64,000 bases of DNA from Candidatus Omnitrophota bacterium (GTDB lineage: Bacteria > Omnitrophota > Gorgyraeia > Zapsychrales > Zapsychraceae): NCBI GenBank assembly GCA_020632515.1, contig JACKFK010000009.1, positions 4,476 through 68,475 of the forward strand, in the 5' to 3' direction. This document shows, piece by piece, positions 1 through 64,000 of this stretch (its first letter is position 1; every line of letters begins with the position of its first letter). Made by a program: the position numbers and the translations under genes. The notes beneath the pieces were generated by a model, which had not been told where the DNA came from, searched no databases, and saw nothing but the letters and a program-made list of their open reading frames with translations.

Positions 1-3000
1 TGAATCGTTTGCTGAATGTGGAATATCCGGATGGCGAAAAGATCTTCTATCAATATAACGATGCGGGACAGATTAAAGCAATCTCGAATGATGTGTTGAT
101 TCTGCCGCAATCGGCATTGGGAGTTGAAAAAAGTCACCAGGTCGCAAAGTCACAAAGTCGCCGAGAGATACCGTTGGCAGTGGCCAGTGATCAGATTTCA
201 GAAAGTCACAATGTCACAATGTCACAAGGTCACAAAGTCACAAGGTCACAAAGTCAACAAGTCGCCAAGTCACAAAGTCACAAAGTTACAAAGTTACCGT
301 TCATTATTGATACGAGCAACGAGCCCTTCGACTTCGCTCAGGACAAGCAACAAGCCCTTCGGCTTCGCTCAGGACAAGCAACCAGCAACCAGCAACAAGC
401 AACTAAACCTTTCTTGTCCCAACTGCTAGAACACCTTTCCAACTTTTTTGTTACTCCTGCTTACGCGCAGAGTAACGCGTATCTTTGGGAAGAGGCGGAA
501 AACGCGGACAGTTTATCATCTCAATTTCAGATCATCAATGAAGCCAGCGCTTCTAACGGCCAGCATACGTTCACCTCAAACACGATTCCTTCGAATTACG
601 CGGTGAATCCGGCTATGGTGGCGACCTACAGTTTTCAAGTGCCGAGCACGGGTAATTATGTTGTTTGGGGGCGTTGCTTGAATACGTTTGAAGACGATGA
701 TTCCTTTTATATTCAAATGGACAGCGGCACGATTCATACCTGGGATATCGCGCAGGTCGGCGGGTATCATTGGGATCAGGTCAGCAGTCGCGGCGGCGCA
801 GATCCGGTGGTGTTTAATTTAAGCGCGGGAACGCATACATTAAAAGTCTATGTGCGGGAAACCGGGACCAAACTGGATCGCATTCTTTTAACCAATGATT
901 TAACGTTTACACCGACGGGTTTAGGTGAAGATCCCGGGGCCGGGAGCAGCGACACGCAAGCGCCGAGTGTGCCGGCGGGATTGTCATTCACCAATAAAAC
1001 GCAGACATCGATGCAGTTGAATTGGAACGCGTCCACGGATAATGTGGGGGTGAGCGGATACCGCGTGGATGTGGCCACGAACAGTACGTTTAGCAGTATG
1101 GTTGCTGGCTTTAATAATTTGAACGTTGGCAATGTGACGGCGAAAAATATTACCGGATTGACGGCAGGAACAACGTATTACGCGCGGGTGCGCGCCTTTG
1201 ACGCGGCGGCAAATACGTCGGCCAGTTCTGTCACGGTTTCGGCGTCGACAAATTCCGCGCCGCCAAGCAACAATACTCCAGGAACAATTTGGATTGAGGC
1301 GGAAGCCGCCGATACTATTGTCGCGCCTTTTCAAATTGACGCGGATGTGAATGCTTCCAGCGGAGAATTTGCTTCCGTGCCGAATGGAAATCAGGATCAA
1401 AATCCTCCAGGGAATGTTATGTTAACGTACAACATTATGATTCCTGAAACCGGGGATTATGTGATTTGGGGGCGAACAATCAGTTTCGCGATTTTAGATG
1501 ATTCGTTTTTTGTGCAGGTTGACAACGGCACAGATTATTTATGGGATACCGAGCCTTCGGCCAATTGGAATTGGGATCAGGTGAATAATCGTAATGGCGC
1601 GGATCCGGTGATTTTTCATTTAACAGCCGGGGCGCATACATTAAAGATTAAAGAACGGGAAACGGGAACGTTGATCGACAAAATTCTCATCACCAATGAT
1701 CTCACTTATGTTCCAAGCGGATTAGGAGAAAGTGGAGGTTCATCCGCAGACACACAAGCGCCGAGTGTGCCGACGGGATTGTCATTTACGAATAAAACAG
1801 AAACATCCATGACGCTTAATTGGAACGCGTCCACGGATAATGTGGGAGTGAGCGGATACCGTGTGGATGTAGCCACGAATAGTACGTTTACCAGTATGGT
1901 TACCGGCTTTAATAATTTGAACGTCGGCAATGTGACGTCCAAAAATATTACCGGGTTGACGGCGGGGACAACGTATTACGCGCGGGTGCGCGCCTTTGAC
2001 GCGGCGGCAAATACGTCGGCCAGTTCCGCGACGGTTTCGGCGTCGACAAATTCTGCGCCGCAAAGCAACAATACTCCGGGAACAATTTGGATTGAGGCGG
2101 AGGCATTTGATACGATTAAGGCTCCATTTCAAACAGCTACCGATGCGAATGCATCCGGAGGTGTTTATGTGTATTCTCCAAATGGACAGTATGAGCAATG
2201 GAGTCCGGGGAGTGTGGAAACAACATATACTCTTGATATTGCGCAGACCGGCGATTATGTGATCTGGGGACGGGTTATCGGCGCGACAGGAAATGATGAT
2301 TCATTCTATGTTCAGATCGACGGTGGTAGTGATTATTTATGGAGTGTGGAAATTAACAGCACTTGGATTTGGGATCAGGTGAGCAGTTTTGGCGGGGCTG
2401 ATCCGGTGGTGTTTCATTTAACAGCCGGCATCCATACGCTTCATGTTAAACAGCGGGAGAACGGGGTGAAGATTGACAAGCTTGTGGTGACCAATGATCT
2501 AACGCTTGTGCCGAGCGGTTTGGGCGGATCTAACAGCAGTACGGCCGCCGCAACTTTGTTTATCAAAGACGTGAAGTATAACGCGTCAGGGCAGATTACA
2601 CGCGTGGAATACGGCAACGGGGTGGTGACCAATTACACGTTTAACACGCTGAATTTGCGGTTGGAGCGGATGCTAACGACCGACGCGCAAGGGGTGAAAT
2701 TGCAGGATCTCAATTACACTTATGATTCGGCCGGCAATATTTTAGGAATCACCGACGCGGTGCATACAGCCACGCAGACGTTTCAATATGATGCGCTCAA
2801 TCGGTTGAAAAAAGCGGTTGGAAATTATGGCACAAAAAACTATGCGTATGATCAAATCGGGAATATAATTCAGAAAGACGGTAAGACCTACACGTATGGC
2901 GCGGGCACTGCCGGGCCGCATGCGGTGACGTCACTTAGTGATGGATCCAGTTTTCAGTATGATGCCAACGGTAATATGATTGTCCGCAGTGAGAGCGGGG

Positions 3001-4520
3001 TCACAACGGAATACGGGTATGACGTCGAGAATCGTCTGGTTAGTGTCAAGGAGAATAGCGCGACCAAAGTTCTTTATCAATACGACGGCGATGGGGGAAG
3101 AACCCAAATGACCATTTCTGCCAGTAGCAAGACAACCACGTTTGTTGGTTCTCTTTATGAGAGTGATGGGTCACGCGCGACGAGTCACGTGTTTCTCGGG
3201 GATACTCGTGTCGCATCGATCACCAACGGGCAGATCGTTTATGTTCATGGAGATCATTTGGGCGGGGCGAATGTGATCACCGCTGCCGACGGGGTCATTA
3301 AGGAGTTGATTGAGTATAAACCGTTTGGTGCCAAGAGCGTGCATGAGAAGTATGGTTCAGGCGAGGCGATTGCCTGGCATTACTTTACGGGCCAGCGGTT
3401 GGATGATGAGGTCGGGCTCTACTACTACGGGGCGAGGTATTATGATCCGTCGCTCGGAAGATTCATTACGGCGGATGGTATAGTGCAAAATCCAGTAGGT
3501 GATCCGCAAACGTTTAATCGGTATTCCTATGTTGGGAATAATCCAATAATTCGGATAGACCCTAGTGGGCATTTTTGGTTTGTTGCGGCAATTGTTGCAG
3601 CTGTTAAAGGGGCAGTCATTGGAGCGACTATTGGAGCTACTACTGCTGCTATAACAGGAGGAGATATTGGAAGAGGGGCGTTATTTGGTGCAATTGGCGG
3701 CGCAGCATTTGCAGGGTTTGGAAGTTTAACGCAATCAGCTTTTCGAATTGCTACTGTTCCGGGAGGAATAGGCCCCATGACTTCTGGAGCAACCTTTGCT
3801 GCTGATCTTGCTGGCGGAATAATTGGCGGCGCTGCTGGTGGCGCTGCTAGCGCAGCCTATTTAGGGAGTGATCCCTTAAGTGGAGCAGGGATTGGAGCCC
3901 TTAGTGGGGGACTTTTTGGACAAGTCAGCAAAATGAGAGGGACAGGATGGCCAGGAGTTGGAAGAGTTGCTGCCGCAGGTATTGCAGGTGGGTTAGTTTC
4001 AGAGGTAGCAGGAGGTTCTTTCATAGATGGGTTTGCCTTTGCTGGGACTGTTGCGGGAGCAGATTTTATTTATAGAGCGATAGTGAGTACTCAACCAGGT
4101 GCAGAAGACATAGGATCAACTACGAAAACTGCAAGGCATCCAGGAAAATATAAGATGGGGTTTGATGAAAATGGAAATGAGAAATTATTGCGAGTTTTAA
4201 ATGTAGATAAACATTTAAGAAGTAATACAGGAATTCCTTCTTTTCTTGGAGAAACTGGAAATGCATTTTCACAACATTTTTGGGCTAGTGAGACAGGGGC
4301 TGTAATGAATTTTATGGCTAAATATATTCCAGGAATTAATGGGATGTCTTATGCTCATGATGTTTCAGGACATTTTCTAACAAGTACTTTTGGTAAATCG
4401 ATAAATGGTAAATTTTTTAATTTTCAAACAATGCCAATTTATTATGGAGTTAATAATATAGGAGCAGCGATTAATGATTTTCCAGCGTTAATTGGGATTT
4501 ATAATGTGTATGGAGAATAA
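1..4520 (+). CDS. RHS/YD-repeat polymorphic toxin, 5' end outside the window (frame 3 is open back to base 3, so the TTG at 9 is not a real start)
   Basis: YD repeats occur on both sides of the central array (NVEYPDGEKIFYQYNDAGQ; NYTYDSAGNILGITD; QYDALNRL; YDANGNM). An RHS-associated core (YFTGQRLDDEVGLYYYGARYYDPSLGRFITAD) ends in NPIIRIDPSGH, with DPSGH at 3558-3572. A 315-aa variable C-terminal region follows. Confidence 0.85.
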   Translation, partial: NRLLNVEYPDGEKIFYQYNDAGQIKAISNDVLILPQSALGVEKSHQVAKSQSRREIPLAVASDQISESHNVTMSQGHKVTRSQSQQVAKSQSHKVTKLPFIIDTSNEPFDFAQDKQQALRLRSGQATSNQQQATKPFLSQLLEHLSNFFVTPAYAQSNAYLWEEAENADSLSSQFQIINEASASNGQHTFTSNTIPSNYAVNPAMVATYSFQVPSTGNYVVWGRCLNTFEDDDSFYIQMDSGTIHTWDIAQVGGYHWDQVSSRGGADPVVFNLSAGTHTLKVYVRETGTKLDRILLTNDLTFTPTGLGEDPGAGSSDTQAPSVPAGLSFTNKTQTSMQLNWNASTDNVGVSGYRVDVATNSTFSSMVAGFNNLNVGNVTAKNITGLTAGTTYYARVRAFDAAANTSASSVTVSASTNSAPPSNNTPGTIWIEAEAADTIVAPFQIDADVNASSGEFASVPNGNQDQNPPGNVMLTYNIMIPETGDYVIWGRTISFAILDDSFFVQVDNGTDYLWDTEPSANWNWDQVNNRNGADPVIFHLTAGAHTLKIKERETGTLIDKILITNDLTYVPSGLGESGGSSADTQAPSVPTGLSFTNKTETSMTLNWNASTDNVGVSGYRVDVATNSTFTSMVTGFNNLNVGNVTSKNITGLTAGTTYYARVRAFDAAANTSASSATVSASTNSAPQSNNTPGTIWIEAEAFDTIKAPFQTATDANASGGVYVYSPNGQYEQWSPGSVETTYTLDIAQTGDYVIWGRVIGATGNDDSFYVQIDGGSDYLWSVEINSTWIWDQVSSFGGADPVVFHLTAGIHTLHVKQRENGVKIDKLVVTNDLTLVPSGLGGSNSSTAAATLFIKDVKYNASGQITRVEYGNGVVTNYTFNTLNLRLERMLTTDAQGVKLQDLNYTYDSAGNILGITDAVHTATQTFQYDALNRLKKAVGNYGTKNYAYDQIGNIIQKDGKTYTYGAGTAGPHAVTSLSDGSSFQYDANGNMIVRSESGVTTEYGYDVENRLVSVKENSATKVLYQYDGDGGRTQMTISASSKTTTFVGSLYESDGSRATSHVFLGDTRVASITNGQIVYVHGDHLGGANVITAADGVIKELIEYKPFGAKSVHEKYGSGEAIAWHYFTGQRLDDEVGLYYYGARYYDPSLGRFITADGIVQNPVGDPQTFNRYSYVGNNPIIRIDPSGHFWFVAAIVAAVKGAVIGATIGATTAAITGGDIGRGALFGAIGGAAFAGFGSLTQSAFRIATVPGGIGPMTSGATFAADLAGGIIGGAAGGAASAAYLGSDPLSGAGIGALSGGLFGQVSKMRGTGWPGVGRVAAAGIAGGLVSEVAGGSFIDGFAFAGTVAGADFIYRAIVSTQPGAEDIGSTTKTARHPGKYKMGFDENGNEKLLRVLNVDKHLRSNTGIPSFLGETGNAFSQHFWASETGAVMNFMAKYIPGINGMSYAHDVSGHFLTSTFGKSINGKFFNFQTMPIYYGVNNIGAAINDFPALIGIYNVYGE
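132..403 (+). repeat. Low-complexity repeat element read in frame inside the RHS ORF: GTCACAAR octamer arrays plus two GCTCAGGACAAGC-containing units and (AGCAACC)n
   Basis: Octamer arrays lie at 132-160 and 203-296. Near-identical ~30-nt units AGCCCTTCGRCTTCGCTCAGGACAAGCAAC lie at 322-351 and 352-382, and AGCAACC-type repeats at 383-403. The stretch translates as SHKVTKSQ-type and FDFAQDK/LRSGQA-type peptide. Confidence 0.9.
480..2530 (+). repeat. Intragenic tandem duplication with a 798-bp period: three beta-sandwich (CBM-like) modules interleaved with two FN3 domains
   Basis: Two anchors recur 798 bp apart: GACACRCAAGCGCCGAGTGTGCC at 951 and 1749, and GGAACAATTTGGATTGAGGCGGA at 1281 and 2079. 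The FN3 segments (about 951-1270 and 1749-2068) match at roughly nine in ten positions by eye. The CBM-like modules (WIEAEA..DDSF.VQ.D..W.WDQV..ADPV.F.L.AG.HTL) are more diverged. Confidence 0.9.
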
Positions 4521-4539
4521 ACGAAATAGACAAAGAGTA

Positions 4540-5031
4540 ATGAAAAAAATAATAGTTATTGTAATATTATTTTTTTCATGTGGATGTACAAGCGTATCTT
4601 TAGGTGGTATTAATTATAATAATGCTCCAAGAGGGTTTCACACTAGTAATACTTCAATTATTTATATTCTTCGAGAGAACGCAACTCCTACCGCATTTGG
4701 AGCTAAAATTTTAATTAACAATAAAAAAGTTTGTGCGCTGCCAAATAAGGGATTTACTTGGGTTGAAGTAATTCCTGGGGAAAAAATGATATTAGCAAAA
4801 TGGCCATCTATAACTGGACAAGAAGATAGTACTATTAGGATTAATGCTAAAGAAAATGAAACATATTACATATTATTAAATCATGATAGGACAATAGGGG
4901 GGTCTGTTTTTAGTCCGTACAATATGATTAATGCATTTGTAATAACAAACAAAAGTCTAGCTCAAAATAAAATGAAAGATATGAAATATTTTAAGAGTAA
5001 GAGAACGGACCAGGTTGTTTTATGTCAATAA
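4540..5031 (+). CDS. Small lipoprotein and candidate immunity protein for the RHS C-terminal toxin (alternative start at 4510 overlaps the toxin stop)
   Basis: It has a signal peptide with a lipobox-like sequence (MKKIIVIVILFFSCGC) and sits immediately downstream of the toxin tip. It is AT-rich like the toxin tip. Its last codons (KRTDQVV) are encoded by a copy of the GAGAACGGACCAGGT repeat. Confidence 0.5.
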   Translation: MKKIIVIVILFFSCGCTSVSLGGINYNNAPRGFHTSNTSIIYILRENATPTAFGAKILINNKKVCALPNKGFTWVEVIPGEKMILAKWPSITGQEDSTIRINAKENETYYILLNHDRTIGGSVFSPYNMINAFVITNKSLAQNKMKDMKYFKSKRTDQVVLCQ

Positions 5032-5230
5032 TTCGGTAACTTTTTCAAGTTTTTGAAAGGGCGTTTGGTATTTAATGCCACCATGAACGCGCCTGTGATT
5101 GTAATCGTATATATATTGTCCTAATTGCTCTTTGAATTCTTCAATATCTTTAAATGTGTGTGGTCTAATAAGCTCGTTTTGAACAATTTTAAAGAAAGCC
5201 TCTACTTTACCATTAGGCTGAGGATAATAA
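5020..5230 (-). pseudogene. C-terminal remnant of a DDE (rve-type, IS481/IS3-like) transposase
   Basis: Only about 70 aa remain. They carry the integrase-core E region (PQPNGKVEAFFKIVQNE) and the tail YNHRRVHGGIKYQTP. The N-terminal part is replaced by the 50-nt repeat at 5229-5280. Confidence 0.7.
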
Positions 5231-5280
5231 AGAGAACGGACCAGGTACATCTCGAGGGACACGTTGAGTGAAAGCAGTTC
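5229..5280 (+). repeat. REP-like ~50-nt repeat, copy 1 (AAGAGAACGGACCAGGTACATCTCGAGGGACACGTTGARTGAAAGCAGTT)
   Basis: It is nearly identical to 5506-5558, 277 bp downstream. The 5' 17-mer also occurs at 4998-5015 and 5559-5577, and inverted at 6245-6258. Confidence 0.85.
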
Positions 5281-5505
5281 TGTTCATAAGTAAATATTCA
5301 TAAAAATATAAAACTCGACCATCAACCGCATGTCTTTTTATTTTTTATGAATATTTAACTTGAAACGTTATAACCCAAATAAAAAGCATTTGGGTTGTTA
5401 TTTATCAACTCTTTATTGAGACTTAAAATAACAAATCGAACCAAACATCGGTTCGATTTATAACTTGCATGCTCTTTGGAGAACGGGACAGACCCCGATG
5501 GGGAC

Positions 5506-5577
5506 AAAGAGAACGGACCAGGTACATCTCGAGGGACACGTTGAATGAAAGCAGTTTTAAGAGAACGGACCAGGTCC
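5506..5577 (+). repeat. REP-like repeat, copy 2, followed directly by a short third copy (AAGAGAACGGACCAGGTCC)
   Basis: Direct sequence identity with 5229-5280. It lies about 55 nt upstream of the first Y1 transposase gene. Confidence 0.85.
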
Positions 5578-5632
5578 AAAAAAGTGACAGGTCAAGCTGA
5601 AATTAAGCGGAGAAAGGATAGGTTATTGATGA

Positions 5633-6229
5633 ATGGCGCGGGTATCAAGGAATGAATTACTTTATAAAGATTGTTATGCTCATGTGATATCACGATCGAT
5701 TCGCAAAATGAAGATTTTTAACGATGAAGAGGATTTCATCCAGTTTAAATATTTACTTTTGCAGGCTAAGAAAATAGGTCAATTTCGGGTATATCATTAT
5801 TGTGCAATGCAAACGCATTTCCATCTGGCTGTACAAATGGGGGATGTATCATTATTTGCGAATGCAATTCGGGATTTAAAAAGATCTTATGTTTACTGGT
5901 TTCACACAAAATATAAAATTAGTGGGCCGATATGGCGGGAACGATATCGAAGTTTGTTGATTGAGGATGAGAATTATTTATATACGTGTGGATTGTATAT
6001 TGAAAACAATCCGGTGAAAGCTGGGTTAGTGCAGCAATCGGATCAATGGGCGCACAGTTCAAGTCGGTATTATATTAGAGGAAGTAATGATGTCCTAGTC
6101 GATGAATATGAAAGGGACGTTTGTAAAATGAGTGATATTATGCTTGATGAAGAGGATTTTGAAAAGGGAAGTGTGATTGGATCCAGTTTTTTCCGATTTC
6201 AGTTTTATGATAGGCGTAAGAGAAGCTGA
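5633..6229 (+). CDS. IS200-like / REP-associated tyrosine (Y1, HUH) transposase, copy 1
   Basis: It has the HUH motif (QTHFHLAV) and the catalytic Tyr helix (YIENNPVKAGLV), plus WRERY. It is flanked by GAACGGACCAGGTCC at 5563-5577 and its inverted copy at 6245-6258. Confidence 0.8.
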   Translation: MARVSRNELLYKDCYAHVISRSIRKMKIFNDEEDFIQFKYLLLQAKKIGQFRVYHYCAMQTHFHLAVQMGDVSLFANAIRDLKRSYVYWFHTKYKISGPIWRERYRSLLIEDENYLYTCGLYIENNPVKAGLVQQSDQWAHSSSRYYIRGSNDVLVDEYERDVCKMSDIMLDEEDFEKGSVIGSSFFRFQFYDRRKRS

Positions 6230-6260
6230 GGGGTCCCTCTGAAAGGACCTGGTCCGTTTT
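6228..6260 (-). repeat. Inverted REP-like copy (GGACCTGGTCCGTT) preceded by a GAGGGGTCCCTC near-palindrome
   Basis: The reverse complement of 6245-6258 equals AACGGACCAGGTCC, as found at 5564-5577. Confidence 0.7.
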
Positions 6261-6324
6261 GTTGTTTTGTTTTGGAGGGAAAGGTTGAGTTGAACGAGAA
6301 CGAATGCAAGAAAGGAGCGTTGCG

Positions 6325-7086
6325 ATGCGACGAACGAAAGGGAGAGGTGTTTTTGAATTAATTTTAACAGGGGTGGTCTGCTGCGGAATGCTGATGGGTG
6401 CGGCAGGAAAAGCTGAGAGTTTTATACTCATTAATGAGTTCCTGGCTGATCCGGCTAGCGGACCCAGCGGCGATGCCAATGGCGACGGGGCTACCTCAAG
6501 CAGTCAGGATGAATTCATCGAACTGCTTAACTACAGCGACGAGGATGTAAATCTTTCCGGCTGGTCTTTAAGCGACAATCTACGGACCCGCCATGTCTTT
6601 TCCGATTCTACGATTATTAATTCGTATGGTTATTTTGTCATTTTCGGCGGAGGCGACTTCTCGGCAGCCAATTGGCAAAGCGCTTCCACAGGAACGCTGG
6701 GTTTAAATAATTCCGGCGATACGATCACGCTGTTTAACAGCGATTTATTGCAGATTGATCAGATCGTTTATGGCAGTGAAGGCGGGCAAAACCAATCGCT
6801 GACACGGTTTCCGGAAGGGGTACCAGGGAGCCCCTTTGTTTTGCACAGTGAATTAGCCCAGGCGCAAGGTCGGTTGTTTTCGGTGGGTGAAAGTATCGAC
6901 GGCCAGCCGATCGCGCCGGAGATTGTCCTGCCGGAAGAGCCGTTGCCTGAGATGTCGGAGTCAGGGGAAAATCCCGTGGTGCCGGAGCTGCCGGTGGCCG
7001 TGTATTTTCTTGTTGGGTTGGCTGGGCTTCATTTCCAACGGAGAACGGTTCTCGCTAAAGTCTTGGCGGGAAAAACGTTGGAGTAG
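6325..7086 (+). CDS. Secreted lamin-tail-domain (LTD) protein with a PEP-CTERM-like C-terminal anchor (alternative start 6304)
   Basis: It has a signal peptide and the LTD pattern (ILINEFLADP..DEFIELLNYSDEDVNLSGWSLSD..GLNNSGDTITLFN). The C-terminus reads VPELPVAVYFLVGLAGLHFQRR. The gene is visibly GC-richer than its surroundings. Confidence 0.7.
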   Translation: MRRTKGRGVFELILTGVVCCGMLMGAAGKAESFILINEFLADPASGPSGDANGDGATSSSQDEFIELLNYSDEDVNLSGWSLSDNLRTRHVFSDSTIINSYGYFVIFGGGDFSAANWQSASTGTLGLNNSGDTITLFNSDLLQIDQIVYGSEGGQNQSLTRFPEGVPGSPFVLHSELAQAQGRLFSVGESIDGQPIAPEIVLPEEPLPEMSESGENPVVPELPVAVYFLVGLAGLHFQRRTVLAKVLAGKTLE

Positions 7087-7096
7087 AGGTGTCCCT

Positions 7097-7603
7097 ATGA
7101 TTCGCCCGCGACGGTTTTATTACGCCAAGTCTATTTATCACGTCATTGCCCGCGGCAATAATCGGCAGAAAATTCTGAAATACCCCACAGACAAACAATC
7201 CTTTTTGAATAGTCTGACAAAATATAAAGGGCTCTTTTCTTTCCGGTTATACGCTTTTGTGATAATGGACAATCACATCCATTTGATGATTGAGGCTGAT
7301 GAGCATTTTAATATCTCCAAAGTCATGCAAAGGATTTTATTGTCTTATAGCGCGAAATACCGTAGAAAATATAAATATGTGGGGCATGTCTGGCAGGGGC
7401 GGTTTGTGAGTTTCAATGTTAGCGGAGATCATTACGTGGAGGAGTGTTTGCAGTATATACACCGCAATCCTGTAAAGGCGGGAATTGTTGACGTTGAGGC
7501 AGATTATCGATGGAGTAGTGCGCGGTTTTATGTTAAGCGTAAGGTTGTTTCAGATGGTTTGCTGTATGATTTGGATTTAGATGGTTCTGAGGGACACTTC
7601 TAA
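7097..7603 (+). CDS. IS200-like / REP-associated tyrosine (Y1, HUH) transposase, copy 2 (diverged from copy 1)
   Basis: It has HUH (MDNHIHLMIE), GRFVS, and the Tyr helix (YIHRNPVKAGIV). The ATG at 7097 follows the LTD stop. The tracked 6887 start would overlap the LTD gene and is unlikely. Confidence 0.8.
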   Translation: MIRPRRFYYAKSIYHVIARGNNRQKILKYPTDKQSFLNSLTKYKGLFSFRLYAFVIMDNHIHLMIEADEHFNISKVMQRILLSYSAKYRRKYKYVGHVWQGRFVSFNVSGDHYVEECLQYIHRNPVKAGIVDVEADYRWSSARFYVKRKVVSDGLLYDLDLDGSEGHF

Positions 7604-7740
7604 CTTAAATACTTGCAGAGTATATTGTTGGAGAGAACCGTTCTCAAAGATGGGGTGTCTATTTGCGGGAAGGGCTGTCCGGGAGTGTCTGGGTTTGTCA
7701 TCTTGAAAAGTATAGGGGGATGTTGCATACTTGTCGGAAT

Positions 7741-8122
7741 TAGTGGTAAGTGATAAGTCAGAAGCAAGTCACAAGGTCACAAGGTCACAAGGTCACAAAG
7801 TTATAAGGTCGCAAAGTCATAAGGTTGCAAAGTCACAAAGTGTTGAATCCGGCAAAAGAATTTTAGCTATCAGGCATCAATTATCAGCTATCAAAAAGTA
7901 GTATGGTCTTCTGTCGCCAGGATACAGTGACCATTGAAAAGTCACAAAGCCACAAAGTCATAAAGTCACAAAGTCGCAGATATTTTGTAATCTAGCAACT
8001 TTATGACACGGTGACATTTTGAAATCTGACGACTGACAGCTGACAGCTACGAATCAGATAACTGACACGGTGACTTTGTGACAAGGATGTCGGATATGTG
8101 TGCCTGTGACTTTAAAATACTG
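7741..8122 (+). repeat. Octamer-array foldback element, copy B (full length, intergenic)
   Basis: It starts TAGTGGTAAGTGATAAGTCAG, followed by (GTCACAAR)n at 7767-7840. The conserved core is GAATCCGGCAAAAGAAT..TAGCTATCAG..GTCGCCAGGATRCAGTGACCA, with a second array at 7940-7977. GCAACTTTATGACACGGTGAC and inverted octamers (GTGACTTTGTGAC) follow near 8068-8084. Confidence 0.85.
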
Positions 8123-8135
8123 AGAGGATAACGAT

Positions 8136-9005
8136 ATGATTGCTTTTACAAAAACAGCCAAGAAAACATTTAAACATATGCAAAAACAAGCGCGCATTCG
8201 CAAAGATATTAGCCAATTGAAAGAGCAGATTGGTTTGGTACCTAAACAAATGGCGCAGATTATTAAGGAAGTGTTAAATGATATTTTAATCGATGTGGAT
8301 CGGGTTACGATCGATAATATCGAACAGTTACGCCAAGATATGCTTCAATCTTCGGCCGCGGTTGTCAAACGCGATTTTGGCGCTGGCGCTCCCGGAGCAA
8401 AACTTTCCAATAAAGAAATGAAAAACGGCCGTCTTGTTGAACAATCCGTGGCTGAGATTTGCGCTATGACCAGCAAAGATCCGAAGTGGGCGTTGTTGCT
8501 TTTTAAAATGATCCGCACGTTTCATCCATTTATTTGTTTAGAACTTGGAACCAGCGTTGGGATTTCATGTTGTTATCAAGCCTCTGCTTTAAAATTAAAT
8601 GGTGAGGGTCGCATGATAACGATTGAAGGTTCAGATGAAGTTGCCAAAGTGGCGCAGGCGAATATTCATGATCTGGAATTAAATAATGTCGAGATTCGTA
8701 TTGGCCGGTTTGATCAGCAGCTGCCAGAAATTTTAGAAGAATTAGTGGAGGTTGACTTCGCGTTTATCGATGGTCATCATGATGAACACGCGACGCTGGA
8801 ATATTTTGAACGAATTCATCCTTATCTATCAACGCAGGCGATTATTGTATTTGATGATATTAATTGGTCGGAAGGAATGAAGAGGGCGTGGAAACAAATT
8901 GTTGATGATCCGCGGATAAAATATAGTTTTGATTTAAACGCCATGGGGGTGTGTTTCTTAGATCAAAACCGAAAGACGAAAAGCCATTTTAAGGTTGAAT
9001 TATAA
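8136..9005 (+). CDS. Class I SAM-dependent (O-)methyltransferase
   Basis: It has the SAM-binding fold motif LELGTSVGIS and the downstream pattern FAFIDGHHDEHATLEYF..IVFDDINW, typical of the O-methyltransferase family 3-like group. Confidence 0.6.
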   Translation: MIAFTKTAKKTFKHMQKQARIRKDISQLKEQIGLVPKQMAQIIKEVLNDILIDVDRVTIDNIEQLRQDMLQSSAAVVKRDFGAGAPGAKLSNKEMKNGRLVEQSVAEICAMTSKDPKWALLLFKMIRTFHPFICLELGTSVGISCCYQASALKLNGEGRMITIEGSDEVAKVAQANIHDLELNNVEIRIGRFDQQLPEILEELVEVDFAFIDGHHDEHATLEYFERIHPYLSTQAIIVFDDINWSEGMKRAWKQIVDDPRIKYSFDLNAMGVCFLDQNRKTKSHFKVEL

Positions 9006-9028
9006 TAACCACCTCGTACAATAAAATT

Positions 9029-9154
9029 ATGAAGTCCATCTTTCTATTATTGGTGTTTTTGAATTTGATGATCAGTGGTTGTTCACGCATAAATTTACCC
9101 CATGTGCTTCAGCCAACAATCCAGCCGGAGAGTGCGGAAGCTCCAACCCAATAA
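9029..9154 (+). CDS. 41-aa putative lipoprotein (not in the ORF track)
   Basis: It reads MKSIFLLLVFLNLMISGCSRINLPHV.., with a signal peptide and a clear lipobox (LMISGC). The only support is the lipobox. Confidence 0.35.
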   Translation: MKSIFLLLVFLNLMISGCSRINLPHVLQPTIQPESAEAPTQ

Positions 9155-9179
9155 AAATTAAAGGTTTTCATTAAATATT

Positions 9180-10037
9180 ATGATAAACAATAATGCGATA
9201 TTATTAATTTCCTGTAAAGATCAGCGGGGGATAACCGCGGATATCACAAGATTTATTTTTGAACATAACGGCAATATCATCGACGCCCAGCAACATATCG
9301 ATGAGCAAAGCAATACTTTTTTTATGCGCGTGGAATGGGCGTTGGAAGGATTTGACTTGGCCAAAGACGGCATTGCCGCAACTTTTTCTTTGCTGGCCCA
9401 GAAGTATCAGATGGATTGGGAACTGAGCTTCAGTCAAGACCGGCCGCGTTTAGCGATTTTTGTTTCTAAACATCTGCATTGTTTATACGATTTATTGATC
9501 CGGTATAAATCCGGACGCCTTCCGTGTGAGATACCGCTTATTATCAGTAACCATCCGGACGCCAAAGACGCGGCGCGGGAATTTGATATTGATTTTGCCG
9601 AATTTCCGATTAACCCGCGTAATAAAAACGCGCAGGAAAAACGCGAGTTGGAATTATTAAAGCTCAAAAGGATCGACTGGATTGTTCTGGCGCGGTATCA
9701 TCAAATTCTGACGAAAGATTTTATTAGCCACTATGGAAATAAAATTATCAATATTCATCATTCGTTTTTACCCGCGTTTGCCGGCAAAAGTCCGTATGCC
9801 CAGGCTTATAAAAAGGGCGTGAAAATTATCGGCGCGACCAGTCATTTTGTGACAGAGAGTTTAGATGAAGGGCCGATTATTGAGCAGGATATCGTGCGGA
9901 TTAATCATCGCCATTCATTGATGGATTTGGTGCATAAAGGGGAAGACCTTGAAAAAATTGTACTTAACCGCGCGGTTATGCTTGCCTTAGAGAAAAAAAT
10001 CCTTACCTATCATAATAAGACCATTGTGTTCGGATAG
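9180..10037 (+). CDS. purU: Formyltetrahydrofolate deformylase
   Basis: An N-terminal ACT-like region (ILLISCKDQRGITADITRFI) is followed by a formyltransferase core (IINIHHSFLPAFAGKSPYAQAYKKGVKIIGATSHFVTESLDEGPII). Confidence 0.85.
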   Translation: MINNNAILLISCKDQRGITADITRFIFEHNGNIIDAQQHIDEQSNTFFMRVEWALEGFDLAKDGIAATFSLLAQKYQMDWELSFSQDRPRLAIFVSKHLHCLYDLLIRYKSGRLPCEIPLIISNHPDAKDAAREFDIDFAEFPINPRNKNAQEKRELELLKLKRIDWIVLARYHQILTKDFISHYGNKIINIHHSFLPAFAGKSPYAQAYKKGVKIIGATSHFVTESLDEGPIIEQDIVRINHRHSLMDLVHKGEDLEKIVLNRAVMLALEKKILTYHNKTIVFG

Positions 10038-10118
10038 TGGGATAGGGTACTCTATCTATCAATATTTATAAATCTAATTGTTATAGAATTTTGATATGTT
10101 ATACTTAAAGAAATATTT

Positions 10119-10358
10119 ATGAGTCCAACTGTATTTAGATATAAAAATTACCGTTTTTTCTTCTTTTCTCGTTAAGAACCAAGAATGCATATCCATGTAT
10201 CAAATCCTAATGGCGAGGCAAAGTTTTGGATTGAACCTATTATTGCATTGGATAGGTATACTGGATTAACAGATAAACAACTTAAAGAATGTCAAAGATT
10301 AGTTGAGGAACATCAAAATGAAATTAAAAAATCGTGGAAAAAGCATTTCAAAAGTTGA
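10119..10358 (+). pseudogene. DUF4160-family gene interrupted by an in-frame TAA at 10173-10175
   Basis: It reads MSPTVFRYKNYRFFFFSR*EPRMHIHVSNPNGEAKFWIEP.. . The family hallmark (F.F.S.E...PH.HV) spans the stop. The gene overlaps the downstream DUF2442 gene. Confidence 0.6.
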
Positions 10359-10578
10359 AGTCTTAAATATATCTTCTTTTGGAATATGGATTCTTGTTAG
10401 AGCGAATGAATATTTTCTTGCCTATAAAGACTTTCCTTGGTTTAAGAAAGCTACTTTAAAACAGATTCAAAATGTTAAATTGCTTCATGGTCACCATCTA
10501 TTTTGGCCAGAATTGGATGTTGATCTACATTTAGAATCTCTTTCCAACCTTGAAAAGTATTCCTTAGTTTATCAATAG
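10318..10578 (+). CDS. DUF2442-family protein (partner of DUF4160)
   Basis: The sequence ISKVEVLNISSFGIWILVRANEYFLAYKDFPWFKKATLKQIQNVKL fits the family. The two-gene DUF4160/DUF2442 arrangement is typical. Confidence 0.55.
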   Translation: MKLKNRGKSISKVEVLNISSFGIWILVRANEYFLAYKDFPWFKKATLKQIQNVKLLHGHHLFWPELDVDLHLESLSNLEKYSLVYQ

Positions 10579-10625
10579 GACTTAATTTTTTCTGTCGACT
10601 GACCACTGTCGACGGGAGACTACTC

Positions 10626-11375
10626 ATGCACATTGGACGAACAAGATTTAAAAAAGATATCATTACAGAATTTATGCTGCCGCAGCGAAAAGATTCACGT
10701 AAGGTGATGATTTTCTGCTCAGGGGTTCCAGGTTCACCGCATAAGGATGAGGTTCTGGATTTTTGGGCGCGTAAAGGATATTGGACTTTTTTCCCCCGCT
10801 ACCGTGGGACATGGGAAAGTGGAGGATCATTTTTAGCGCATTCCCCGCATAAAGATTTGTTAGATGTTATTGATGGCTTGAGTTCCAAAGAAAAATTTCA
10901 TGATTTCTGGGGTGGTAAGAATCATCAAATCAAACCAAAGAAGATTGTCATTGTTGGATCGAGTTTTGGTGGACCAGCCGCTATTCTCGCGTCACGGGAC
11001 CCGCGGGTGGATAAAGTGGTTTGTATCTCGCCGGTGGTAGATTGGGTAGCGGAAAATAAAGCAGATCCGTTGGATAAGTTATACACCTTTCTTAAGGACG
11101 CCTATGGCGGTGCGTATCGGATCCAGAAGAAAGATTGGAATAAACTCGCGCAAGGTCGTTTTTATAATCCGGTTCAGCATCTGCAAGAGTTAGACGGTCG
11201 GAAGATTTTGATTTTACATGCTAAAGACGATGAAATCGTTAAAGCCAAACCTGTCATTAAATTTGCTCAACAAACTCAAAGTCAGCTTGTCCTGCTTAAT
11301 AAGGGCGGACATCTTTCCTCGTCAATGCTCACCCTAGATCGCTATTACCGTAAAGTGATTTCTTTTCTAAAATAA
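10626..11375 (+). CDS. Alpha/beta hydrolase (S9/dienelactone-hydrolase-like)
   Basis: It has the nucleophile elbow GSSFGG and a late D..H region (HAKDDEIV, GGH). Confidence 0.6.
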   Translation: MHIGRTRFKKDIITEFMLPQRKDSRKVMIFCSGVPGSPHKDEVLDFWARKGYWTFFPRYRGTWESGGSFLAHSPHKDLLDVIDGLSSKEKFHDFWGGKNHQIKPKKIVIVGSSFGGPAAILASRDPRVDKVVCISPVVDWVAENKADPLDKLYTFLKDAYGGAYRIQKKDWNKLAQGRFYNPVQHLQELDGRKILILHAKDDEIVKAKPVIKFAQQTQSQLVLLNKGGHLSSSMLTLDRYYRKVISFLK

Positions 11376-11445
11376 AGGAATTTAATCCTTTTTTACCAGA
11401 CATATTTCAGTATACTTAGAGTATAAATAATTTCATTCATTTATT

Positions 11446-12996
11446 ATGTCTATGAAACCAATACAACAAGGCAAAATTTTATTATTTTCTCCTAATATGC
11501 GGGGGATGAAGGGGGGCGTTAACCGGATTCAACCGCCTTTGGGGATTGGATATTTGGCCGCCTTATTAGAGAAAAATGGGTATAAGGTGTATATCCGTGA
11601 TACCGCCTTAGAAGGATATTCACATCAAGTGCCGATTGACCAGGATCCGCGCATGGTCCTTATTGGCGAAAGTGATGCGAGCATATCTGAATATATCAAG
11701 AAAGTCAAACCCGACATGGTGGGTATTTCAATTTTATTTTCCAACCTGGCTGCCCACGCGCATCAATTAGCCGCGCTCGTCAAAAAAATCAATCCACGTA
11801 TTCCTGTTATATTAGGAGGGAATCATGTCACGAATGCGGTGCGCGATTATGTGTTTGCGCTAACCCCGGGCAATGAAGCTTATCATTTGCCGCGGGAGCT
11901 TAAAGAAATTCAAGATCCGAATGTGGATTATCTTATGACGGGTGAGTCTGATTTTGATTTTCTTGACTTTGTTCAAACTTATTTCGCCAAAAAGAGTCTT
12001 GAGAATATTCGGGGTTTAGTTATGCAGAACGATCAGAAAGAGGTTGTTTTTAATCACGCGCATTTGAAAAAAGAACGCCGGGATTTGAAAGATCTTCCCC
12101 ATCCCGCGCGGCATTTAATGAATATGGAAGGTTATTTTAAGGTCGGATTATTTCATTCTTCACAAACGAAATCTAATAGAATTTTAAGTGTGATGGCGTC
12201 GCGGGGATGTCCGGAAAAATGTTCCTTTTGCACGACTCCGGCCATGTGGGGCTCCAAAGTGCGCTGGCGTGAACCTCAAGACATTTATAAAGAAATCAAA
12301 TCATGCATTAAGAAATACCGTGTTGGTGAGGTTCATTTTGAAGATGATACATTAACCGCGCACAAGAAATACTTGTTAGAACTGTGTGATTTGCTGGAAC
12401 CGTTAAAGATTCCATGGTGCACACCCAACGGAACGAAAATTAATTATCATTTAAAGACACAGCCGCAGTTGTTTCAACGCATGGTGGATGCTGGATGTTA
12501 TCAGATTACACTGGCGTGTGAAAGCGGGGTGCAAAGGGTGTTAGATCACATTATTCATAAGAATCTGAAGATTGAGCAAATTAAACCAGCGATTAAGAAT
12601 GCGAAAGAAGCGGGCCTGTTTGTTCATACCTTTTGGATTGTGGGATATCCCGGCGAAACGCGGCAGGAGATGGAAGAAACAATCCGTTTCGCTGCTGAGT
12701 CGGGCGCGGATAGTTTTTCGGTTTCCATTTTGACGCCGTTACCGGGTACGCCGATTTACCGTCAAGTCATGAAAGAAAATCTTTGGTGGGATTCAGATAA
12801 GGGGATTGAGCAGATGATTTACCGCAATTCTCTTATTAAAGTTGACGGCTTTCAGAATCCGGAAGCATTTGAACAATGGGTGCAGCAGCAGAACGCGTAT
12901 TTAAATAGCCTTCTTCAGAAAAACAATCCGCAAAGGGCACAAGAATTAATCAAGAGTCGTCGGGGAAAGGATTTATTAAAGATTAAGCAGACGTAG
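11446..12996 (+). CDS. B12-binding-domain radical SAM protein
   Basis: An N-terminal cobalamin-binding-like Rossmann region is followed by the CxxxCxxC cluster motif (SRGCPEKCSFCTTP). Confidence 0.7.
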   Translation: MSMKPIQQGKILLFSPNMRGMKGGVNRIQPPLGIGYLAALLEKNGYKVYIRDTALEGYSHQVPIDQDPRMVLIGESDASISEYIKKVKPDMVGISILFSNLAAHAHQLAALVKKINPRIPVILGGNHVTNAVRDYVFALTPGNEAYHLPRELKEIQDPNVDYLMTGESDFDFLDFVQTYFAKKSLENIRGLVMQNDQKEVVFNHAHLKKERRDLKDLPHPARHLMNMEGYFKVGLFHSSQTKSNRILSVMASRGCPEKCSFCTTPAMWGSKVRWREPQDIYKEIKSCIKKYRVGEVHFEDDTLTAHKKYLLELCDLLEPLKIPWCTPNGTKINYHLKTQPQLFQRMVDAGCYQITLACESGVQRVLDHIIHKNLKIEQIKPAIKNAKEAGLFVHTFWIVGYPGETRQEMEETIRFAAESGADSFSVSILTPLPGTPIYRQVMKENLWWDSDKGIEQMIYRNSLIKVDGFQNPEAFEQWVQQQNAYLNSLLQKNNPQRAQELIKSRRGKDLLKIKQT

Positions 12997-13080
12997 TTAT
13001 GATTTTTATGCTGTTTCAACGCAGTGGACGTTTTTCTCTTCCTTCTTTTTTCCTTTTACTTTTCTGATATAATCAATCCC

Positions 13081-13557
13081 ATGAATCATTCTTTTAAAGT
13101 AGGTTTAAGTTTTGGCATGATGTCCGGGATTATCACGACCTTGGGGCTAATGGTCGGGTTAAACGCGGGTACCGAATCCAAGCAGGCGGTTTTAGGCGGC
13201 ATTATTATTATTGCTGTGGCCGACGCTTTTTCTGATGCGCTTGGTATCCATATTTCCGAAGAAGCCGAAAATGTGCATACCGCCAAAGAGGTTTGGCTTT
13301 CAACAGTATCAACTTTCTTTTCAAAATTTCTATTTTCTTCGCTTTTTATCCTGCCGGTAATTTTATTTGAACTTAAGCGCGCGGTTTTTGTTTCGATTGG
13401 TTTTGGTTTTAGTCTAATTGTTACGATTAGTTTTCTATTGGCGAAGGAGCAGAAGATTAATCCTTGGAAAGTAATCTTTGAACATGTTTTTGTGACGGGC
13501 GTGGTAATTCTTTGCACCTATCATATTGGGGAATGGGTGAAGACGTTAGGCGGATAA
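13081..13557 (+). CDS. VIT1/CCC1-like small integral membrane protein
   Basis: It has the motifs GLSFGMMSGIITTLGLMVG and AVADAFSDALGIHISEE and several TM helices. The ATG at 13081 is preferred over the GTG at 13024. Confidence 0.45.
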   Translation: MNHSFKVGLSFGMMSGIITTLGLMVGLNAGTESKQAVLGGIIIIAVADAFSDALGIHISEEAENVHTAKEVWLSTVSTFFSKFLFSSLFILPVILFELKRAVFVSIGFGFSLIVTISFLLAKEQKINPWKVIFEHVFVTGVVILCTYHIGEWVKTLGG

Positions 13558-13558
13558 G

Positions 13559-14530
13559 ATGAGTGTGGCTAGAAATAAATTTATGACAGCAGAGCGGATT
13601 GATTATCAAGGCGAGGTTTTTGCTAATCGCGTCCGGCGGCAATACAATCATCTGCGTAAACGTTTTGCCCGGCAGAATATTGATTGTTTTCGTTTGTATG
13701 ATTGGGATATCCCTGAGGTGCGGGCGGTGGTGGATTGGTATGCTGGGCATTTGGTTGTTGGAGAGTATGTCCGCACGCAGACAGGCCCGCAATGGCTTGG
13801 ACAAATGGCGCAAGCTGTTGCTGCCGCGTTAGGGGTTGCTGCAGAGAATACGCATGTGAAAAAAAGGCAGACTAACACGAAGGGGTCTGTTCGTTATCGA
13901 CGGATGGGTTCGCAGAAGAAACGTTTTATTGTTCGTGAACGTGATTTGAAGTTCTGGGTTAACCTGGATGATTTTTTAGATACGGGTCTGTTTTCTGATC
14001 ATCGCGAAACACGCGTGCTTGTCCGGGATATGGCTAAGGGAGAAAATTTTCTGAATCTGTTTGCGTATACCGGTGCTTTTACGTGTGCTGCAGCCTTAGG
14101 CGGTGCTAAATCTACGGTGACGGTGGATCGTTCGCAAACATATATGAATTGGGCTCAGGATAATTTAAAGCTAAATAAACTTTGGGGAAAGGCGCATGCT
14201 CTTGTTCAGTCTGATACGGATAAATTTCTCATTAAGGCTTTTAAAGATAAACAGAAATTTTCTTTGGCAGTGATTGATCCGCCGTCATTTTTTCGCAATC
14301 GCGCCAATCAAGTGGCTTTTGATATTAATCGGGATCATCCGCAATTACTGAAAGACGTATTAAAGATTATGGTCAAAGGCGCAAAAATTTTCTTTTCCAC
14401 GAATCATCAACGGTTTGAACCGCAGTTTAATGATTTGGCTGTTAAAGATATTAAGGAGCTCACGCCGCAAACAATTCCCATTGATTACCGTAACCGGAAG
14501 ATTCATCGCTGTTGGATGATATCGGTATGA
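13559..14530 (+). CDS. Class I SAM-dependent rRNA methyltransferase (RlmK/RlmI-like)
   Basis: It has NLFAYTGAFTCAAALGGA, TVDRSQTYMNWAQDNLKLN and the catalytic DPPSF motif. Confidence 0.65.
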   Translation: MSVARNKFMTAERIDYQGEVFANRVRRQYNHLRKRFARQNIDCFRLYDWDIPEVRAVVDWYAGHLVVGEYVRTQTGPQWLGQMAQAVAAALGVAAENTHVKKRQTNTKGSVRYRRMGSQKKRFIVRERDLKFWVNLDDFLDTGLFSDHRETRVLVRDMAKGENFLNLFAYTGAFTCAAALGGAKSTVTVDRSQTYMNWAQDNLKLNKLWGKAHALVQSDTDKFLIKAFKDKQKFSLAVIDPPSFFRNRANQVAFDINRDHPQLLKDVLKIMVKGAKIFFSTNHQRFEPQFNDLAVKDIKELTPQTIPIDYRNRKIHRCWMISV

Positions 14531-14631
14531 AATGATGGTGGAGACGAGAAGATTTCTGTATTTTAATTGAAGAGCAGGGAATTATCGTTTAAGATAAATT
14601 GGTTTTAATTTTAAGAAAAGAGATATGATTG

Positions 14632-14904
14632 ATGGCGTCGGAAAAAAATATTCAGTGGGAAGCTTCAACAAAGTTAAAATTTGAACAAATGGTGGAGAAA
14701 GTGCCGGTATTTCTGCGCGGGATGGCGCAGGAAAAGGTGGAGAAACGGGCCTTTGAACTGGTCGCGCAAGATCAGCGCACTATTATTGAAGAGAAAGATT
14801 TGGTTACGGCGTTTTTTGATGCCACACCGTTTGGTTTTCATGGACCGATGAAATGTGATATGGAAGAGTTAGGGATTGATTATACGAAGTATGGGTTTGA
14901 TTAG
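14632..14904 (+). CDS. Small protein with a PCP-reductase-type (protochlorophyllide reductase C-terminal-like) domain
   Basis: The sequence WEASTKLKFEQMVEKVPVFLRGMAQEKVEKRA resembles the PCP_red domain. This assignment is from memory only. Confidence 0.35.
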   Translation: MASEKNIQWEASTKLKFEQMVEKVPVFLRGMAQEKVEKRAFELVAQDQRTIIEEKDLVTAFFDATPFGFHGPMKCDMEELGIDYTKYGFD

Positions 14905-15212
14905 TGGTAAGCGCTAAGTGATTAGTGGTAAGTCAGAGAAAGTCACAAGGTCACAAGGTCACAAAGTCGCAAAGTGCCGAATCCGGTAAAAGAATCTTAG
15001 CTATTAAACATCAGTTTTTAGAAAAGTAATGGTCTCCTGTCGCCAGGATGCAGTGACCAGTGAAAAAGCCACAAAGCCACAAAGCCAACAAAGTCATAAA
15101 GTCACAAAGTCGCAGATATTTTGTAATCTAGCAACTTTATGACACGGTGACTTTGCAACATTGTGACCTTGTGACATTCTGAATACTGACAGCTACGCAC
15201 CGGATAACTGAA
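14902..15212 (+). repeat. Octamer-array foldback element, copy C (full length, fills the whole intergenic gap)
   Basis: The left arm 14932-14977 (GTCAGAGAAAGTCACAAGGTCACAAGGTCACAAAGTCGCAAAGTGCC) is approximately the reverse complement of the right arm 15141-15190. The internal core and second array (15068-15112) are shared with copy B. The element starts on the upstream stop codon and ends 7 nt before the next ATG. Confidence 0.9.
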
Positions 15213-15218
15213 ATAATT

Positions 15219-15443
15219 ATGTCCAAACTTCAACCAGGTATTTACGAGCATTATAAAGGGAAGCGTTATGAAGTGATCGGTGTGGCTTTGCACAGCGAAA
15301 CTTTAGAAGAGCTTGTTGTCTATAAAGCCCTTTATAAATCCGAATACCCGGAAGGTTCGCTATGGGTTCGACCGTTAGCCATGTTTACTGAGCAAGTTGG
15401 AGTGAAAGAAAAGCAAGTTCCACGTTTTCGTTTAATCTCATGA
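15219..15443 (+). CDS. DUF1653-family protein
   Basis: YEHYKGKRYEVIGVALHSETLEELVVYKALY..LWVRPLAMF matches the family hallmark. Confidence 0.7.
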   Translation: MSKLQPGIYEHYKGKRYEVIGVALHSETLEELVVYKALYKSEYPEGSLWVRPLAMFTEQVGVKEKQVPRFRLIS

Positions 15444-15685
15444 GTGAATCAAATTCAGAATCATCAGAAATACTACCTGATGAAGAATTTCTTTTTAAAT
15501 TAGCCCGGGCGCGGATGCCGTTTGGACGGTATCAGGGGCGTCTGCTCATTGATTTGCCAGAAAGTTATGTGGTCTGGTTTTCTCAGAAAGGTTATCCTAA
15601 AGGGATGTTAGGCGATATGTTAAAAAGCCTTTATGAGATTAAATTAAATGGGTTGGAGTATTTGCTGGTGCCATTTAAGAAGTGA
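15440..15685 (+). CDS. DUF3820-family protein
   Basis: It has MPFGRYQGRLLIDLPESYVVWFSQKGYPKG. Its start overlaps the upstream stop by 4 nt. Confidence 0.65.
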   Translation: MSESNSESSEILPDEEFLFKLARARMPFGRYQGRLLIDLPESYVVWFSQKGYPKGMLGDMLKSLYEIKLNGLEYLLVPFKK

Positions 15686-15758
15686 GTGAGTCTTGACTAC
15701 GAATGAATGGATGGTATACTTAAGCGTAAAACAGATTCTATATCGATAGGAGATTGGT

Positions 15759-15971
15759 ATGATAAATACGGTTACGGTTTCTCCCAAATTCCAAGTTGTT
15801 ATCCCTCTTAGTATACGAAAAAGTGCTGGGATACAAGCTGGTGAAAAAATGCAGGTTTTATGTTTTGATGACCGCATAGAATTAATCCCTATTAAGAGTA
15901 TTAAATCAATGCGGGGGTTTATTAAGGGAAAGAAGAATGTTTTTCAGCGAGAGAAAAGAGATCGTATATGA
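15759..15971 (+). CDS. vapB: AbrB/SpoVT-fold antitoxin (VapB-like)
   Basis: It has TVSPKFQVVIPLSIRKSAGIQAGEKM and overlaps the downstream PIN gene by 4 nt. Confidence 0.7.
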   Translation: MINTVTVSPKFQVVIPLSIRKSAGIQAGEKMQVLCFDDRIELIPIKSIKSMRGFIKGKKNVFQREKRDRI

Positions 15972-16339
15972 ATTTAGTTGATTCTTCCGGATGGGTGGAA
16001 TATTTTCTGAATGACAAAAAAGCAAGTCAATTTAGTAAGCCTATTGAAACAATTAAAAATCTTATTGTTCCCAGCATTGTTGTTTTTGAAGTTTTTAAAT
16101 ATTTTCTTAGGGAAAGTGATGAAACTCATGCGTTAAAAGCTATTTCAGCGATGCATGTGGGTAACATTGTTGATTTAACTGTCGACTTATCTTTACAGGC
16201 AGCCAAACTCAGTAATTCTCATAAGATTGCGATGGCTGATAGTATTATTTTAGCAACAGCTCGTAAGTTTAATGCGATGATATGGACTATGGATACGGAT
16301 TTTAAAAAATTTGATAATGTTAAGTTTTTTGGTAAATAA
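15968..16339 (+). CDS. vapC: PIN-domain toxin (VapC-like)
   Basis: It starts MNLVDSSGWVEYF and later has acidic PIN residues (ADSIILATA, MDTDF). The size and the operon are typical of type II TA systems. Confidence 0.7.
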   Translation: MNLVDSSGWVEYFLNDKKASQFSKPIETIKNLIVPSIVVFEVFKYFLRESDETHALKAISAMHVGNIVDLTVDLSLQAAKLSNSHKIAMADSIILATARKFNAMIWTMDTDFKKFDNVKFFGK

Positions 16340-16365
16340 CACTTTTAAAAGATAAACTATTCTCA

Positions 16366-16755
16366 GTGGAAGCTATTAAAGTTCGTTTAGATAAATGGCT
16401 TTGGGCGGTGCGGATTTGTAAAACACGGACGATCGCCACAGATTTATGCAAGCGTCAACGGGTCACTATCAACGGTCAGTATGCAAAACCTTCCCGCGAT
16501 ATTTCTCCTGGAGATCTTATTGTAATCAAAAAAGACGGCATCGAATGGCAGTATAAAGTCTTACAAGGCATTGATAAACGGGTTGGTGCCAAGATTGCGG
16601 CGCAAGCTTGTGAAGATGTGACACCAGCGGAGGCGTTAGCGAAGTTTAAGATGGTGAAATCTTCTTGGGTGCCGCGGCGGGATAAAGGCGCTGGCCGCCC
16701 AACCAAAAAAGATCGAAGAGAGATGGAGAGGTTTTTAGATAGTGATAAGTGTTAA
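16366..16755 (+). CDS. hslR: S4-domain RNA-binding heat-shock protein 15-like (GTG start)
   Basis: RLDKWLWAVRICKTRTIATDLCKRQRVTINGQYAKPSRDISPGDLI is an S4 domain. Confidence 0.7.
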   Translation: MEAIKVRLDKWLWAVRICKTRTIATDLCKRQRVTINGQYAKPSRDISPGDLIVIKKDGIEWQYKVLQGIDKRVGAKIAAQACEDVTPAEALAKFKMVKSSWVPRRDKGAGRPTKKDRREMERFLDSDKC

Positions 16756-16900
16756 GTGATAAGTGAAAAATAAGTTAAGAAATCACAAGGTCACAAAGTG
16801 CCGAATCCGGCAAGAAAACCTTAGCTATCAGACATCAGTTACAATTTGATCAACTAATTTTATGACTTTTTTTCAGTCAGTGGAGACTGGAGATTCGCGA
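16741..16900 (+). repeat. Octamer-array element, copy D (shortened)
   Basis: It reads GTGATAAGTGTTAAGTGATAAGTG..AATCACAAGGTCACAAAGTGCCGAATCCGGCAAGAAAACCTTAGCTATCAGACATCAG, then CAACTAATTTTATGAC. The middle section and the right arm are missing. Its start overlaps the hslR stop. Confidence 0.75.
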
Positions 16901-16937
16901 CTAATATAATAATTATTCAACGAGAAAGGTAACTCAC

Positions 16938-17366
16938 ATGGCAGACATCACGCACAAAATTACAATCAACACATCTAAAGAAAAGGTTTATCAGGCGATC
17001 GCCACAGTTGACGGACTTAAAGGTTGGTGGACTGAGCATATCGATGGAGCCAGTGCGGAAGGTCAGCAATTGACATTTCGTTTTCCCAATACAGGTCCTG
17101 TCATGGAAGTTTTAGAGTTGATGACGGATGAGTTTATAAAGTGGAAATGTGTTGACGGTGTTGAAGACTGGAAAAACACAATTTTAACATTTGAGTTAGA
17201 AGAAAAAGATAATAATTGTGAATTATTATTCGCTCATTCGGGGTGGGGTGATCAATCCGAATTTTATGCGCATTGCAGTATGAAATGGGCAGTATTTCTA
17301 TTAAGTTTGAAAGAATACTGTGAAACCGGTAAGGGCCAACCATTTCCTGACGATATCAAAACTTAA
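16938..17366 (+). CDS. SRPBCC / AHSA1-like domain protein
   Basis: It has VYQAIATVDGLKGWWT and an overall length of about 140 aa, typical of Aha1/START-like proteins. Confidence 0.55.
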   Translation: MADITHKITINTSKEKVYQAIATVDGLKGWWTEHIDGASAEGQQLTFRFPNTGPVMEVLELMTDEFIKWKCVDGVEDWKNTILTFELEEKDNNCELLFAHSGWGDQSEFYAHCSMKWAVFLLSLKEYCETGKGQPFPDDIKT

Positions 17367-17380
17367 GTGTTGGCAATATT

Positions 17381-17839
17381 ATGAAATTATCTGTCATTAT
17401 TCCTGTTTATAATGAGGAAAAGCCGCGGCTGTGCTTAAAGGTTTCAAGAGGCTGCGGGTGATATTTTCTAATTCAAGACGCAGACCTGGAATATGATCCG
17501 GCGCAGTATCCCGAATTAATTCAGCCAATTATCGACGGGAAATACCAGGTTGTCGACAAATGAATCTTTTCATTTGGCCTTATCAGAACTAAAAGAATTA
17601 AAATTCGCAACTATTCACAGAGATGAATGAGAGCGCCTACGGATGCAGGCTGAACATAAAGGTGAAGAGACGATCAAGTTGATGGGAAAGATGTTGAAGC
17701 CTTTAAGGTTTACTATTTCGCCACCGGACTTCAGGAAAAGTATTACAACCGCATCTATTACTACCGTAAATCAGACGGCATTTTTGTGAAAAAAGTCGAA
17801 CCTAAAGGCGAAGTCGAAGAGCTGGTGGAGGAGAAGTAA
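17381..17839 (+). pseudogene. Decayed region: family-2 glycosyltransferase fragments plus an orphan C-terminal gene fragment
   Basis: MKLSVIIPVYNEEK is followed by a stop after 26 codons. IQDADLEYDPAQYPELIQPIIDGK lies in another frame at about 17468-17545. A start-less open tail (..VYYFATGLQEKYYNRIYYYRKSDGIFVKKVEPKGE*) ends at 17839. Confidence 0.65.
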
Positions 17840-17843
17840 AGAA

Positions 17844-18617
17844 TTATTCCTCGATTTTCTTTTTTCGGTTTTCAATATAAGCGTGCTGCAAAGAGGTGTA
17901 GGGATCAAAGGCGTTATTGATAATCCGGTCATAGTTATCGCGAATTGTATAAGAATATTTATTCACCCGTTCAACCATACTTACCGCAAAAAGAATTTCA
18001 TCTTCTTCAAAAGTATCTAATACCCCAAACCAAAAAGTAGGATCAAAGGCGTTATCGCCGATAACTCCAATTGTATCGCGTAAAGTGGATGGTCCGATGA
18101 TAGGCCAGACTATATAAGGGCCGGGGCCGGCACCATAATGGCCTAGCGTTTGCCCTAAGTCTTCGTCGTGTTTTTCTAAATGAAACGCCGCTTGTGCCGG
18201 ATCAAAAAAACCACCAATACCAATTGTAGAGTTAATCACAAAACGGCTGAATTCAGTTAGTGCGTATTTCCACTTTAGTTGTAATAAATTGTTACCAAAA
18301 CGCTGCGGTGTACCCACATTGGTAAAGAAATTATTAACACTGCTTTGGACTTTTTTTGGAATAAGGAAGTCATAACCTTTAGATAAGGGAGTGAATAGGT
18401 GTTTATAAATTTTGTGATTGACTTTAAACATAAATTGATTGTACTTAACTAATGGATCAGAAATGGAATTTTGTTCTGTTTCATACGCATAGTCGTCGTA
18501 ATCGTCTTCAAATTCTGTTATTTGCGCGTGACTGGCGGGAGTGAGCAAGATAAGGAGAATGGAAGTGATTGATAATACCCATGTTTTTTTAAGTAATGTT
18601 TTCATAAAGGCCTCCAC
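17844..18617 (-). CDS. mlaA: MlaA/VacJ-family outer-membrane lipid-asymmetry protein
   Basis: It has NQFMFKVNHKIYKHLFTPLSKGY, VNNFFTNVGTPQRFGNNLLQ and NSTIGIGGFFDPA. Confidence 0.8.
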   Translation of the reverse strand: MEAFMKTLLKKTWVLSITSILLILLTPASHAQITEFEDDYDDYAYETEQNSISDPLVKYNQFMFKVNHKIYKHLFTPLSKGYDFLIPKKVQSSVNNFFTNVGTPQRFGNNLLQLKWKYALTEFSRFVINSTIGIGGFFDPAQAAFHLEKHDEDLGQTLGHYGAGPGPYIVWPIIGPSTLRDTIGVIGDNAFDPTFWFGVLDTFEEDEILFAVSMVERVNKYSYTIRDNYDRIINNAFDPYTSLQHAYIENRKKKIEE

Positions 18618-18632
18618 GGATTCAGGGCAAAA

Positions 18633-19238
18633 TTATTGTACTTCTTGATTCTTAAAATTTTTATCTTTAAGCTGCTGCATGAGCGCGGTAAAGGATTCTT
18701 TATTGATGATGCTGTTAAATTGTGTTCGGTAATTGCCAACGGTACTGACGCCCTCAATGATGACATCATAAATTTGCCATATATCCGCAAATTTTTTCAT
18801 GCTGAAGATAATGTCGATCTTTTTTCCATCGGTAGTGATAAAATTGGTATAGACTTTGCTTCGGGTTTCTTCGGTTTCCTCATTAAGGTAGATGATTTGC
18901 TCACCAGAATATGAATCAGAGCGGCCTAAGTAAACGTCTTTAAGGATGTTTGTAAAGACTTCTGTAAATTCTTTCTTTTCTGCTGGTGAACAATCACGCC
19001 AATGATGGCCGAGCGCGCGTTTGGCAATCTCTTCAAAGTTAAAAATTGGTTCTAACAATTCCCAGAGTTTTTCTCGTCTCAGAATGAGCTTGTCATCGCT
19101 CTGTAATTTGGGATCTTTTAGAAGTTCAAGGCTTTGCTCAATTGTGTGGACAATAATCCGCCCGGCGGTTTCCTGCGCATGAACGGTTGAAGACAGAAAA
19201 AGGCAAAAACAAAGGCTGGCTAATAGTTTATTTTTCAT
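18633..19238 (-). CDS. mlaC: MlaC/Ttg2D-family periplasmic lipid-binding protein
   Basis: It has a signal peptide plus FEEIAKRALGHHWRDCSPAEKKEFTEVF and IIEGVSTVGNYRTQF. Confidence 0.75.
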   Translation of the reverse strand: MKNKLLASLCFCLFLSSTVHAQETAGRIIVHTIEQSLELLKDPKLQSDDKLILRREKLWELLEPIFNFEEIAKRALGHHWRDCSPAEKKEFTEVFTNILKDVYLGRSDSYSGEQIIYLNEETEETRSKVYTNFITTDGKKIDIIFSMKKFADIWQIYDVIIEGVSTVGNYRTQFNSIINKESFTALMQQLKDKNFKNQEVQ

Positions 19239-19243
19239 AACAA

Positions 19244-19690
19244 TTATTCGTCATCGCCTCCAACAACAAGGTTTTTAATGACTGATAATAAATCAAACGG
19301 TGGTTCGGTATCAAATAAGGTTTCACCAGGTTTTAAAACAGTGTCAGAAGCGCCGGGTAAAATTTCTATGTATTGTTCTCCCAAAATACCTTTGGTGCGA
19401 ATGGAGGCAATAGCATCTTCATGGATCTTAATATGGTCATTGATTTCAAATGTTACTAGGGCTTGGTAATCTTTGAGTTCAATGCTTTTGACATTTCCGA
19501 TTTTGACACCAGAGATTTCAACTGGAGTGTCTTTTTTTAATCCGGTGACGGAAGTAAATTTAGCTTTCAGTTCGTAATAGTTGTTTTTAAAAAATTCAAC
19601 CTGGCCGAGTTTGATAGAGGTATAGGCCATACAAAGGATTCCGATAAAAATAAAAAAACCGACCGTAATTTCAATATCAATTTTTTTCAT
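19244..19690 (-). CDS. mlaD: MlaD (MCE-domain) protein
   Basis: An N-terminal TM helix is followed by an MCE core (GLKKDTPVEISGVKIGNVKSIEL). Confidence 0.8.
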   Translation of the reverse strand: MKKIDIEITVGFFIFIGILCMAYTSIKLGQVEFFKNNYYELKAKFTSVTGLKKDTPVEISGVKIGNVKSIELKDYQALVTFEINDHIKIHEDAIASIRTKGILGEQYIEILPGASDTVLKPGETLFDTEPPFDLLSVIKNLVVGGDDE

Positions 19691-20442
19691 TATTCTAACT
19701 CCCCGTGAAGAAATTGTTGGACAAATGGATTTGCGGACGCTTGAATTTCATTGGGCGTGCCTTTAAAAATAATTTTTCCGTCATGCAGCATGGCGACCTG
19801 ATCGACGATTTTAAAAATACCGGGAATTTCATGGCTGACGATCAAAGCTGTTAAATTACGCGTTCTATGCAATGTCTGAATAATTTTATAAATCGACTGC
19901 GCGATTACAGGATCTAGTCCGGTGGTGGGTTCATCGAAAAAAACAACATCTGGATTCATAATTAAACATCGGGCTAACGCAACGCGTTTACGCATTCCAC
20001 CGCTGATTTGCGCTGGATATTTATCAGCATCATCTTTTAGACCTACGGTTTCTAATTCATGGAAGACTTTTTCTCGAATTTCTTTTTCCTTTAATTTTGT
20101 CTTTTCTTGTAAAGGAAAGGCTACATTTTCAAAAACGGTCAAAGAGTCAAAAAGCGCACCGAATTGAAAGACAATGCCGAGTCGGTCTTTTAAGGCTTTT
20201 AGTTTTGGACCATGCAATTGGGCAATTTCCTGCCCAGCAATTAGAATTTTTCCCGCGTCAGGTTTTAATAGTCCAATCATGTGCTTAAGAAAGACAGATT
20301 TGCCTTTGCCGCTGCCACCGATTAAGGCTAAGGTTTGGCCTTTTTCAACTTTCAGATTCACACCATTGAGGATTGTCTGATTTCCGAATTTTTTGTAAAC
20401 ATCAATAACTTCAATCATTATTTCGTAATTTCGATTAAGCAA
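19690..20442 (-). CDS. mlaF: ABC transporter ATP-binding protein MlaF
   Basis: It has Walker A (GGSGKGKS), the ABC signature (ISGGMRKRVALA) and Walker B (VVFFDEP). Confidence 0.85.
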   Translation of the reverse strand: MLNRNYEIMIEVIDVYKKFGNQTILNGVNLKVEKGQTLALIGGSGKGKSVFLKHMIGLLKPDAGKILIAGQEIAQLHGPKLKALKDRLGIVFQFGALFDSLTVFENVAFPLQEKTKLKEKEIREKVFHELETVGLKDDADKYPAQISGGMRKRVALARCLIMNPDVVFFDEPTTGLDPVIAQSIYKIIQTLHRTRNLTALIVSHEIPGIFKIVDQVAMLHDGKIIFKGTPNEIQASANPFVQQFLHGELE

Positions 20443-21229
20443 AGATCATAATGGAGGTAATATAATAATCACAAATTAAAGTTAATACAGAAGCCAGTAC
20501 GACAGCATCAGTCGTGGCTTTGCTTACGCCTTGCGCTCCAAATCCAGATCCATAACCGGCAAAGAATCCTTTGTAACAGCAGACCCACGCAATAAGAACG
20601 CCGAAGCTAAGCGATTTATAAGAACAGAGAATTAAATCTTTTGCTGTAATTGAATCGGCGATTGATCCATAGTAGATGCCAGGGGCTAATCCTGTTAAAT
20701 TAACGCCGACTAAGTAACCGCCCCAAACACCCAGAGCAACAAACATGGATGTCAAAATAGGTAAAGAAATTAATGACGCGATAAAATTTGGAACAACCAA
20801 ATATTTATATGGATTTAAGGCCATCGATTCTAAGGCGTCAATCTGTTCGGACATGCGCATAATACCGATTTCCGCTGTTAATGCGGAACCGGCGCGGCCA
20901 ATAACCATAAGGGCCGTCACCACTGGGCCTAATTCGCGAATTAAAGATACAGCTGTAATTGATCCTAGTTTTGATTCCGCGCCAAAGGTTACCAGAACGT
21001 AATAAGCTTGAAGGGTAAGAACCATCCCAGTAAAAAGGCCTGTTAAACCCACAACAAGAATTGTTTTAACCCCGATAAAATGAATTTGTTTAATAACTCG
21101 TTGAATAAGAAAAGGAGGAAAGAAAACGTAATACAGGGAAATGCATAAAAACAATCCCATTTTTCCTAGTTCTCGAATAAAGGCAATGGCGTTATGGCCG
21201 ATGATTTTTAATGAATGAAGGAAGAACAC
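20435..21229 (-). CDS. mlaE: ABC transporter permease MlaE
   Basis: It has the MlaE pattern (LIRELGPVVTALMVIGRAGSALTAEIGIMRMSEQIDALESMA). Confidence 0.85.
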   Translation of the reverse strand: MFFLHSLKIIGHNAIAFIRELGKMGLFLCISLYYVFFPPFLIQRVIKQIHFIGVKTILVVGLTGLFTGMVLTLQAYYVLVTFGAESKLGSITAVSLIRELGPVVTALMVIGRAGSALTAEIGIMRMSEQIDALESMALNPYKYLVVPNFIASLISLPILTSMFVALGVWGGYLVGVNLTGLAPGIYYGSIADSITAKDLILCSYKSLSFGVLIAWVCCYKGFFAGYGSGFGAQGVSKATTDAVVLASVLTLICDYYITSIMIFA

Positions 21230-21477
21230 GTCTAATCCGTTTTCGTCTATATGATCAGTTCAGTGAGTATATTATCTAAAATTTTGAAGATATTCAATGA
21301 TTCATTTTTAATAAATTATGGGAATTCCATCTGAACTACTAAATAACAAAAATGTTTTAAAATATATTCAGTGAAATGGATTAATTTTATTCAAAAAAAG
21401 TAAGGAGAAAAAAGAATTTAAATTATAATAAAAGAATTCTTAACGAATGAACTTAATCCAAATTAAAGATATAAATT

Positions 21478-22929
21478 ATGGGAAGTTTTAAAAAGAAAAA
21501 GAAACGGTTTTTTGATACGCTCATTCAATCATCTTCGGGTAATTATGTTCGGCCTAAGGATGAGATGATGTATAAGCGTTTGATTGAGCGGGTTCAATGC
21601 GGCGTGTATATTGCCGATGAAAAGGGTATTATTTTTTATGTCAATTCCGCCTTAGTCAGCATGCTGGGATACAATACCAAGAGTGAAATTCTAGAACGGC
21701 CTTTAACCGATGTTCTTTATGGCGCGCCAAATCACGAGGAATCATTTTATGATGAAATGGATGAATTAGGGTTTGTCAGGGATTATGAAATTCTTGCTCA
21801 AAACGCGCAAGGGGAAGAAATTCATTTGATTGTGACTAGTCATTACATTCGCGAAGGAGAAGGCAAGATAAAAGGCATTGAGGGAATTGTTTATGATCGG
21901 ACAAAATCAAAGAAAATGCAAGAGATGGTCATCAAGGAAAAACATAAACTTGAAGAGATTTTGGACTTAGGTGAAAAAGTCACACTTATTCGTAATTTGG
22001 ATGAGTTAATTGAGTTTATCGTTAAACGTGTGGCGGGTATTTTAGAAGCGCGTGTTTGCTCGATCATGTTGGTTGATGAAAAAACTGGACGGTTAATGAT
22101 CAGCGGGGCTTTTGGATTAGAACAAAATATTGTTGAAGAAAGTGCTGTTGAAATTGGTGAACAGATTTCGGGTGTCGTGGCCAAAGATTTGAATCCATTG
22201 TTGGTAAAGAATATCGAATATGATGAACGGTTTAAACGGGCGAATCGGCCGCATTATCGCAATCATTCATTTATTGTCGTTCCAATTACATTAGGAGATG
22301 AATTGTTGGGGGTTATTAATGTGGCAGATAAAATTTCAGAAGGCGCGATGATTAAGACTTTTGATGAAATAGATTTAAAAATTTTAGTGTCTATTGCCCG
22401 GGAGATTGCAGTATCCATTGATAATGTGAAAGTGATTGAAGATTTAAATTTGCAGACGGTGACAGATCCTTTAACCAGGATTTATAATTACCGGAAATTT
22501 TCCGATAGTCTGGAGCATGAAGTTAGGCGTCTGCGGCGGATTAAAGGAAACCTTTGTGTTATGATGATGGATTTAGATGAATTTAAGTCTTATAACGATA
22601 CCTTTGGGCATTTAGAAGGGGATATATTATTGCGCGGAATTGGTGAGATTTTACGTAAAAGTCTTCGTGATACAGATATTGTTTGCAGATACGCGGGGGA
22701 TGAGTTTGTTATTGTCCTGCCGGATACGGATATTTCCGGGGTTAAAGAATCTGCTGTTAAGGTGATTAAAACCGTAAATGAATTTCAGTTTAAGCGTCAA
22801 GTGAGTGTTAGTGTTGGTTGCGCGCAATATCAGGAAGGGATGACCTCGAATGAATTGATGTTAAAAGCGGATAAGGCATTATATGAAGCCAAGAATAAAG
22901 GAAAAAATCAGTTTTATATAATAGAATAA
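21478..22929 (+). CDS. PAS-GAF-GGDEF diguanylate cyclase (AGDEF variant with an intact RxxD I-site)
   Basis: The PAS-like N-terminus and GAF region are followed by a GGDEF domain. That domain has DPLTRIYNYRKF, DLDEFKSYND and the active-site stretch LRDTDIVCRYAGDEFVIVL, with RDTD five residues before AGDEF. Confidence 0.8.
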   Translation: MGSFKKKKKRFFDTLIQSSSGNYVRPKDEMMYKRLIERVQCGVYIADEKGIIFYVNSALVSMLGYNTKSEILERPLTDVLYGAPNHEESFYDEMDELGFVRDYEILAQNAQGEEIHLIVTSHYIREGEGKIKGIEGIVYDRTKSKKMQEMVIKEKHKLEEILDLGEKVTLIRNLDELIEFIVKRVAGILEARVCSIMLVDEKTGRLMISGAFGLEQNIVEESAVEIGEQISGVVAKDLNPLLVKNIEYDERFKRANRPHYRNHSFIVVPITLGDELLGVINVADKISEGAMIKTFDEIDLKILVSIAREIAVSIDNVKVIEDLNLQTVTDPLTRIYNYRKFSDSLEHEVRRLRRIKGNLCVMMMDLDEFKSYNDTFGHLEGDILLRGIGEILRKSLRDTDIVCRYAGDEFVIVLPDTDISGVKESAVKVIKTVNEFQFKRQVSVSVGCAQYQEGMTSNELMLKADKALYEAKNKGKNQFYIIE

Positions 22930-22955
22930 ATTGTTTAGTTTAAGGAGGCGGAATT

Positions 22956-23387
22956 ATGTGTAAGCATTTAAGAAGTGGTGGGGTGGTATTTGTGATTTTT
23001 CTGCTCCTTTGTTATCCTGTGTTCGGGCATCCTCCTGCTAAGGTTGCGCTAAATTATGATTTTACTAATCAAACCCTGCATGTTGAAATGCGTCATACAA
23101 CAAACAATTCGCGTAAGGATTATGTCCGTAAATTAGTTGTTATTAAGAATGAAGAAGAACCCATAATAAAATATTATAATATTCAAACGAATACCTTACA
23201 ATTTAGTGAAGATATTATGATCCCAGCACAGGATGGCGATAAGATTGCTGTTGATGCCTATAGCAAAGAAGGTGGGCATACATTTGAACAAATTATAGTT
23301 GAGAAGGATAAAAAGGATGAGCAGCAGAGTGAAGGGAAAGAAGAAGGTGAGGAAAGGTCAGCGGCTTCTTTATACCAAGCGCCTTAA
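22956..23387 (+). CDS. Small secreted hypothetical protein with an acidic tail
   Basis: It has a signal peptide (VVFVIFLLLCYPVFG). No family was recognised. Confidence 0.4.
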   Translation: MCKHLRSGGVVFVIFLLLCYPVFGHPPAKVALNYDFTNQTLHVEMRHTTNNSRKDYVRKLVVIKNEEEPIIKYYNIQTNTLQFSEDIMIPAQDGDKIAVDAYSKEGGHTFEQIIVEKDKKDEQQSEGKEEGEERSAASLYQAP

Positions 23388-23572
23388 AGATTATTGTTCA
23401 TGGATAAAGCGGGAAAGTTGAAAAATTTTAAAAAAATATTTTTGAGCATATGATATTAAATAAAAGGATAAATTTTAAAGATTTGATTTGATTAAAATGG
23501 AATATGTATATTTTAGAGAAGTTTCAAATAGGTATTTTGAACGTAAAGGTTGATGATGGAGTGACGCAGGGC

Positions 23573-23600
23573 TTGGCAATTTAAGAATTTATCATATATA
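23573..23600 (+). promoter_or_regulatory. Putative sigma70-type promoter for the riboswitch leader
   Basis: TTGGCA (23573-23578), a 16-nt spacer and TATATA (23595-23600). Confidence 0.35.
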
Positions 23601-23614
23601 CTTTTTTTACAATA

Positions 23615-23750
23615 GATCGATAAAGGTAAACCTTCCGCAAGGATGGGACACAAAACTATCTCGACGTATTGTTGGATAAATAAAGTCGAGACCCCGATAG
23701 GATCGGGGCAGGGTCCTTAAATTTTTAAGGATAGCCAGTTGCCGTAACAG
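23615..23750 (+). promoter_or_regulatory. Probable c-di-GMP class I (GEMM-I-like) riboswitch aptamer
   Basis: GGTAAACCTTCCGCAAGGATGGGACACAAAAC parallels the GEMM-I core GGCAAACC-(stem, GNRA loop)-GGGACGCAAAGCC. The helix CCTTCC/GGATGG is capped by GCAA. There is a CTCGAC/GTCGAG helix, and a distal TAGCCAGTTGCCGTAA resembles GGTAGCGGGGTTACCGA. Confidence 0.5.
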
Positions 23751-23764
23751 TAGTGAAATATGTG

Positions 23765-23800
23765 CCTATTCTTCGTTAAGGAGAATAGGTTTTATTTTTT
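23765..23800 (+). terminator. Intrinsic terminator forming the likely expression platform of the leader
   Basis: The hairpin CCTATTCTTCGTTAAGGAGAATAGG is followed by TTTTATTTTTT, 12 nt before the ATG at 23812. Confidence 0.65.
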
Positions 23801-23811
23801 ATAGGACAGAT

Positions 23812-26800
23812 ATGATGTTTAAACGAGTGACAATTAAATTTATATTTTTATCAGGGATGTTTTTATGTCTGCTTACAGTAACTGCACGTAATGGGTATGC
23901 TGCGCAGAAATTATTAGGTTGGTCCGATGCGCAGGCTGCAACATGGCAGAAAATGCGGACGGAAAATCATCCGCTATGGCAACGTTTGGTTAATGAAGTG
24001 CATTCAGATCGGTATCGTCCAGGAGATTATGGTTTGCGTGACGGCATGATGTATTTAATCACTGGTGATAAATCTTATGCAACCTCAGCTTGGCATAAAA
24101 TGGATAATTGGTGCGGTAAGACTTATAGAGGAACGGGAGGAGACGATGCTTGGTGTAATACTTTTTGGAAAGGAAAAATTCCTCGTGATGGAACGCGGGA
24201 ACAGTTTTTACGTTTAGCCATGCTGTATCATTGGACGCGTGAGGCTTTGTCGGTTGAAGATCGTAAAAATATGCGCGATGTTTTAGAGCTTTGGACTGAT
24301 TTGGTTCTTTCAGACCGTAAGACGCATGGAACGCGGTTGAGTGATAGTGATGAAACCGTCGGGCATTATTTTGGCGCGGTTATTTACGCGTTGGCCATTC
24401 AAGATGAGGATCCACAACGATCTCAAGCGATTCTCAATTTTGCCGGAACCAACACGGGATCAAGCGATACCGCTCCGTTAGGCGGTCTTAACGCAACAGG
24501 CGCAAATAACAATTCATGGCGAAATGCGATTGCTCGTTTCGCGCAGTTAGCTAAAGGTGGTCAATGGATGGAGAGTTCTTCTTATAATAGAGGAACTGTG
24601 CGTTTGTTACTGCAAGGTGTTGCCGCGGTGAATAATTTTTTAGGAGAAGACAAGTTTCCGGAAATCACAGCATTGTATCCGGATTTTGCCAAGGCTTTTG
24701 TGTTGGAGGTTGCCCCGGATTTACGTGATTTTTATCAATGGGGTGATAATCAGGAAACGCATTATATTCGGTATTACTCTCGCGTGGCAACACTCGGGGT
24801 TGTTTGCGGATTATCAAAAGATCCAGAGTGTTTATCATTATATGATGAGCTTCTAAGCCGCAGTGAAGAAACTATTCATGAGGATTATCTTCCGTTTGCA
24901 GATCCATATTCGCCGCGAAAAGTTCTCAGTAGTCATGGGGCTTATCATGCGGATGGCCGTGGTATCGCTTATCATCGGCAAGGGTGGAATCTGGAGGATA
25001 GTTTTTTTGGTTCACAGTTTACCAATGTAACGCATGTTGACCACCGATTAGGGGCGTTGAGTAATTTCGCCCTTTATCGTCATGGGGACTGGGTGATTGA
25101 TAATACACGCGGATATTATGGGCATTGGGATCAGGATGCGCCTTATCAAAATACAATGCTTGTCAACGGAGGTTTTTCTAATTTAGAAGAAGCTTACGGA
25201 GAAGTTGCCTTTTCTGCGGATGAGACGTATCTTTATCACGCCGGAACAACCGGAGGGCAATACCGCGATGAACGGTTTGGAAATCCACCTTTAGAAACTG
25301 TGCATGAATGGACGCGTAGTCACGTGTACTTTCACAATGAGGATGGTTCGGACAGTATTGTTATTTTTGACCGTTTAAATGCAGATGATCCAACCGATGA
25401 AGATATTCAACCCGTTGGGAAATTTGATCGCTTACCAAAGTTAATTAAACAACGCATCAATGGCGTGGAGGCAAAGCATCAATGGATTTTGCATTTAACA
25501 GAATTAAACCCGCGGATCGAAGGTAATGAAATCTCCTGGATGGGAGAATCTAATGAAGAGGTGACGCTAACGACATTTATGACAGATTATGTTACGCAGA
25601 TTTATGATGAAAAATTATTGCACAATAAAGGTTATCCATTGTATTTAGGCGGATATGTTCGTGATAAGGATTTGGGTTATCAATTACGTTTGATTCCTAA
25701 TCAGAAAAGCGGCTGGCAGACGTTTCTCAATTTAATTCATGTCGGCGGTAAGGTGGAAAAAAGTAAATTGGAATCATTATCCGGAGAAAAAGCGCAGGGG
25801 GTTTTGTTAAATTTCGAGCAAGAGCAGAAGGTTGTTTTGTTCAGCGCAAAAAAAGGAGAAACTATTGCGCCGACTTCGACGGATTCTTCCGGCCGTGTTG
25901 TGCATGCCCCCCAAAAATTATCACAGTTGGCAGCGTTGCGGTATTTTAAATCCGGATTTGAGATCAATATTGAAGTTTTTAATCCAGCCAAAGTCTGGAT
26001 TATGGATTTAGATCCAAATCTAAAGTGGAATGTTGAGGTTGATGGAAAGGTGATTGAAGATGCTTTGGTCAATGATCAAGGTGTGATGCAGTTTACTTTA
26101 GCCAAGGGGAGTTACTTATCTAAAGTTTTCACAGATTCAACGTGCGATGCTTTACAGTGGGAAGGATGTCAGATTCAAGAGGATTGTGAGAAATTGAATT
26201 ATTTCTGGTATTTAAATAAATGTCATTCTTCTCCAGAAGTTTTGGCCTGTGGGGTTGATCATATTGAATATTGTAAGACAGAAGAGGAGTGCTTGTCTTT
26301 GGGAAATTATTGGTATGATCAATCGTGTCATAGCCAATCTGCTCCGGCCGTGTGCACGTCAGACAGTTTATCTTTATGCTTAACAGAAAACGATTGTCAG
26401 CAAGCTCAAGGATTCTGGTATGACGAAGGATGTCATGTGCAAACAAAAGAAGACGAAAATAATATTAAGACCATTACACTTTATCCTGTGGCCGACACGC
26501 AAATAAAGGGATGGATTAAGGAAGCAAATGTAAATGGTCAGGGGTTAGGTGTTAAACGTGTTTCCGATAATTATGATCGGGTGAGTTTATTAAAATTTGA
26601 TTTATCTTCTTTGCCAGAGGGTGTTGTTGTTAAGGATGCTTTCTTGAAATTTACCTTGATGGCGAACCAGCGTTGGAATCGACAGAATTATATTTATGAA
26701 GGATTAAAAGATTGGAGTGAAACGGAAGCCAATTGGTTGGAATACCGTAAAGGACAAGCCTGGGGTGTGCCGGGAGCTCGGGGACAAGGAACAGATTTAA

Positions 26801-27870
26801 ACGGTGTTTATGGAAGTGTTGTTGGTGCTGTTGCCATGATTGATCAAGAAACCGTGGCTAAGGACGTTGAGATCACATATCAAACCAATGAGAATTTTAA
26901 AGATTTAATTGCTCAAAAGAGTCCTGGGATTTTAAATTTAGTAATGCATCAAGAGAATCGCGATAATTCCGACGCGTTGTATTACGATCGGGAAAATCCT
27001 GATTCCAACAAACGACCAAAATTAATTATTCAATATGAAGAAATTAATATAGTTAATAAATTGAGTTGCGATTCACAACATTTAAATTTGTGTTTAAGCG
27101 CGACGGATTGCGGTAAGGCTTCAGGATATTGGTATGATGAGAGCTGTCAGGCGACGCCGCAAATAACTTGTGATGCGCATCATCGTAATTTGTGTTTAAA
27201 TCCAGCTGCATGTGAGTCGGCGCAGGGGTTTTGGTATGAGGATGCATGTCATGACGAGGCCCCGATTCTAAAAGAGAAAACGATTACGGTGGCATTAAGC
27301 CCGACAGCAGATTTGCAATTAAAGGGCTGGAGTAAAGATACAAATTTTAATAACCAAGGATTGGGAATTAAAAGTGTCTATCATAAATTTGATCGAACCA
27401 CGTTGTTGAAATTTAGTCTGGAAGATATTCCGAAAGAGGCTGTTATTAATGATGTGCAATTGAAATTCACATTGGCTTCTAAACAGCGTTGGAACCGGCA
27501 GAATTATGTTTATGAAGGATTGGTGGATTGGAATGAAACTGAGGCAACTTGGAATGAATATCGCAAAGGGCAATCATGGGCAGAAGGCGGAGCGCGCCGC
27601 TCTGGTCAGGATATTAACGGCGTTTATGGAACTATGCAGGGGGCAATAGCTTTTATCAATCAAGGCACAGCTGCTTCTGGAGCCCTTATTTCGTATCAAT
27701 CCCTCAATGGATTTCAGCAATTGGTTAAAGATAAAGCAGGGTCTATGCTTAATTTGGTTATTCATCAGGAAAAAGGGGATAATTCAGACGTATCCTATTA
27801 TGATCGAGAAACCAATGCTATTAACAAGCGTCCGCAGTTATTTATTACTTATACGATCTTAGCTCCATAG
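23812..27870 (+). CDS. Large secreted protein: heparinase II/III / alginate-lyase-like N-terminal region, five four-Cys modules, and two DNRLRE/CBM96-like domains
   Basis: It has a signal peptide and the heparinase II/III-like stretch HVDHRLGALSNFALYRHGDWVIDNTRGYYG. C-x7-C-x5-C-x11-C modules lie at 26143-26435 and 27067-27250. There are two paralogous ~190-aa domains (RVSLLKFDLSSLP..DWSETEANW and RTTLLKFSLEDIP..DWNETEATW). Confidence 0.55.
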   Translation: MMFKRVTIKFIFLSGMFLCLLTVTARNGYAAQKLLGWSDAQAATWQKMRTENHPLWQRLVNEVHSDRYRPGDYGLRDGMMYLITGDKSYATSAWHKMDNWCGKTYRGTGGDDAWCNTFWKGKIPRDGTREQFLRLAMLYHWTREALSVEDRKNMRDVLELWTDLVLSDRKTHGTRLSDSDETVGHYFGAVIYALAIQDEDPQRSQAILNFAGTNTGSSDTAPLGGLNATGANNNSWRNAIARFAQLAKGGQWMESSSYNRGTVRLLLQGVAAVNNFLGEDKFPEITALYPDFAKAFVLEVAPDLRDFYQWGDNQETHYIRYYSRVATLGVVCGLSKDPECLSLYDELLSRSEETIHEDYLPFADPYSPRKVLSSHGAYHADGRGIAYHRQGWNLEDSFFGSQFTNVTHVDHRLGALSNFALYRHGDWVIDNTRGYYGHWDQDAPYQNTMLVNGGFSNLEEAYGEVAFSADETYLYHAGTTGGQYRDERFGNPPLETVHEWTRSHVYFHNEDGSDSIVIFDRLNADDPTDEDIQPVGKFDRLPKLIKQRINGVEAKHQWILHLTELNPRIEGNEISWMGESNEEVTLTTFMTDYVTQIYDEKLLHNKGYPLYLGGYVRDKDLGYQLRLIPNQKSGWQTFLNLIHVGGKVEKSKLESLSGEKAQGVLLNFEQEQKVVLFSAKKGETIAPTSTDSSGRVVHAPQKLSQLAALRYFKSGFEINIEVFNPAKVWIMDLDPNLKWNVEVDGKVIEDALVNDQGVMQFTLAKGSYLSKVFTDSTCDALQWEGCQIQEDCEKLNYFWYLNKCHSSPEVLACGVDHIEYCKTEEECLSLGNYWYDQSCHSQSAPAVCTSDSLSLCLTENDCQQAQGFWYDEGCHVQTKEDENNIKTITLYPVADTQIKGWIKEANVNGQGLGVKRVSDNYDRVSLLKFDLSSLPEGVVVKDAFLKFTLMANQRWNRQNYIYEGLKDWSETEANWLEYRKGQAWGVPGARGQGTDLNGVYGSVVGAVAMIDQETVAKDVEITYQTNENFKDLIAQKSPGILNLVMHQENRDNSDALYYDRENPDSNKRPKLIIQYEEINIVNKLSCDSQHLNLCLSATDCGKASGYWYDESCQATPQITCDAHHRNLCLNPAACESAQGFWYEDACHDEAPILKEKTITVALSPTADLQLKGWSKDTNFNNQGLGIKSVYHKFDRTTLLKFSLEDIPKEAVINDVQLKFTLASKQRWNRQNYVYEGLVDWNETEATWNEYRKGQSWAEGGARRSGQDINGVYGTMQGAIAFINQGTAASGALISYQSLNGFQQLVKDKAGSMLNLVIHQEKGDNSDVSYYDRETNAINKRPQLFITYTILAP

Positions 27871-27949
27871 ATAATCTAATCCATACATTAAAGGAAATTT
27901 CATTAATTAAGAGTTGACGATAAAACAGTTTGGCATTTAAATAAAATAT

Positions 27950-28759
27950 ATGAAAAGAATAATTTTAATTTTGATCGGATTTTTTTGTATTTTAACTTCC
28001 GGATACTCTCAGGAAATCAATTCGTCGAATTGGCATGATTATTATCAAGCTAAAGATTATGCCAAAGCAGTCTATGGTTTAAAGGAGGCCATTCAGTCCC
28101 CGGACTATAAACCGGAATTATATATTTATTTAGGATTTTCTTATTATAATTTGGGTGAATATCATCCGGCATTAATGAATTTTCTTAAAGCCTATCATTA
28201 TCTTCCTGAAAATTCTTTTGTTCATGCGGGATTAGGCAAAACTTATCTGAAGTATAATCAGTTCGAACAAGGTGAAAAGCATTTGAAGCGGGCTTTAGAA
28301 ATTAATTCAGGATTTAAGGAATTAAATTTGATATTAGGGAAGCTATTATTTAGCCAAACACGGTATAAAGAAGCTCTACCGTATTTAACGGAAGCGAAAA
28401 ATTACGTCCAGGGTTTAGGTGAACAGAGTACGCTTGAAGAAATTGAGTATATGCGTTCTTATGCGGATTTTGAAGTGAAAATTCAGGAGGAACCTGTATT
28501 AAAACAATCTTCATTTTTTTGGGGTGTTGTTGTCATTGTTACTAGCATTTTATTTTTGTTTTCCATGTTTATCCGAATTTATCATGAATCTAGCAACTTC
28601 TTGTTTCGCAATATTTTGGCGTGGGTTATTTTTGTTTATATTGGAATAGTTCTTGGTCATTTTGTGAATTCTTTTCAAGAGCATGGTTCAGAGGGGATTC
28701 GGATTTTTTTTGAAGAAGCTGGAAATACTTTCCTACGCGTAATTAATCGCAAATTTTGA
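27950..28759 (+). CDS. TPR-repeat protein with C-terminal TM helices
   Basis: It has a signal peptide, TPR-like repeats (YLGFSYYNLGEYHPALMNFLKAY..) and two hydrophobic helices near the C-terminus. Confidence 0.55.
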   Translation: MKRIILILIGFFCILTSGYSQEINSSNWHDYYQAKDYAKAVYGLKEAIQSPDYKPELYIYLGFSYYNLGEYHPALMNFLKAYHYLPENSFVHAGLGKTYLKYNQFEQGEKHLKRALEINSGFKELNLILGKLLFSQTRYKEALPYLTEAKNYVQGLGEQSTLEEIEYMRSYADFEVKIQEEPVLKQSSFFWGVVVIVTSILFLFSMFIRIYHESSNFLFRNILAWVIFVYIGIVLGHFVNSFQEHGSEGIRIFFEEAGNTFLRVINRKF

Positions 28760-28844
28760 TATTAAACTTTCGATTTTTCCTTGAATGTCTTGTTGGGATG
28801 TGGCAAGATGAATACGTTTTACCTCCAACGCCGCATAAAAAGGA

Positions 28845-29687
28845 ATGAATATGCCCAAGAATATTCTAGTGGTCGATGATGAACAAGAAATTTGTGAACT
28901 TATTCAAAGTAAATTGAAACGGGAAGGATATAGCGTTGATGTTGCGTATGATGGAAAGGAAGCTCTCGAGAAAGTAGCACAGCAAGCATTTGATTTAATT
29001 ATTACAGATGTTGTCATGCCTGAGCTTGATGGTTTTCATTTGTATTTGGAACTAAAGAAAAATGAAGCCACTGCCAGTATCCCCGTCATTATCGTTACCG
29101 CCAGATCTCAGATGGAAGATTCTTTTTTGGCTGTCGGTGTAGATAGTTTTGTTACTAAACCATTTAAATCAGATCATTTAGTTGAGCTAATTAAAAAAAT
29201 TCTTGCTGGTAAACCGATTTTAAATCTGCGTTCAGCCGATTTTAATCGAGGGGCGAAGATAGTTAAGGACTATGAAATATATAAAAAATATGTTTTAATC
29301 GCCGGGAATAAGATTGAAGCTTTGGAATTTATGTCTGCACAGCTCGAATCTTTACAGTGCTTTGTTGAAAAGGCTGAAACGGCGCAAGATGTATTAGAGT
29401 CTTCTCTGCGGATGGAGCCTGATATTTTACTTTTGGATGTGCAGATGGAAGATGTCTCAGCGTATGAAATTATTAATCAGTTCCGTGAATTTCGACATGT
29501 TCAGATGAGAATTTTACTTTATTCTTTTTTTCAAAAGTTGGATGAAGCGCGCGATTCTGCGGCGCATTTTTTATATTCCAATAATCTAAAGAAAGATTTT
29601 GAAGATTGGGAAATCCCGCCATATTATCTTGGGGCCTTTAATAAGGCGACATTCAAAGAAACAATACAGCATTTTATCAACCAATAG
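28845..29687 (+). CDS. Response regulator with one canonical receiver domain and a second degenerate receiver-like domain, no output domain
   Basis: REC1 has ILVVDDEQ..DLIITDVVMPELDG..TAR..K. The second half has ILLLDVQMEDVSAYE but lacks the N-terminal acidic pair. Confidence 0.65.
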   Translation: MNMPKNILVVDDEQEICELIQSKLKREGYSVDVAYDGKEALEKVAQQAFDLIITDVVMPELDGFHLYLELKKNEATASIPVIIVTARSQMEDSFLAVGVDSFVTKPFKSDHLVELIKKILAGKPILNLRSADFNRGAKIVKDYEIYKKYVLIAGNKIEALEFMSAQLESLQCFVEKAETAQDVLESSLRMEPDILLLDVQMEDVSAYEIINQFREFRHVQMRILLYSFFQKLDEARDSAAHFLYSNNLKKDFEDWEIPPYYLGAFNKATFKETIQHFINQ

Positions 29688-29717
29688 AATTTATATTAAT
29701 CAGTTAAATGAAACGAG

Positions 29718-30344
29718 GTGTTTGTGAAAGCAGTTCATGCCGAATATGTTGTTTTTGATGTGGAGACAACAGGATTAAATCCTCAACAAGGAGATCGAAT
29801 TTTAGAAATTGCAGCGGTCAAAGTTAAAGATGGTGAAATTGTTGATACTTTTGAATCGTTTGTTAATCCACAAAGAGATGTTCCGGCTGAAGCTGCAGCT
29901 GTTCATAATATCACAAATGAAATGTTGCACGATGCACCCGTTGCTGATCAAGTTTTACCAGATGTAATTAAATTTATTTCTGGGGCTTGTTTGGTTGGGC
30001 ATAATATTAAATTTGATTTAGATTTTTTATGTTATGAATTATCGTTGATCAGCCGCCGGTTGGATGAACGGATACCGGCAATTGACACGTTAAAAATGTC
30101 AAAAAAATTACTGCCGCAATTGCGTAGTCATCGGCTTGGAAATTTAGCTTATTTTTTAGGAGCTCAAATTGAAGAAACTCATCGTGCTTTAGCTGATGTG
30201 AAATTAACAGTTGTCGTTTTGAAACGTCTTTTACGTATGGCAAATGATCAGGGGATTGACAGTTTTCAAGAGGTGTACAAACAGTTTGGTGTCGTAAAAC
30301 CTAATTTCAAGATAGAGACGATGGAACAATCTTTTCTTTTTTAA
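29718..30344 (+). CDS. DEDDh 3'-5' exonuclease (DnaQ/epsilon-like), GTG start
   Basis: It has ExoI (VVFDVETTG), ExoII (GHNIKFDLDFL) and ExoIII (HRALADV). Confidence 0.75.
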   Translation: MFVKAVHAEYVVFDVETTGLNPQQGDRILEIAAVKVKDGEIVDTFESFVNPQRDVPAEAAAVHNITNEMLHDAPVADQVLPDVIKFISGACLVGHNIKFDLDFLCYELSLISRRLDERIPAIDTLKMSKKLLPQLRSHRLGNLAYFLGAQIEETHRALADVKLTVVVLKRLLRMANDQGIDSFQEVYKQFGVVKPNFKIETMEQSFLF

Positions 30345-30347
30345 GGC

Positions 30348-31100
30348 ATGTTAAGGAAATCAAGATTCTCAGTAATTATTTTTTCCATTGTTTTGTTTTT
30401 TTGTTTTTGTCAAACATCCTACGCGGCTACTCCGATTTATTTAAATAAGCGTAAAGTTCTTAAAAAAGGATTAGCAAAAGAAAAAATTTTCCGCTATTTT
30501 CCGCAAAAAATAATCCGCACGTTAACTCATCACGATAGTCAGGAACAAATCACGATTGATTATAGGGATGCTAATGCTGATGTTCAGTTAATCACATTGA
30601 TTTTTGAAGACAATGTATTAACTGATTGGATCATCAATGACAGGGAACTAATTATTCAATCATATTTAGAGGAATTTGCAGGGCCAGACTTTAAGGCCTA
30701 TCCGAATATTTATAACGCCATTGTCGGGGCTTTAAAGAAACTACCATGGGATGTTTTTTTGAAGGTAACTGACCGGGCCCATCCGGTCATTTTTACTGAA
30801 TATCATACGTCCGGCATGAGCCGTATTGCCAATTCGTCGGAGTATTTAAATGAAGAAGGTTCGCCGCCGGCGTTTACCAAGGGCATATACATTTTGAAAT
30901 TAAGTTCAGAGCTGGAGGCCGCCGCGGAGCAATTGGCTGTGGAAGGAATTATTTTGCATGAATTGGCGCATCGGGCTTTAGATCATTTGCAGCAAGAGGA
31001 ATATACTCGGGAATTAGAGCGGGAAGCTAATCATGTCATCATGGATTGGGGATATAAGGAAGAGTTTGAAAAAGCTAAAAAATATTTTGGAAGTCAGTAA
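30348..31100 (+). CDS. Secreted hypothetical protein with an HExxH motif (putative metallopeptidase)
   Basis: It has a signal peptide and IILHELAHRALDH near the C-terminus. Confidence 0.35.
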   Translation: MLRKSRFSVIIFSIVLFFCFCQTSYAATPIYLNKRKVLKKGLAKEKIFRYFPQKIIRTLTHHDSQEQITIDYRDANADVQLITLIFEDNVLTDWIINDRELIIQSYLEEFAGPDFKAYPNIYNAIVGALKKLPWDVFLKVTDRAHPVIFTEYHTSGMSRIANSSEYLNEEGSPPAFTKGIYILKLSSELEAAAEQLAVEGIILHELAHRALDHLQQEEYTRELEREANHVIMDWGYKEEFEKAKKYFGSQ

Positions 31101-31103
31101 ATT

Positions 31104-32366
31104 ATGTTAAGTATTCTTTTTATCAGTTTGGTTTTATTTTTCTCGCGGTATTGGATAAGAAAAAAGCGAGGATGGACGGTAAGAGTTTTTTTAATCAATT
31201 TTTTAATTATCGAAATTTTTTGTTATGGATATTTCTTAAAGGTCATTAATGGAGGAGCATGTTTTTACCTTATAGGAAACCAAAAGGTTTTAGATTCTTT
31301 AATTAAACTGAATATTATTGAATCAGCCTATTTTAGCGAGAAGAATCAATATTCGTTATTTCGTGTTGATAGTGATGTCGGCTATACGCTAGGGCAGGAC
31401 AAATTTAGCGCACAGTTTCCCACCACCAACGCTTACGGTTTGCGGGCTGTGCGTGAATATTCATTTATTCCACCTGATGATCATTTGCGTCTAGCTTTAT
31501 TCGGTGATTCATTTGTCTTTGCGCAAGATGAGGTGACGCCCAATACCTGGGGGTATATGCTAGAAAATTCTTTTGCTAATTTGGAGGTGCTTAACTTTGG
31601 TGTACCGGGGTATGGGTTGGGGCAAAGTTATTTGCGTTATTTAAAGGATGGATTGAAGTTTAATCCAGATGTTGTTTTTTTTAATTATATTCAAATGGGA
31701 TCGCGCGATCAAGTGCTTGCAGATTCAATTATTAAAGGAAGAAACTTGAAGGGCGCAGATTTATATCGGGCGTTATTTTTTCTGGATAAAGATGTGTTAA
31801 AAACCAGAAGAATCACGCCCATGGATTTATTTGATCCTGATTTTCGGCGGAAAGAAATTTTTGCGCCTTTATCATTAGACGAAAATAAACTTGTTTGGAA
31901 CAATCCATTGGTTAAACACACAAATGTTTTACTGTTCTTAAAAACAATTTTTTTGCCCCGTTATTATAAAAAACATATGAATCTTAGCGAAGATCGAAAG
32001 GAAATTATTAATGTTCAATTATTAGAGAATTTATTGGCAATGGCTGAACAAAACGATAGTTCCGTGATCTTTTTTGTGGATCAAGATTTTCAAAAACTTC
32101 CAAATTCAATTCAAACTATTTTATTGAAATATCAAGAACGTGTGCATTATGTAAACGGACAAAAGGCTCTTAAAGAACGCATTGAGAAATTGGGTGTTGA
32201 GCGAAAAAACCTTTTAAACGGGTCTAATCATTATAATCCGCAAGGAAATCAGATTTATACTGAGGTCGTGGCTGGAATTCTTGTAAGCCGTCCATGGGGA
32301 GAAAAAAATCGTCATTTTCTTTTTGATCCGCAGCATAAAGGATTTATTCGAAAAGATGATCAATAA
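31104..32366 (+). CDS. Membrane-anchored SGNH/GDSL-like hydrolase
   Basis: An N-terminal TM region is followed by the block I motif LALFGDSFVFAQ. Confidence 0.4.
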   Translation: MLSILFISLVLFFSRYWIRKKRGWTVRVFLINFLIIEIFCYGYFLKVINGGACFYLIGNQKVLDSLIKLNIIESAYFSEKNQYSLFRVDSDVGYTLGQDKFSAQFPTTNAYGLRAVREYSFIPPDDHLRLALFGDSFVFAQDEVTPNTWGYMLENSFANLEVLNFGVPGYGLGQSYLRYLKDGLKFNPDVVFFNYIQMGSRDQVLADSIIKGRNLKGADLYRALFFLDKDVLKTRRITPMDLFDPDFRRKEIFAPLSLDENKLVWNNPLVKHTNVLLFLKTIFLPRYYKKHMNLSEDRKEIINVQLLENLLAMAEQNDSSVIFFVDQDFQKLPNSIQTILLKYQERVHYVNGQKALKERIEKLGVERKNLLNGSNHYNPQGNQIYTEVVAGILVSRPWGEKNRHFLFDPQHKGFIRKDDQ

Positions 32367-34146
32367 AAATCATCCGAGGCGTATTCACCATGCCGTTATA
32401 TTTTTGGTTTTAGGTATCGTAGGTTTTACTTTTATTTCTGTCATTCGATTTTCCTTTCTTAATTGGGATGACCCTCAATATGTTTTAAATAATCCTCTAA
32501 TCAGATCATTATCCTTTAATAATCTTAAGAGCATTTTTACCACGAAAACGTATGATGTGTATTCGCCATTAACTATTCTTTCGTTTGCGTTTGAGTATCG
32601 ATTTTTTCAATTGAACCCAGGAGTTTATCATTTTAATAATCTGCTTTTGCATCTGGCCGTTGTTTACTGCATTTTTATTTTAGGAAAACAGTTGGGTTTG
32701 TCATCGTGGGCAGCAGGAGTTTCAGCGTTATTATTTGGCATTCATCCTATGCATGTACAGACGGTCGTTTGGGTGACGGAACGCAAAGGTGTACTGTATT
32801 CTTTTTTCTATTTATTATCTGTTATTACTTATATTCAATTTTTAAGACATGAGAAAATTTCGTTGTATTTGTGGTCGTTGTTGTTTGGGGTTTTAAGCCT
32901 TTTTGCTAAACCTATGGCTTTAAGCCTACCGATTATTCTATGTTTATGTGATTGGTGGGAAAGGCAAAATCATCGATGGCGTTTATTTGTTTTAAAGATT
33001 CCTTACCTTTTATTTTTTGTGCCCCTTGTCTGGATAACCTTTGCTGTTAACACAGACATGTATGCCCATAATATTCCTGTTGAGCAGTCAATGCTTATTG
33101 CCATGTGGTCAGGTACTTTTTATTTGCTGAAATTTATTTGGCCGGTTGCGTTAGCTCCCGTATACGAATTACCTTGGCCAGTGCAATGGGATAATCCCGC
33201 TTACAGCATAGCGGGTATTACGCTGTTTATTGGTATTGCTATTTTGTTTGTATTTCGAAAAAAGCGTTGGCTTATCTGGGCGGGATTTTTTTATATTTTT
33301 AATATTTTCTATTTTGTGCGTTTTGATTTAGTAACCAAACCAGATATCGTTTCTGATCGTTATATGTATTTAGCCAGTTTAGGGATTTGCATGCTGGTGG
33401 GCAAATTTATCGACCGGATATTAAATTTACAATATAAAGAAAAATGGAAAATTTATGTAGGTATTGCTTTTTTGTTATGCATTATCTCGGCTGGTATTAG
33501 CAAAACTAAACGATACAGTTATGTTTGGCAAAATAGTAATATATTTTGGAATTATGTGATTGCAACGACAGAACGTTTTGAAGTGGCGTATCATAATCGC
33601 GCGTTGCTTTTTATAGAAGAAGGAGATTACGAGCGGGCCTTAGATGATTTAGATCAGGCCATTAGAATTTATCCACGGTATGCTAACGCCCATTTCAGTC
33701 GTGCTGTACTTGCAGAGCGATTAGGAAATATTCAAAACGCTTTAGACGATTATTTGAAATCTCGAGAATTAAGTCCGAATGATCAGCGGGCCTATAACAA
33801 TCGTGCAAATATTTTTATCCGGCAAAGGCGTTTCGACGACGCTCTTAAAGAATTAAATATTTTTTTAGAGACAGGCGCTCCACAGGCGGAAGTGTTAACT
33901 AATCGCGCCCTAGTTTACAAACGGACGGGAAGAATTGAGGAAGCCTTAATTGATCTTAACGAGGCAATCCGCTTACAGCCGGATTTAATTCAAGCCTATA
34001 ATAACCGTGGTAATATTTTTAAGCAAAAAGGTGAATTTCAAAAGGCGCTAGATGATTATAATAAGGGTCTTATGTTCGACCCTAATCATCACACTTTATT
34101 ACAGAATAAAAAAGATATTTTGACGATTCTTGACGCTTCAAAGTAA
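32356..34146 (+). CDS. GT-C-type (PMT/TMTC-like) membrane glycosyltransferase fused to TPR repeats
   Basis: It has about 10 TM helices with an early loop motif (NWDDPQYVLNNPLIRS). The C-terminus carries about 6 TPR units (AYNNRGNIFKQKGEFQKALDDYNKGL). Confidence 0.5.
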   Translation: MINKNHPRRIHHAVIFLVLGIVGFTFISVIRFSFLNWDDPQYVLNNPLIRSLSFNNLKSIFTTKTYDVYSPLTILSFAFEYRFFQLNPGVYHFNNLLLHLAVVYCIFILGKQLGLSSWAAGVSALLFGIHPMHVQTVVWVTERKGVLYSFFYLLSVITYIQFLRHEKISLYLWSLLFGVLSLFAKPMALSLPIILCLCDWWERQNHRWRLFVLKIPYLLFFVPLVWITFAVNTDMYAHNIPVEQSMLIAMWSGTFYLLKFIWPVALAPVYELPWPVQWDNPAYSIAGITLFIGIAILFVFRKKRWLIWAGFFYIFNIFYFVRFDLVTKPDIVSDRYMYLASLGICMLVGKFIDRILNLQYKEKWKIYVGIAFLLCIISAGISKTKRYSYVWQNSNIFWNYVIATTERFEVAYHNRALLFIEEGDYERALDDLDQAIRIYPRYANAHFSRAVLAERLGNIQNALDDYLKSRELSPNDQRAYNNRANIFIRQRRFDDALKELNIFLETGAPQAEVLTNRALVYKRTGRIEEALIDLNEAIRLQPDLIQAYNNRGNIFKQKGEFQKALDDYNKGLMFDPNHHTLLQNKKDILTILDASK

Positions 34147-34268
34147 GGGGATATTTTCTAAGATTAATGACTGAAAACCAGGGAAAAGGATGGCTGTCTT
34201 AAATATTTATGATATACTTGTTTCATTAAATTCTAAGATAAATAATCTTCAAGTAGGAAGGCGTTTTA

Positions 34269-35327
34269 GTGAGCACAGCAAAAATACATGACCTATTAGT
34301 TCAGGCCACCCAGAAAGAAGCCTCGGATATTCATCTCGTTGTCAATAAACCTCCAATTTTTCGCATACATGGAGAATTAACAACCTCCGAATTGTCGGAA
34401 TTGTCAGCCAAAGATTTGAAGGAAATGCTGGTTGAAATTATGAATAACCGGCAGAAACAAATTTTTAATGATACTAAGGAATTGGATTTTGCTTATTACT
34501 GTATGGATGATTTTCAGTTTCGCGTTAATGTTCATGTGGAAAAAGGCAATATCGCGGCAACGATTCGTTTGATTTCAACAAAGATTCAAGAAGCCAAGAC
34601 ATTGGGGATTCCGTCTGCTATTGAGATTATGGCACGTAAACGTAAAGGATTAATTATTCTTTCCGGTACGGCAGGTAGTGGGAAATCGACAACATTAAAT
34701 TACATGATTAATCTTATCAATAATGAACGCCGATGTAAGATTATCACGATTGAAGACCCTATCGAACTTGTTCATAAATCTAATAAGAGTTTAATTATTC
34801 AACGGGAAGTTGGATCAGATACTAATTCATTTGCCGCCGCTTTGAAATTCTCTTTACGACAAGATCCAGATGTCGTTGTAATCGGAGAAACTAGAGATTT
34901 AGAATCAATCAGTATGGCCTTGACCACGGCGGAAACAGGACATTTGGTTATCACAACTTTGCACGCGCCGGATGCGATTGAAACTATAAATCGTATTATC
35001 GATGTTTATCCTTCTGGACAGCGTGAACAAATTTGTACTCAATTGGCGGAAAATTTAGTTGGCGTTGTTGGACAGATGTTGATCGCTGGCAAAGACGGTG
35101 AACGCCGCGTTCTTACAACGGAAGTTTTAATGGCAACGATGCCGATCCGTAATATGATCCGTCGGGGGGCTTTGGTTGAACTGCGTGGGCAATTGGATTC
35201 AGAAGAAAATAAATATATGCATACATTTGAAAGTCATTTAACGAAATTAGTTAGAGATGGCTTAATCACATTAGATACTGCTAAAGAATATGCTCGAGAT
35301 CCTCGTCAAATCCGCGTTACTGTCTAA
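34269..35327 (+). CDS. pilT: Type IV pilus retraction ATPase PilT (GTG start)
   Basis: It has ASDIHLVVNKPPIFRIHGEL, Walker A (GTAGSGKSTT), ITIEDPIE and a His box (LVITTLHA). Confidence 0.85.
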   Translation: MSTAKIHDLLVQATQKEASDIHLVVNKPPIFRIHGELTTSELSELSAKDLKEMLVEIMNNRQKQIFNDTKELDFAYYCMDDFQFRVNVHVEKGNIAATIRLISTKIQEAKTLGIPSAIEIMARKRKGLIILSGTAGSGKSTTLNYMINLINNERRCKIITIEDPIELVHKSNKSLIIQREVGSDTNSFAAALKFSLRQDPDVVVIGETRDLESISMALTTAETGHLVITTLHAPDAIETINRIIDVYPSGQREQICTQLAENLVGVVGQMLIAGKDGERRVLTTEVLMATMPIRNMIRRGALVELRGQLDSEENKYMHTFESHLTKLVRDGLITLDTAKEYARDPRQIRVTV

Positions 35328-35363
35328 TCTGTAGATTTTTATGTAATTTAATTGATATTTTGT

Positions 35364-35392
35364 TTGACATTTTTTAGTGCTTTGGGCATACT
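35364..35392 (+). promoter_or_regulatory. Putative sigma70-type promoter of the csp gene
   Basis: TTGACA (35364-35369), a 17-nt spacer and CATACT (35387-35392). This implies a 5' UTR of about 190 nt. Confidence 0.35.
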
Positions 35393-35586
35393 AAATTTCA
35401 GTAGTAAATATTTAATTTTTAATATGCTAAAGGGCATTTTTAAATTGAATATTTTGTAGTTGGTGTATAGCAGTAAATAATCGGAGAAGAAGTTTTGCAG
35501 CAAAATAACTTGGTAAATGGCAGTAGTAAGGTTTTCTTTTGCCGTTATTTACTACTAAATCTCGTGAGAAAGGAGGTAGTAGGTAA

Positions 35587-35787
35587 ATGGCAAAGGGAAA
35601 AGTAAAGTGGTTCAGTAATCAAAAAGGTTATGGTTTTATTACTCCTGAATCAGGAAACGATGTTTTTGTTCATCATTCCGCCATTCAAGGAGATGGTTAT
35701 AAAACATTAGCGGAGGGGGAAGAGGTCGATTTTGAAATTGTTCAAAGCCCTAAAGGTGAACAGGCTGCTAATGTGGTAAAGAAATAA
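35587..35787 (+). CDS. cspA: Cold-shock protein (CSD)
   Basis: It has [17 protein letters not shown] (RNP1) and VFVHHSAI (RNP2), and is 66 aa long. Confidence 0.9.
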
Positions 35788-35816
35788 AATTACTATTATA
35801 GAAATTCATTTTTTTC

Positions 35817-35850
35817 AAAGGCCTGATATTTTTTAATATCAGGCCTTTTT
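35817..35850 (+). terminator. Intrinsic terminator after csp
   Basis: The hairpin AAAGGCCTGATATTTTTTAATATCAGGCC is followed by TTTTT. Confidence 0.75.
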
Positions 35851-35926
35851 ATCCATTGCGAAAATGAAGATGTTTCGATACAATGGTTGCAAATTTAATA
35901 TTCGTAGGTTTTAATTAGGAGGATTT

Positions 35927-36355
35927 ATGGGAGGATTAACATCAAATAAACCAAAGCATTGGAATGAAGCGCAAAATAATGTTTGGCAATGTGTAGAGGA
36001 TCATTGGAATCATTTGATTAATAAAAGAGTGGATGATTTTATCCAATACATTCATGATGATATGGTAGGTTATGGTCATGAAAGCCCGATTCCGGTAGAT
36101 AAACCTTGGCTGCATAAATGGGTGGGGTTTTGGACGAAATCTACAGATATAGTTATTTGTGAATTGCGTCCCATTGATATCCGCATTCATGGGGATATTG
36201 CCATTCTCCAATATCTTATCTTCACAATTGAAAAGAATGTTGAGGGTGGTAAGCGGGTTATTCGGCGTTATACTATGACCTGGAAAAAGCAACCAGAGCG
36301 CTGGGTCGTTATTGCCAGCCATAATAATTTGATGGATGAAACCTTGCGGGGATAA
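35927..36355 (+). CDS. NTF2-like (SnoaL/DUF4440-type) protein
   Basis: The size and the terminal pattern (RYTMTWKKQPERWVVIASH) are typical of the fold. The assignment is weak. Confidence 0.35.
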   Translation: MGGLTSNKPKHWNEAQNNVWQCVEDHWNHLINKRVDDFIQYIHDDMVGYGHESPIPVDKPWLHKWVGFWTKSTDIVICELRPIDIRIHGDIAILQYLIFTIEKNVEGGKRVIRRYTMTWKKQPERWVVIASHNNLMDETLRG

Positions 36356-36625
36356 ATCCTTCTTTTCTTTAAATCTTAATAATATTAGACTTAAATATTA
36401 TTTTCTTATTCTTTTTTTGTCTATAATTCCGTAAATCATTATATTTCAGTGGTTTATCGAATATCTTTCCTGTTTTCACCCCTTTCCTTTAGTGATCATT
36501 TATGGCATATTTACAGTGTAGAATTGAGTATTTGCTTGTAGGTATTAATTGTAACCCTTTGAAATTCTTAATAGTAAAGGATTTTTGCATTTTGACCAGC
36601 AAAATGACAAAAATAGATTATTGGT

Positions 36626-39600
36626 ATGTTTCACCGGACATCTTACAAATTAGTTGCACTAGTTGTAGTTTTAGTTGGGCTATTGATCAGCAACTCTACA
36701 GCCAATCCAACATTGGAATTCAATTCTAAATCGAATTATTCGTTTACCGCTCCATATGAAAAAGTTTCTTTAGATGTTTTAAACAGTATACATACCTATG
36801 CTGTCAGTTTTCATAAATTATCGTATATTTATCTAGAAGATATAGCGGTCAATTTATTAGATGCCAAATTAGCAGATTCTAATAAATTGCAGATTATCGC
36901 TCGTAGAAGTGCTCTGCCAGATGAAGTTTACCAATCGGATATTTCCAAAATAACAGCTGATTCTAGCTTGGTTGATTCAAAGGATAGAACTGTTTTGAAG
37001 AAAAACACGAAACGCGGATTAAATTTTCTTAAAACTAATTCTAAAGATGATCATCCTGAGTCCGCAGAAATGTTTGCGCAAGATAGGGAAGTAAAGATAC
37101 TATCGGATTCAGTGCAAGATGTAAATTCAGAAATAGAGATAAATAAACCGCAACAACTTGTCTTTGAATCTACCCAATCAAAAACAATAGCCGGATCATT
37201 GAAGGTTCAGCGAAAGAAAGTCGGAATTGGGCAGGTTAAAGATACTCAGAGCAGTATTTATGGAATTCAACCCAAAGGAAAACCTGTAAAAATTGGTACA
37301 ACTGTAGATGGAAAGAAATATTTAAAAGATAAATTTATTGTAAAATTTAAAACAACCGGTAAGCATGCGGTTAAATCATGCGCGCAATGCCTTCTTGCGC
37401 ATAAGGAAAAATTTTTAAATCATGTCATGGATCAGTCAGATTCTTTAGATCGGTTAAATCAGAAATATCAAATTAAAAAAGCGCGAAATTTATTCATGAA
37501 CCGGCATGGATTAAATAATGAAGAAGCGAAATATAAACAACAACGGATATTGGCTCAATCGATTGCTGTTCGACCATATCGCAGTAAACGAGCAGAACAA
37601 TTGAAGAAGCCTGCGGAAATTCCAGATCTTACAGCCTCCTATGTTATGGATTTACCAGAAGGTAGCGACATTGAAGAGGTTTGTCGTCAATATTCAAAGG
37701 ATGAGCATGTTGAATACGCGCATCCTGTTTATTTATATTCGACAAGATTAAATCCCAACGACACCTATGCTGATGCGGATCAAGATGGAAATTGGAGCAC
37801 CGGCGCTTACGGGCAATCGTTTGAGGATTTATGGGGAGTTCGACAAATCAAAGCGGAACAAGCTTTTGATATAGAACAAGGTAACGGAGTGATTGTGGCG
37901 GTTGTTGATACAGGTTTAGATTACAATCATCCGGATATAAGTGCAAATGTTTGGTCAAATTCAGGTGAGGTTGTTGATGGGGTTGATAACGACGGGAATG
38001 GTTATATTGATGATATTCGTGGGTTTGATTTTACAACATGCAATGCTTTTGATTTAATTTTTGGTTTTTGCACGTCACCGAAATTAGCTGATAACGATCC
38101 TATGGATGGTAACGGACATGGAACACACGTCTCTGGAACCATTGGCAGTGTTGTTAATAATGCTCAAGGAATTGTTGGTATTGCTCCGCAAGTTCAAATT
38201 ATGCCGTTGCGTTCATTAAATGATCAAGGGCTTGGGACTATTGATGAATTAGCCGAGGGGATTGTATATGCGGCTATCAATGGGGCTGACGTCATTAATA
38301 ATAGTTGGGGAGGGCCTTGTTTAGAAGCGCCATTTTCTGATCCAACGGCAGAGGCTGCGGTGGATACTGCGTTTGGTTTAGGTGTGGTGGTGGTTTTTGC
38401 TGCAGGTAACGAAACGGAAGATACAGAGTGTCATAGCCCGCAGAATATGAGTGAAACAATTACGGTGGCGGCAAGCACGACAGCGAATATGAAAGCGGAC
38501 TTTTCTAATTTTGGAGGTGAGTTAACGGTGAGCGCTCCTGGTGTGGATATTTTGTCGTTAAATGCCCAAGGAGGAAATAATACAATTGCGCTGACATCTC
38601 CTGAGTTGGTCGTTGATACAGATTATTTATTATTAGAAGGAACTTCAATGGCTTCCCCGCATGTAGCTGGTGTGGCCGCGTTAATTTTAGGGCAGCATCC
38701 CGAGTTAACAAATGTTCAGGTTAAATTAGCGTTGCAAGGAACAGCAGATGATATTGATGCTCCTGGATTTGACGAAAACACAGGATTTGGGTTAGTCAAT
38801 GCCTTGGAGGCTGTAACGCTTGATCGAGTGAAGCCAGTGATTGCAACCATTGGTGATAAAACTACGGATTCAGAAACCTTATTACAATTTACGGTAACTG
38901 CGTCAGATCCTAATAGTGATACTATAAATTTAAACGCGCGACTCAGTGATTCTAGCGCTTTAAGTACAATTGGAGCGGCATTTACCGATAATGGGGATGA
39001 TACGGGAACTTTTAGCTGGACACCATCATCGGCGCAACAAGGAATTGATTTTGCTATTGTGTTTACTGCGACAGATAGTCCAGATGGATTTTCTGATACA
39101 GAAACTATTACAATTACTGTTAACTCAACAACTCCTGTTTGTGGTAATGGTACAGTTGAAACTGGCGAAGAATGTGATGACGGCAACACTACGAGTGGAG
39201 ATGGTTGCTCAAGTATTTGTATTCAGGAGTTTACTTGTGGCGATGGGGTTTTGGAGGTTGGCGAACAATGTGATGATGGTAATACATCTGTTGGTGATGG
39301 ATGTAATGATAATTGTCAATTGGAGGTTTGTGGTAACGGGACAGTAGATTTTGGTGAAGAGTGTGATGATGGCAACACTTCTGCTGGGGATGGGTGTGAT
39401 GATTCATGTTTATCGGAAGTTTGCGGCAATGGCCGGGTAGATTTTGGAGAAGAGTGTGATGATAGTAATACAACCGCAGGAGATGGATGTTCAGCGTCAT
39501 GTACGATTGAAGTTTGCGGTAACGGGACAGTAGATTTTGGTGAAGAATGTGATGATGGTAATACAACATCCGGTGATGGCTGTACAAATCTTTGTCAGGA

Positions 39601-39979
39601 TGAATTTTGTGGAGATGGTACGGTCAATAATGGATCTGAGCAATGTGACGATGGTAATACATCTTCAGGAGATGGATGTTCATCAGCGTGTACCATCGAA
39701 GTTTGTGGTAATGGCACAGTTGATTTTGGCGAAGAATGTGATGATGGTAATACAGCCTCAGGTGATGGGTGTTCGTCCTCGTGTATAACTGAAGAATGTG
39801 GTAATCAAATTATCGATCCGGGTGAAGTTTGTGATGATGGTAATACTAATGAAGTGGATGGATGTACAAATAGTTGTCAAATCGGTCCGGTTTGCGGAAA
39901 TGGTCAATGTCAATCCGGCGAAACCTTCCTTAATTGCTTTCAAGATTGTGTGCCTTTTCGTTTTATTCCTCTAAATTAA
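36626..39979 (+). CDS. Secreted S8 subtilisin-like protease with an Ig-like domain and a C-terminal array of cysteine-rich repeats
   Basis: The catalytic residues are Asp (VAVVDTGLDYNHPD), His (GNGHGTHVSGTIG) and Ser (GTSMASPHVAGVAA). A signal peptide is present. Confidence 0.85.
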   Translation: MFHRTSYKLVALVVVLVGLLISNSTANPTLEFNSKSNYSFTAPYEKVSLDVLNSIHTYAVSFHKLSYIYLEDIAVNLLDAKLADSNKLQIIARRSALPDEVYQSDISKITADSSLVDSKDRTVLKKNTKRGLNFLKTNSKDDHPESAEMFAQDREVKILSDSVQDVNSEIEINKPQQLVFESTQSKTIAGSLKVQRKKVGIGQVKDTQSSIYGIQPKGKPVKIGTTVDGKKYLKDKFIVKFKTTGKHAVKSCAQCLLAHKEKFLNHVMDQSDSLDRLNQKYQIKKARNLFMNRHGLNNEEAKYKQQRILAQSIAVRPYRSKRAEQLKKPAEIPDLTASYVMDLPEGSDIEEVCRQYSKDEHVEYAHPVYLYSTRLNPNDTYADADQDGNWSTGAYGQSFEDLWGVRQIKAEQAFDIEQGNGVIVAVVDTGLDYNHPDISANVWSNSGEVVDGVDNDGNGYIDDIRGFDFTTCNAFDLIFGFCTSPKLADNDPMDGNGHGTHVSGTIGSVVNNAQGIVGIAPQVQIMPLRSLNDQGLGTIDELAEGIVYAAINGADVINNSWGGPCLEAPFSDPTAEAAVDTAFGLGVVVVFAAGNETEDTECHSPQNMSETITVAASTTANMKADFSNFGGELTVSAPGVDILSLNAQGGNNTIALTSPELVVDTDYLLLEGTSMASPHVAGVAALILGQHPELTNVQVKLALQGTADDIDAPGFDENTGFGLVNALEAVTLDRVKPVIATIGDKTTDSETLLQFTVTASDPNSDTINLNARLSDSSALSTIGAAFTDNGDDTGTFSWTPSSAQQGIDFAIVFTATDSPDGFSDTETITITVNSTTPVCGNGTVETGEECDDGNTTSGDGCSSICIQEFTCGDGVLEVGEQCDDGNTSVGDGCNDNCQLEVCGNGTVDFGEECDDGNTSAGDGCDDSCLSEVCGNGRVDFGEECDDSNTTAGDGCSASCTIEVCGNGTVDFGEECDDGNTTSGDGCTNLCQDEFCGDGTVNNGSEQCDDGNTSSGDGCSSACTIEVCGNGTVDFGEECDDGNTASGDGCSSSCITEECGNQIIDPGEVCDDGNTNEVDGCTNSCQIGPVCGNGQCQSGETFLNCFQDCVPFRFIPLN
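39139..39891 (+). repeat. Eight tandem ~31-aa cysteine-rich repeats (Myxococcus-type CGNG..GE.CDDGN...GDGC...C), plus one degenerate unit after them
   Basis: The units read CGNGTVDFGEECDDGNTSAGDGCDDSCLSEV and variants, with a period of 93-96 nt inside the protease CDS. Confidence 0.85.
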
Positions 39980-40130
39980 AATAGATTCTAACAATTTTTT
40001 GAATTGCGCAATCGCACTTTCTTTGCTTATCAAATATAATTCTTTCTGATAACTTAACTGTAAATTCTTCAATAAAATATTGCTGGAGCGACGAAGTAAA
40101 CTATAATGTTATTCAGGAATATTATACTAT

Positions 40131-41264
40131 ATGAATAAATATATCTTTTTTACAATTCACCTTGTTATATTTTTCTTGCAGGCAGGTTTTGTTTATGCCG
40201 ATTTTTATCCAGGTATGCAGCGACGACAAAAAATGGAAGCGGTGGCAAATAGTTTGAATATGATTGAGCATCGGCAAGAGCGGATTGTAAAAGAGAAGAT
40301 GAAAGAAGATCAGAGCGAGCGAGAAGCGTATCTTGAAAAAATTAATCGTCGTGATGCGCAGGAAAATGTTGCCGACCGTTTAGCCGAGTCTAAAATTTAT
40401 CGCCCCCCAAACAAACGTTCCCCAAATCCTTTAGTCAAAAATAAACCGCCCCGCCGTAAAGATGGCACAGCTCGCGAATATGATCCGGAAAGTCATTTTG
40501 AAGTTGGGTTAGAACATTCATATATCCGGTATAAAGAACCAAATGTGATGAAAGAAAAAGGCCATATGACGGGTTTGTTTGCGGTATATACATACAAACG
40601 CAGTGATAATGATCATATTAAGAAGTTGGAAGATTTAGAACGGTATGATAATTGGCCGAATTTTTATCGAATTGATGGGAAGGTTAGTTGGGGGCAGGTG
40701 GACTATGACTCGCAAGGTACAGGTTCTTTAGATGGCGTTGATGATACCATGGCGGAAATGCGGGCTGTTGCGGGATATGATCTGCCTATTTTTAAAAATA
40801 TTGAATTCGCGCCTTATGTGGGTGCCGGATACCGGTATTTATTTGATGATTTGCGGGGGGTAACAACCACAGGTGCCATTGGATTCCGTCGGGAAGCAAA
40901 TTATGTGTATGCTCCGATTGGGTTCGATATTGAACAACGGCTAAAACGCGGATGGTCTTTAGGTGTAAATTTGGAATATGACTATTTATTTTACGGCAGA
41001 CAGCGCAGTAAACTTGGAGATGTTGATCCTGGGTTAAACACGGTAACAAATAGACAACGGGATGGTTTTGGTTTGCGCGGTTCGTTTAAGATTATTAATG
41101 TCAGTGATATGTGGGATTTTTATTTCGAGCCTTTTGTACGTTATTGGAATATTAATGATTCTGATACATCGCTGATTATTTTCAATGGAACACCCATTGG
41201 CCTTGGGCAGGAACCAACCAATAATTCTACCGAATACGGTTTTAAAGTCGGCGCGCGATTTTAA
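40131..41264 (+). CDS. Outer-membrane beta-barrel protein with a charged N-terminal extension (paralog of 46827-47684)
   Basis: It has a signal peptide, alternating-hydrophobic strands and a C-terminal ..YGFKVGARF. Blocks shared with the paralog are YKEPNVMKEKG, GQVDYDSQGTG, PYVGAGYRYL and FEPFVRYWNINDSDT. Confidence 0.55.
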   Translation: MNKYIFFTIHLVIFFLQAGFVYADFYPGMQRRQKMEAVANSLNMIEHRQERIVKEKMKEDQSEREAYLEKINRRDAQENVADRLAESKIYRPPNKRSPNPLVKNKPPRRKDGTAREYDPESHFEVGLEHSYIRYKEPNVMKEKGHMTGLFAVYTYKRSDNDHIKKLEDLERYDNWPNFYRIDGKVSWGQVDYDSQGTGSLDGVDDTMAEMRAVAGYDLPIFKNIEFAPYVGAGYRYLFDDLRGVTTTGAIGFRREANYVYAPIGFDIEQRLKRGWSLGVNLEYDYLFYGRQRSKLGDVDPGLNTVTNRQRDGFGLRGSFKIINVSDMWDFYFEPFVRYWNINDSDTSLIIFNGTPIGLGQEPTNNSTEYGFKVGARF

Positions 41265-41324
41265 GGATAAACAATCGACCAGCCGATATAACGACTATTT
41301 CCCATTAAAGACAATGAAGGTTAC

Positions 41325-43568
41325 ATGAAAAAGCGACGAGATAATACTGAATTGATCTGCAGTATCGGCGAATTGGCTGGATTATTCACTGATACAACGG
41401 GGCTTGAGAATTTTTTACAAAAAACTGTGACGATGATCGCTCAACACATGCATTCTTCCGTTTGCTCAATTTATCTCTACGATGACAGCTCTCAATTATT
41501 AACGCTTTATGCGACGTATGGTCTAAATCAGAAAGTTATTAAGAACGTTCAATTACGTTTGGGGGAGGGGTTAACAGGTTTGTGTTTGAAAGAATTGCGT
41601 CCGATTTGTGAACAGCAAGCTAGTAAAAATTTAAATTTTAAATATTTTTCAGGTCTTGGTGAAGAAAAATTCGAATCTTTTTTAGCAGTGCCGATTAATC
41701 GTGGAGCCAATCGTATTGGAGCGATGGTTATTCAAAATAAAGAAAAGGATTTCTTTACGGATGTTGATGTGAATACGTTAAGAGCTATTTCAATACAGTT
41801 AGTCAATACGATAGAAATGGCACGATTAATGATGTTGCTAAGTACGCCCAAAACTCTTCCTGTTAAAAAATTTAATATTGAAGATTTACGCTTTCTAAAA
41901 GGGCGAGTTGGCGCTGTTGGGTATGCGTATGCCAAAGGAGCTGTTTTTCAAGATGATAAACAGTGGTCGCAAATGTTTGATGATGTAGAGATTAAAAATT
42001 TCACGTTAAAGGAATTTCATCAGGCGTTGAAAGTTACGGAGAAACAGATTGATGACCTGCAGAAAGACGTTGAAGAAAAGCTCGCTGATGTCGCGTCATT
42101 AATTTTTTCTGCCCAGATATTGATGCTTAAAGATCAGGCTTTTATTTCATTAATAGAGGAAAAAATCGCTCAGGGGATAAATCCACCATTTGCTGTGGCC
42201 AGTGTGGTTGATGACTATGCGGATAAGTTTTTAAAGATTGAAGATGATTATATTCGGGAGAAAAGTTTGGATATTCGGGATGTTGGTGTGCGGATAGTGG
42301 CTAATTTACTCGGGGGGCAGCATAAGCCGGGAGCGGTTAAGAATAAAATTGTAATCGCGCGGGAGCTGTTACCGTCAGATGTATTAAAATTTTCTTCCAA
42401 AGATGTCCAAGGGATCATTTTATTAACAGGCGGCACTACCTCGCATGTTAGTATTTTGGCGCAATCTTTAAAAATTCCATTGATTATTGTTTCACGTGGA
42501 GAACTCCTTGAGATGCCTGGAGATATAGATATTCTCATGGACGCGGATCAAGGGAATATTTATCTTAATCCAAATAAAGATATTTTAAAGAGTTTTGCTG
42601 AGAAGGAGGCTGCAAAAAGAACTAAAGTTTCGGTGAAAGCAAAGACGTTGACTAAAGATGGACAGTTGGTTCAATTGTACGCGAATATTAACCTTTTGGG
42701 TGATTTGCAAACTGCGCGAGTGTTTAAAGCTCAAGGTATCGGCCTTTACCGGAGTGAATTTCCATTTATTATTCGTAATAGTTTTCCCTCGGAAGAAGAG
42801 CAATTTGTGATTTATAATAAATTAGTCGAAGGTATGCCGGGGAAAGAAATAACATTTCGAACATTGGATATTGGTGGAGATAAGGTTTTGTCGTATTTTG
42901 AGCAGCATAGTAAGGAAAATAATCCGTTTCTTGGTATGCGTTCGATTCGTTTTTCTTTAGCTCACCAGGATGTTTTTGCTCAACAGTTACGCGCAATATT
43001 ACGTGCAGGCGCGCAGGCGCCCTTGCGCATTATGTTCCCGATGATCTCATCAGTGGATGAATTTGTGCAGGCACGACAATTGGCCCGGGATTGTATTGAT
43101 CAATTAATGATTGAAGGAAAAATATGTCAGCAGCAACCATTGTTTGGGTTGATGTTGGAATTACCATCTGTTATAGAAATTATCGATGCGCTGGCGGCAG
43201 AAGCGGATTTTTTTAGTATAGGAACAAATGATTTTATTCAATATATGTTAGCGGTTGATCGAACCAATGAGAAGATTGCAAATCTTTATAAGCCGTATCA
43301 TCCTTCAATTCTTCGTTCTTTTAAACGTATTGTTCAATCCGTACTGCTTAAAACAGATGATATTTCTGTTTGCGGAGATATGGCGCAGGATTTAAAATAT
43401 TTAGCTTTTTTTATTGGAATTGGAATTCGTAAATTTAGTATTAATCCTTCCTTTATTCCCCGTGTTCAAGCTAAGATTGAAACGATTGAGCTTGGAGAGG
43501 CTCAGCGTTTTGCGCAAAAAGCCTTATCTGCTTCCAGTTTTAGTGAAATAGAACGATTATTTATCTAA
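41325..43568 (+). CDS. ptsP: GAF-domain phosphoenolpyruvate-protein phosphotransferase (EI-Ntr type)
   Basis: An N-terminal GAF domain is followed by the phospho-His region (GGTTSHVSILAQSLKIPLI) and a PEP-utilizer TIM barrel (GLYRSEF, FFSIGTNDFIQY). Confidence 0.85.
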   Translation: MKKRRDNTELICSIGELAGLFTDTTGLENFLQKTVTMIAQHMHSSVCSIYLYDDSSQLLTLYATYGLNQKVIKNVQLRLGEGLTGLCLKELRPICEQQASKNLNFKYFSGLGEEKFESFLAVPINRGANRIGAMVIQNKEKDFFTDVDVNTLRAISIQLVNTIEMARLMMLLSTPKTLPVKKFNIEDLRFLKGRVGAVGYAYAKGAVFQDDKQWSQMFDDVEIKNFTLKEFHQALKVTEKQIDDLQKDVEEKLADVASLIFSAQILMLKDQAFISLIEEKIAQGINPPFAVASVVDDYADKFLKIEDDYIREKSLDIRDVGVRIVANLLGGQHKPGAVKNKIVIARELLPSDVLKFSSKDVQGIILLTGGTTSHVSILAQSLKIPLIIVSRGELLEMPGDIDILMDADQGNIYLNPNKDILKSFAEKEAAKRTKVSVKAKTLTKDGQLVQLYANINLLGDLQTARVFKAQGIGLYRSEFPFIIRNSFPSEEEQFVIYNKLVEGMPGKEITFRTLDIGGDKVLSYFEQHSKENNPFLGMRSIRFSLAHQDVFAQQLRAILRAGAQAPLRIMFPMISSVDEFVQARQLARDCIDQLMIEGKICQQQPLFGLMLELPSVIEIIDALAAEADFFSIGTNDFIQYMLAVDRTNEKIANLYKPYHPSILRSFKRIVQSVLLKTDDISVCGDMAQDLKYLAFFIGIGIRKFSINPSFIPRVQAKIETIELGEAQRFAQKALSASSFSEIERLFI

Positions 43569-43572
43569 ACTT

Positions 43573-45219
43573 TTAAAGAGCTTCCTTTAGTTTAAGGACT
43601 TTGAAGGTAGGGGTTTGAGTAATCGCTATGTAGTTTTGTTCAATCCATTCGCGGACTTCATGATATTTAAGTTGATTTGATTTAACCTGCAGTTGAGTTT
43701 TTTCAAAATATGCTGGAAATTCTTTTGGAAGAACGACAAGTTTAGGTTTGTGTGATTGTAAGGCTGTGAGGAAATCGCGGTGCCATTGATCGTTAAACCA
43801 CGATAAAGTGGCTGTGGGAAACCGTCCAACGAAAGGTCTATTTAAAATGAAATTTAAGGCTCCATATTCAGGAAAAAATAATACAGGGTCTTTTGAAGTG
43901 GTGTAGTGATTAACGATGTGATGTAATTGTTCTAAGTCTTCAGCCTGTGTTAAGGGTAAGCGCATGCCTTTAATTCTGGGGAGTTGCATTTCTTTGGAAT
44001 TTTCATCTGAAAAGGGTTTTAAAGTTTGCACATCTTTTTGTTGAAGTAGATATTTTCCGTATTGGTAGCTATAGAATCGTCGATTAAATCTAGTCAGCGG
44101 AAAGGCAATGGAAGATATAAGAATTCCTAGTAAAGCAAAACGGACAAGGAATGTTTGAAAATTAACGCTTTTTTTCTCCGCGATATATTTTTCTCCAAGA
44201 AAGAACATCCTTTCTACGATGATAAAGAGAATAATTTTTTCCGGCTGTAACATCATTTCAAAGTTGCTTGACCATATATTACGAAATGATGTTATGAAAA
44301 GGATAAAACCGTAGATTGCCACGGGGATGGCGGCCAGATCTTTTTGCTCCAATTCTTTTTGTTTGAATTTTTTGAAGAAAAGAAGAGTAAAAAACAGATA
44401 AGCATAAAGAGGTGTTAGGTGGCGAAAGTTTTTGTTCACCGGATTGATTAGGGCTGTCAAAACTTGCCATAGGTTTGCGGGGGCTGATTCCACTTGCGGG
44501 AAGGTTTTTGCCATACCTAATAAAACACCGATATTGGAATCGATCATCGGAATCAAGGCGTGATTTATTTTTAAGTAGATAAGAAAAGGAAGTGTGAAAA
44601 TAAAAGTCCATCCAATAAATTTTGGTAACTCTTTTTTGGCGATAAGCAAAAGAGTCAACGCTATGGCCAGGCCTGCGGCAAAGCCAATTTCCAGACTTGT
44701 TAATATGCTGATGCTGACTGCTAAAGCAGCGCCATAGAACCATCCTCTATATTTTGATTGATAAAATTTGAGTATGCAATAAATGCTCAATAATCCAATA
44801 GCAAAGCGAAATCCCCCCCAATAAGTAAAAACCACGCGAGGAAAAGTTTTGGCTGCTAAAACTAAGGAAAACAAATAGAGGAAGAGTCTGGTTTGCAAAA
44901 GTTCTTTAGCGATCAATAAACAGATTAATAAGGTTAAAAGGGTTCCAATATAAAAGTAGATAGAAAGAATTGTTAGATTTGTAGCAAAGATTTTCATAAG
45001 AAGGGCAGGGATATAAATTTCAATAGGTCCACGCAGATGAAAAATGTCTCGAAATAATTGCCCCCCTTTTAATATTGTTTCAATTCCAGGTAAATATAAA
45101 CCAACTTCAAATAAGTTGATTTCTCCATATAAGAAAAAGGGTTGCCATGTAATCCATATAATAAAGGTAGAGAGGATTGCTATATCGAGATTGTTTGAGC
45201 GGGTAGATAAGTTTTTCAT
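43573..45219 (-). CDS. Polytopic membrane protein with a C-terminal soluble domain (possibly GT-C-like)
   Basis: It has about 11 predicted TM helices followed by a ~170-aa hydrophilic tail. No motif was recognised. Confidence 0.35.
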   Translation of the reverse strand: MKNLSTRSNNLDIAILSTFIIWITWQPFFLYGEINLFEVGLYLPGIETILKGGQLFRDIFHLRGPIEIYIPALLMKIFATNLTILSIYFYIGTLLTLLICLLIAKELLQTRLFLYLFSLVLAAKTFPRVVFTYWGGFRFAIGLLSIYCILKFYQSKYRGWFYGAALAVSISILTSLEIGFAAGLAIALTLLLIAKKELPKFIGWTFIFTLPFLIYLKINHALIPMIDSNIGVLLGMAKTFPQVESAPANLWQVLTALINPVNKNFRHLTPLYAYLFFTLLFFKKFKQKELEQKDLAAIPVAIYGFILFITSFRNIWSSNFEMMLQPEKIILFIIVERMFFLGEKYIAEKKSVNFQTFLVRFALLGILISSIAFPLTRFNRRFYSYQYGKYLLQQKDVQTLKPFSDENSKEMQLPRIKGMRLPLTQAEDLEQLHHIVNHYTTSKDPVLFFPEYGALNFILNRPFVGRFPTATLSWFNDQWHRDFLTALQSHKPKLVVLPKEFPAYFEKTQLQVKSNQLKYHEVREWIEQNYIAITQTPTFKVLKLKEAL

Positions 45220-45472
45220 TACTTCATAATATCATGAAAAATGATGTGTGGAATTGAAAATTATGAAAAAATCGGGTTTATTTATAGGTAATTTACCTTA
45301 AATTACCTAGTCAGTCTAGGACGGCGCAGGGTTGTCCTCTTGAAAAAAATGTATTATCGTGCATACTTGTGTATATTATTAAATTTGTTTTTTAATCAAT
45401 AAATGACGATTTATGTACAATAACGTTCATAAATATTTCTGTAGGTTAAATATTCAAAAAGGAGAAAAGAGG

Positions 45473-45901
45473 ATGTACAAATTAAAATTAACTGTTTTAG
45501 CACTAATTTCTTTGGCTGTTTTAAATACAGGTTGTTCTGTATTTATGGCTGCTAAGCAACCTGAGAAGAAAAATTTAAAGGTGCTTTCTTTGGGTACTCC
45601 GAGAACTCATGTAATCGCGGAGTTAGGGGCTCCTGAATATTCTGAAGAAAAAAATGGTATTAAAGTTGATATTTTCTCATTTCAGCAAGGGTATAGTAAG
45701 GGGGCTAAAGTTGGTAGAGCTTTTTTTCATGGAACAGCTGATATTTTTAGTTTAGGTTTATGGGAGGTTATTGGTACCCCAGTTGAAGCCATTGCTGATG
45801 GGAAGCAAATGAAAATTGAAATTATTTATGATGAAGATGATAAGGTTGTAGAAACTAAATATCTTCATGAGGAATTAAAACAGAGTAAAGTTGAAAATTA
45901 A
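45473..45901 (+). CDS. Lipoprotein, weakly BamE/SmpA-like
   Basis: It has the lipobox LNTGCS, and LSLGTPRTHVIAELGAPEY resembles the BamE motif. An RBS (AGGAGAAAAGAGG) precedes the ATG at 45473. Confidence 0.45.
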   Translation: MYKLKLTVLALISLAVLNTGCSVFMAAKQPEKKNLKVLSLGTPRTHVIAELGAPEYSEEKNGIKVDIFSFQQGYSKGAKVGRAFFHGTADIFSLGLWEVIGTPVEAIADGKQMKIEIIYDEDDKVVETKYLHEELKQSKVEN

Positions 45902-45925
45902 TTTTAAATTAGAAAGGTGAATTAA

Positions 45926-46306
45926 ATGAAAGTATTTTCAATTACAATTTTGTTATTTGTATTTTTCTTTTCAGGATGCGCAACTATGCCACAACGTCCA
46001 GAACAAAAAGAATCAATCATAATTGAAAAAAGTTTGAAAGAAGCAAAGCAGTTAGCATTAGACTCTCTTATTGTTAATGGTTTTGAACTTCAAGAAGAAA
46101 CAGATAATTATATTCAAGGTAAACGACCTAATAAAATAGGTTTTTTTGTTGGTTCAGGCGGAGAAACAATTGGTATATGGTTAGAATCAATAAGTGAAGA
46201 TAAGACGAGCGTATTAATTAAAAATAAAAAATCTTTTGTCGGCTATGTTGGGCAGCAGAATTGGGAACGGGAGATTAGAAAAGAAATGTTGGGAGTCAAT
46301 GAATAA
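45926..46306 (+). CDS. Lipoprotein, hypothetical
   Basis: It has a signal peptide with the lipobox FFFSGC. Confidence 0.45.
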   Translation: MKVFSITILLFVFFFSGCATMPQRPEQKESIIIEKSLKEAKQLALDSLIVNGFELQEETDNYIQGKRPNKIGFFVGSGGETIGIWLESISEDKTSVLIKNKKSFVGYVGQQNWEREIRKEMLGVNE

Positions 46307-46691
46307 TAATCTAGTGGTAAATATATATAGAAAGAATCGATTCATATATACAGTAGTGCTTTTATTAACAATGATTTCTTGTGCGTCATCGCAGAGTCGG
46401 TATGTTTTGTTAGAGCAGAGGTATGTTCCTTTGTCTGCAGATTTTGAAATTAAAGTTTATAAAGACTCTTTACCAGAAAAGAAATTCAAAAGAGTTTCTC
46501 GGCTTGATGTGCATCTAGAGAAAAGTCATTTTGTTTCATCAGATCTTGATAATGCCTTACCGCTTTTAAAAAAGGAAGCAAGAATGTCTGGAGCTCACGC
46601 AATTATTGATATTAAAGAGAGAAGATCTGCTGTTTTAGAAACAAAAATTTACCATGTTACTGCAACAGGAATTAGATTTTTAGAAGAATAA
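46299..46691 (+). CDS. Lipoprotein, hypothetical
   Basis: It has the lipobox TMISCA, and its ATG overlaps the upstream stop. The motif SGAHAIIDI is typical of small lipoprotein beta-domains. Confidence 0.45.
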   Translation: MNNNLVVNIYRKNRFIYTVVLLLTMISCASSQSRYVLLEQRYVPLSADFEIKVYKDSLPEKKFKRVSRLDVHLEKSHFVSSDLDNALPLLKKEARMSGAHAIIDIKERRSAVLETKIYHVTATGIRFLEE

Positions 46692-46701
46692 TATTGTTTT
46701 G

Positions 46702-46730
46702 TTGACAATTTGGTGAATTTATATTATTAT
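46702..46730 (+). promoter_or_regulatory. Putative sigma70-type promoter
   Basis: TTGACA (46702-46707), a 17-nt spacer and TATTAT (46725-46730), about 95 nt upstream of the barrel gene. Confidence 0.4.
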
Positions 46731-46826
46731 TTTAAAGTTTTATTTGATTAAATATTAAATTTATTTTAACTAAGAGTTTTAAAGTTGTTTTAAATCGTAT
46801 TAACATAATAAAGTGAGGGAGAAAAA

Positions 46827-47684
46827 ATGAAAAAACTAGCAAAACTTTTTGGGGGAGTTTTAGCTTTGGTCATTTTGCCAGCAGGTTTAGTAAGAGCGAA
46901 TATTGTCCATAGTTTAGACTTCGGAACAGAGATTTCACACATCACTTATGAAGAACCCGATGTTATGGAAGAAAAGGGGATTATGTATGGTGTATTTGGT
47001 GTGTATACAATGCGGGAAGACGCGAATGTAAAAGTTCAATCGTTTTCTGATTTTTTTAGCAATTACGTGCATAATCGGATGGCACGGGTGGATGCAAAAT
47101 TCAGCGCTGGTCAAGTAGATTATGAATCAAATGGAACAGGAACGATTGATGATATTGACGATTATATGTTTGAAGTCCGTGGGGTATTAGGCTATGACTT
47201 TATGGTTGGCGCGGAATCTCTAATAACACCCTATTTAGGGGTTGGCTATCGCTATTTAACTGATAAATTAGGCGGTAAGATTTCTACAACAGGACATTTT
47301 GGATATGATCGAGAAACGCATTATTTATATATGCCGTTTGGTTTAGATTTTTTAGTGCCATTAAGAAATAGTTGGAAAGTTGTTTTTAACGCGGAATATG
47401 ATTTGTTTTTAGATGGAACACAAGAAAGTCATTTGGAAGATGTAAGTCCTTCTTTAAATACGTTAGAAAATAATCAGGATAGCGGGTATGGCGTGCGTGG
47501 ATCAATAAAATTTTTAAAGACAAGTGAAGATATTAATTTTTTTATTGAACCATTTATTCGTTATTGGAATATCGATGAATCTGATACAGCAACGATTAGC
47601 TGTGGGGGGACTCCTTGTGCTTTAGGATTTGAACCAAAAAATGAATCCACGGAAGCAGGTGTTAAAATCGGAATTAATTGGTAA
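46827..47684 (+). CDS. Outer-membrane beta-barrel protein (paralog of 40131-41264, without the N-terminal extension)
   Basis: It has a signal peptide and a C-terminal ..AGVKIGINW. Blocks shared with the paralog are YEEPDVMEEKG, GQVDYESNGTG, PYLGVGYRYL and IEPFIRYWNIDESDT. Confidence 0.55.
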   Translation: MKKLAKLFGGVLALVILPAGLVRANIVHSLDFGTEISHITYEEPDVMEEKGIMYGVFGVYTMREDANVKVQSFSDFFSNYVHNRMARVDAKFSAGQVDYESNGTGTIDDIDDYMFEVRGVLGYDFMVGAESLITPYLGVGYRYLTDKLGGKISTTGHFGYDRETHYLYMPFGLDFLVPLRNSWKVVFNAEYDLFLDGTQESHLEDVSPSLNTLENNQDSGYGVRGSIKFLKTSEDINFFIEPFIRYWNIDESDTATISCGGTPCALGFEPKNESTEAGVKIGINW

Positions 47685-47770
47685 ATTAATTATTAAGATC
47701 TACACAACCATTTTAAATTTGGTATATTACTTAATAATTATTTAACTTTAACATTTTTTAGGAGAGAATT

Positions 47771-48475
47771 ATGGGTAAAAAAAGGGTGGCAGTATTTTTT
47801 ATAATTATTTTATTTAGTTTTATTGGATCTGCACACGCTTTTATTACTTTAGATGTTTTTCGTGACGGTTATATTGAGGATTATGAGCCCGGTGGCATAT
47901 TGGATGGTATTCCCGATAGAATACAGGATACGAATGCTCTTTTAGCATCGAATATTATTCTTTCCGATGGAACAGCTATTGATAGTCATGCGATATTGAC
48001 ATTTGATATAAGTTCTTTTGCCGGACAGTCGCTTCAATCGGCAACGTTGTCGGGGTTAGGAACCAGAGTTGATACTAGAGGATCGTTAGATGCAATATCA
48101 GCGAGTGTTTATAGTTATTCTGGCAATGGATTTGTGGAGCTGAACGATTTTACTACATCAGCTGATTTTTTAGGAAGTTTAACTTTTACGCCGAGCGCGC
48201 AGGGATTTAGCCTTTCTCCTTTTCAGATTGATGTCACAAAAGGTGTTAATCCTTTGTTGAATAATTCCAGCCAATTTCTCGAGTTTCGCATTGAATCAGA
48301 AGAATTTACAGCCTTTATTAATTCAGGTGAAATCAGTGGCGAGTCACGAGTCTCTGGTCCACAGTTAATGCTTACTTTTGTTGATTCTCAGGCGGTTGTT
48401 CCTGAACCGGCAAGCTTTTTGCTTTTTAGTAGCGGATTGTTAGGAGCTTTTGGCTTGCGAAAGAAAATTTTTTAA
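47771..48475 (+). CDS. PEP-CTERM-anchored secreted protein
   Basis: It has a signal peptide and a C-terminal VVPEPASFLLFSSGLLGAFGLRKK. The N-terminal domain has a HAILTFDISSFAGQSLQSATL pattern reminiscent of the DNRLRE-like domains at 26460-27867. Confidence 0.75.
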   Translation: MGKKRVAVFFIIILFSFIGSAHAFITLDVFRDGYIEDYEPGGILDGIPDRIQDTNALLASNIILSDGTAIDSHAILTFDISSFAGQSLQSATLSGLGTRVDTRGSLDAISASVYSYSGNGFVELNDFTTSADFLGSLTFTPSAQGFSLSPFQIDVTKGVNPLLNNSSQFLEFRIESEEFTAFINSGEISGESRVSGPQLMLTFVDSQAVVPEPASFLLFSSGLLGAFGLRKKIF

Positions 48476-48501
48476 ATCAGTATTTTTGGAAATATAAAAA
48501 A

Positions 48502-48533
48502 GGACAGATCAAAACAGGATCTGTCCTTTTTTG
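48502..48533 (+). terminator. Intrinsic terminator
   Basis: The hairpin GGACAGATC-AAAACAG-GATCTGTCC is followed by TTTTTT. Confidence 0.75.
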
Positions 48534-48658
48534 TTGTTAATAATTTCTGCTTAGTTCATTGACAATGAAGATCAATCCATGTAAGGTGAAAATAATTAAT
48601 TTATTCTGAATAAAGATAATTAAGCAATATTGTTATCAAGAAAAGGATTGGTGCAATA

Positions 48659-49852
48659 ATGCAAGATACCCGACGGCATGATATGGCGCAATCTTTAAAC
48701 ATTCTTGTTATCGAAGATAGTCCGGTTGACCGTAAACTTTTGGATTCAATGTTAAATGAATCCGGAAAGTTTAGCCAGATAAATATTGTTTCGAGTTTTC
48801 AGGAAGCCTTAGCGCATATTAATAAGAGTGTGTATGATGTTATTTTATTAGATCTTGATCTGCCGGATAGTCGAGGTGAGCAAACCCTCGTTGAATTAAA
48901 TCAACAATATCCACTTTTACCGATCGTGGTTAATACCGGCGCCTATGAAGATGATTTAGGTTTGAGGACCTTGGGGATGGGTGCCCAGGATTTTCTTATT
49001 AAAGGAAAGTATAATGCCTATACGCTCAACAAGGCATTGCATTACGCGATTGAACGTAAAAATATGGAAATGCAATTGAAGTTGGCCTATCAACAACTTA
49101 AGGAAACGCAGACACAGCTGATTCAATCGGAAAAATTGAAAATCGTCGGAGGTTTAGCCAGTGGCGTGGCTCATGAAGTTAAAAATCCGCTAGCCACGAT
49201 CCTTTATGGTGTTACTTATTTAGCGGATAATGTAAAAGCTGCGGATAAAAATTATGATAAGGTTCTCAGTAGTATTAAAGAAGCTACCAAGCGTGCGAAT
49301 AGTATCATTACAGATTTGTTAGATTTCTCGAGTATAACAAAATTAGAGAAAAAATCGGTTAAGATTGTTGAGGTTTTAGATAAAGCCTTTGCCTTGGCCC
49401 AGCATGCTTTAGATAAAAAATATGTTGAGGTTTATCAGCATATTGCGGAAAATTTACCGCTGATTGAAATTGATCAGAATCGGATTGAACAGGTCTTAGT
49501 CAATTTGATTCTTAATGCAGCCCACGCCATGGAGGAGAGCGGACAGTTAACCATTAGAATTAATGTCGAGGTTATTAAAGAAACATTGCCTTTTTATAAA
49601 TCTTTAAATGAAGAGTTTTTTCCAAAAGCCACTAAGGCGCTTGTTTTGATGATTGAGGATACTGGTTGTGGTTTGCCGGAAGGGAAGTTAAACACAATTT
49701 TTGATCCTTTTTTTACAACCCGCCGTTCTGCCGGAGGTGTTGGTTTAGGGCTTTCGGTCTGTAAGAATATTATGGATCTTCATCAGGCTGATATTATTTT
49801 AGAAAATAAAGAATCAAAAGGAACGAGAGCAATCCTTGTATTTAAGATTTAA
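48659..49852 (+). CDS. Hybrid receiver-histidine kinase (REC-HisKA-HATPase); alternative start 48683
   Basis: It has REC (ILVIEDSPVD..ILLDLDLPD), the H box (GVAHEVKNPL), the N box (NLILNAAHA) and the G boxes (DTGCGLP, GGVGLGLS). Confidence 0.85.
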   Translation: MQDTRRHDMAQSLNILVIEDSPVDRKLLDSMLNESGKFSQINIVSSFQEALAHINKSVYDVILLDLDLPDSRGEQTLVELNQQYPLLPIVVNTGAYEDDLGLRTLGMGAQDFLIKGKYNAYTLNKALHYAIERKNMEMQLKLAYQQLKETQTQLIQSEKLKIVGGLASGVAHEVKNPLATILYGVTYLADNVKAADKNYDKVLSSIKEATKRANSIITDLLDFSSITKLEKKSVKIVEVLDKAFALAQHALDKKYVEVYQHIAENLPLIEIDQNRIEQVLVNLILNAAHAMEESGQLTIRINVEVIKETLPFYKSLNEEFFPKATKALVLMIEDTGCGLPEGKLNTIFDPFFTTRRSAGGVGLGLSVCKNIMDLHQADIILENKESKGTRAILVFKI

Positions 49853-49865
49853 CAATGGATAGCAT

Positions 49866-50246
49866 ATGGCCAATAAAATTAAGATTTTATTGATTGATGA
49901 TGAAAAAGGTTTTACGGATATGTTATCCCTTAACCTTGAATCAACGGGAAATTTTCATGTTCGAGTAGAAAATAAAGCCGAAAATGCGTTATATACGGCA
50001 AGTTTGTTTCAACCTGATTTGATTGTTCTTGATATCATCATGCCGCGGCGAGACGGGAAAAAGTTGGCGCGGGAGTTTCGTTCTAATGAAGACTTAAAGA
50101 ATGTCCCTATTATCTTCTTAACGGCCACGATTACCAAAGATCAGTTAGATCAAGAAGCAGGGACGATTGAAGGTTGTCCTTTTGTTTCTAAGCCTAGTAA
50201 TTTTTCTGAGTTACTTAAAGCCATTGAAATTAATTTAAAAAAATAG
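49866..50246 (+). CDS. Single-domain response regulator
   Basis: It has ILLIDDEKGF, DLIVLDIIMPRRDG, and LTA followed by K. Confidence 0.8.
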   Translation: MANKIKILLIDDEKGFTDMLSLNLESTGNFHVRVENKAENALYTASLFQPDLIVLDIIMPRRDGKKLAREFRSNEDLKNVPIIFLTATITKDQLDQEAGTIEGCPFVSKPSNFSELLKAIEINLKK

Positions 50247-50321
50247 TATTCACTAGTTAATAGAGGTGATCACTTTGAGTATTTTATTTACACATCAAGG
50301 AATATATTTATAGTAGAAAGG

Positions 50322-50909
50322 GTGAGCATGAAGCAAAAAGTTGTTACTAGTCCATGGATTATAGTTCGTAAATCTAATATTCATAGTAAAGGTGTTTTTG
50401 CCAGAAAAGATATTCCCAAGGGAACAAAGGTGATTGAGTATGTTGGTGAAAGAATTACAAAAGCAGAATCTAATCGGCGCGCAGATATTCCTTTACAAAA
50501 AAATAAGAAAAATCCTGACCATGGTGCTGTATATATTTTTCAGTTAAATAAACGTCATGATATTGATGGATTTGTTCCGTATAATACTGCAAGGTTGATT
50601 AATCATTCTTGTGATCCCAATTGCGAAGCTGATATTATTCGTGGACATATTTGGATTATTGCCTTGAGGGAAATACAAAAAGGTGAAGAAATTACATACA
50701 ATTATAATTATGATATTGATGATTATGAGGATCATCCTTGCCGATGTCAGACAAAGAGGTGTGTTGGATACATTTTAGCGGAAGAATTTTGGGGAAAATT
50801 GAAACGTTGGATTACGCGTAAGGAAAAAAAGATCGTTAAACAAAAAAAGAAATCTGCTAAAGGTTCTGAAAATAAGCCTTCACCCAAGAAAAAAGTCAAT
50901 GTGAGATGA
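50322..50909 (+). CDS. SET-domain protein lysine methyltransferase with a post-SET Cys cluster and a Lys-rich tail
   Basis: It has GVFARKDIPKGTKVIEYVGE, NHSCDPNCEA, GEEITYNYNYD and the post-SET motif CRCQTKRCVG. The tail reads KEKKIVKQKKKSAKGSENKPSPKKKVNVR. Confidence 0.8.
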   Translation: MSMKQKVVTSPWIIVRKSNIHSKGVFARKDIPKGTKVIEYVGERITKAESNRRADIPLQKNKKNPDHGAVYIFQLNKRHDIDGFVPYNTARLINHSCDPNCEADIIRGHIWIIALREIQKGEEITYNYNYDIDDYEDHPCRCQTKRCVGYILAEEFWGKLKRWITRKEKKIVKQKKKSAKGSENKPSPKKKVNVR

Positions 50910-51036
50910 AAGTTGTTGCACTGCAATTATTTGTAATAATTGTGCTTTAGCCTGTCCTATTGATCCTACCAAACTTCAATGATATACTATTACTTTCCAT
51001 TTTCATAAACCTTCTCTAATATAGTAAGGAATCGGT

Positions 51037-54000
51037 ATGGTGAATCAACGCATTCGTTTGAGTATTTCTGTGTTATTCGTGTTTTTATTTTGTTCAATTC
51101 ATTTCGCAAACGCCCAGGGCATATTTAATTCTGTGAATTCAATGCTTGAGCATGGTTTATCAATGGTTGAGCAGGGAAAAATACAAGCAGCTATTGATGA
51201 TTTTAGCCGGGCGCTTTTATTGGAAGATACTAATGAAACGGCTATAGCACAATTAAAGGTCATTTCTCATGAAAATGGCTTAACGGCTGACGAACGTTTG
51301 AAAGTTTATCATTTTTTAGGGCTCACAGCTCAGCTTGAAAATCTTCAAAAACGAATTCAATATTATACTTTAAAAAAATCTGATTTAATTGCTCAATTAA
51401 CGGCTAAAGGACATACTTCTGAGAATCTGGATATTTTATTGGCGGATGTTGAAACAGGGGTTGGTCTTTCCGAGGTTGCAGATATTCCGTTTTTACGACA
51501 TTCAAAAATAAAAGAACAGGATCCGCTGGCGGCTTTGAATGAGAATTTAAATTTCAAGCGGGGTGAGTTGTCAAATCAACTGATTGTTCAAGAAAAACAA
51601 TTCCATTTTTTAAGAGAACTCAATCAGAAAAATATGCCGCAAGAACAAAAGGTTGCTTCGAAACCAACAATAGAGGCTCCAAAGGAAAAGGTAACATCAA
51701 CTGCCACGTCATTCGCAACATTAGAACCTCGTCGGACTTTGCATATCGCTCGGGTATCAGTTGCCAAGGAAGTCAATAATATTGATCAGTTGAAACAACA
51801 GTTAGGTTTGGTTGTAACGGAGGTCGATAGACTGCAGAAGGAAGTCAATCAGCGGAATGCGCAAATTGACACTTTAACGGAACAAGTCGTAAAGCATTCT
51901 TTACAAATGACTGAAAAAGATACATTGCTTTCGAAGAATGAAGGCCTATTAAATGAATTGAAAAACGAATTAAAAGATTATCAAGCCCGTTTAGAATTGG
52001 GGCAACAATTAATGACAGAAAAAGATCGAGCAATTGAACGTTTAGACACATCTTTAAATAATAAATCTGCTGAAATGAAGATGAAGACACAAGAAGCGCA
52101 ATTAGCTGTTTTTGCAAAAGATGTAGATATTGATGATTTAAAGGCCGAATTAGAACTAAAGAAAAAAGAAAATTCAGCAGTTCAAAAAGAGCTTAATGAA
52201 CAGATTAAAGATGTTCGCAATCTTACGAATGAATTGGATCGACTTAAAGGACGGTATGTTAAAACTCAAGAATCTCTTGATAGTAAAAGAGAAGAAATTC
52301 GAAAATTAAAAACGGAATTAGTTCAGGCTAAGGGGCTGCGGTCGGAGAATGAAAAATTGAAATATTTTAATAATAAAAATTCGGTGGAATTAGAAGAGGC
52401 AAGACAACGACTGAATGAATATCGCACGCAAATGTCTGGTTTACAGCAAATGGTTTCTCAAAAGGATAAAGAAATTGCAAAATTAAATCAAAAAACAGGA
52501 CAGTTACAAGACAAATATGAGCAAGAAAAACGTGAGAATTTAAAAAGTAAACAGGAAGTTGCTGCATTAGCGAATAAATTTAAAGAATTACGCAATTGGT
52601 CGACAGAAAAAGTTCGTCTTCAAAAAGTAATCAAGGATAAAGAAAGTGTTGTTAAGACTTTGGAAGAGAGTTTGGAATCTTATCGTGTTGAATTGGCGCA
52701 AACAACACAGAAATTTAAAGATAAAAATAGGGAAATGCGTGATTTGAATCAACGAATGACAAATATGGAGAAGACCTTAAGTCAAAAGGTCAATGAAATT
52801 AGTCTGCAAGATAAAAAGATGACAGAACTGAAGAATAATCTACAGACAGTTAAAGGGAAACAAGATCAGTCGAGTGAGACGAATGATCGCAATGATGATT
52901 TACAAAAAGAATTTTCTAAAATGCAGGATTTATTAAATCAGAAAAATGCGGAGATTGAAGAAAATCATCAAGTTATCGCTAAGTTGGAAAAGGAAGCAAA
53001 GACTATTTCTGTTAAGAATACCGCAACAGAGGCAAAGGATGTTAAGTCGTATGAGAAGAAAATCGGGAATTATATTGAACAAATTCAAGGGCAACAGGAT
53101 CGAATAAAGAAAAAAAGTCAGGAAATTGTTCGGCTAAAGGAACGTATTGATGAACAAAATCATTTGTTAACGCAAAGAAATAAGGATTTAAAAATACAGG
53201 AAAATAAGATTAAACAATTTGAGAAGGGAATTGTAGAGAATAAAAAATTATCAAAAGATGAGAATAGGAACGAAGAGATTAAAGAAGTTAAATTATTGCG
53301 CGAACGGGTAGTTGAGCTCAAGACTGATTTGGAAACTATTAAGGTTGATTTAGAAAAAAGGTCGAATGAGCTTCAATCTCGTAATGAGGAGATAAAATCT
53401 CTTAAACGGATGATTACATTTAATAAGCGCATGACTGAGGATGACTTAGAGTTGAGCAGTGTGGTAGATATGAAGAATAAAGTTATTGAAAAATTAACGC
53501 AAGAAACAGACGATCTTCGTCAAAAAATACGTGACTTTGAAATTGAGCGTAAGGATAGCGAAAAAACACAGCTTGATGTCAAAGATCAGCGGGTAAGTAT
53601 GGAAAAACAGGAACAAGTAATTGCGGAATTAAACGAGAAGCTTCAAAAGAAAATTGTGTTGTTAAAAGAGCAGGAAGAAATTATTCACTCACTTAAGAAG
53701 GATATTGAACAACAAAAAGAAAATATAGGAAATAATGAATATAAAGAAGAATTAAAAGTGAAAGAAAAGCAAATTTTCCGGTTAAATGGGTCTGTAAAGG
53801 AATTGAATAATGAATTAAAACATATGCAAACTCGTCTAGAAGAAAAAGAAAACGGTATAAAACATTTAAATCAGACAATAGAAAATTATAAAAGAAATTT
53901 ATTGTATACAAAGAAACATTTAAATCAGAAATATGCGGATTTAGCCTTAATGAATAAAGAAGTTACAATTTTACAATCTAAATTAAGTGATGATCAATTG

Positions 54001-54534
54001 ATACTTAATAAGAAGAATTCGGAAATTAATGAATTAAAAGGGGCTCTTAGTTTTCTTCAGAAAAAATCAGCCAATTCAAATTCTGGAAATCCGTCTGAGG
54101 CAGGCCGGCTTAATGAAATACATGGGATGTTAGAAATTTATAAAGATAAATTATCTCAAGCAAATATGGAAATCAAACAAAAAGATGTTAGTATATTAAC
54201 ATTAGAAGAGCAGATTCAAAACATTCAAATCCAGTTAGTGTCTCGTGAAGAACGGTTGCGTCGGGCTCAGGATGAATTGATTAATGCCGAGAAAGAGCTT
54301 GATTCCTTGCGTCAAACCATAAATAAGCCGCAAGCGGAGGAGAATAACAAAAGCAATGATCAACAAAGGGAAGTAAAAAGCAAGGTTAAATCTGATTTAA
54401 ATTCTAATTTAACCAACGCACAAGAATTTATTGGACAAGAAATGCGTGAGTTTGAGGAAATGGACAGCTTTTTTGATATTCAAGAATTTAATGATCTTGA
54501 GAATATTTTTAAATTAAAGACAAACACACCTTAG
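51037..54534 (+). CDS. Secreted 1165-aa coiled-coil protein
   Basis: It has a signal peptide (ISVLFVFLFCSIHFANA). It then has about 1000 aa of K/E/Q/L-rich heptad-like sequence. No Walker or ABC motifs are present. Confidence 0.6.
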   Translation: MVNQRIRLSISVLFVFLFCSIHFANAQGIFNSVNSMLEHGLSMVEQGKIQAAIDDFSRALLLEDTNETAIAQLKVISHENGLTADERLKVYHFLGLTAQLENLQKRIQYYTLKKSDLIAQLTAKGHTSENLDILLADVETGVGLSEVADIPFLRHSKIKEQDPLAALNENLNFKRGELSNQLIVQEKQFHFLRELNQKNMPQEQKVASKPTIEAPKEKVTSTATSFATLEPRRTLHIARVSVAKEVNNIDQLKQQLGLVVTEVDRLQKEVNQRNAQIDTLTEQVVKHSLQMTEKDTLLSKNEGLLNELKNELKDYQARLELGQQLMTEKDRAIERLDTSLNNKSAEMKMKTQEAQLAVFAKDVDIDDLKAELELKKKENSAVQKELNEQIKDVRNLTNELDRLKGRYVKTQESLDSKREEIRKLKTELVQAKGLRSENEKLKYFNNKNSVELEEARQRLNEYRTQMSGLQQMVSQKDKEIAKLNQKTGQLQDKYEQEKRENLKSKQEVAALANKFKELRNWSTEKVRLQKVIKDKESVVKTLEESLESYRVELAQTTQKFKDKNREMRDLNQRMTNMEKTLSQKVNEISLQDKKMTELKNNLQTVKGKQDQSSETNDRNDDLQKEFSKMQDLLNQKNAEIEENHQVIAKLEKEAKTISVKNTATEAKDVKSYEKKIGNYIEQIQGQQDRIKKKSQEIVRLKERIDEQNHLLTQRNKDLKIQENKIKQFEKGIVENKKLSKDENRNEEIKEVKLLRERVVELKTDLETIKVDLEKRSNELQSRNEEIKSLKRMITFNKRMTEDDLELSSVVDMKNKVIEKLTQETDDLRQKIRDFEIERKDSEKTQLDVKDQRVSMEKQEQVIAELNEKLQKKIVLLKEQEEIIHSLKKDIEQQKENIGNNEYKEELKVKEKQIFRLNGSVKELNNELKHMQTRLEEKENGIKHLNQTIENYKRNLLYTKKHLNQKYADLALMNKEVTILQSKLSDDQLILNKKNSEINELKGALSFLQKKSANSNSGNPSEAGRLNEIHGMLEIYKDKLSQANMEIKQKDVSILTLEEQIQNIQIQLVSREERLRRAQDELINAEKELDSLRQTINKPQAEENNKSNDQQREVKSKVKSDLNSNLTNAQEFIGQEMREFEEMDSFFDIQEFNDLENIFKLKTNTP

Positions 54535-54540
54535 ATTTTC

Positions 54541-56031
54541 ATGACTAGAAAAGTCATTCTATATAATTTATTTTTCTTTTTTTTCTTCTTTTCTTTTGCC
54601 GGATCTTCTCATGCTGATGTCACAGATGCTGTTGTTAAGATTTTTGTGACATCGAATGCAATGGATTATTATAAGCCATGGCAATCAAAAGGAACCAGTG
54701 CCGGCGGCGGCTCTGGCTGTATTATTAAAGGAAAAAAGATTCTTACCAACGCCCATGTCGTTACGGACCACACCTTTATTCAAGTTAAGAAAAATAATGA
54801 CCCAAAGCGTTATACGGCTCGAGTTGAAGCTATTGGACATGATTGTGATTTAGCTCTTCTAACGGTTGATGATCCAGCTTTTTTTGAAGGAACAGAGGCT
54901 TTGACAGTAGGGTCATTGCCTAAACTTCAGGATACGGTTACTGTTTTAGGATATCCACAAGGAGGAGATAAACTTTCCATTACAGAAGGTGTTGTTTCCC
55001 GAACAGAAATTACCGCATATTCACAGAGCGCGCGTAAATTATTAACGATTCAGATTGATGCTGCTATAAATCCAGGAAATAGCGGTGGACCCGTGGTGCA
55101 AAATGGTAAATTGGTAGGAATCGCGATGCAGGTTTTGCAATCGGGGCAAAATATCGGCTATATGATTCCAACGCCAATTATTGATCATTTTTTTACTGAT
55201 TTAGAAGATTCCCAATATGATGGTTTTCCTGTGATTGGTATTGAATACGCGACAACTGAAAATGTATCAATGCGTCAATATTATGATATCGAAGATATTA
55301 ACGGTGGTGTATTAGTAACAACAGTTCTTCCTTTTTCTCCAGCCAAAGGAAATTTATTAGAAGGGGACGTTATTGTAAAGATTGATGGTACAGCGATAGC
55401 GGAGGACGGAACATTTTTATTTCGTGGAAATGAGCGCATAGCGCTGCCGCATTTAATTACTGATAAACAGGTTAATGAAGATATTCGGTTTTCTATTATT
55501 AGAGCGGGGAAATCCAAAGAAATTAAATTTCCGATGACATCTTTTGCACCGTTGGTTCCCTACGCGCATCAATTTGAAAATCCTCCGTATTACATTTTTG
55601 CTGGTATGGTTTTTACGGTGTTGAGCACGGATTTATTAAAAGTTTGGGGAGGTCAATGGTGGGAAAAGGCCCCATTAAATTTTAATTATTTTCTAATAGG
55701 TCCAGGGCGATTAAATGTTGAACAACGAGAAGAAGTGGTAGTCCTTTTAGAAATTCTTGCTGATGATGTTAACGTTGGATATCAAAGCGACGATAAATCT
55801 ATTATTGAACAAGTCAACGGACAGAAATTTAAATCATTTAAAGAGTTTATCCAGTTGCTCCATGAAGCTCAGCAAAAGGAAGAATACATTATATTTCAAA
55901 CCGAGGGCAATGCGCAGTTGATTTTGCGTAATGAAAATTTGAATAAAATTACGCAGCATATTTTGCAGCGATATAGTATTCCTGCGCAATATTCAGCAGA
56001 TGTTGCTGCCTGGTTAGAAAATAAGGAATAA
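54541..56031 (+). CDS. S1C (Deg/HtrA-like) serine protease with a PDZ-like region
   Basis: It has a signal peptide and the catalytic triad contexts TNAHVV, HDCDLALL and GNSGGP. Confidence 0.8.
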   Translation: MTRKVILYNLFFFFFFFSFAGSSHADVTDAVVKIFVTSNAMDYYKPWQSKGTSAGGGSGCIIKGKKILTNAHVVTDHTFIQVKKNNDPKRYTARVEAIGHDCDLALLTVDDPAFFEGTEALTVGSLPKLQDTVTVLGYPQGGDKLSITEGVVSRTEITAYSQSARKLLTIQIDAAINPGNSGGPVVQNGKLVGIAMQVLQSGQNIGYMIPTPIIDHFFTDLEDSQYDGFPVIGIEYATTENVSMRQYYDIEDINGGVLVTTVLPFSPAKGNLLEGDVIVKIDGTAIAEDGTFLFRGNERIALPHLITDKQVNEDIRFSIIRAGKSKEIKFPMTSFAPLVPYAHQFENPPYYIFAGMVFTVLSTDLLKVWGGQWWEKAPLNFNYFLIGPGRLNVEQREEVVVLLEILADDVNVGYQSDDKSIIEQVNGQKFKSFKEFIQLLHEAQQKEEYIIFQTEGNAQLILRNENLNKITQHILQRYSIPAQYSADVAAWLENKE

Positions 56032-56033
56032 AA

Positions 56034-56987
56034 ATGACTGATTTAAAGAAGCGCACATTAGGGGATTATATTCTTATCGGATTAAAAGGTTTTGGCATGG
56101 GGATCGCAGATGTAATTCCAGGTGTTTCCGGCGGTACTATTGCGTTTATTTCCGGGATTTATGAAGAATTAATTGAATCCATTTGTTCACTTAATTGGAG
56201 CTTTGTAAAAGCTTTACTACGGTTTCAAGTGAAGGAAGCTCTAAACATTGTTGCATGGCCGTTTTTGGGTTCTCTTTTTACTGGGATTATTTTGGCTGTA
56301 TTAACATTTTCTAAAGTGTTGAGTTGGTTATTAACAAATAAGCCTGTTTTAATTAATGCCTTTTTTTTCGGACTGATTTTAGCGACGGTATTAATTATTG
56401 TTCGAATTATCAAAAAATGGTCAGTCTTAATTATTATGGTAATGATTGCCGCAGCTATTGGCGCTTATTATCTTGTGGCTATGGTGCCGGTGCATACACC
56501 TGAAACCTCATGGATGGTTTTTTTGAGTGGAGCTTTAGCTATTTGTGCCATGATTCTTCCAGGAATTTCCGGGGCTTTTATTTTGGTGTTATTAGGGAAA
56601 TATCATTTTATATTAGAGGCGATAAATCATCGGGAAATGGGAACGATATTTATTTTTCTTTCGGGGATTGTTGTTGGAATTTTAAGTTTTGTGCATTTAT
56701 TGCGCTGGCTATTCCATCATTTTCATGATCTAACTTTGGCTGTGTTATCTGGTTTTGTATTTGGTTCCTTAAATAAAATATGGCCCTGGAAGGAAACTCT
56801 TCGCGTTATGACCACGCATAAAGGGAAAGTTATTCCTTTAGAACAAGTGAATGTTTTGCCAGATGCGATCAATGGAGAAGTATTTTTGGCTATTGGTTTA
56901 ATTGTTTTTGGATTTGCAGTATCTTTTTTATTAAGTTTTATTCAAACGCCTAAAGATTTGCAGCGATTACATCATCCAAAAGCATAA
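56034..56987 (+). CDS. DUF368-family membrane protein (polyprenyl-phosphate transporter family)
   Basis: It has the duplicated motif IPGVSGGTIAFISGIYE / LPGISGAFILVLLGKY and about 8 TM helices. Confidence 0.75.
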   Translation: MTDLKKRTLGDYILIGLKGFGMGIADVIPGVSGGTIAFISGIYEELIESICSLNWSFVKALLRFQVKEALNIVAWPFLGSLFTGIILAVLTFSKVLSWLLTNKPVLINAFFFGLILATVLIIVRIIKKWSVLIIMVMIAAAIGAYYLVAMVPVHTPETSWMVFLSGALAICAMILPGISGAFILVLLGKYHFILEAINHREMGTIFIFLSGIVVGILSFVHLLRWLFHHFHDLTLAVLSGFVFGSLNKIWPWKETLRVMTTHKGKVIPLEQVNVLPDAINGEVFLAIGLIVFGFAVSFLLSFIQTPKDLQRLHHPKA

Positions 56988-57080
56988 GAATGGTCTTGAC
57001 AAAAGATTGGCAAATCTGTATCCTTTTTAAGGATTAAATCGACATTTTTTTCATTTATATCTACTAATAATAGGGCAATG

Positions 57081-57127
57081 AAGTCCTTCTTTGATGAAAG
57101 TTTCTTTAAAGAAGGACTTTTTTATTT
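57081..57127 (+). terminator. Hairpin plus U-tract between the DUF368 gene and amt
   Basis: The hairpin AAGTCCTTCTTT..AAAGAAGGACTT is followed by TTTTATTT. Confidence 0.6.
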
Positions 57128-57157
57128 ATATTAAATGATTAATTAAGGAGGAAATAT

Positions 57158-58486
57158 ATGAGAAAATTTTTAAAATTAATTTTAATAATGAGCGGAATAA
57201 TTATTCTTTTCCCGCAACATTCATTCGCTGAGGATGTTGGAGATTCAGGAATCACCGCCTGGATGCTTACTTCAACAACTTTGGTCTTGTTGATGGTGCC
57301 GGGACTTGCGCTTTTTTATGGAGGTTTGGTCAGGACAAAAAATGTAATCGGTACGATGATGCATAGTTATGCTTCAATGGCCATTATAGGAGTGTTATGG
57401 GCTGTTTGTGGATATGCTTTAAGTTTTGGCCCCAGTATTTTAGGCGGTTGGATTGGTTGGGATCCAAATTTGTTTTTCTTAGCTTCTCTTGATAATTCCG
57501 TTACTGAGGGCGGTATTCCAGATTATGTTTTCGCGATGTTTCAAGGAAAGTTCGCGATTATTACCCCTGCTTTGATTGCAGGAGCTTTTGCCGAACGGGT
57601 TCGATTTAAGAGTTATTGTATTTTTATTACACTTTGGACGCTTGTTGTGTATTGTCCTTTATGTCATTGGGTTTGGGCAGAAGATGGATTTTTATTCAAT
57701 ATGGGAGCTAATGGAGCTATTGATTTTGCCGGTGGAACAGTTGTGCATATTTCTTCGGGGATCAGTGCATTAGTTATTGCGCTTTATTGCGGTGTTAGAC
57801 GTGGTTATCCAAAAGTGGCAATGCATCCGAACAATTTAGTAATGACGTTGCTTGGGGCTGGGTTGCTTTGGGTTGGTTGGTTTGGATTTAATGCGGGCAG
57901 TTCTGTTAATAGTAACCTTGATACTGCACGGGCATTAACAGTCACACAAGTTGCCGCGGCTTCAGGCGCCTTAATGTGGATGATGATAGAAGCTGTCAAG
58001 CATTCTAAAGTAACAAGTTTGGGGTTAGCTTCTGGAATTTTGGCTGGATTAGTTGTAATTACGCCTGCAGCAGGAGTTGTTCAAGTTAAGGGCGCGATTG
58101 TTTTAGGATTTGTAGCTTCCTTTATCAGCTATATGGCTATTCAAATGAAAGCTAAACTCGGTTATGATGATACTTTAGATGTTTTTGGAATCCATGGTAT
58201 TTCCGGTATTGTTGGAGCGTTAGGTTTAACATTTTTTATCCGATCCAGTTGGATGCAGGAAGCAGCTGCGGCAACAAAAGAAGGAACATGGACGGTGTTA
58301 CAGCAGTTTGGCGTTCAATTAACTGCAACAGCCATTACAATTGTTTATGCGGTAGTGATGACGTTGATCGTAATAAAAATTGTTGATAAATTTTTTGGAT
58401 TTAGATTGTCAGCAAAAGAGGAAATGCAAGGGCTTGATTACAGTTTGCATGGTGAACATGGGTACGGGTTAATCAACTTGAACTAA
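57158..58486 (+). CDS. amt: Ammonium transporter
   Basis: It has AWMLTSTTLVLLMVPGLALFYGG, FAGGTVVHISSG, GWFGFNAGS and DDTLDVFGIHG. Confidence 0.9.
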   Translation: MRKFLKLILIMSGIIILFPQHSFAEDVGDSGITAWMLTSTTLVLLMVPGLALFYGGLVRTKNVIGTMMHSYASMAIIGVLWAVCGYALSFGPSILGGWIGWDPNLFFLASLDNSVTEGGIPDYVFAMFQGKFAIITPALIAGAFAERVRFKSYCIFITLWTLVVYCPLCHWVWAEDGFLFNMGANGAIDFAGGTVVHISSGISALVIALYCGVRRGYPKVAMHPNNLVMTLLGAGLLWVGWFGFNAGSSVNSNLDTARALTVTQVAAASGALMWMMIEAVKHSKVTSLGLASGILAGLVVITPAAGVVQVKGAIVLGFVASFISYMAIQMKAKLGYDDTLDVFGIHGISGIVGALGLTFFIRSSWMQEAAAATKEGTWTVLQQFGVQLTATAITIVYAVVMTLIVIKIVDKFFGFRLSAKEEMQGLDYSLHGEHGYGLINLN

Positions 58487-58515
58487 AATATTCGAATTAA
58501 AACTGGAGGATAATA

Positions 58516-58857
58516 ATGAAATTAATTACTGCGATTATTCAACCAGATAAACTGGATGAAGTAAAAGAAGCCTTAATTAAAGAAGATATTACGCGTTTAA
58601 CAGTAAGTCGTGTTACGGGACATGGACAAAAAATAGAAGAAGATTTATATAGAGGTCAGGAAGTTGGTATGGATTTAAGCCCGAAAGTCCGGCTGGAAAT
58701 TGCTTGCAATGATCAGTTTGTAGATATTATCTGCAATACGATTATTAATGCGGCCAGACATGATGAAGGAAAATTAGGTGATGGGAAAATATTTATTACA
58801 TCACTGGAGGAGTGTATTCGTATTCGCACCGGACAAAAAGGGGGCGAAGCTATTTAA
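58516..58857 (+). CDS. glnK: P-II nitrogen regulatory protein
   Basis: It has MKLITAIIQPDKLDEVKEAL, a T-loop containing Tyr (GHGQKIEEDLYRGQE) and DGKIFI. It is adjacent to amt. Confidence 0.85.
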   Translation: MKLITAIIQPDKLDEVKEALIKEDITRLTVSRVTGHGQKIEEDLYRGQEVGMDLSPKVRLEIACNDQFVDIICNTIINAARHDEGKLGDGKIFITSLEECIRIRTGQKGGEAI

Positions 58858-59575
58858 GTTCGGAAACGAGTTTTAATAATATTGTGCTTATCTTTTGTAT
58901 CGTTTGATTGATGGATTTTTGTTGTTTATCATTTAAGGCAAGATAATACGGAACATGCGGAAGAATATCAGAGATAAAAAAAAGGGCTAAGGCCCTTTTT
59001 TTTATGTGGGCGGCAGCAGAAAAACAAGCAGCAGCCTCTTGATCTATAAATTGAAAATTATGATTCTTGAAAAAATTAAGATATTGTTCTTCAAGAGCGA
59101 GTGAACCAAAAGAACAACCTTGAAGAAACTGAATGTTTTGGGATTCAGGAATCTTTTTTAAGGTCTTTAATAAGTTTGGGTGTGGTTGGCTGGGCTGGGC
59201 TGGTTTTATATTGCCAGTAAGAATTTCAGAAAAGCTTTCAATCGCAACCACCGATGTAGGGCAGATGATTTGCCCAAGGGTGTTTTCTAGCGAATTTGTA
59301 ATAACCCCGCAGGCTCCAAATAGAAGAATATTTTGACAAGGCGTGTCTTTTAGAAAAAGAACAGCATCTCCTACTTTTTGGGCGCCGATACCGGTATGGA
59401 TTAAAGTAAAACTGTCATTAGATACACTGGCAAAGAGTTTTGTTTTATGGAGTTTTTTAATATTGAGAAATTCCAGCAAATGTTTTGTTAAAAAGGGAGT
59501 CACGATACAGGTTTTTTTAACCTGATCGGATTCAATTCCGAAATGGGCTTTGAATTTTGAAATAGGATTACACAT
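58850..59575 (-). CDS. Nucleoside phosphorylase/nucleosidase superfamily (PNP_UDP_1-like) protein
   Basis: It has the motifs HTGIGAQKVG, LFGACGV and IDQEAAA in the expected order. Confidence 0.5.
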   Translation of the reverse strand: MCNPISKFKAHFGIESDQVKKTCIVTPFLTKHLLEFLNIKKLHKTKLFASVSNDSFTLIHTGIGAQKVGDAVLFLKDTPCQNILLFGACGVITNSLENTLGQIICPTSVVAIESFSEILTGNIKPAQPSQPHPNLLKTLKKIPESQNIQFLQGCSFGSLALEEQYLNFFKNHNFQFIDQEAAACFSAAAHIKKRALALFFISDILPHVPYYLALNDKQQKSINQTIQKISTILLKLVSELK

Positions 59576-59679
59576 ATTTTCTTTCTTTGTTTCGTTTGAA
59601 AATTAAGTTTATTTTAACCAGATTCTCATTATAATAAAGAAAATCTTTTAAATGAAGATAATTAAATTATAGGATCGTT

Positions 59680-60597
59680 GTGCAATTTAAAACTTTAGGC
59701 AATAGCAATTTAAATGTTTCGGTCATTGGATTAGGAACATGGGTTTTTGGTGGGGATCTTTGGGGGGGAAACCGAGAGTCTGATAGTATCGACGCGATTA
59801 GTGCCTGTTTGGATTATGGCGTTAATTTTATTGATACAGCGCCAATTTATGGTGACGGCCGTAGCGAAGAAATAATCGGCCGTGCGATTCGTAAACGTCG
59901 GGATAAAGTTATTATCGCTACTAAATGCGGTCTCATCAAAAAAGGGCGGGAAGTTTTACATGATCTTTCTCCGCAATCTATTCTTTCAGAAATTGATGAT
60001 TCGTTGCGCCGCTTGCGGTGTGATTATATTGATCTTTATCAATGTCATTGGCCGGATGAAAGAACTCCAATTAACGAAACTTTGACCACTCTTTTAGATT
60101 TAGTGCAGAAAGAAAAAATTCGTTATATCGGTATTTCTAATTATCCGCATAATCTTATGAATGATCCAATGATTTTAGAAAATGTGGTGTCATTGCAGAG
60201 TCAATATTCTATTCTTGATCGTAAAGTTGAAAAGGAAGATTTACCGTTTTGTGGTAAACATAATATTGGATTTATTGCTTATGGTGTTTTAGGTGGCGGT
60301 GTATTGAGTGGTAAATATAAGACAACCCCTGAATTTAAGAAACCAGATGCGCGTAAGCTCCTTTATAAATTTTATACAGAAACACCTTTGGAAAAGATTA
60401 ACAAATTTTTAAATAGTCTTGAAGAAATTAACCGCCCTTTCCATGAAATTGCAATCAATTGGATTCGTCAGAAAAAATTCGTGGGAAACGTTTTGGTGGG
60501 ATGCCGGAATCATAAACAAGTTATTGATAATGTTAAGGCTGTGCAGTGGAGTCTTACGAAAGAAGAAATAGCATTAATCGATCAGTTTCATCTATAG
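59680..60597 (+). CDS. Aldo/keto reductase (GTG start)
   Basis: It has LGTWVFGG, FIDTAPIYGDGRSEEIIG, ATKCG and IDLYQCHWPD. Confidence 0.8.
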   Translation: MQFKTLGNSNLNVSVIGLGTWVFGGDLWGGNRESDSIDAISACLDYGVNFIDTAPIYGDGRSEEIIGRAIRKRRDKVIIATKCGLIKKGREVLHDLSPQSILSEIDDSLRRLRCDYIDLYQCHWPDERTPINETLTTLLDLVQKEKIRYIGISNYPHNLMNDPMILENVVSLQSQYSILDRKVEKEDLPFCGKHNIGFIAYGVLGGGVLSGKYKTTPEFKKPDARKLLYKFYTETPLEKINKFLNSLEEINRPFHEIAINWIRQKKFVGNVLVGCRNHKQVIDNVKAVQWSLTKEEIALIDQFHL

Positions 60598-60607
60598 GAA
60601 ATCAAAA

Positions 60608-61951
60608 ATGGTTAGCGCGCAAAATATTACAGATTATATAGAAAAAGAATTTACACGATTTGGTTTTACAAAACGTCAGGAAGTATCAAGACTTTTATTT
60701 GAAATTGCAAAGCGGGATCAATGTCATTATTTGGATATTCTTAAAGATTGCACGGAAGGAGATTTTCAATTCGCGGATTTAAAGAAATATTTGCTTCAGC
60801 GCCGTTATCCGGTGCTTTCTCAAAAAAAGTCATCTTTAAGATTTCCTTTAACTAAATTGGATATCGATCCGGCTAATCGAGCGAATTTATCAGCTTTAAA
60901 AAGATTTTTAAACATTTATATCGAGAAAAAAGTTGCTGAATCTCCATTAGCTAAGCGTGTTACAGATTCTTTCCCAGAAGCGAAAGTAGAGATTATTGAT
61001 AGATATAAAGAGTATTTTGGTAAGATTCAATATTCAATTCAGGATTATAATCAACGGAAAGAAAGCCTTTTTATTGTTAAAGAAGAGTTTGATTTTTTTA
61101 AACGCTGCCCCTGTTCTAATGATTCAGTTTATTGTGGTTTACATGTGGTTAATCTCGGTAGTGGTTGTCCGCTTGAATGCGGATATTGTTATCTGCAAGG
61201 ATATATCAATTCACCTGGAATTATTTTACCAGGAAATATCGAAGACTTTTTTGAGCAGTTTAAACTCTATCGTGAAAAATATCGGCAGGATATTCGGGTA
61301 GGTTCAGGGGAAACAACTGATTCTTTAGTTTATGACCATATCACGGGTTTTTCTGCAGAGATTGTTAACTTTTTTAGGAAGTATCCCAAAAGTATTTTTG
61401 AATTTAAGACTAAGACGAATAATATTGATTTGCTTTTGACAGTCAACCCTTTGGATAACATTATCGTGTCTTGGACTATAAGCCCGGAACGCGTTGTTAA
61501 TTCTGTTGAACATTTTACTGCGTCATTGCAAGAAAGGTTGGAAGCTGCTTCGAAATGTGCGGACAAGGGATATAAAATTGGAATGCATTTTGATCCAATT
61601 ATTTATTATGCGAATTGGGAAGAAGAGTATCATGAGTTAGTAGATCAAGTTTTTAAGCATATCCCAAAGGAGCGATTAGCATGGTTTAGTGTGGGGACGT
61701 TACGAATGACACCGAAATTACGACATGTGATTGAAAATCGTTTTCCGGAAATCTCAATTTTGAATGAGGAGTTTCAAATTGGATATGATGGAAAGTTACG
61801 CTACGATGATCAAAGACGTTTTGAAATTTATGCGAAAGTAAAAAGTTGGATTCGTTCCTATTCAAAAGATATTTATATTTATTTGTGTATGGAAGAAAAG
61901 GTTATGTGCCAATCTGCGGATATAGGACCGGTAAAGAAATATTCATCATGA
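60608..61951 (+). CDS. Radical SAM protein of the spore-photoproduct-lyase-like family
   Basis: It has the CxxxCxxC motif (GCPLECGYCYLQG). The length and layout resemble SplB-type DNA repair lyases. Confidence 0.55.
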   Translation: MVSAQNITDYIEKEFTRFGFTKRQEVSRLLFEIAKRDQCHYLDILKDCTEGDFQFADLKKYLLQRRYPVLSQKKSSLRFPLTKLDIDPANRANLSALKRFLNIYIEKKVAESPLAKRVTDSFPEAKVEIIDRYKEYFGKIQYSIQDYNQRKESLFIVKEEFDFFKRCPCSNDSVYCGLHVVNLGSGCPLECGYCYLQGYINSPGIILPGNIEDFFEQFKLYREKYRQDIRVGSGETTDSLVYDHITGFSAEIVNFFRKYPKSIFEFKTKTNNIDLLLTVNPLDNIIVSWTISPERVVNSVEHFTASLQERLEAASKCADKGYKIGMHFDPIIYYANWEEEYHELVDQVFKHIPKERLAWFSVGTLRMTPKLRHVIENRFPEISILNEEFQIGYDGKLRYDDQRRFEIYAKVKSWIRSYSKDIYIYLCMEEKVMCQSADIGPVKKYSS

Positions 61952-61960
61952 GGTTATAAT

Positions 61961-62341
61961 ATGTTTAAAATTTTAGTTGTAGGGTTGGGAGGTTTTTTCG
62001 GCTCCATTTCCCGTTATTTATTGTCTAATTTAGTTTTTCAACTATCGGGGCAGCATTGGTTTCCGTTAGGCACTTTGACGGTAAATGTTTTAGGATGTTT
62101 GACGATCGGCTGGTTGGCAGGTTTGGCGGAAGTTAAAGCTGTTTTTAGTGAAGAAGTCAGATTGTTTTTGTTGGTTGGTTTTTTAGGAGGTTTTACGACC
62201 TTTTCTTCATTTGGCCATGAAACGGTCAATCTTTTTCGGGATTCTCAAAATCTCTTTGCGATGCTTAATATCTCTTTGCAAATTGGGCTTTGTTTGGGCG
62301 CGGCTTGGCTTGGATATCATATTGCAAATATTTCTTTATAA
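61961..62341 (+). CDS. crcB: Fluoride ion channel
   Basis: It has GGFFGSISRY and GFLGGFTTFSSF, four TM helices and a length of 126 aa. Confidence 0.85.
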   Translation: MFKILVVGLGGFFGSISRYLLSNLVFQLSGQHWFPLGTLTVNVLGCLTIGWLAGLAEVKAVFSEEVRLFLLVGFLGGFTTFSSFGHETVNLFRDSQNLFAMLNISLQIGLCLGAAWLGYHIANISL

Positions 62342-62472
62342 CTTCTTAAAAATATTTAAGTTAGGGTGAAGGTCTGTATGGCTAGTTATAGGGTTGTCAT
62401 AAAGTCAATAATTTGCACTATTTAGGAACTGTGTTATACTTTAATTAAGTGTTTAATTTAAATTAATAAATT

Positions 62473-62925
62473 ATGAAAACTTATCCATTTATAATATGTA
62501 ATTTCGTTATTATATTTCTATTTTCTGTCGCTACAGATGTATTAGCGATTGAAGCTAGTTATTATACACGAGTTAAGTTTAAAGAAGCTACAGGTAGGGC
62601 TTGGTACAGTGTTTCAGAAAAGGAACAAAAGGAATTTTTAAAAAAGATTAAGGGTGAAAATGTTGAAAAGGCGGCAAAAAGGGAAAAGAAAATAAAAGAT
62701 ACAAAAAGAAAAGAAGACGCGAAAGAGCGTGCAAGAAAAAAAGAGGAATTTAAAAAACGTAAAGAAAAACGTTTGGAGGTAATGAAGAAAAAAAGAAAGA
62801 AAAAGAAAGAAATACAAGAAAAAAAGGCGAAAGAGAGACGGCGTAAGGAGCGAGAAAAAGAATTAAGTGATATGAAAAAAGAATTTCGACGGCTGCATAA
62901 AGAGGCTCAAAGAAGACGAAGATAA
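62473..62925 (+). CDS. Secreted K/E/R-rich low-complexity protein
   Basis: An N-terminal hydrophobic signal is followed by about 100 aa of KKE/RKE runs. Confidence 0.45.
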   Translation: MKTYPFIICNFVIIFLFSVATDVLAIEASYYTRVKFKEATGRAWYSVSEKEQKEFLKKIKGENVEKAAKREKKIKDTKRKEDAKERARKKEEFKKRKEKRLEVMKKKRKKKKEIQEKKAKERRRKEREKELSDMKKEFRRLHKEAQRRRR

Positions 62926-62984
62926 ATCCCGCATTTAATAATTCCTTCAATAATAAATTTCAAGTATAATCATTTCTAATTATA

Positions 62985-64000
62985 ATGACTAATTTTCTAG
63001 AACAGCTGAGCAGTTTTGTTTGGGGCCTGCCTTTAATGGTTCTTTTAGTCGGAACGGGTTTGTATTTGACCTTTAAATTGTCTGGCATTCAATTTAAAGG
63101 TTTTTTTAATGCTTGGAAAATAATCAGTGGAAAATATGATAGAACAACTGATCCTGGCGAGATTTCCCATTTTCGTGCGTTGACAACAGCTTTATCCGCT
63201 ACTATTGGTACAGGTAATATTGTTGGAGTGGCTGCGGCAATTTTAACTGGAGGTCCTGGGGCGGTATTTTGGATGTGGGTGACAGCTTTGGTAGGAATGG
63301 CGACAAAATTTACCAGTTGCACGTTGGCGGTTCATTTTCGAAAGATTGATGCGTATGGTGAGACGCATGGAGGGCCTATGCATTTTATTGAAATCGGAAT
63401 GGGGAAGAGCTTTAAATGGTTAGCGATTTTGTTTGCGACGTTTACGGCCTTGGCGAGTTTTGGCATCGGAAATATGTTTCAAGTGAACAATGTTGTTTCG
63501 GCTGTAAACGGATTAATATATGGGGAAGGCCATGCGATTCAGACAAACACACGCGTCATTGCAGGAGGGATTATTGCTGTTTTAGTTGCTGTTGTTATTC
63601 TTGGGGGAATTCGACGGATTGCGCAGGTCACCAGTAAGTTGGTGCCAGTTATGTGTGCGTTTTATTTTTTTGCCGGAATCATTATTCTCATTAAGAATGT
63701 GCATTTAATTCTTCCGGGATTTCAATTAATATTTGAGCAAGCTTTTCATGCCCCGCAGGCCATTGAAGGAGGTTTATTAGGTGGAGTGATTAGGGCTGGA
63801 GTCGCGCGCGGGTTGTTTTCAAATGAAGCTGGATTAGGAAGTGCCGCCATGGCTCATTCTGCCGCGCGCACAAAAGAACCTGTTCGTGAAGGATTAGTTG
63901 CAATGTTAGGACCATTTATCGATACAATTGTGATTTGTAGCATTACCGCGTTAGTTATTATTTGTACAGGCGTTTATGAAACCGTTACAATAAAAGGTCA
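62985..64000 (+). CDS. Sodium:alanine (AGCS-family) symporter, 3' end outside the window; absent from the ORF track
   Basis: Manual translation from the ATG at 62985 is open to the window end. It reads MTNFLEQLSSFVWGLPLMVLLVGTGLYLTF..ALTTALSATIGTGNIVGVAAAI..GGPMHFIE..NEAGLGSAAMAHSAA, which carries AGCS hallmarks. Confidence 0.8.
   Translation, partial: MTNFLEQLSSFVWGLPLMVLLVGTGLYLTFKLSGIQFKGFFNAWKIISGKYDRTTDPGEISHFRALTTALSATIGTGNIVGVAAAILTGGPGAVFWMWVTALVGMATKFTSCTLAVHFRKIDAYGETHGGPMHFIEIGMGKSFKWLAILFATFTALASFGIGNMFQVNNVVSAVNGLIYGEGHAIQTNTRVIAGGIIAVLVAVVILGGIRRIAQVTSKLVPVMCAFYFFAGIIILIKNVHLILPGFQLIFEQAFHAPQAIEGGLLGGVIRAGVARGLFSNEAGLGSAAMAHSAARTKEPVREGLVAMLGPFIDTIVICSITALVIICTGVYETVTIKG

Follow-up and report, generated by a model that had tools for sequence, protein, structure and literature searches.

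A modular octamer-array repeat with foldback potential between genes of an uncultured Omnitrophota bacterium, and its doubtful link to neighbouring RAYTs

The BOX elements of Streptococcus pneumoniae are arranged as boxA-(boxB)n-boxC with a boxB unit of ~45 nt, and each genome has over 100 copies. In Drosophila and other eukaryotes, Foldback (FB) transposons are of kilobase size, and some of them carry a transposase. The cyanobacterial STRR heptamers are a comparable kind of short tandem repeat.

REP/BIME/REPIN sequences and their RAYT systems have been described in Enterobacteria and Pseudomonas (PMC2817692, PMC3116915, PMC3733652), and the bacterial MITEs include Correia/NEMIS and Nezha (PMC3184786). 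Direct repeats of the heptamer TAACTGA occur in marine Beggiatoaceae, Cyanobacteria and Bacteroidetes (MacGregor 2015, PMC4679880), and those of Beggiatoaceae were proposed as the target of an RNA-binding post-transcriptional regulator (PMC4679880). The 'class 1 global regulator sites' of Geobacter metallireducens are 24 pairs of GTTGCTYN x4 on opposite strands (Aklujkar 2009, PMC2700814), and their function, IHF/HU binding, is itself hypothesised (PMC2700814).

Here, we analysed a family of ~300-bp repeats, composed largely of 7- and 8-nt tandem units, in a 64-kb stretch of DNA (the window) that comes from an Omnitrophota metagenome-assembled genome (MAG). The octamer GTCACAAR occurs 25 times in it against 3.1 ± 1.8 expected, and none of 100 shuffles reaches 25. 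The family comprises copies B (7741-8122), C (14896-15212), D (16734-16842, a 5′ fragment) and A (130-294), all co-oriented with the flanking genes; all features below are on the plus strand. The initial annotation had proposed a search with a profile of B and C. Run on the 64-kb window, the profile matches only four places, namely B, C, A at 179-278 and D at 16746-16842, and finds no further copy in the remaining 47 kb.

We read the family, with about even confidence, as a lineage-restricted, non-coding, modular MITE/BOX/BIME-like intergenic repeat of an uncultured Omnitrophota bacterium, and not as the REP that belongs to the RAYTs nearby. An origin in Beggiatoaceae or Cyanobacteria, as suggested by the TAACTGA-like motifs, was rejected; HIP1 is not enriched and the window proteins are those of Omnitrophota.

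Copies B and C share one order of parts, as noticed at the outset and borne out by the alignments. It runs from a stop-rich heptamer head through a forward octamer array and the core GAATCCGGnAAAAGAATnTTAGCTAT to GGTCTyCTGTCGCCAGGATrCAGTGACCA, a second forward array and a 67-nt block, and ends with inverted octamers, CTGACAGCTAC and GATAACTGA. The unique modules are 81–99% identical between copies, and most of the variation among the copies is in how many tandem units of 7, 8 and 14 nt they have, as would arise by replication slippage. Judged from the sequences, one ancestral unit, ordered as heptamer head, octamer array, core, small hairpin, second octamer array, 67-nt hairpin, inverted octamers and tail, is the source of two or more full copies, of a fragment from the 5′ end and of an array that has been taken up into a coding region.

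This layout resembles that of BOX, being modular with fixed end modules, an internal module in variable tandem number and predicted stable hairpins. Like BOX, the element is co-oriented and probably co-transcribed with genes and has no transposase of its own. Unlike BOX, its units are of 7–8 nt rather than ~45 nt, and it belongs to a different phylum and lacks any sequence similarity.

Copy C (14896-15212; nhmmer E 1e-107) is complete and occupies the gap between a DUF2621-like ORF, with its stop at 14902-14904, and a DUF1653 ORF, with its ATG at 15219. The heptamer head (14896-14938; TRF period 7) reads TGATTAG TGGTAAG CGCTAAG TGATTAG TGGTAAG TCAGAGA; it begins at ~14896, so that the upstream gene has its final two codons and its stop within the head. 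Forward octamer array 1 (14939-14975), with four units of GTCACAAR/GTCGCAAA, is the left foldback arm. Next comes the core GAATCCGGTAAAAGAATCTTAGCTAT (14979-15004), common to B, C and D, whose 5′ end is predicted to fold as a mini-hairpin GCCG-AAUC-CGGY (z -3.7). The module GGTCTCCTGTCGCCAGGATGCAGTGACCA (15031-15059) is identical to B at 31 of 34 positions and gives a weak hairpin that is not significant (z -1.7).

Forward octamer array 2 (15065-15109) is made of GCCACAAA, GTCATAAA, GTCACAAA and similar units and runs into the 67-nt block (15088-15154), the most conserved module and a strong predicted hairpin. The inverted octamers GTGACTTT GCAACATT GTGACCTT GTGACATT (15147-15182) form the right foldback arm. 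The tail CTGACAGCTAC..GATAACTGA (15186-15211), identical to B at 23 of 27 positions, carries a single TAACTGA (15205-15211), whose end is 7 nt from the ATG at 15219; no Shine-Dalgarno is evident ahead of this start codon.

Copy B (7741-8122; nhmmer E 2e-132) has RAYT-2 on its upstream side and a methyltransferase gene (ATG at 8136) on its downstream side. Its modules are the head (7741-7764), array 1 of 10 units (7765-7841), the core (7845-7870), the GGTCT module (7905-7933), array 2 (7938-7975) and the 67-nt block (7952-8018), which has 66 of 67 nt in common with 15088-15154 of C. The right side of B is rearranged, with CTGACAG x2.3 (8033-8048), GATAACTGA (8057-8065) and extra inverted octamers (8066-8112), and with ACACGGTGAC present twice (8007-8016 and 8066-8075). 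The TAACTGA of B, at 8059-8065, is 70 nt from the downstream ATG.

Copy D (16734-16842; nhmmer E 1e-13, profile positions 48-144) consists of a heptamer head (16734-16781), two octamers (16782-16797) and the core (16803-16828), its core region being 86% identical to C. The initial annotation took D for an internally deleted copy. However, the following tail (16843-16937) is unlike the right halves of B and C, with a local score of 17 against a shuffle mean of 16. Since this similarity is not significant, the deletion label is not shown for D.

Copy A (130-294; profile E 5e-14) had been placed inside an RHS ORF, and indeed it lies in frame in ORF 9-4520, which has Pfam matches to RHS_repeat, fn3 and GH115_C. 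It is made of four octamers (130-161), a head-like segment without in-frame stop that is 75% identical to the B head (176-201), and a 12-unit octamer array (202-294).

Positionally, the family was said to fill gene-to-gene gaps exactly, and C and D to begin on the upstream stop codon. The former is true of C but not of B, which starts 137 nt past the RAYT-2 stop, nor of D, where the last ~95 nt of the gap are unique sequence with a promoter-like site. The latter is likewise true of C (TAG at 14902-14904) but not of D, in which the TAA at 16753-16755, the stop of the upstream S4/Hsp15-like ORF, is provided from inside the heptamer head. The heads of C and D have stop codons in every frame, that of B in two.

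The S4/Hsp15-like protein upstream of D has a C-terminus just 1–3 residues longer than its homologues, and the DUF2621 match upstream of C reaches position 135 of the 139 in the profile. Hence, with the former protein not truncated and the latter match nearly full, the elements abut gene ends without disrupting the genes. The small ORFs inside the element were rejected as genes, their frames and C-termini not being conserved between B and C. Integron attC sites were rejected by inspection, with no integrase among the screened proteins and no RYYYAAC/GTTRRRY ends; the presence of the element at just 2–3 of ~8 gene junctions also opposes them. The idea had come from the flanking genes, which are small, unrelated and on the same strand, and include a MazE/PIN pair.

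Structurally, the plus strand of copy C as RNA is predicted to form a near full-length foldback (MFE -97.2 kcal/mol, z -6.6). As ssDNA it has z -5.7, and the minus strand has -104.5 kcal/mol (z -6.6). Its left arm was initially reported as close to the reverse complement of its right arm, and we found 88% complementarity over 33 nt (14943-14975 against 15150-15182). The head and the tail of C also pair in the MFE structure, like terminal inverted repeats.

In copy B, the plus strand gives a weak foldback with a poor centroid (-103.7 kcal/mol, z -3.2), and the minus strand has -118.9 kcal/mol (z -6.9). The terminal inverted complementarity is clear in C and partial in B, whose right side is rearranged. 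Accordingly, the foldback claimed for the family holds for C but not for the plus strand of B, which folds well only as the minus strand. The 67-nt hairpin has -21.9 kcal/mol (z -5.5) on the plus strand and -29 kcal/mol (z -7.6) on the minus strand.

In both full copies it is the strand antisense to the genes that folds more stably, a bias that does not sit well with a function in the sense mRNA. A structured antisense RNA or small RNA from the minus strand would agree with this bias, shared by B, C and the 67-nt hairpin, and with the unusual conservation of the 67-nt block. Nevertheless, we regard such an RNA as very improbable. Composition makes the G+U-rich strand the better-folding one in any array of this type, and the alignment of the full copies, being of two sequences, gives no informative covariation. 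Furthermore, no Rfam family matches the element at the gathering threshold, the weak generic miRNA-precursor (hairpin) matches lying far below it; on either strand inside the elements no intrinsic terminator was found, and the promoter-like matches are weak.

The terminator and promoter-donor roles offered in the initial annotation are not supported by the sequence. No element has a hairpin with a T-run; terminator-like sites in 7500-17500 number 4 against a shuffle mean of 7.7, with none inside an element. Nor do the elements contain a conserved -35/-10 pair.

REP/BIME systems are the closest in setting, as the element is also intergenic, palindromic and a mosaic of motifs with RAYT genes nearby, and as its stem-loops also lie between genes that would be co-transcribed in one operon. 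Mobilisation as a REP/BIME-type element by the adjacent RAYT Y1 transposases was accordingly suggested at first. Two RAYT-family genes are 0.1–2 kb upstream of copy B, and the element is rich in imperfect hairpins, the type that Y1 transposases recognise in ssDNA. The single orientation of all copies and the GC skew, uniformly positive on the strand carrying them, are expected for Y1 elements, although the shared orientation is equally explained by the co-orientation with genes.

The flanks of the RAYTs point elsewhere. RAYT-2 (gene 7097-7603, with flanks 7041-7645) scores 85.8 bits with NCBIfam REP_Tyr_transpos, whose cut-off is 80, and has a 13-nt palindrome of its own, GAGAACSGTTCTC, on either side, as GAGAACGGTTCTC at 7041-7053 and GAGAACCGTTCTC at 7633-7645. 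RAYT-1 (gene 5633-6229, with flanks 5001-6263) is bracketed by the different AGAGAACGGACCAGGT repeats, which occur at ~5001, 5230, 5507 and 5560, with one more at 6233-6263 in inverted orientation. At three other Omnitrophota loci, the RAYT homologues are bracketed by analogous palindromes (TAGACCGGGTCTA, TAGAAACGGTCTA), and no octamer arrays are beside them. We judged both genes to be neighbours outside the element.

A REP consists of one imperfect palindrome of 20–40 nt, tagged at one end by a conserved GTAG or CGTC, and a RAYT is flanked by its own REP in inverted orientation. In contrast, the arms here are untagged octamer arrays and the element has no conserved GTAG/CGTC-tagged palindrome; GTAG is present in the B linker (AAAAGTAGTATGG) but absent at the matching place in C (AAAAGTAATGG). 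REPs are dispersed over the genome in high copy number, and the copy number of the element is low in this window, with four in 64 kb. Neither a RAYT nor a GAGAAC palindrome is near C and D. The link to the RAYTs is not supported, their own short palindromes suggesting that the element is not their cognate REP, and their mobilising it has in our estimate only a slim chance. This outcome corrects an attractive but unsupported connection.

Among mobile elements, MITEs are similar in being small (100–400 nt), non-coding, terminally complementary in inverted orientation, located at gene ends and co-transcribed, the last being presumed here. The MITE/BIME-like architecture with foldback potential seen at first is supported as a modular family of dispersed copies. 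MITEs are defined, however, by target-site duplications and by terminal inverted repeats matching a parent IS, and neither was found for the element. Direct repeats at the ends of B or C are not evident, though two full copies leave those ends uncertain. The window contains no IS that could be a parent with matching ends; its sole transposase genes are the two RAYTs with their different flanks.

Empty sites were not found either. PurU-anchored loci in 15 genomes reach at best 64% identity (Omnitrophota) without synteny, and the closest non-identical homologue of Hsp15 reaches 68%, again without synteny. The elements are at the same sites in contigs from SRR12358675, SRR14234112, SRR17907852 and GCA_020430025.1, which are 98.7–100% identical. 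Because the assemblies of three other runs and a second MAG carry it at these sites, the element is not an assembly artefact. The short-read assemblies of the three runs and the second NCBI MAG (GCA_020430025.1) all break inside the element.

Beyond these contigs, the core motif GAATCCGGNAANANAANNTTAGCTAT has no match in 185,579 species genomes, a set that does not include the source MAG, and none in viral contigs; in JGI metagenomes it has one chance match inside an ArsA-like coding gene. CTGTCGCCAGGATNCAGTGACCA also has no match in viral contigs, and a triple-octamer scan of these gave one intergenic array of a giant-virus MAG in an unrelated context. Against 5.8 billion proteins, a 56-aa ORF of copy B has its sole match on a Tara Oceans contig that carries GGTTACAA/GGTCACAA arrays and no genes. 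BLAST of copy C matches no phage and, among plasmids, only a GTCACAAA x4 array of Leptolyngbya plasmid pRF1. On the other loci examined, the B and C profile matches just same-organism contigs and octamer arrays in unrelated contexts, including pRF1.

A literature search on the octamer found nothing relevant. Together with the lack of an Rfam match and of a true core match in the genome, metagenome and viral collections, this agrees with the first impression that the family was not a described one. Apparently, it is an undescribed family of an otherwise fairly ordinary kind of bacterial intergenic repeat.

The four copies all sit in the first 17 kb of the window; by our own calculation, four uniformly scattered copies would do so in 64 kb with a chance of ~0.005. 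As all known copies are within 17 kb, genome-wide dispersal is not demonstrated. The G+C content of this part is 0.40–0.50 against 0.32–0.38 in most of the window. Conceivably, the family is a purely local and functionless product, in which ectopic recombination or gene conversion made neighbouring intergenic tandem tracts alike within one 17-kb island, and slippage then expanded them.

Such an origin would suit the near identity of the 67-nt block while the other modules differ by ~15% (P = 3e-4 for equal divergence), a mosaic typical of conversion tracts, and also the rearranged module order in B and the lack of both target-site duplication and empty site. On the other hand, the flanks are unrelated genes without flanking homology, the heads are placed precisely on or over the gene ends in C and D, the C ends pair like terminal inverted repeats, and the fourth copy is inside a gene 7.4 kb away. 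On balance, we think the local origin rather unlikely, and keep to a modular intergenic repeat as the preferred reading.

The TAACTGA repeats share with the element the short intergenic tandem units in forward orientation relative to the downstream gene. Similarly, the heads of C and D overlap upstream stops and give stops in all frames, and in C, but not in B, a motif is a few nt before a start codon without ribosome-binding site. The head unit (TAAGTGA / TGRTAAG) is one base from TAACTGA, which is present once in the tail of each full copy. The differences are that the dominant unit here is an octamer, that TAACTGA is never tandem (12 single occurrences in the window against 7.5 expected, 0 tandem), that the arrays form part of a longer element, which also has unique hairpin modules and inverted arms, and that the host is of Omnitrophota.

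The Geobacter sites are also multicopy, mostly intergenic tandem octamers on opposite strands at a variable distance. Their octamer is another one, however, the units are fixed at four, and no shared central modules are described there.

These parallels raise the view that the arrays are platforms for a sequence-specific protein, either a nucleoid or regulatory DNA-binding protein or an ssRNA-binding post-transcriptional regulator, with the foldback being secondary. Agreeing with it, the octamers hold a strict 8-nt register over 4–12 units on both strands, the same GTCACAAA array is in non-coding DNA of the cyanobacterial plasmid pRF1, the TAACTGA-related heptamers overlap upstream stops in a placement similar to that described (PMC4679880), C has its start-proximal TAACTGA, and the 24 Geobacter pairs of GTTGCTYN x4 on opposite strands offer a precedent (PMC2700814). 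Yet both precedents, those of Geobacter and Beggiatoaceae, are themselves only hypotheses, the unit number and sequence vary freely among the copies, copy A is translated through, TAACTGA is not in tandem and no candidate binding protein was identified. We consider the protein platform decidedly unlikely.

Under the preferred reading of a modular intergenic repeat, the element would be co-transcribed with the same-strand genes on both sides, and its head would halt translation of the upstream gene whatever the frame. Together with the 67-nt hairpin, the inverted arrays may then form a long stem-loop in mRNA or ssDNA. By analogy with REP/BIME and BOX, the stem-loop could serve as an intercistronic structural element that stabilises mRNA or sets processing or expression levels, a role that we favour over intrinsic terminator or promoter.

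A bolder and improbable version makes it a mobile intercistronic cassette, the bacterial counterpart of eukaryotic Foldback elements with arms of octamer arrays and a portable module for setting expression. Its insertion would give a three-frame stop upstream and a TAACTGA-type start-proximal motif downstream, and the long stem would bring the upstream stop and downstream start codons together. The module might so set the translational coupling or relative expression of the neighbour genes, possibly via an octamer-specific binding protein shared with the similar cyanobacterial-plasmid arrays. Like the FB transposons, the element has inverted arms built of short tandem repeats whose number varies between copies; unlike it, those are eukaryotic and kilobase-sized, and no sign of transposition was seen for the one here.

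If dispersed over the genome, this would be the first described repeat family of the large, uncultured phylum Omnitrophota, and a rare bacterial foldback element with arms of short tandem arrays. It could also provide a strain-typing (VNTR) marker and would explain why short-read assemblies break at these sites. In the whole-window Rfam scan, a c-di-GMP-I riboswitch, elsewhere in the window, was the single family found.

The octamer element is most likely a lineage-restricted, non-autonomous and modular intergenic repeat. The window contains 25 occurrences of its unit GTCACAAR, 20 of them in four places, where dinucleotide shuffles of the window predict a total of 3.1 ± 1.8. The repeats described in the initial annotation are present on reading 1-700, 7600-8300, 14700-15400 and 16600-17050. 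Tandem Repeats Finder places period-8 arrays at 130-161, 198-294, 7766-7841, 7938-7975, 14939-14975 and 15065-15109, and period-7 arrays at 8033-8048, 14898-14933 and 16741-16766.

Copies B (7741-8122) and C (14896-15212) had been said to share one order of parts, and the MAFFT and nhmmer alignments bear this out. Each begins with a head built from TGRTAAG heptamers, after which come forward octamer array 1 (B 10 units, C 4), the core GAATCCGGnAAAAGAATnTTAGCTAT and an A+T-rich linker, extended in B by an additional 14-nt tandem. GGTCTyCTGTCGCCAGGATrCAGTGACCA and forward octamer array 2 come next, then the block of 67 nt (7952-8018 in B, 15088-15154 in C), inverted octamers, CTGACAG(CTAC) and GATAACTGA. 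The right side of B is rearranged relative to C. There, two copies of ACACGGTGAC (8007-8016 and 8066-8075) enclose the CTGACAG/TAACTGA tail, and further inverted octamers lie 3' of this segment.

Over the 64 kb, a B+C profile finds only four sites, namely B, C, copy A (179-278) and copy D (16746-16842), with zero matches from 17 kb to 64 kb. That all four cluster within 17 kb (P ~0.005 under uniform scatter) favours an origin by some local process or within a genomic island. Between B and C, the 67-nt block mismatches at 1/67 positions and the other unique modules at 17/116 (binomial P = 3e-4, from two sequences). This mosaic of divergence would point the same way, and the high conservation of the block itself points to possible constraint or recent gene conversion.

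Copy D had been taken for an internally deleted version. It matches only profile positions 48-144 (head, two octamers and core), while its remaining 95 nt score 17 against the right halves of B and C, where the shuffle mean is 16. For these reasons D is, as judged from its sequence, a 5' fragment, and the internal-deletion reading is unsupported. Those 95 nt hold a promoter-like site before the next gene (10/12, TGGAGA-18-TATAAT, 16881-16910).

A start on the upstream stop codon holds for C (TAG 14902-14904), whose heptamer register begins at ~14896, but not for D. The S4/Hsp15-like ORF upstream of D continues for five codons past the start of the head, as far as a stop inside it (TAA 16753-16755); its protein is just 1-3 residues longer at the C-terminus than its homologues. 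B lies downstream of the Y1 transposase gene RAYT-2 (7097-7603) as claimed, but across a 137-nt gap rather than starting at the gene end. In the heads of C and D every one of the three frames contains a stop, and in the head of B two frames do. Small ORFs in B and C were rejected as genes, with frame shifts across the octamers and conservation absent.

Copy A does lie within the RHS gene, in frame in an ORF (9-4520) with RHS_repeat, fn3 and GH115_C matches, and its head-like segment has lost all in-frame stops relative to the B head. Right after its octamer array, a 31-nt repeat x2.3 (AGCAACAAGCCCTTCGACTTCGCTCAGGACA) and AGCAACC x3.9 follow in frame at 315-403. This part of the RHS/fn3 protein seems built from translated repeats of non-coding type. 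The same ORF has three tandem ~800-nt units at 761-2524, at most 91% identical, that match GH115_C-like and fn3 domains. Signs that favour insertion are the precise fit of the element to gene ends, the complementarity between head and tail, and the location of copy A inside a gene.

The foldback proposed for C is reproduced in the predicted fold, which is near full-length and joins head to tail and array 1 to the inverted octamers. As RNA, C folds at -97.2 kcal/mol on the plus strand and -104.5 kcal/mol on the minus strand, each with z -6.6, and as plus-strand single-stranded DNA with z -5.7. The best predicted local hairpin is the 67-nt block (RNA, plus z -5.5, minus z -7.6), and the plus-strand GGTCT module is not significant (RNA, z -1.7). 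B folds as plus-strand RNA with z -3.2, centroid and MFE disagreeing, and as minus-strand RNA at -118.9 kcal/mol with z -6.9, the centroid being close to the MFE. An unlikely rival is a structured minus-strand RNA, which the more stable minus-strand folds of both copies and the block fit.

Two suggested roles are unsupported, as the elements have neither an intrinsic terminator nor a -35/-10 pair conserved between copies that would make them promoter donors. No Rfam family matches the elements, and permissive scans of B and C return only sub-threshold generic hairpin (miRNA precursor) models. The sole hit of the window-wide gathering scan is a c-di-GMP-I riboswitch at 23615-23698 (35.7 bits, gathering score 35). 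It precedes an ORF of 1352 aa (23812-27870), and 21478-22929 encodes a GGDEF diguanylate cyclase.

We propose that a single ancestral unit gave rise to copies at several sites, which then diverged chiefly as tandem units of 7, 8 and 14 nt were gained or lost, a process attributed to slippage. Between same-strand genes, the head would secure a translational stop in any frame and the arms with the 67-nt hairpin would form a long stem. Taking REP/BIME and BOX elements as analogues, we infer that its most plausible effect is that of a structure in intercistronic RNA (or single-stranded DNA) which may affect mRNA stability or relative expression.

Mobilisation by the RAYTs is another rival. The two Y1 genes match Pfam Y1_Tnp, look RAYT-like and have HUH and Y motifs, and RAYT-2 is above the NCBIfam REP_Tyr_transpos cut-off. 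The usual criterion for a cognate REP is that it flanks its RAYT. RAYT-2 is bracketed by a 13-nt palindrome, GAGAACGGTTCTC / GAGAACCGTTCTC, 44 nt upstream (7041-7053, inside the 3' end of the lamin-tail-domain, LTD, gene) and 30 nt downstream (7633-7645), and RAYT-1 (5633-6229) by AGAGAACGGACCAGGT in four direct copies and one inverted (5001-5580, 6233-6263). The palindrome families thus differ between the two RAYTs, with GAGAACSGTTCTC at RAYT-2 and AGAGAACGGACCAGGT(CC) at RAYT-1, and are found nowhere else in the 64 kb. By the own-REP criterion, these palindromes are the putative cognate repeats.

At three other Omnitrophota loci, RAYT-2 homologues (53-61% identity) are likewise bracketed, by TAGACCGGGTCTA, TAGACCGTTTCTA/TAGAAACGGTCTA and further palindromes of this kind, and their 10-kb surroundings have no octamer arrays. 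The sole RAYT connection of the element is that B lies ~95 nt past the downstream palindrome of RAYT-2. The single orientation of all copies does not discriminate, as the genes and the GC skew share it. The other palindromes and the array-free homologous loci speak against RAYT mobilisation.

Omnitrophota RAYT-like Y1 genes recur just downstream of RHS/YD-shell (SpvB/TcdB-type) toxin loci at three independent loci: window 9-7603, L023 1-10513 (GCA_040753675.1, JBFMEB010000013.1) and L024/L025 204-12269 (JGI 3300021183, 3300017598). The window and L024/L025 loci also have an LTD protein, and in L024 the RAYT is present twice, both times accompanied by palindrome arrays of its own.

In look, and perhaps in working, the element resembles bacterial intergenic mosaics such as BIME, BOX and MITE. 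Its short-unit arrays recall the STRR/TAACTGA repeats and the Geobacter sites, and its arms of tandem repeats recall the eukaryotic Foldback elements. A protein-binding platform is a further rival, with hypothesised precedents in the paired octanucleotide sites of Geobacter (PMC2700814) and the TAACTGA repeats of Beggiatoaceae (PMC4679880). Tandem TAACTGA, which defines the latter, is absent. The element also departs from REP/RAYT in both defining features, as it neither flanks the RAYTs nor has the tagged palindrome; of the MITE features it shows the inverted repeats. We rate it a lineage-specific intergenic repeat of unusual build.

The core motif has no match among 185,579 species genomes (one per species) and zero in IMG/VR; its one match in JGI metagenomes, within a coding gene, was dismissed as chance. 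The RAYT-2 protein is 100% identical to one from a Candidatus Omnitrophica MAG, and the nearest PurU and Hsp15 homologues are from Omnitrophota too, with 64-68% identity and no synteny. Elsewhere, arrays of the same octamer (GTCACAAA/G) stand alone in unrelated settings: a gene-free Tara Oceans contig (L003 2000-2110), a giant-virus MAG (L019 783-861) and a non-coding part of the Leptolyngbya plasmid pRF1 (L031, NC_004964.1, 4130-4181), with GTCACAAA x4 followed by GTTGCAAG and ATTGTTTG octamers. The likeness may reflect either convergence by slippage or something shared.

Short contigs from SRR12358675, SRR14234112 and SRR17907852 and a second MAG (GCA_020430025.1) are 98.7-100% identical to the window. 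The elements are real rather than assembly artefacts, because all these carry them at the same sites, with no empty site seen. Every contig breaks within an element, which is explicable by B, C and D alone with no further copies needed. In the second MAG, L029 (JAGQKR010000354.1) matches the window at 99.8% identity from 7886 on, and its first ~25 nt (1-25, ACACAATTATTCATACTAGCTATC), at the contig end, are unlike the B linker (window 7862-7886). They may represent strain variation in the 14-nt tandem, or another copy may be joined here.

As to composition, the first 17 kb (RHS gene, RAYTs and all copies) have for the most part a G+C of 0.40-0.50 and the remainder for the most part 0.32-0.38, and the GC skew is positive across the whole window. 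At 39137-39879, a 1117-aa ORF (36626-39979) contains about seven coding repeats of 93 nt in tandem, which are Cys-rich and carry the motif GxxCDDGN..GDGC.
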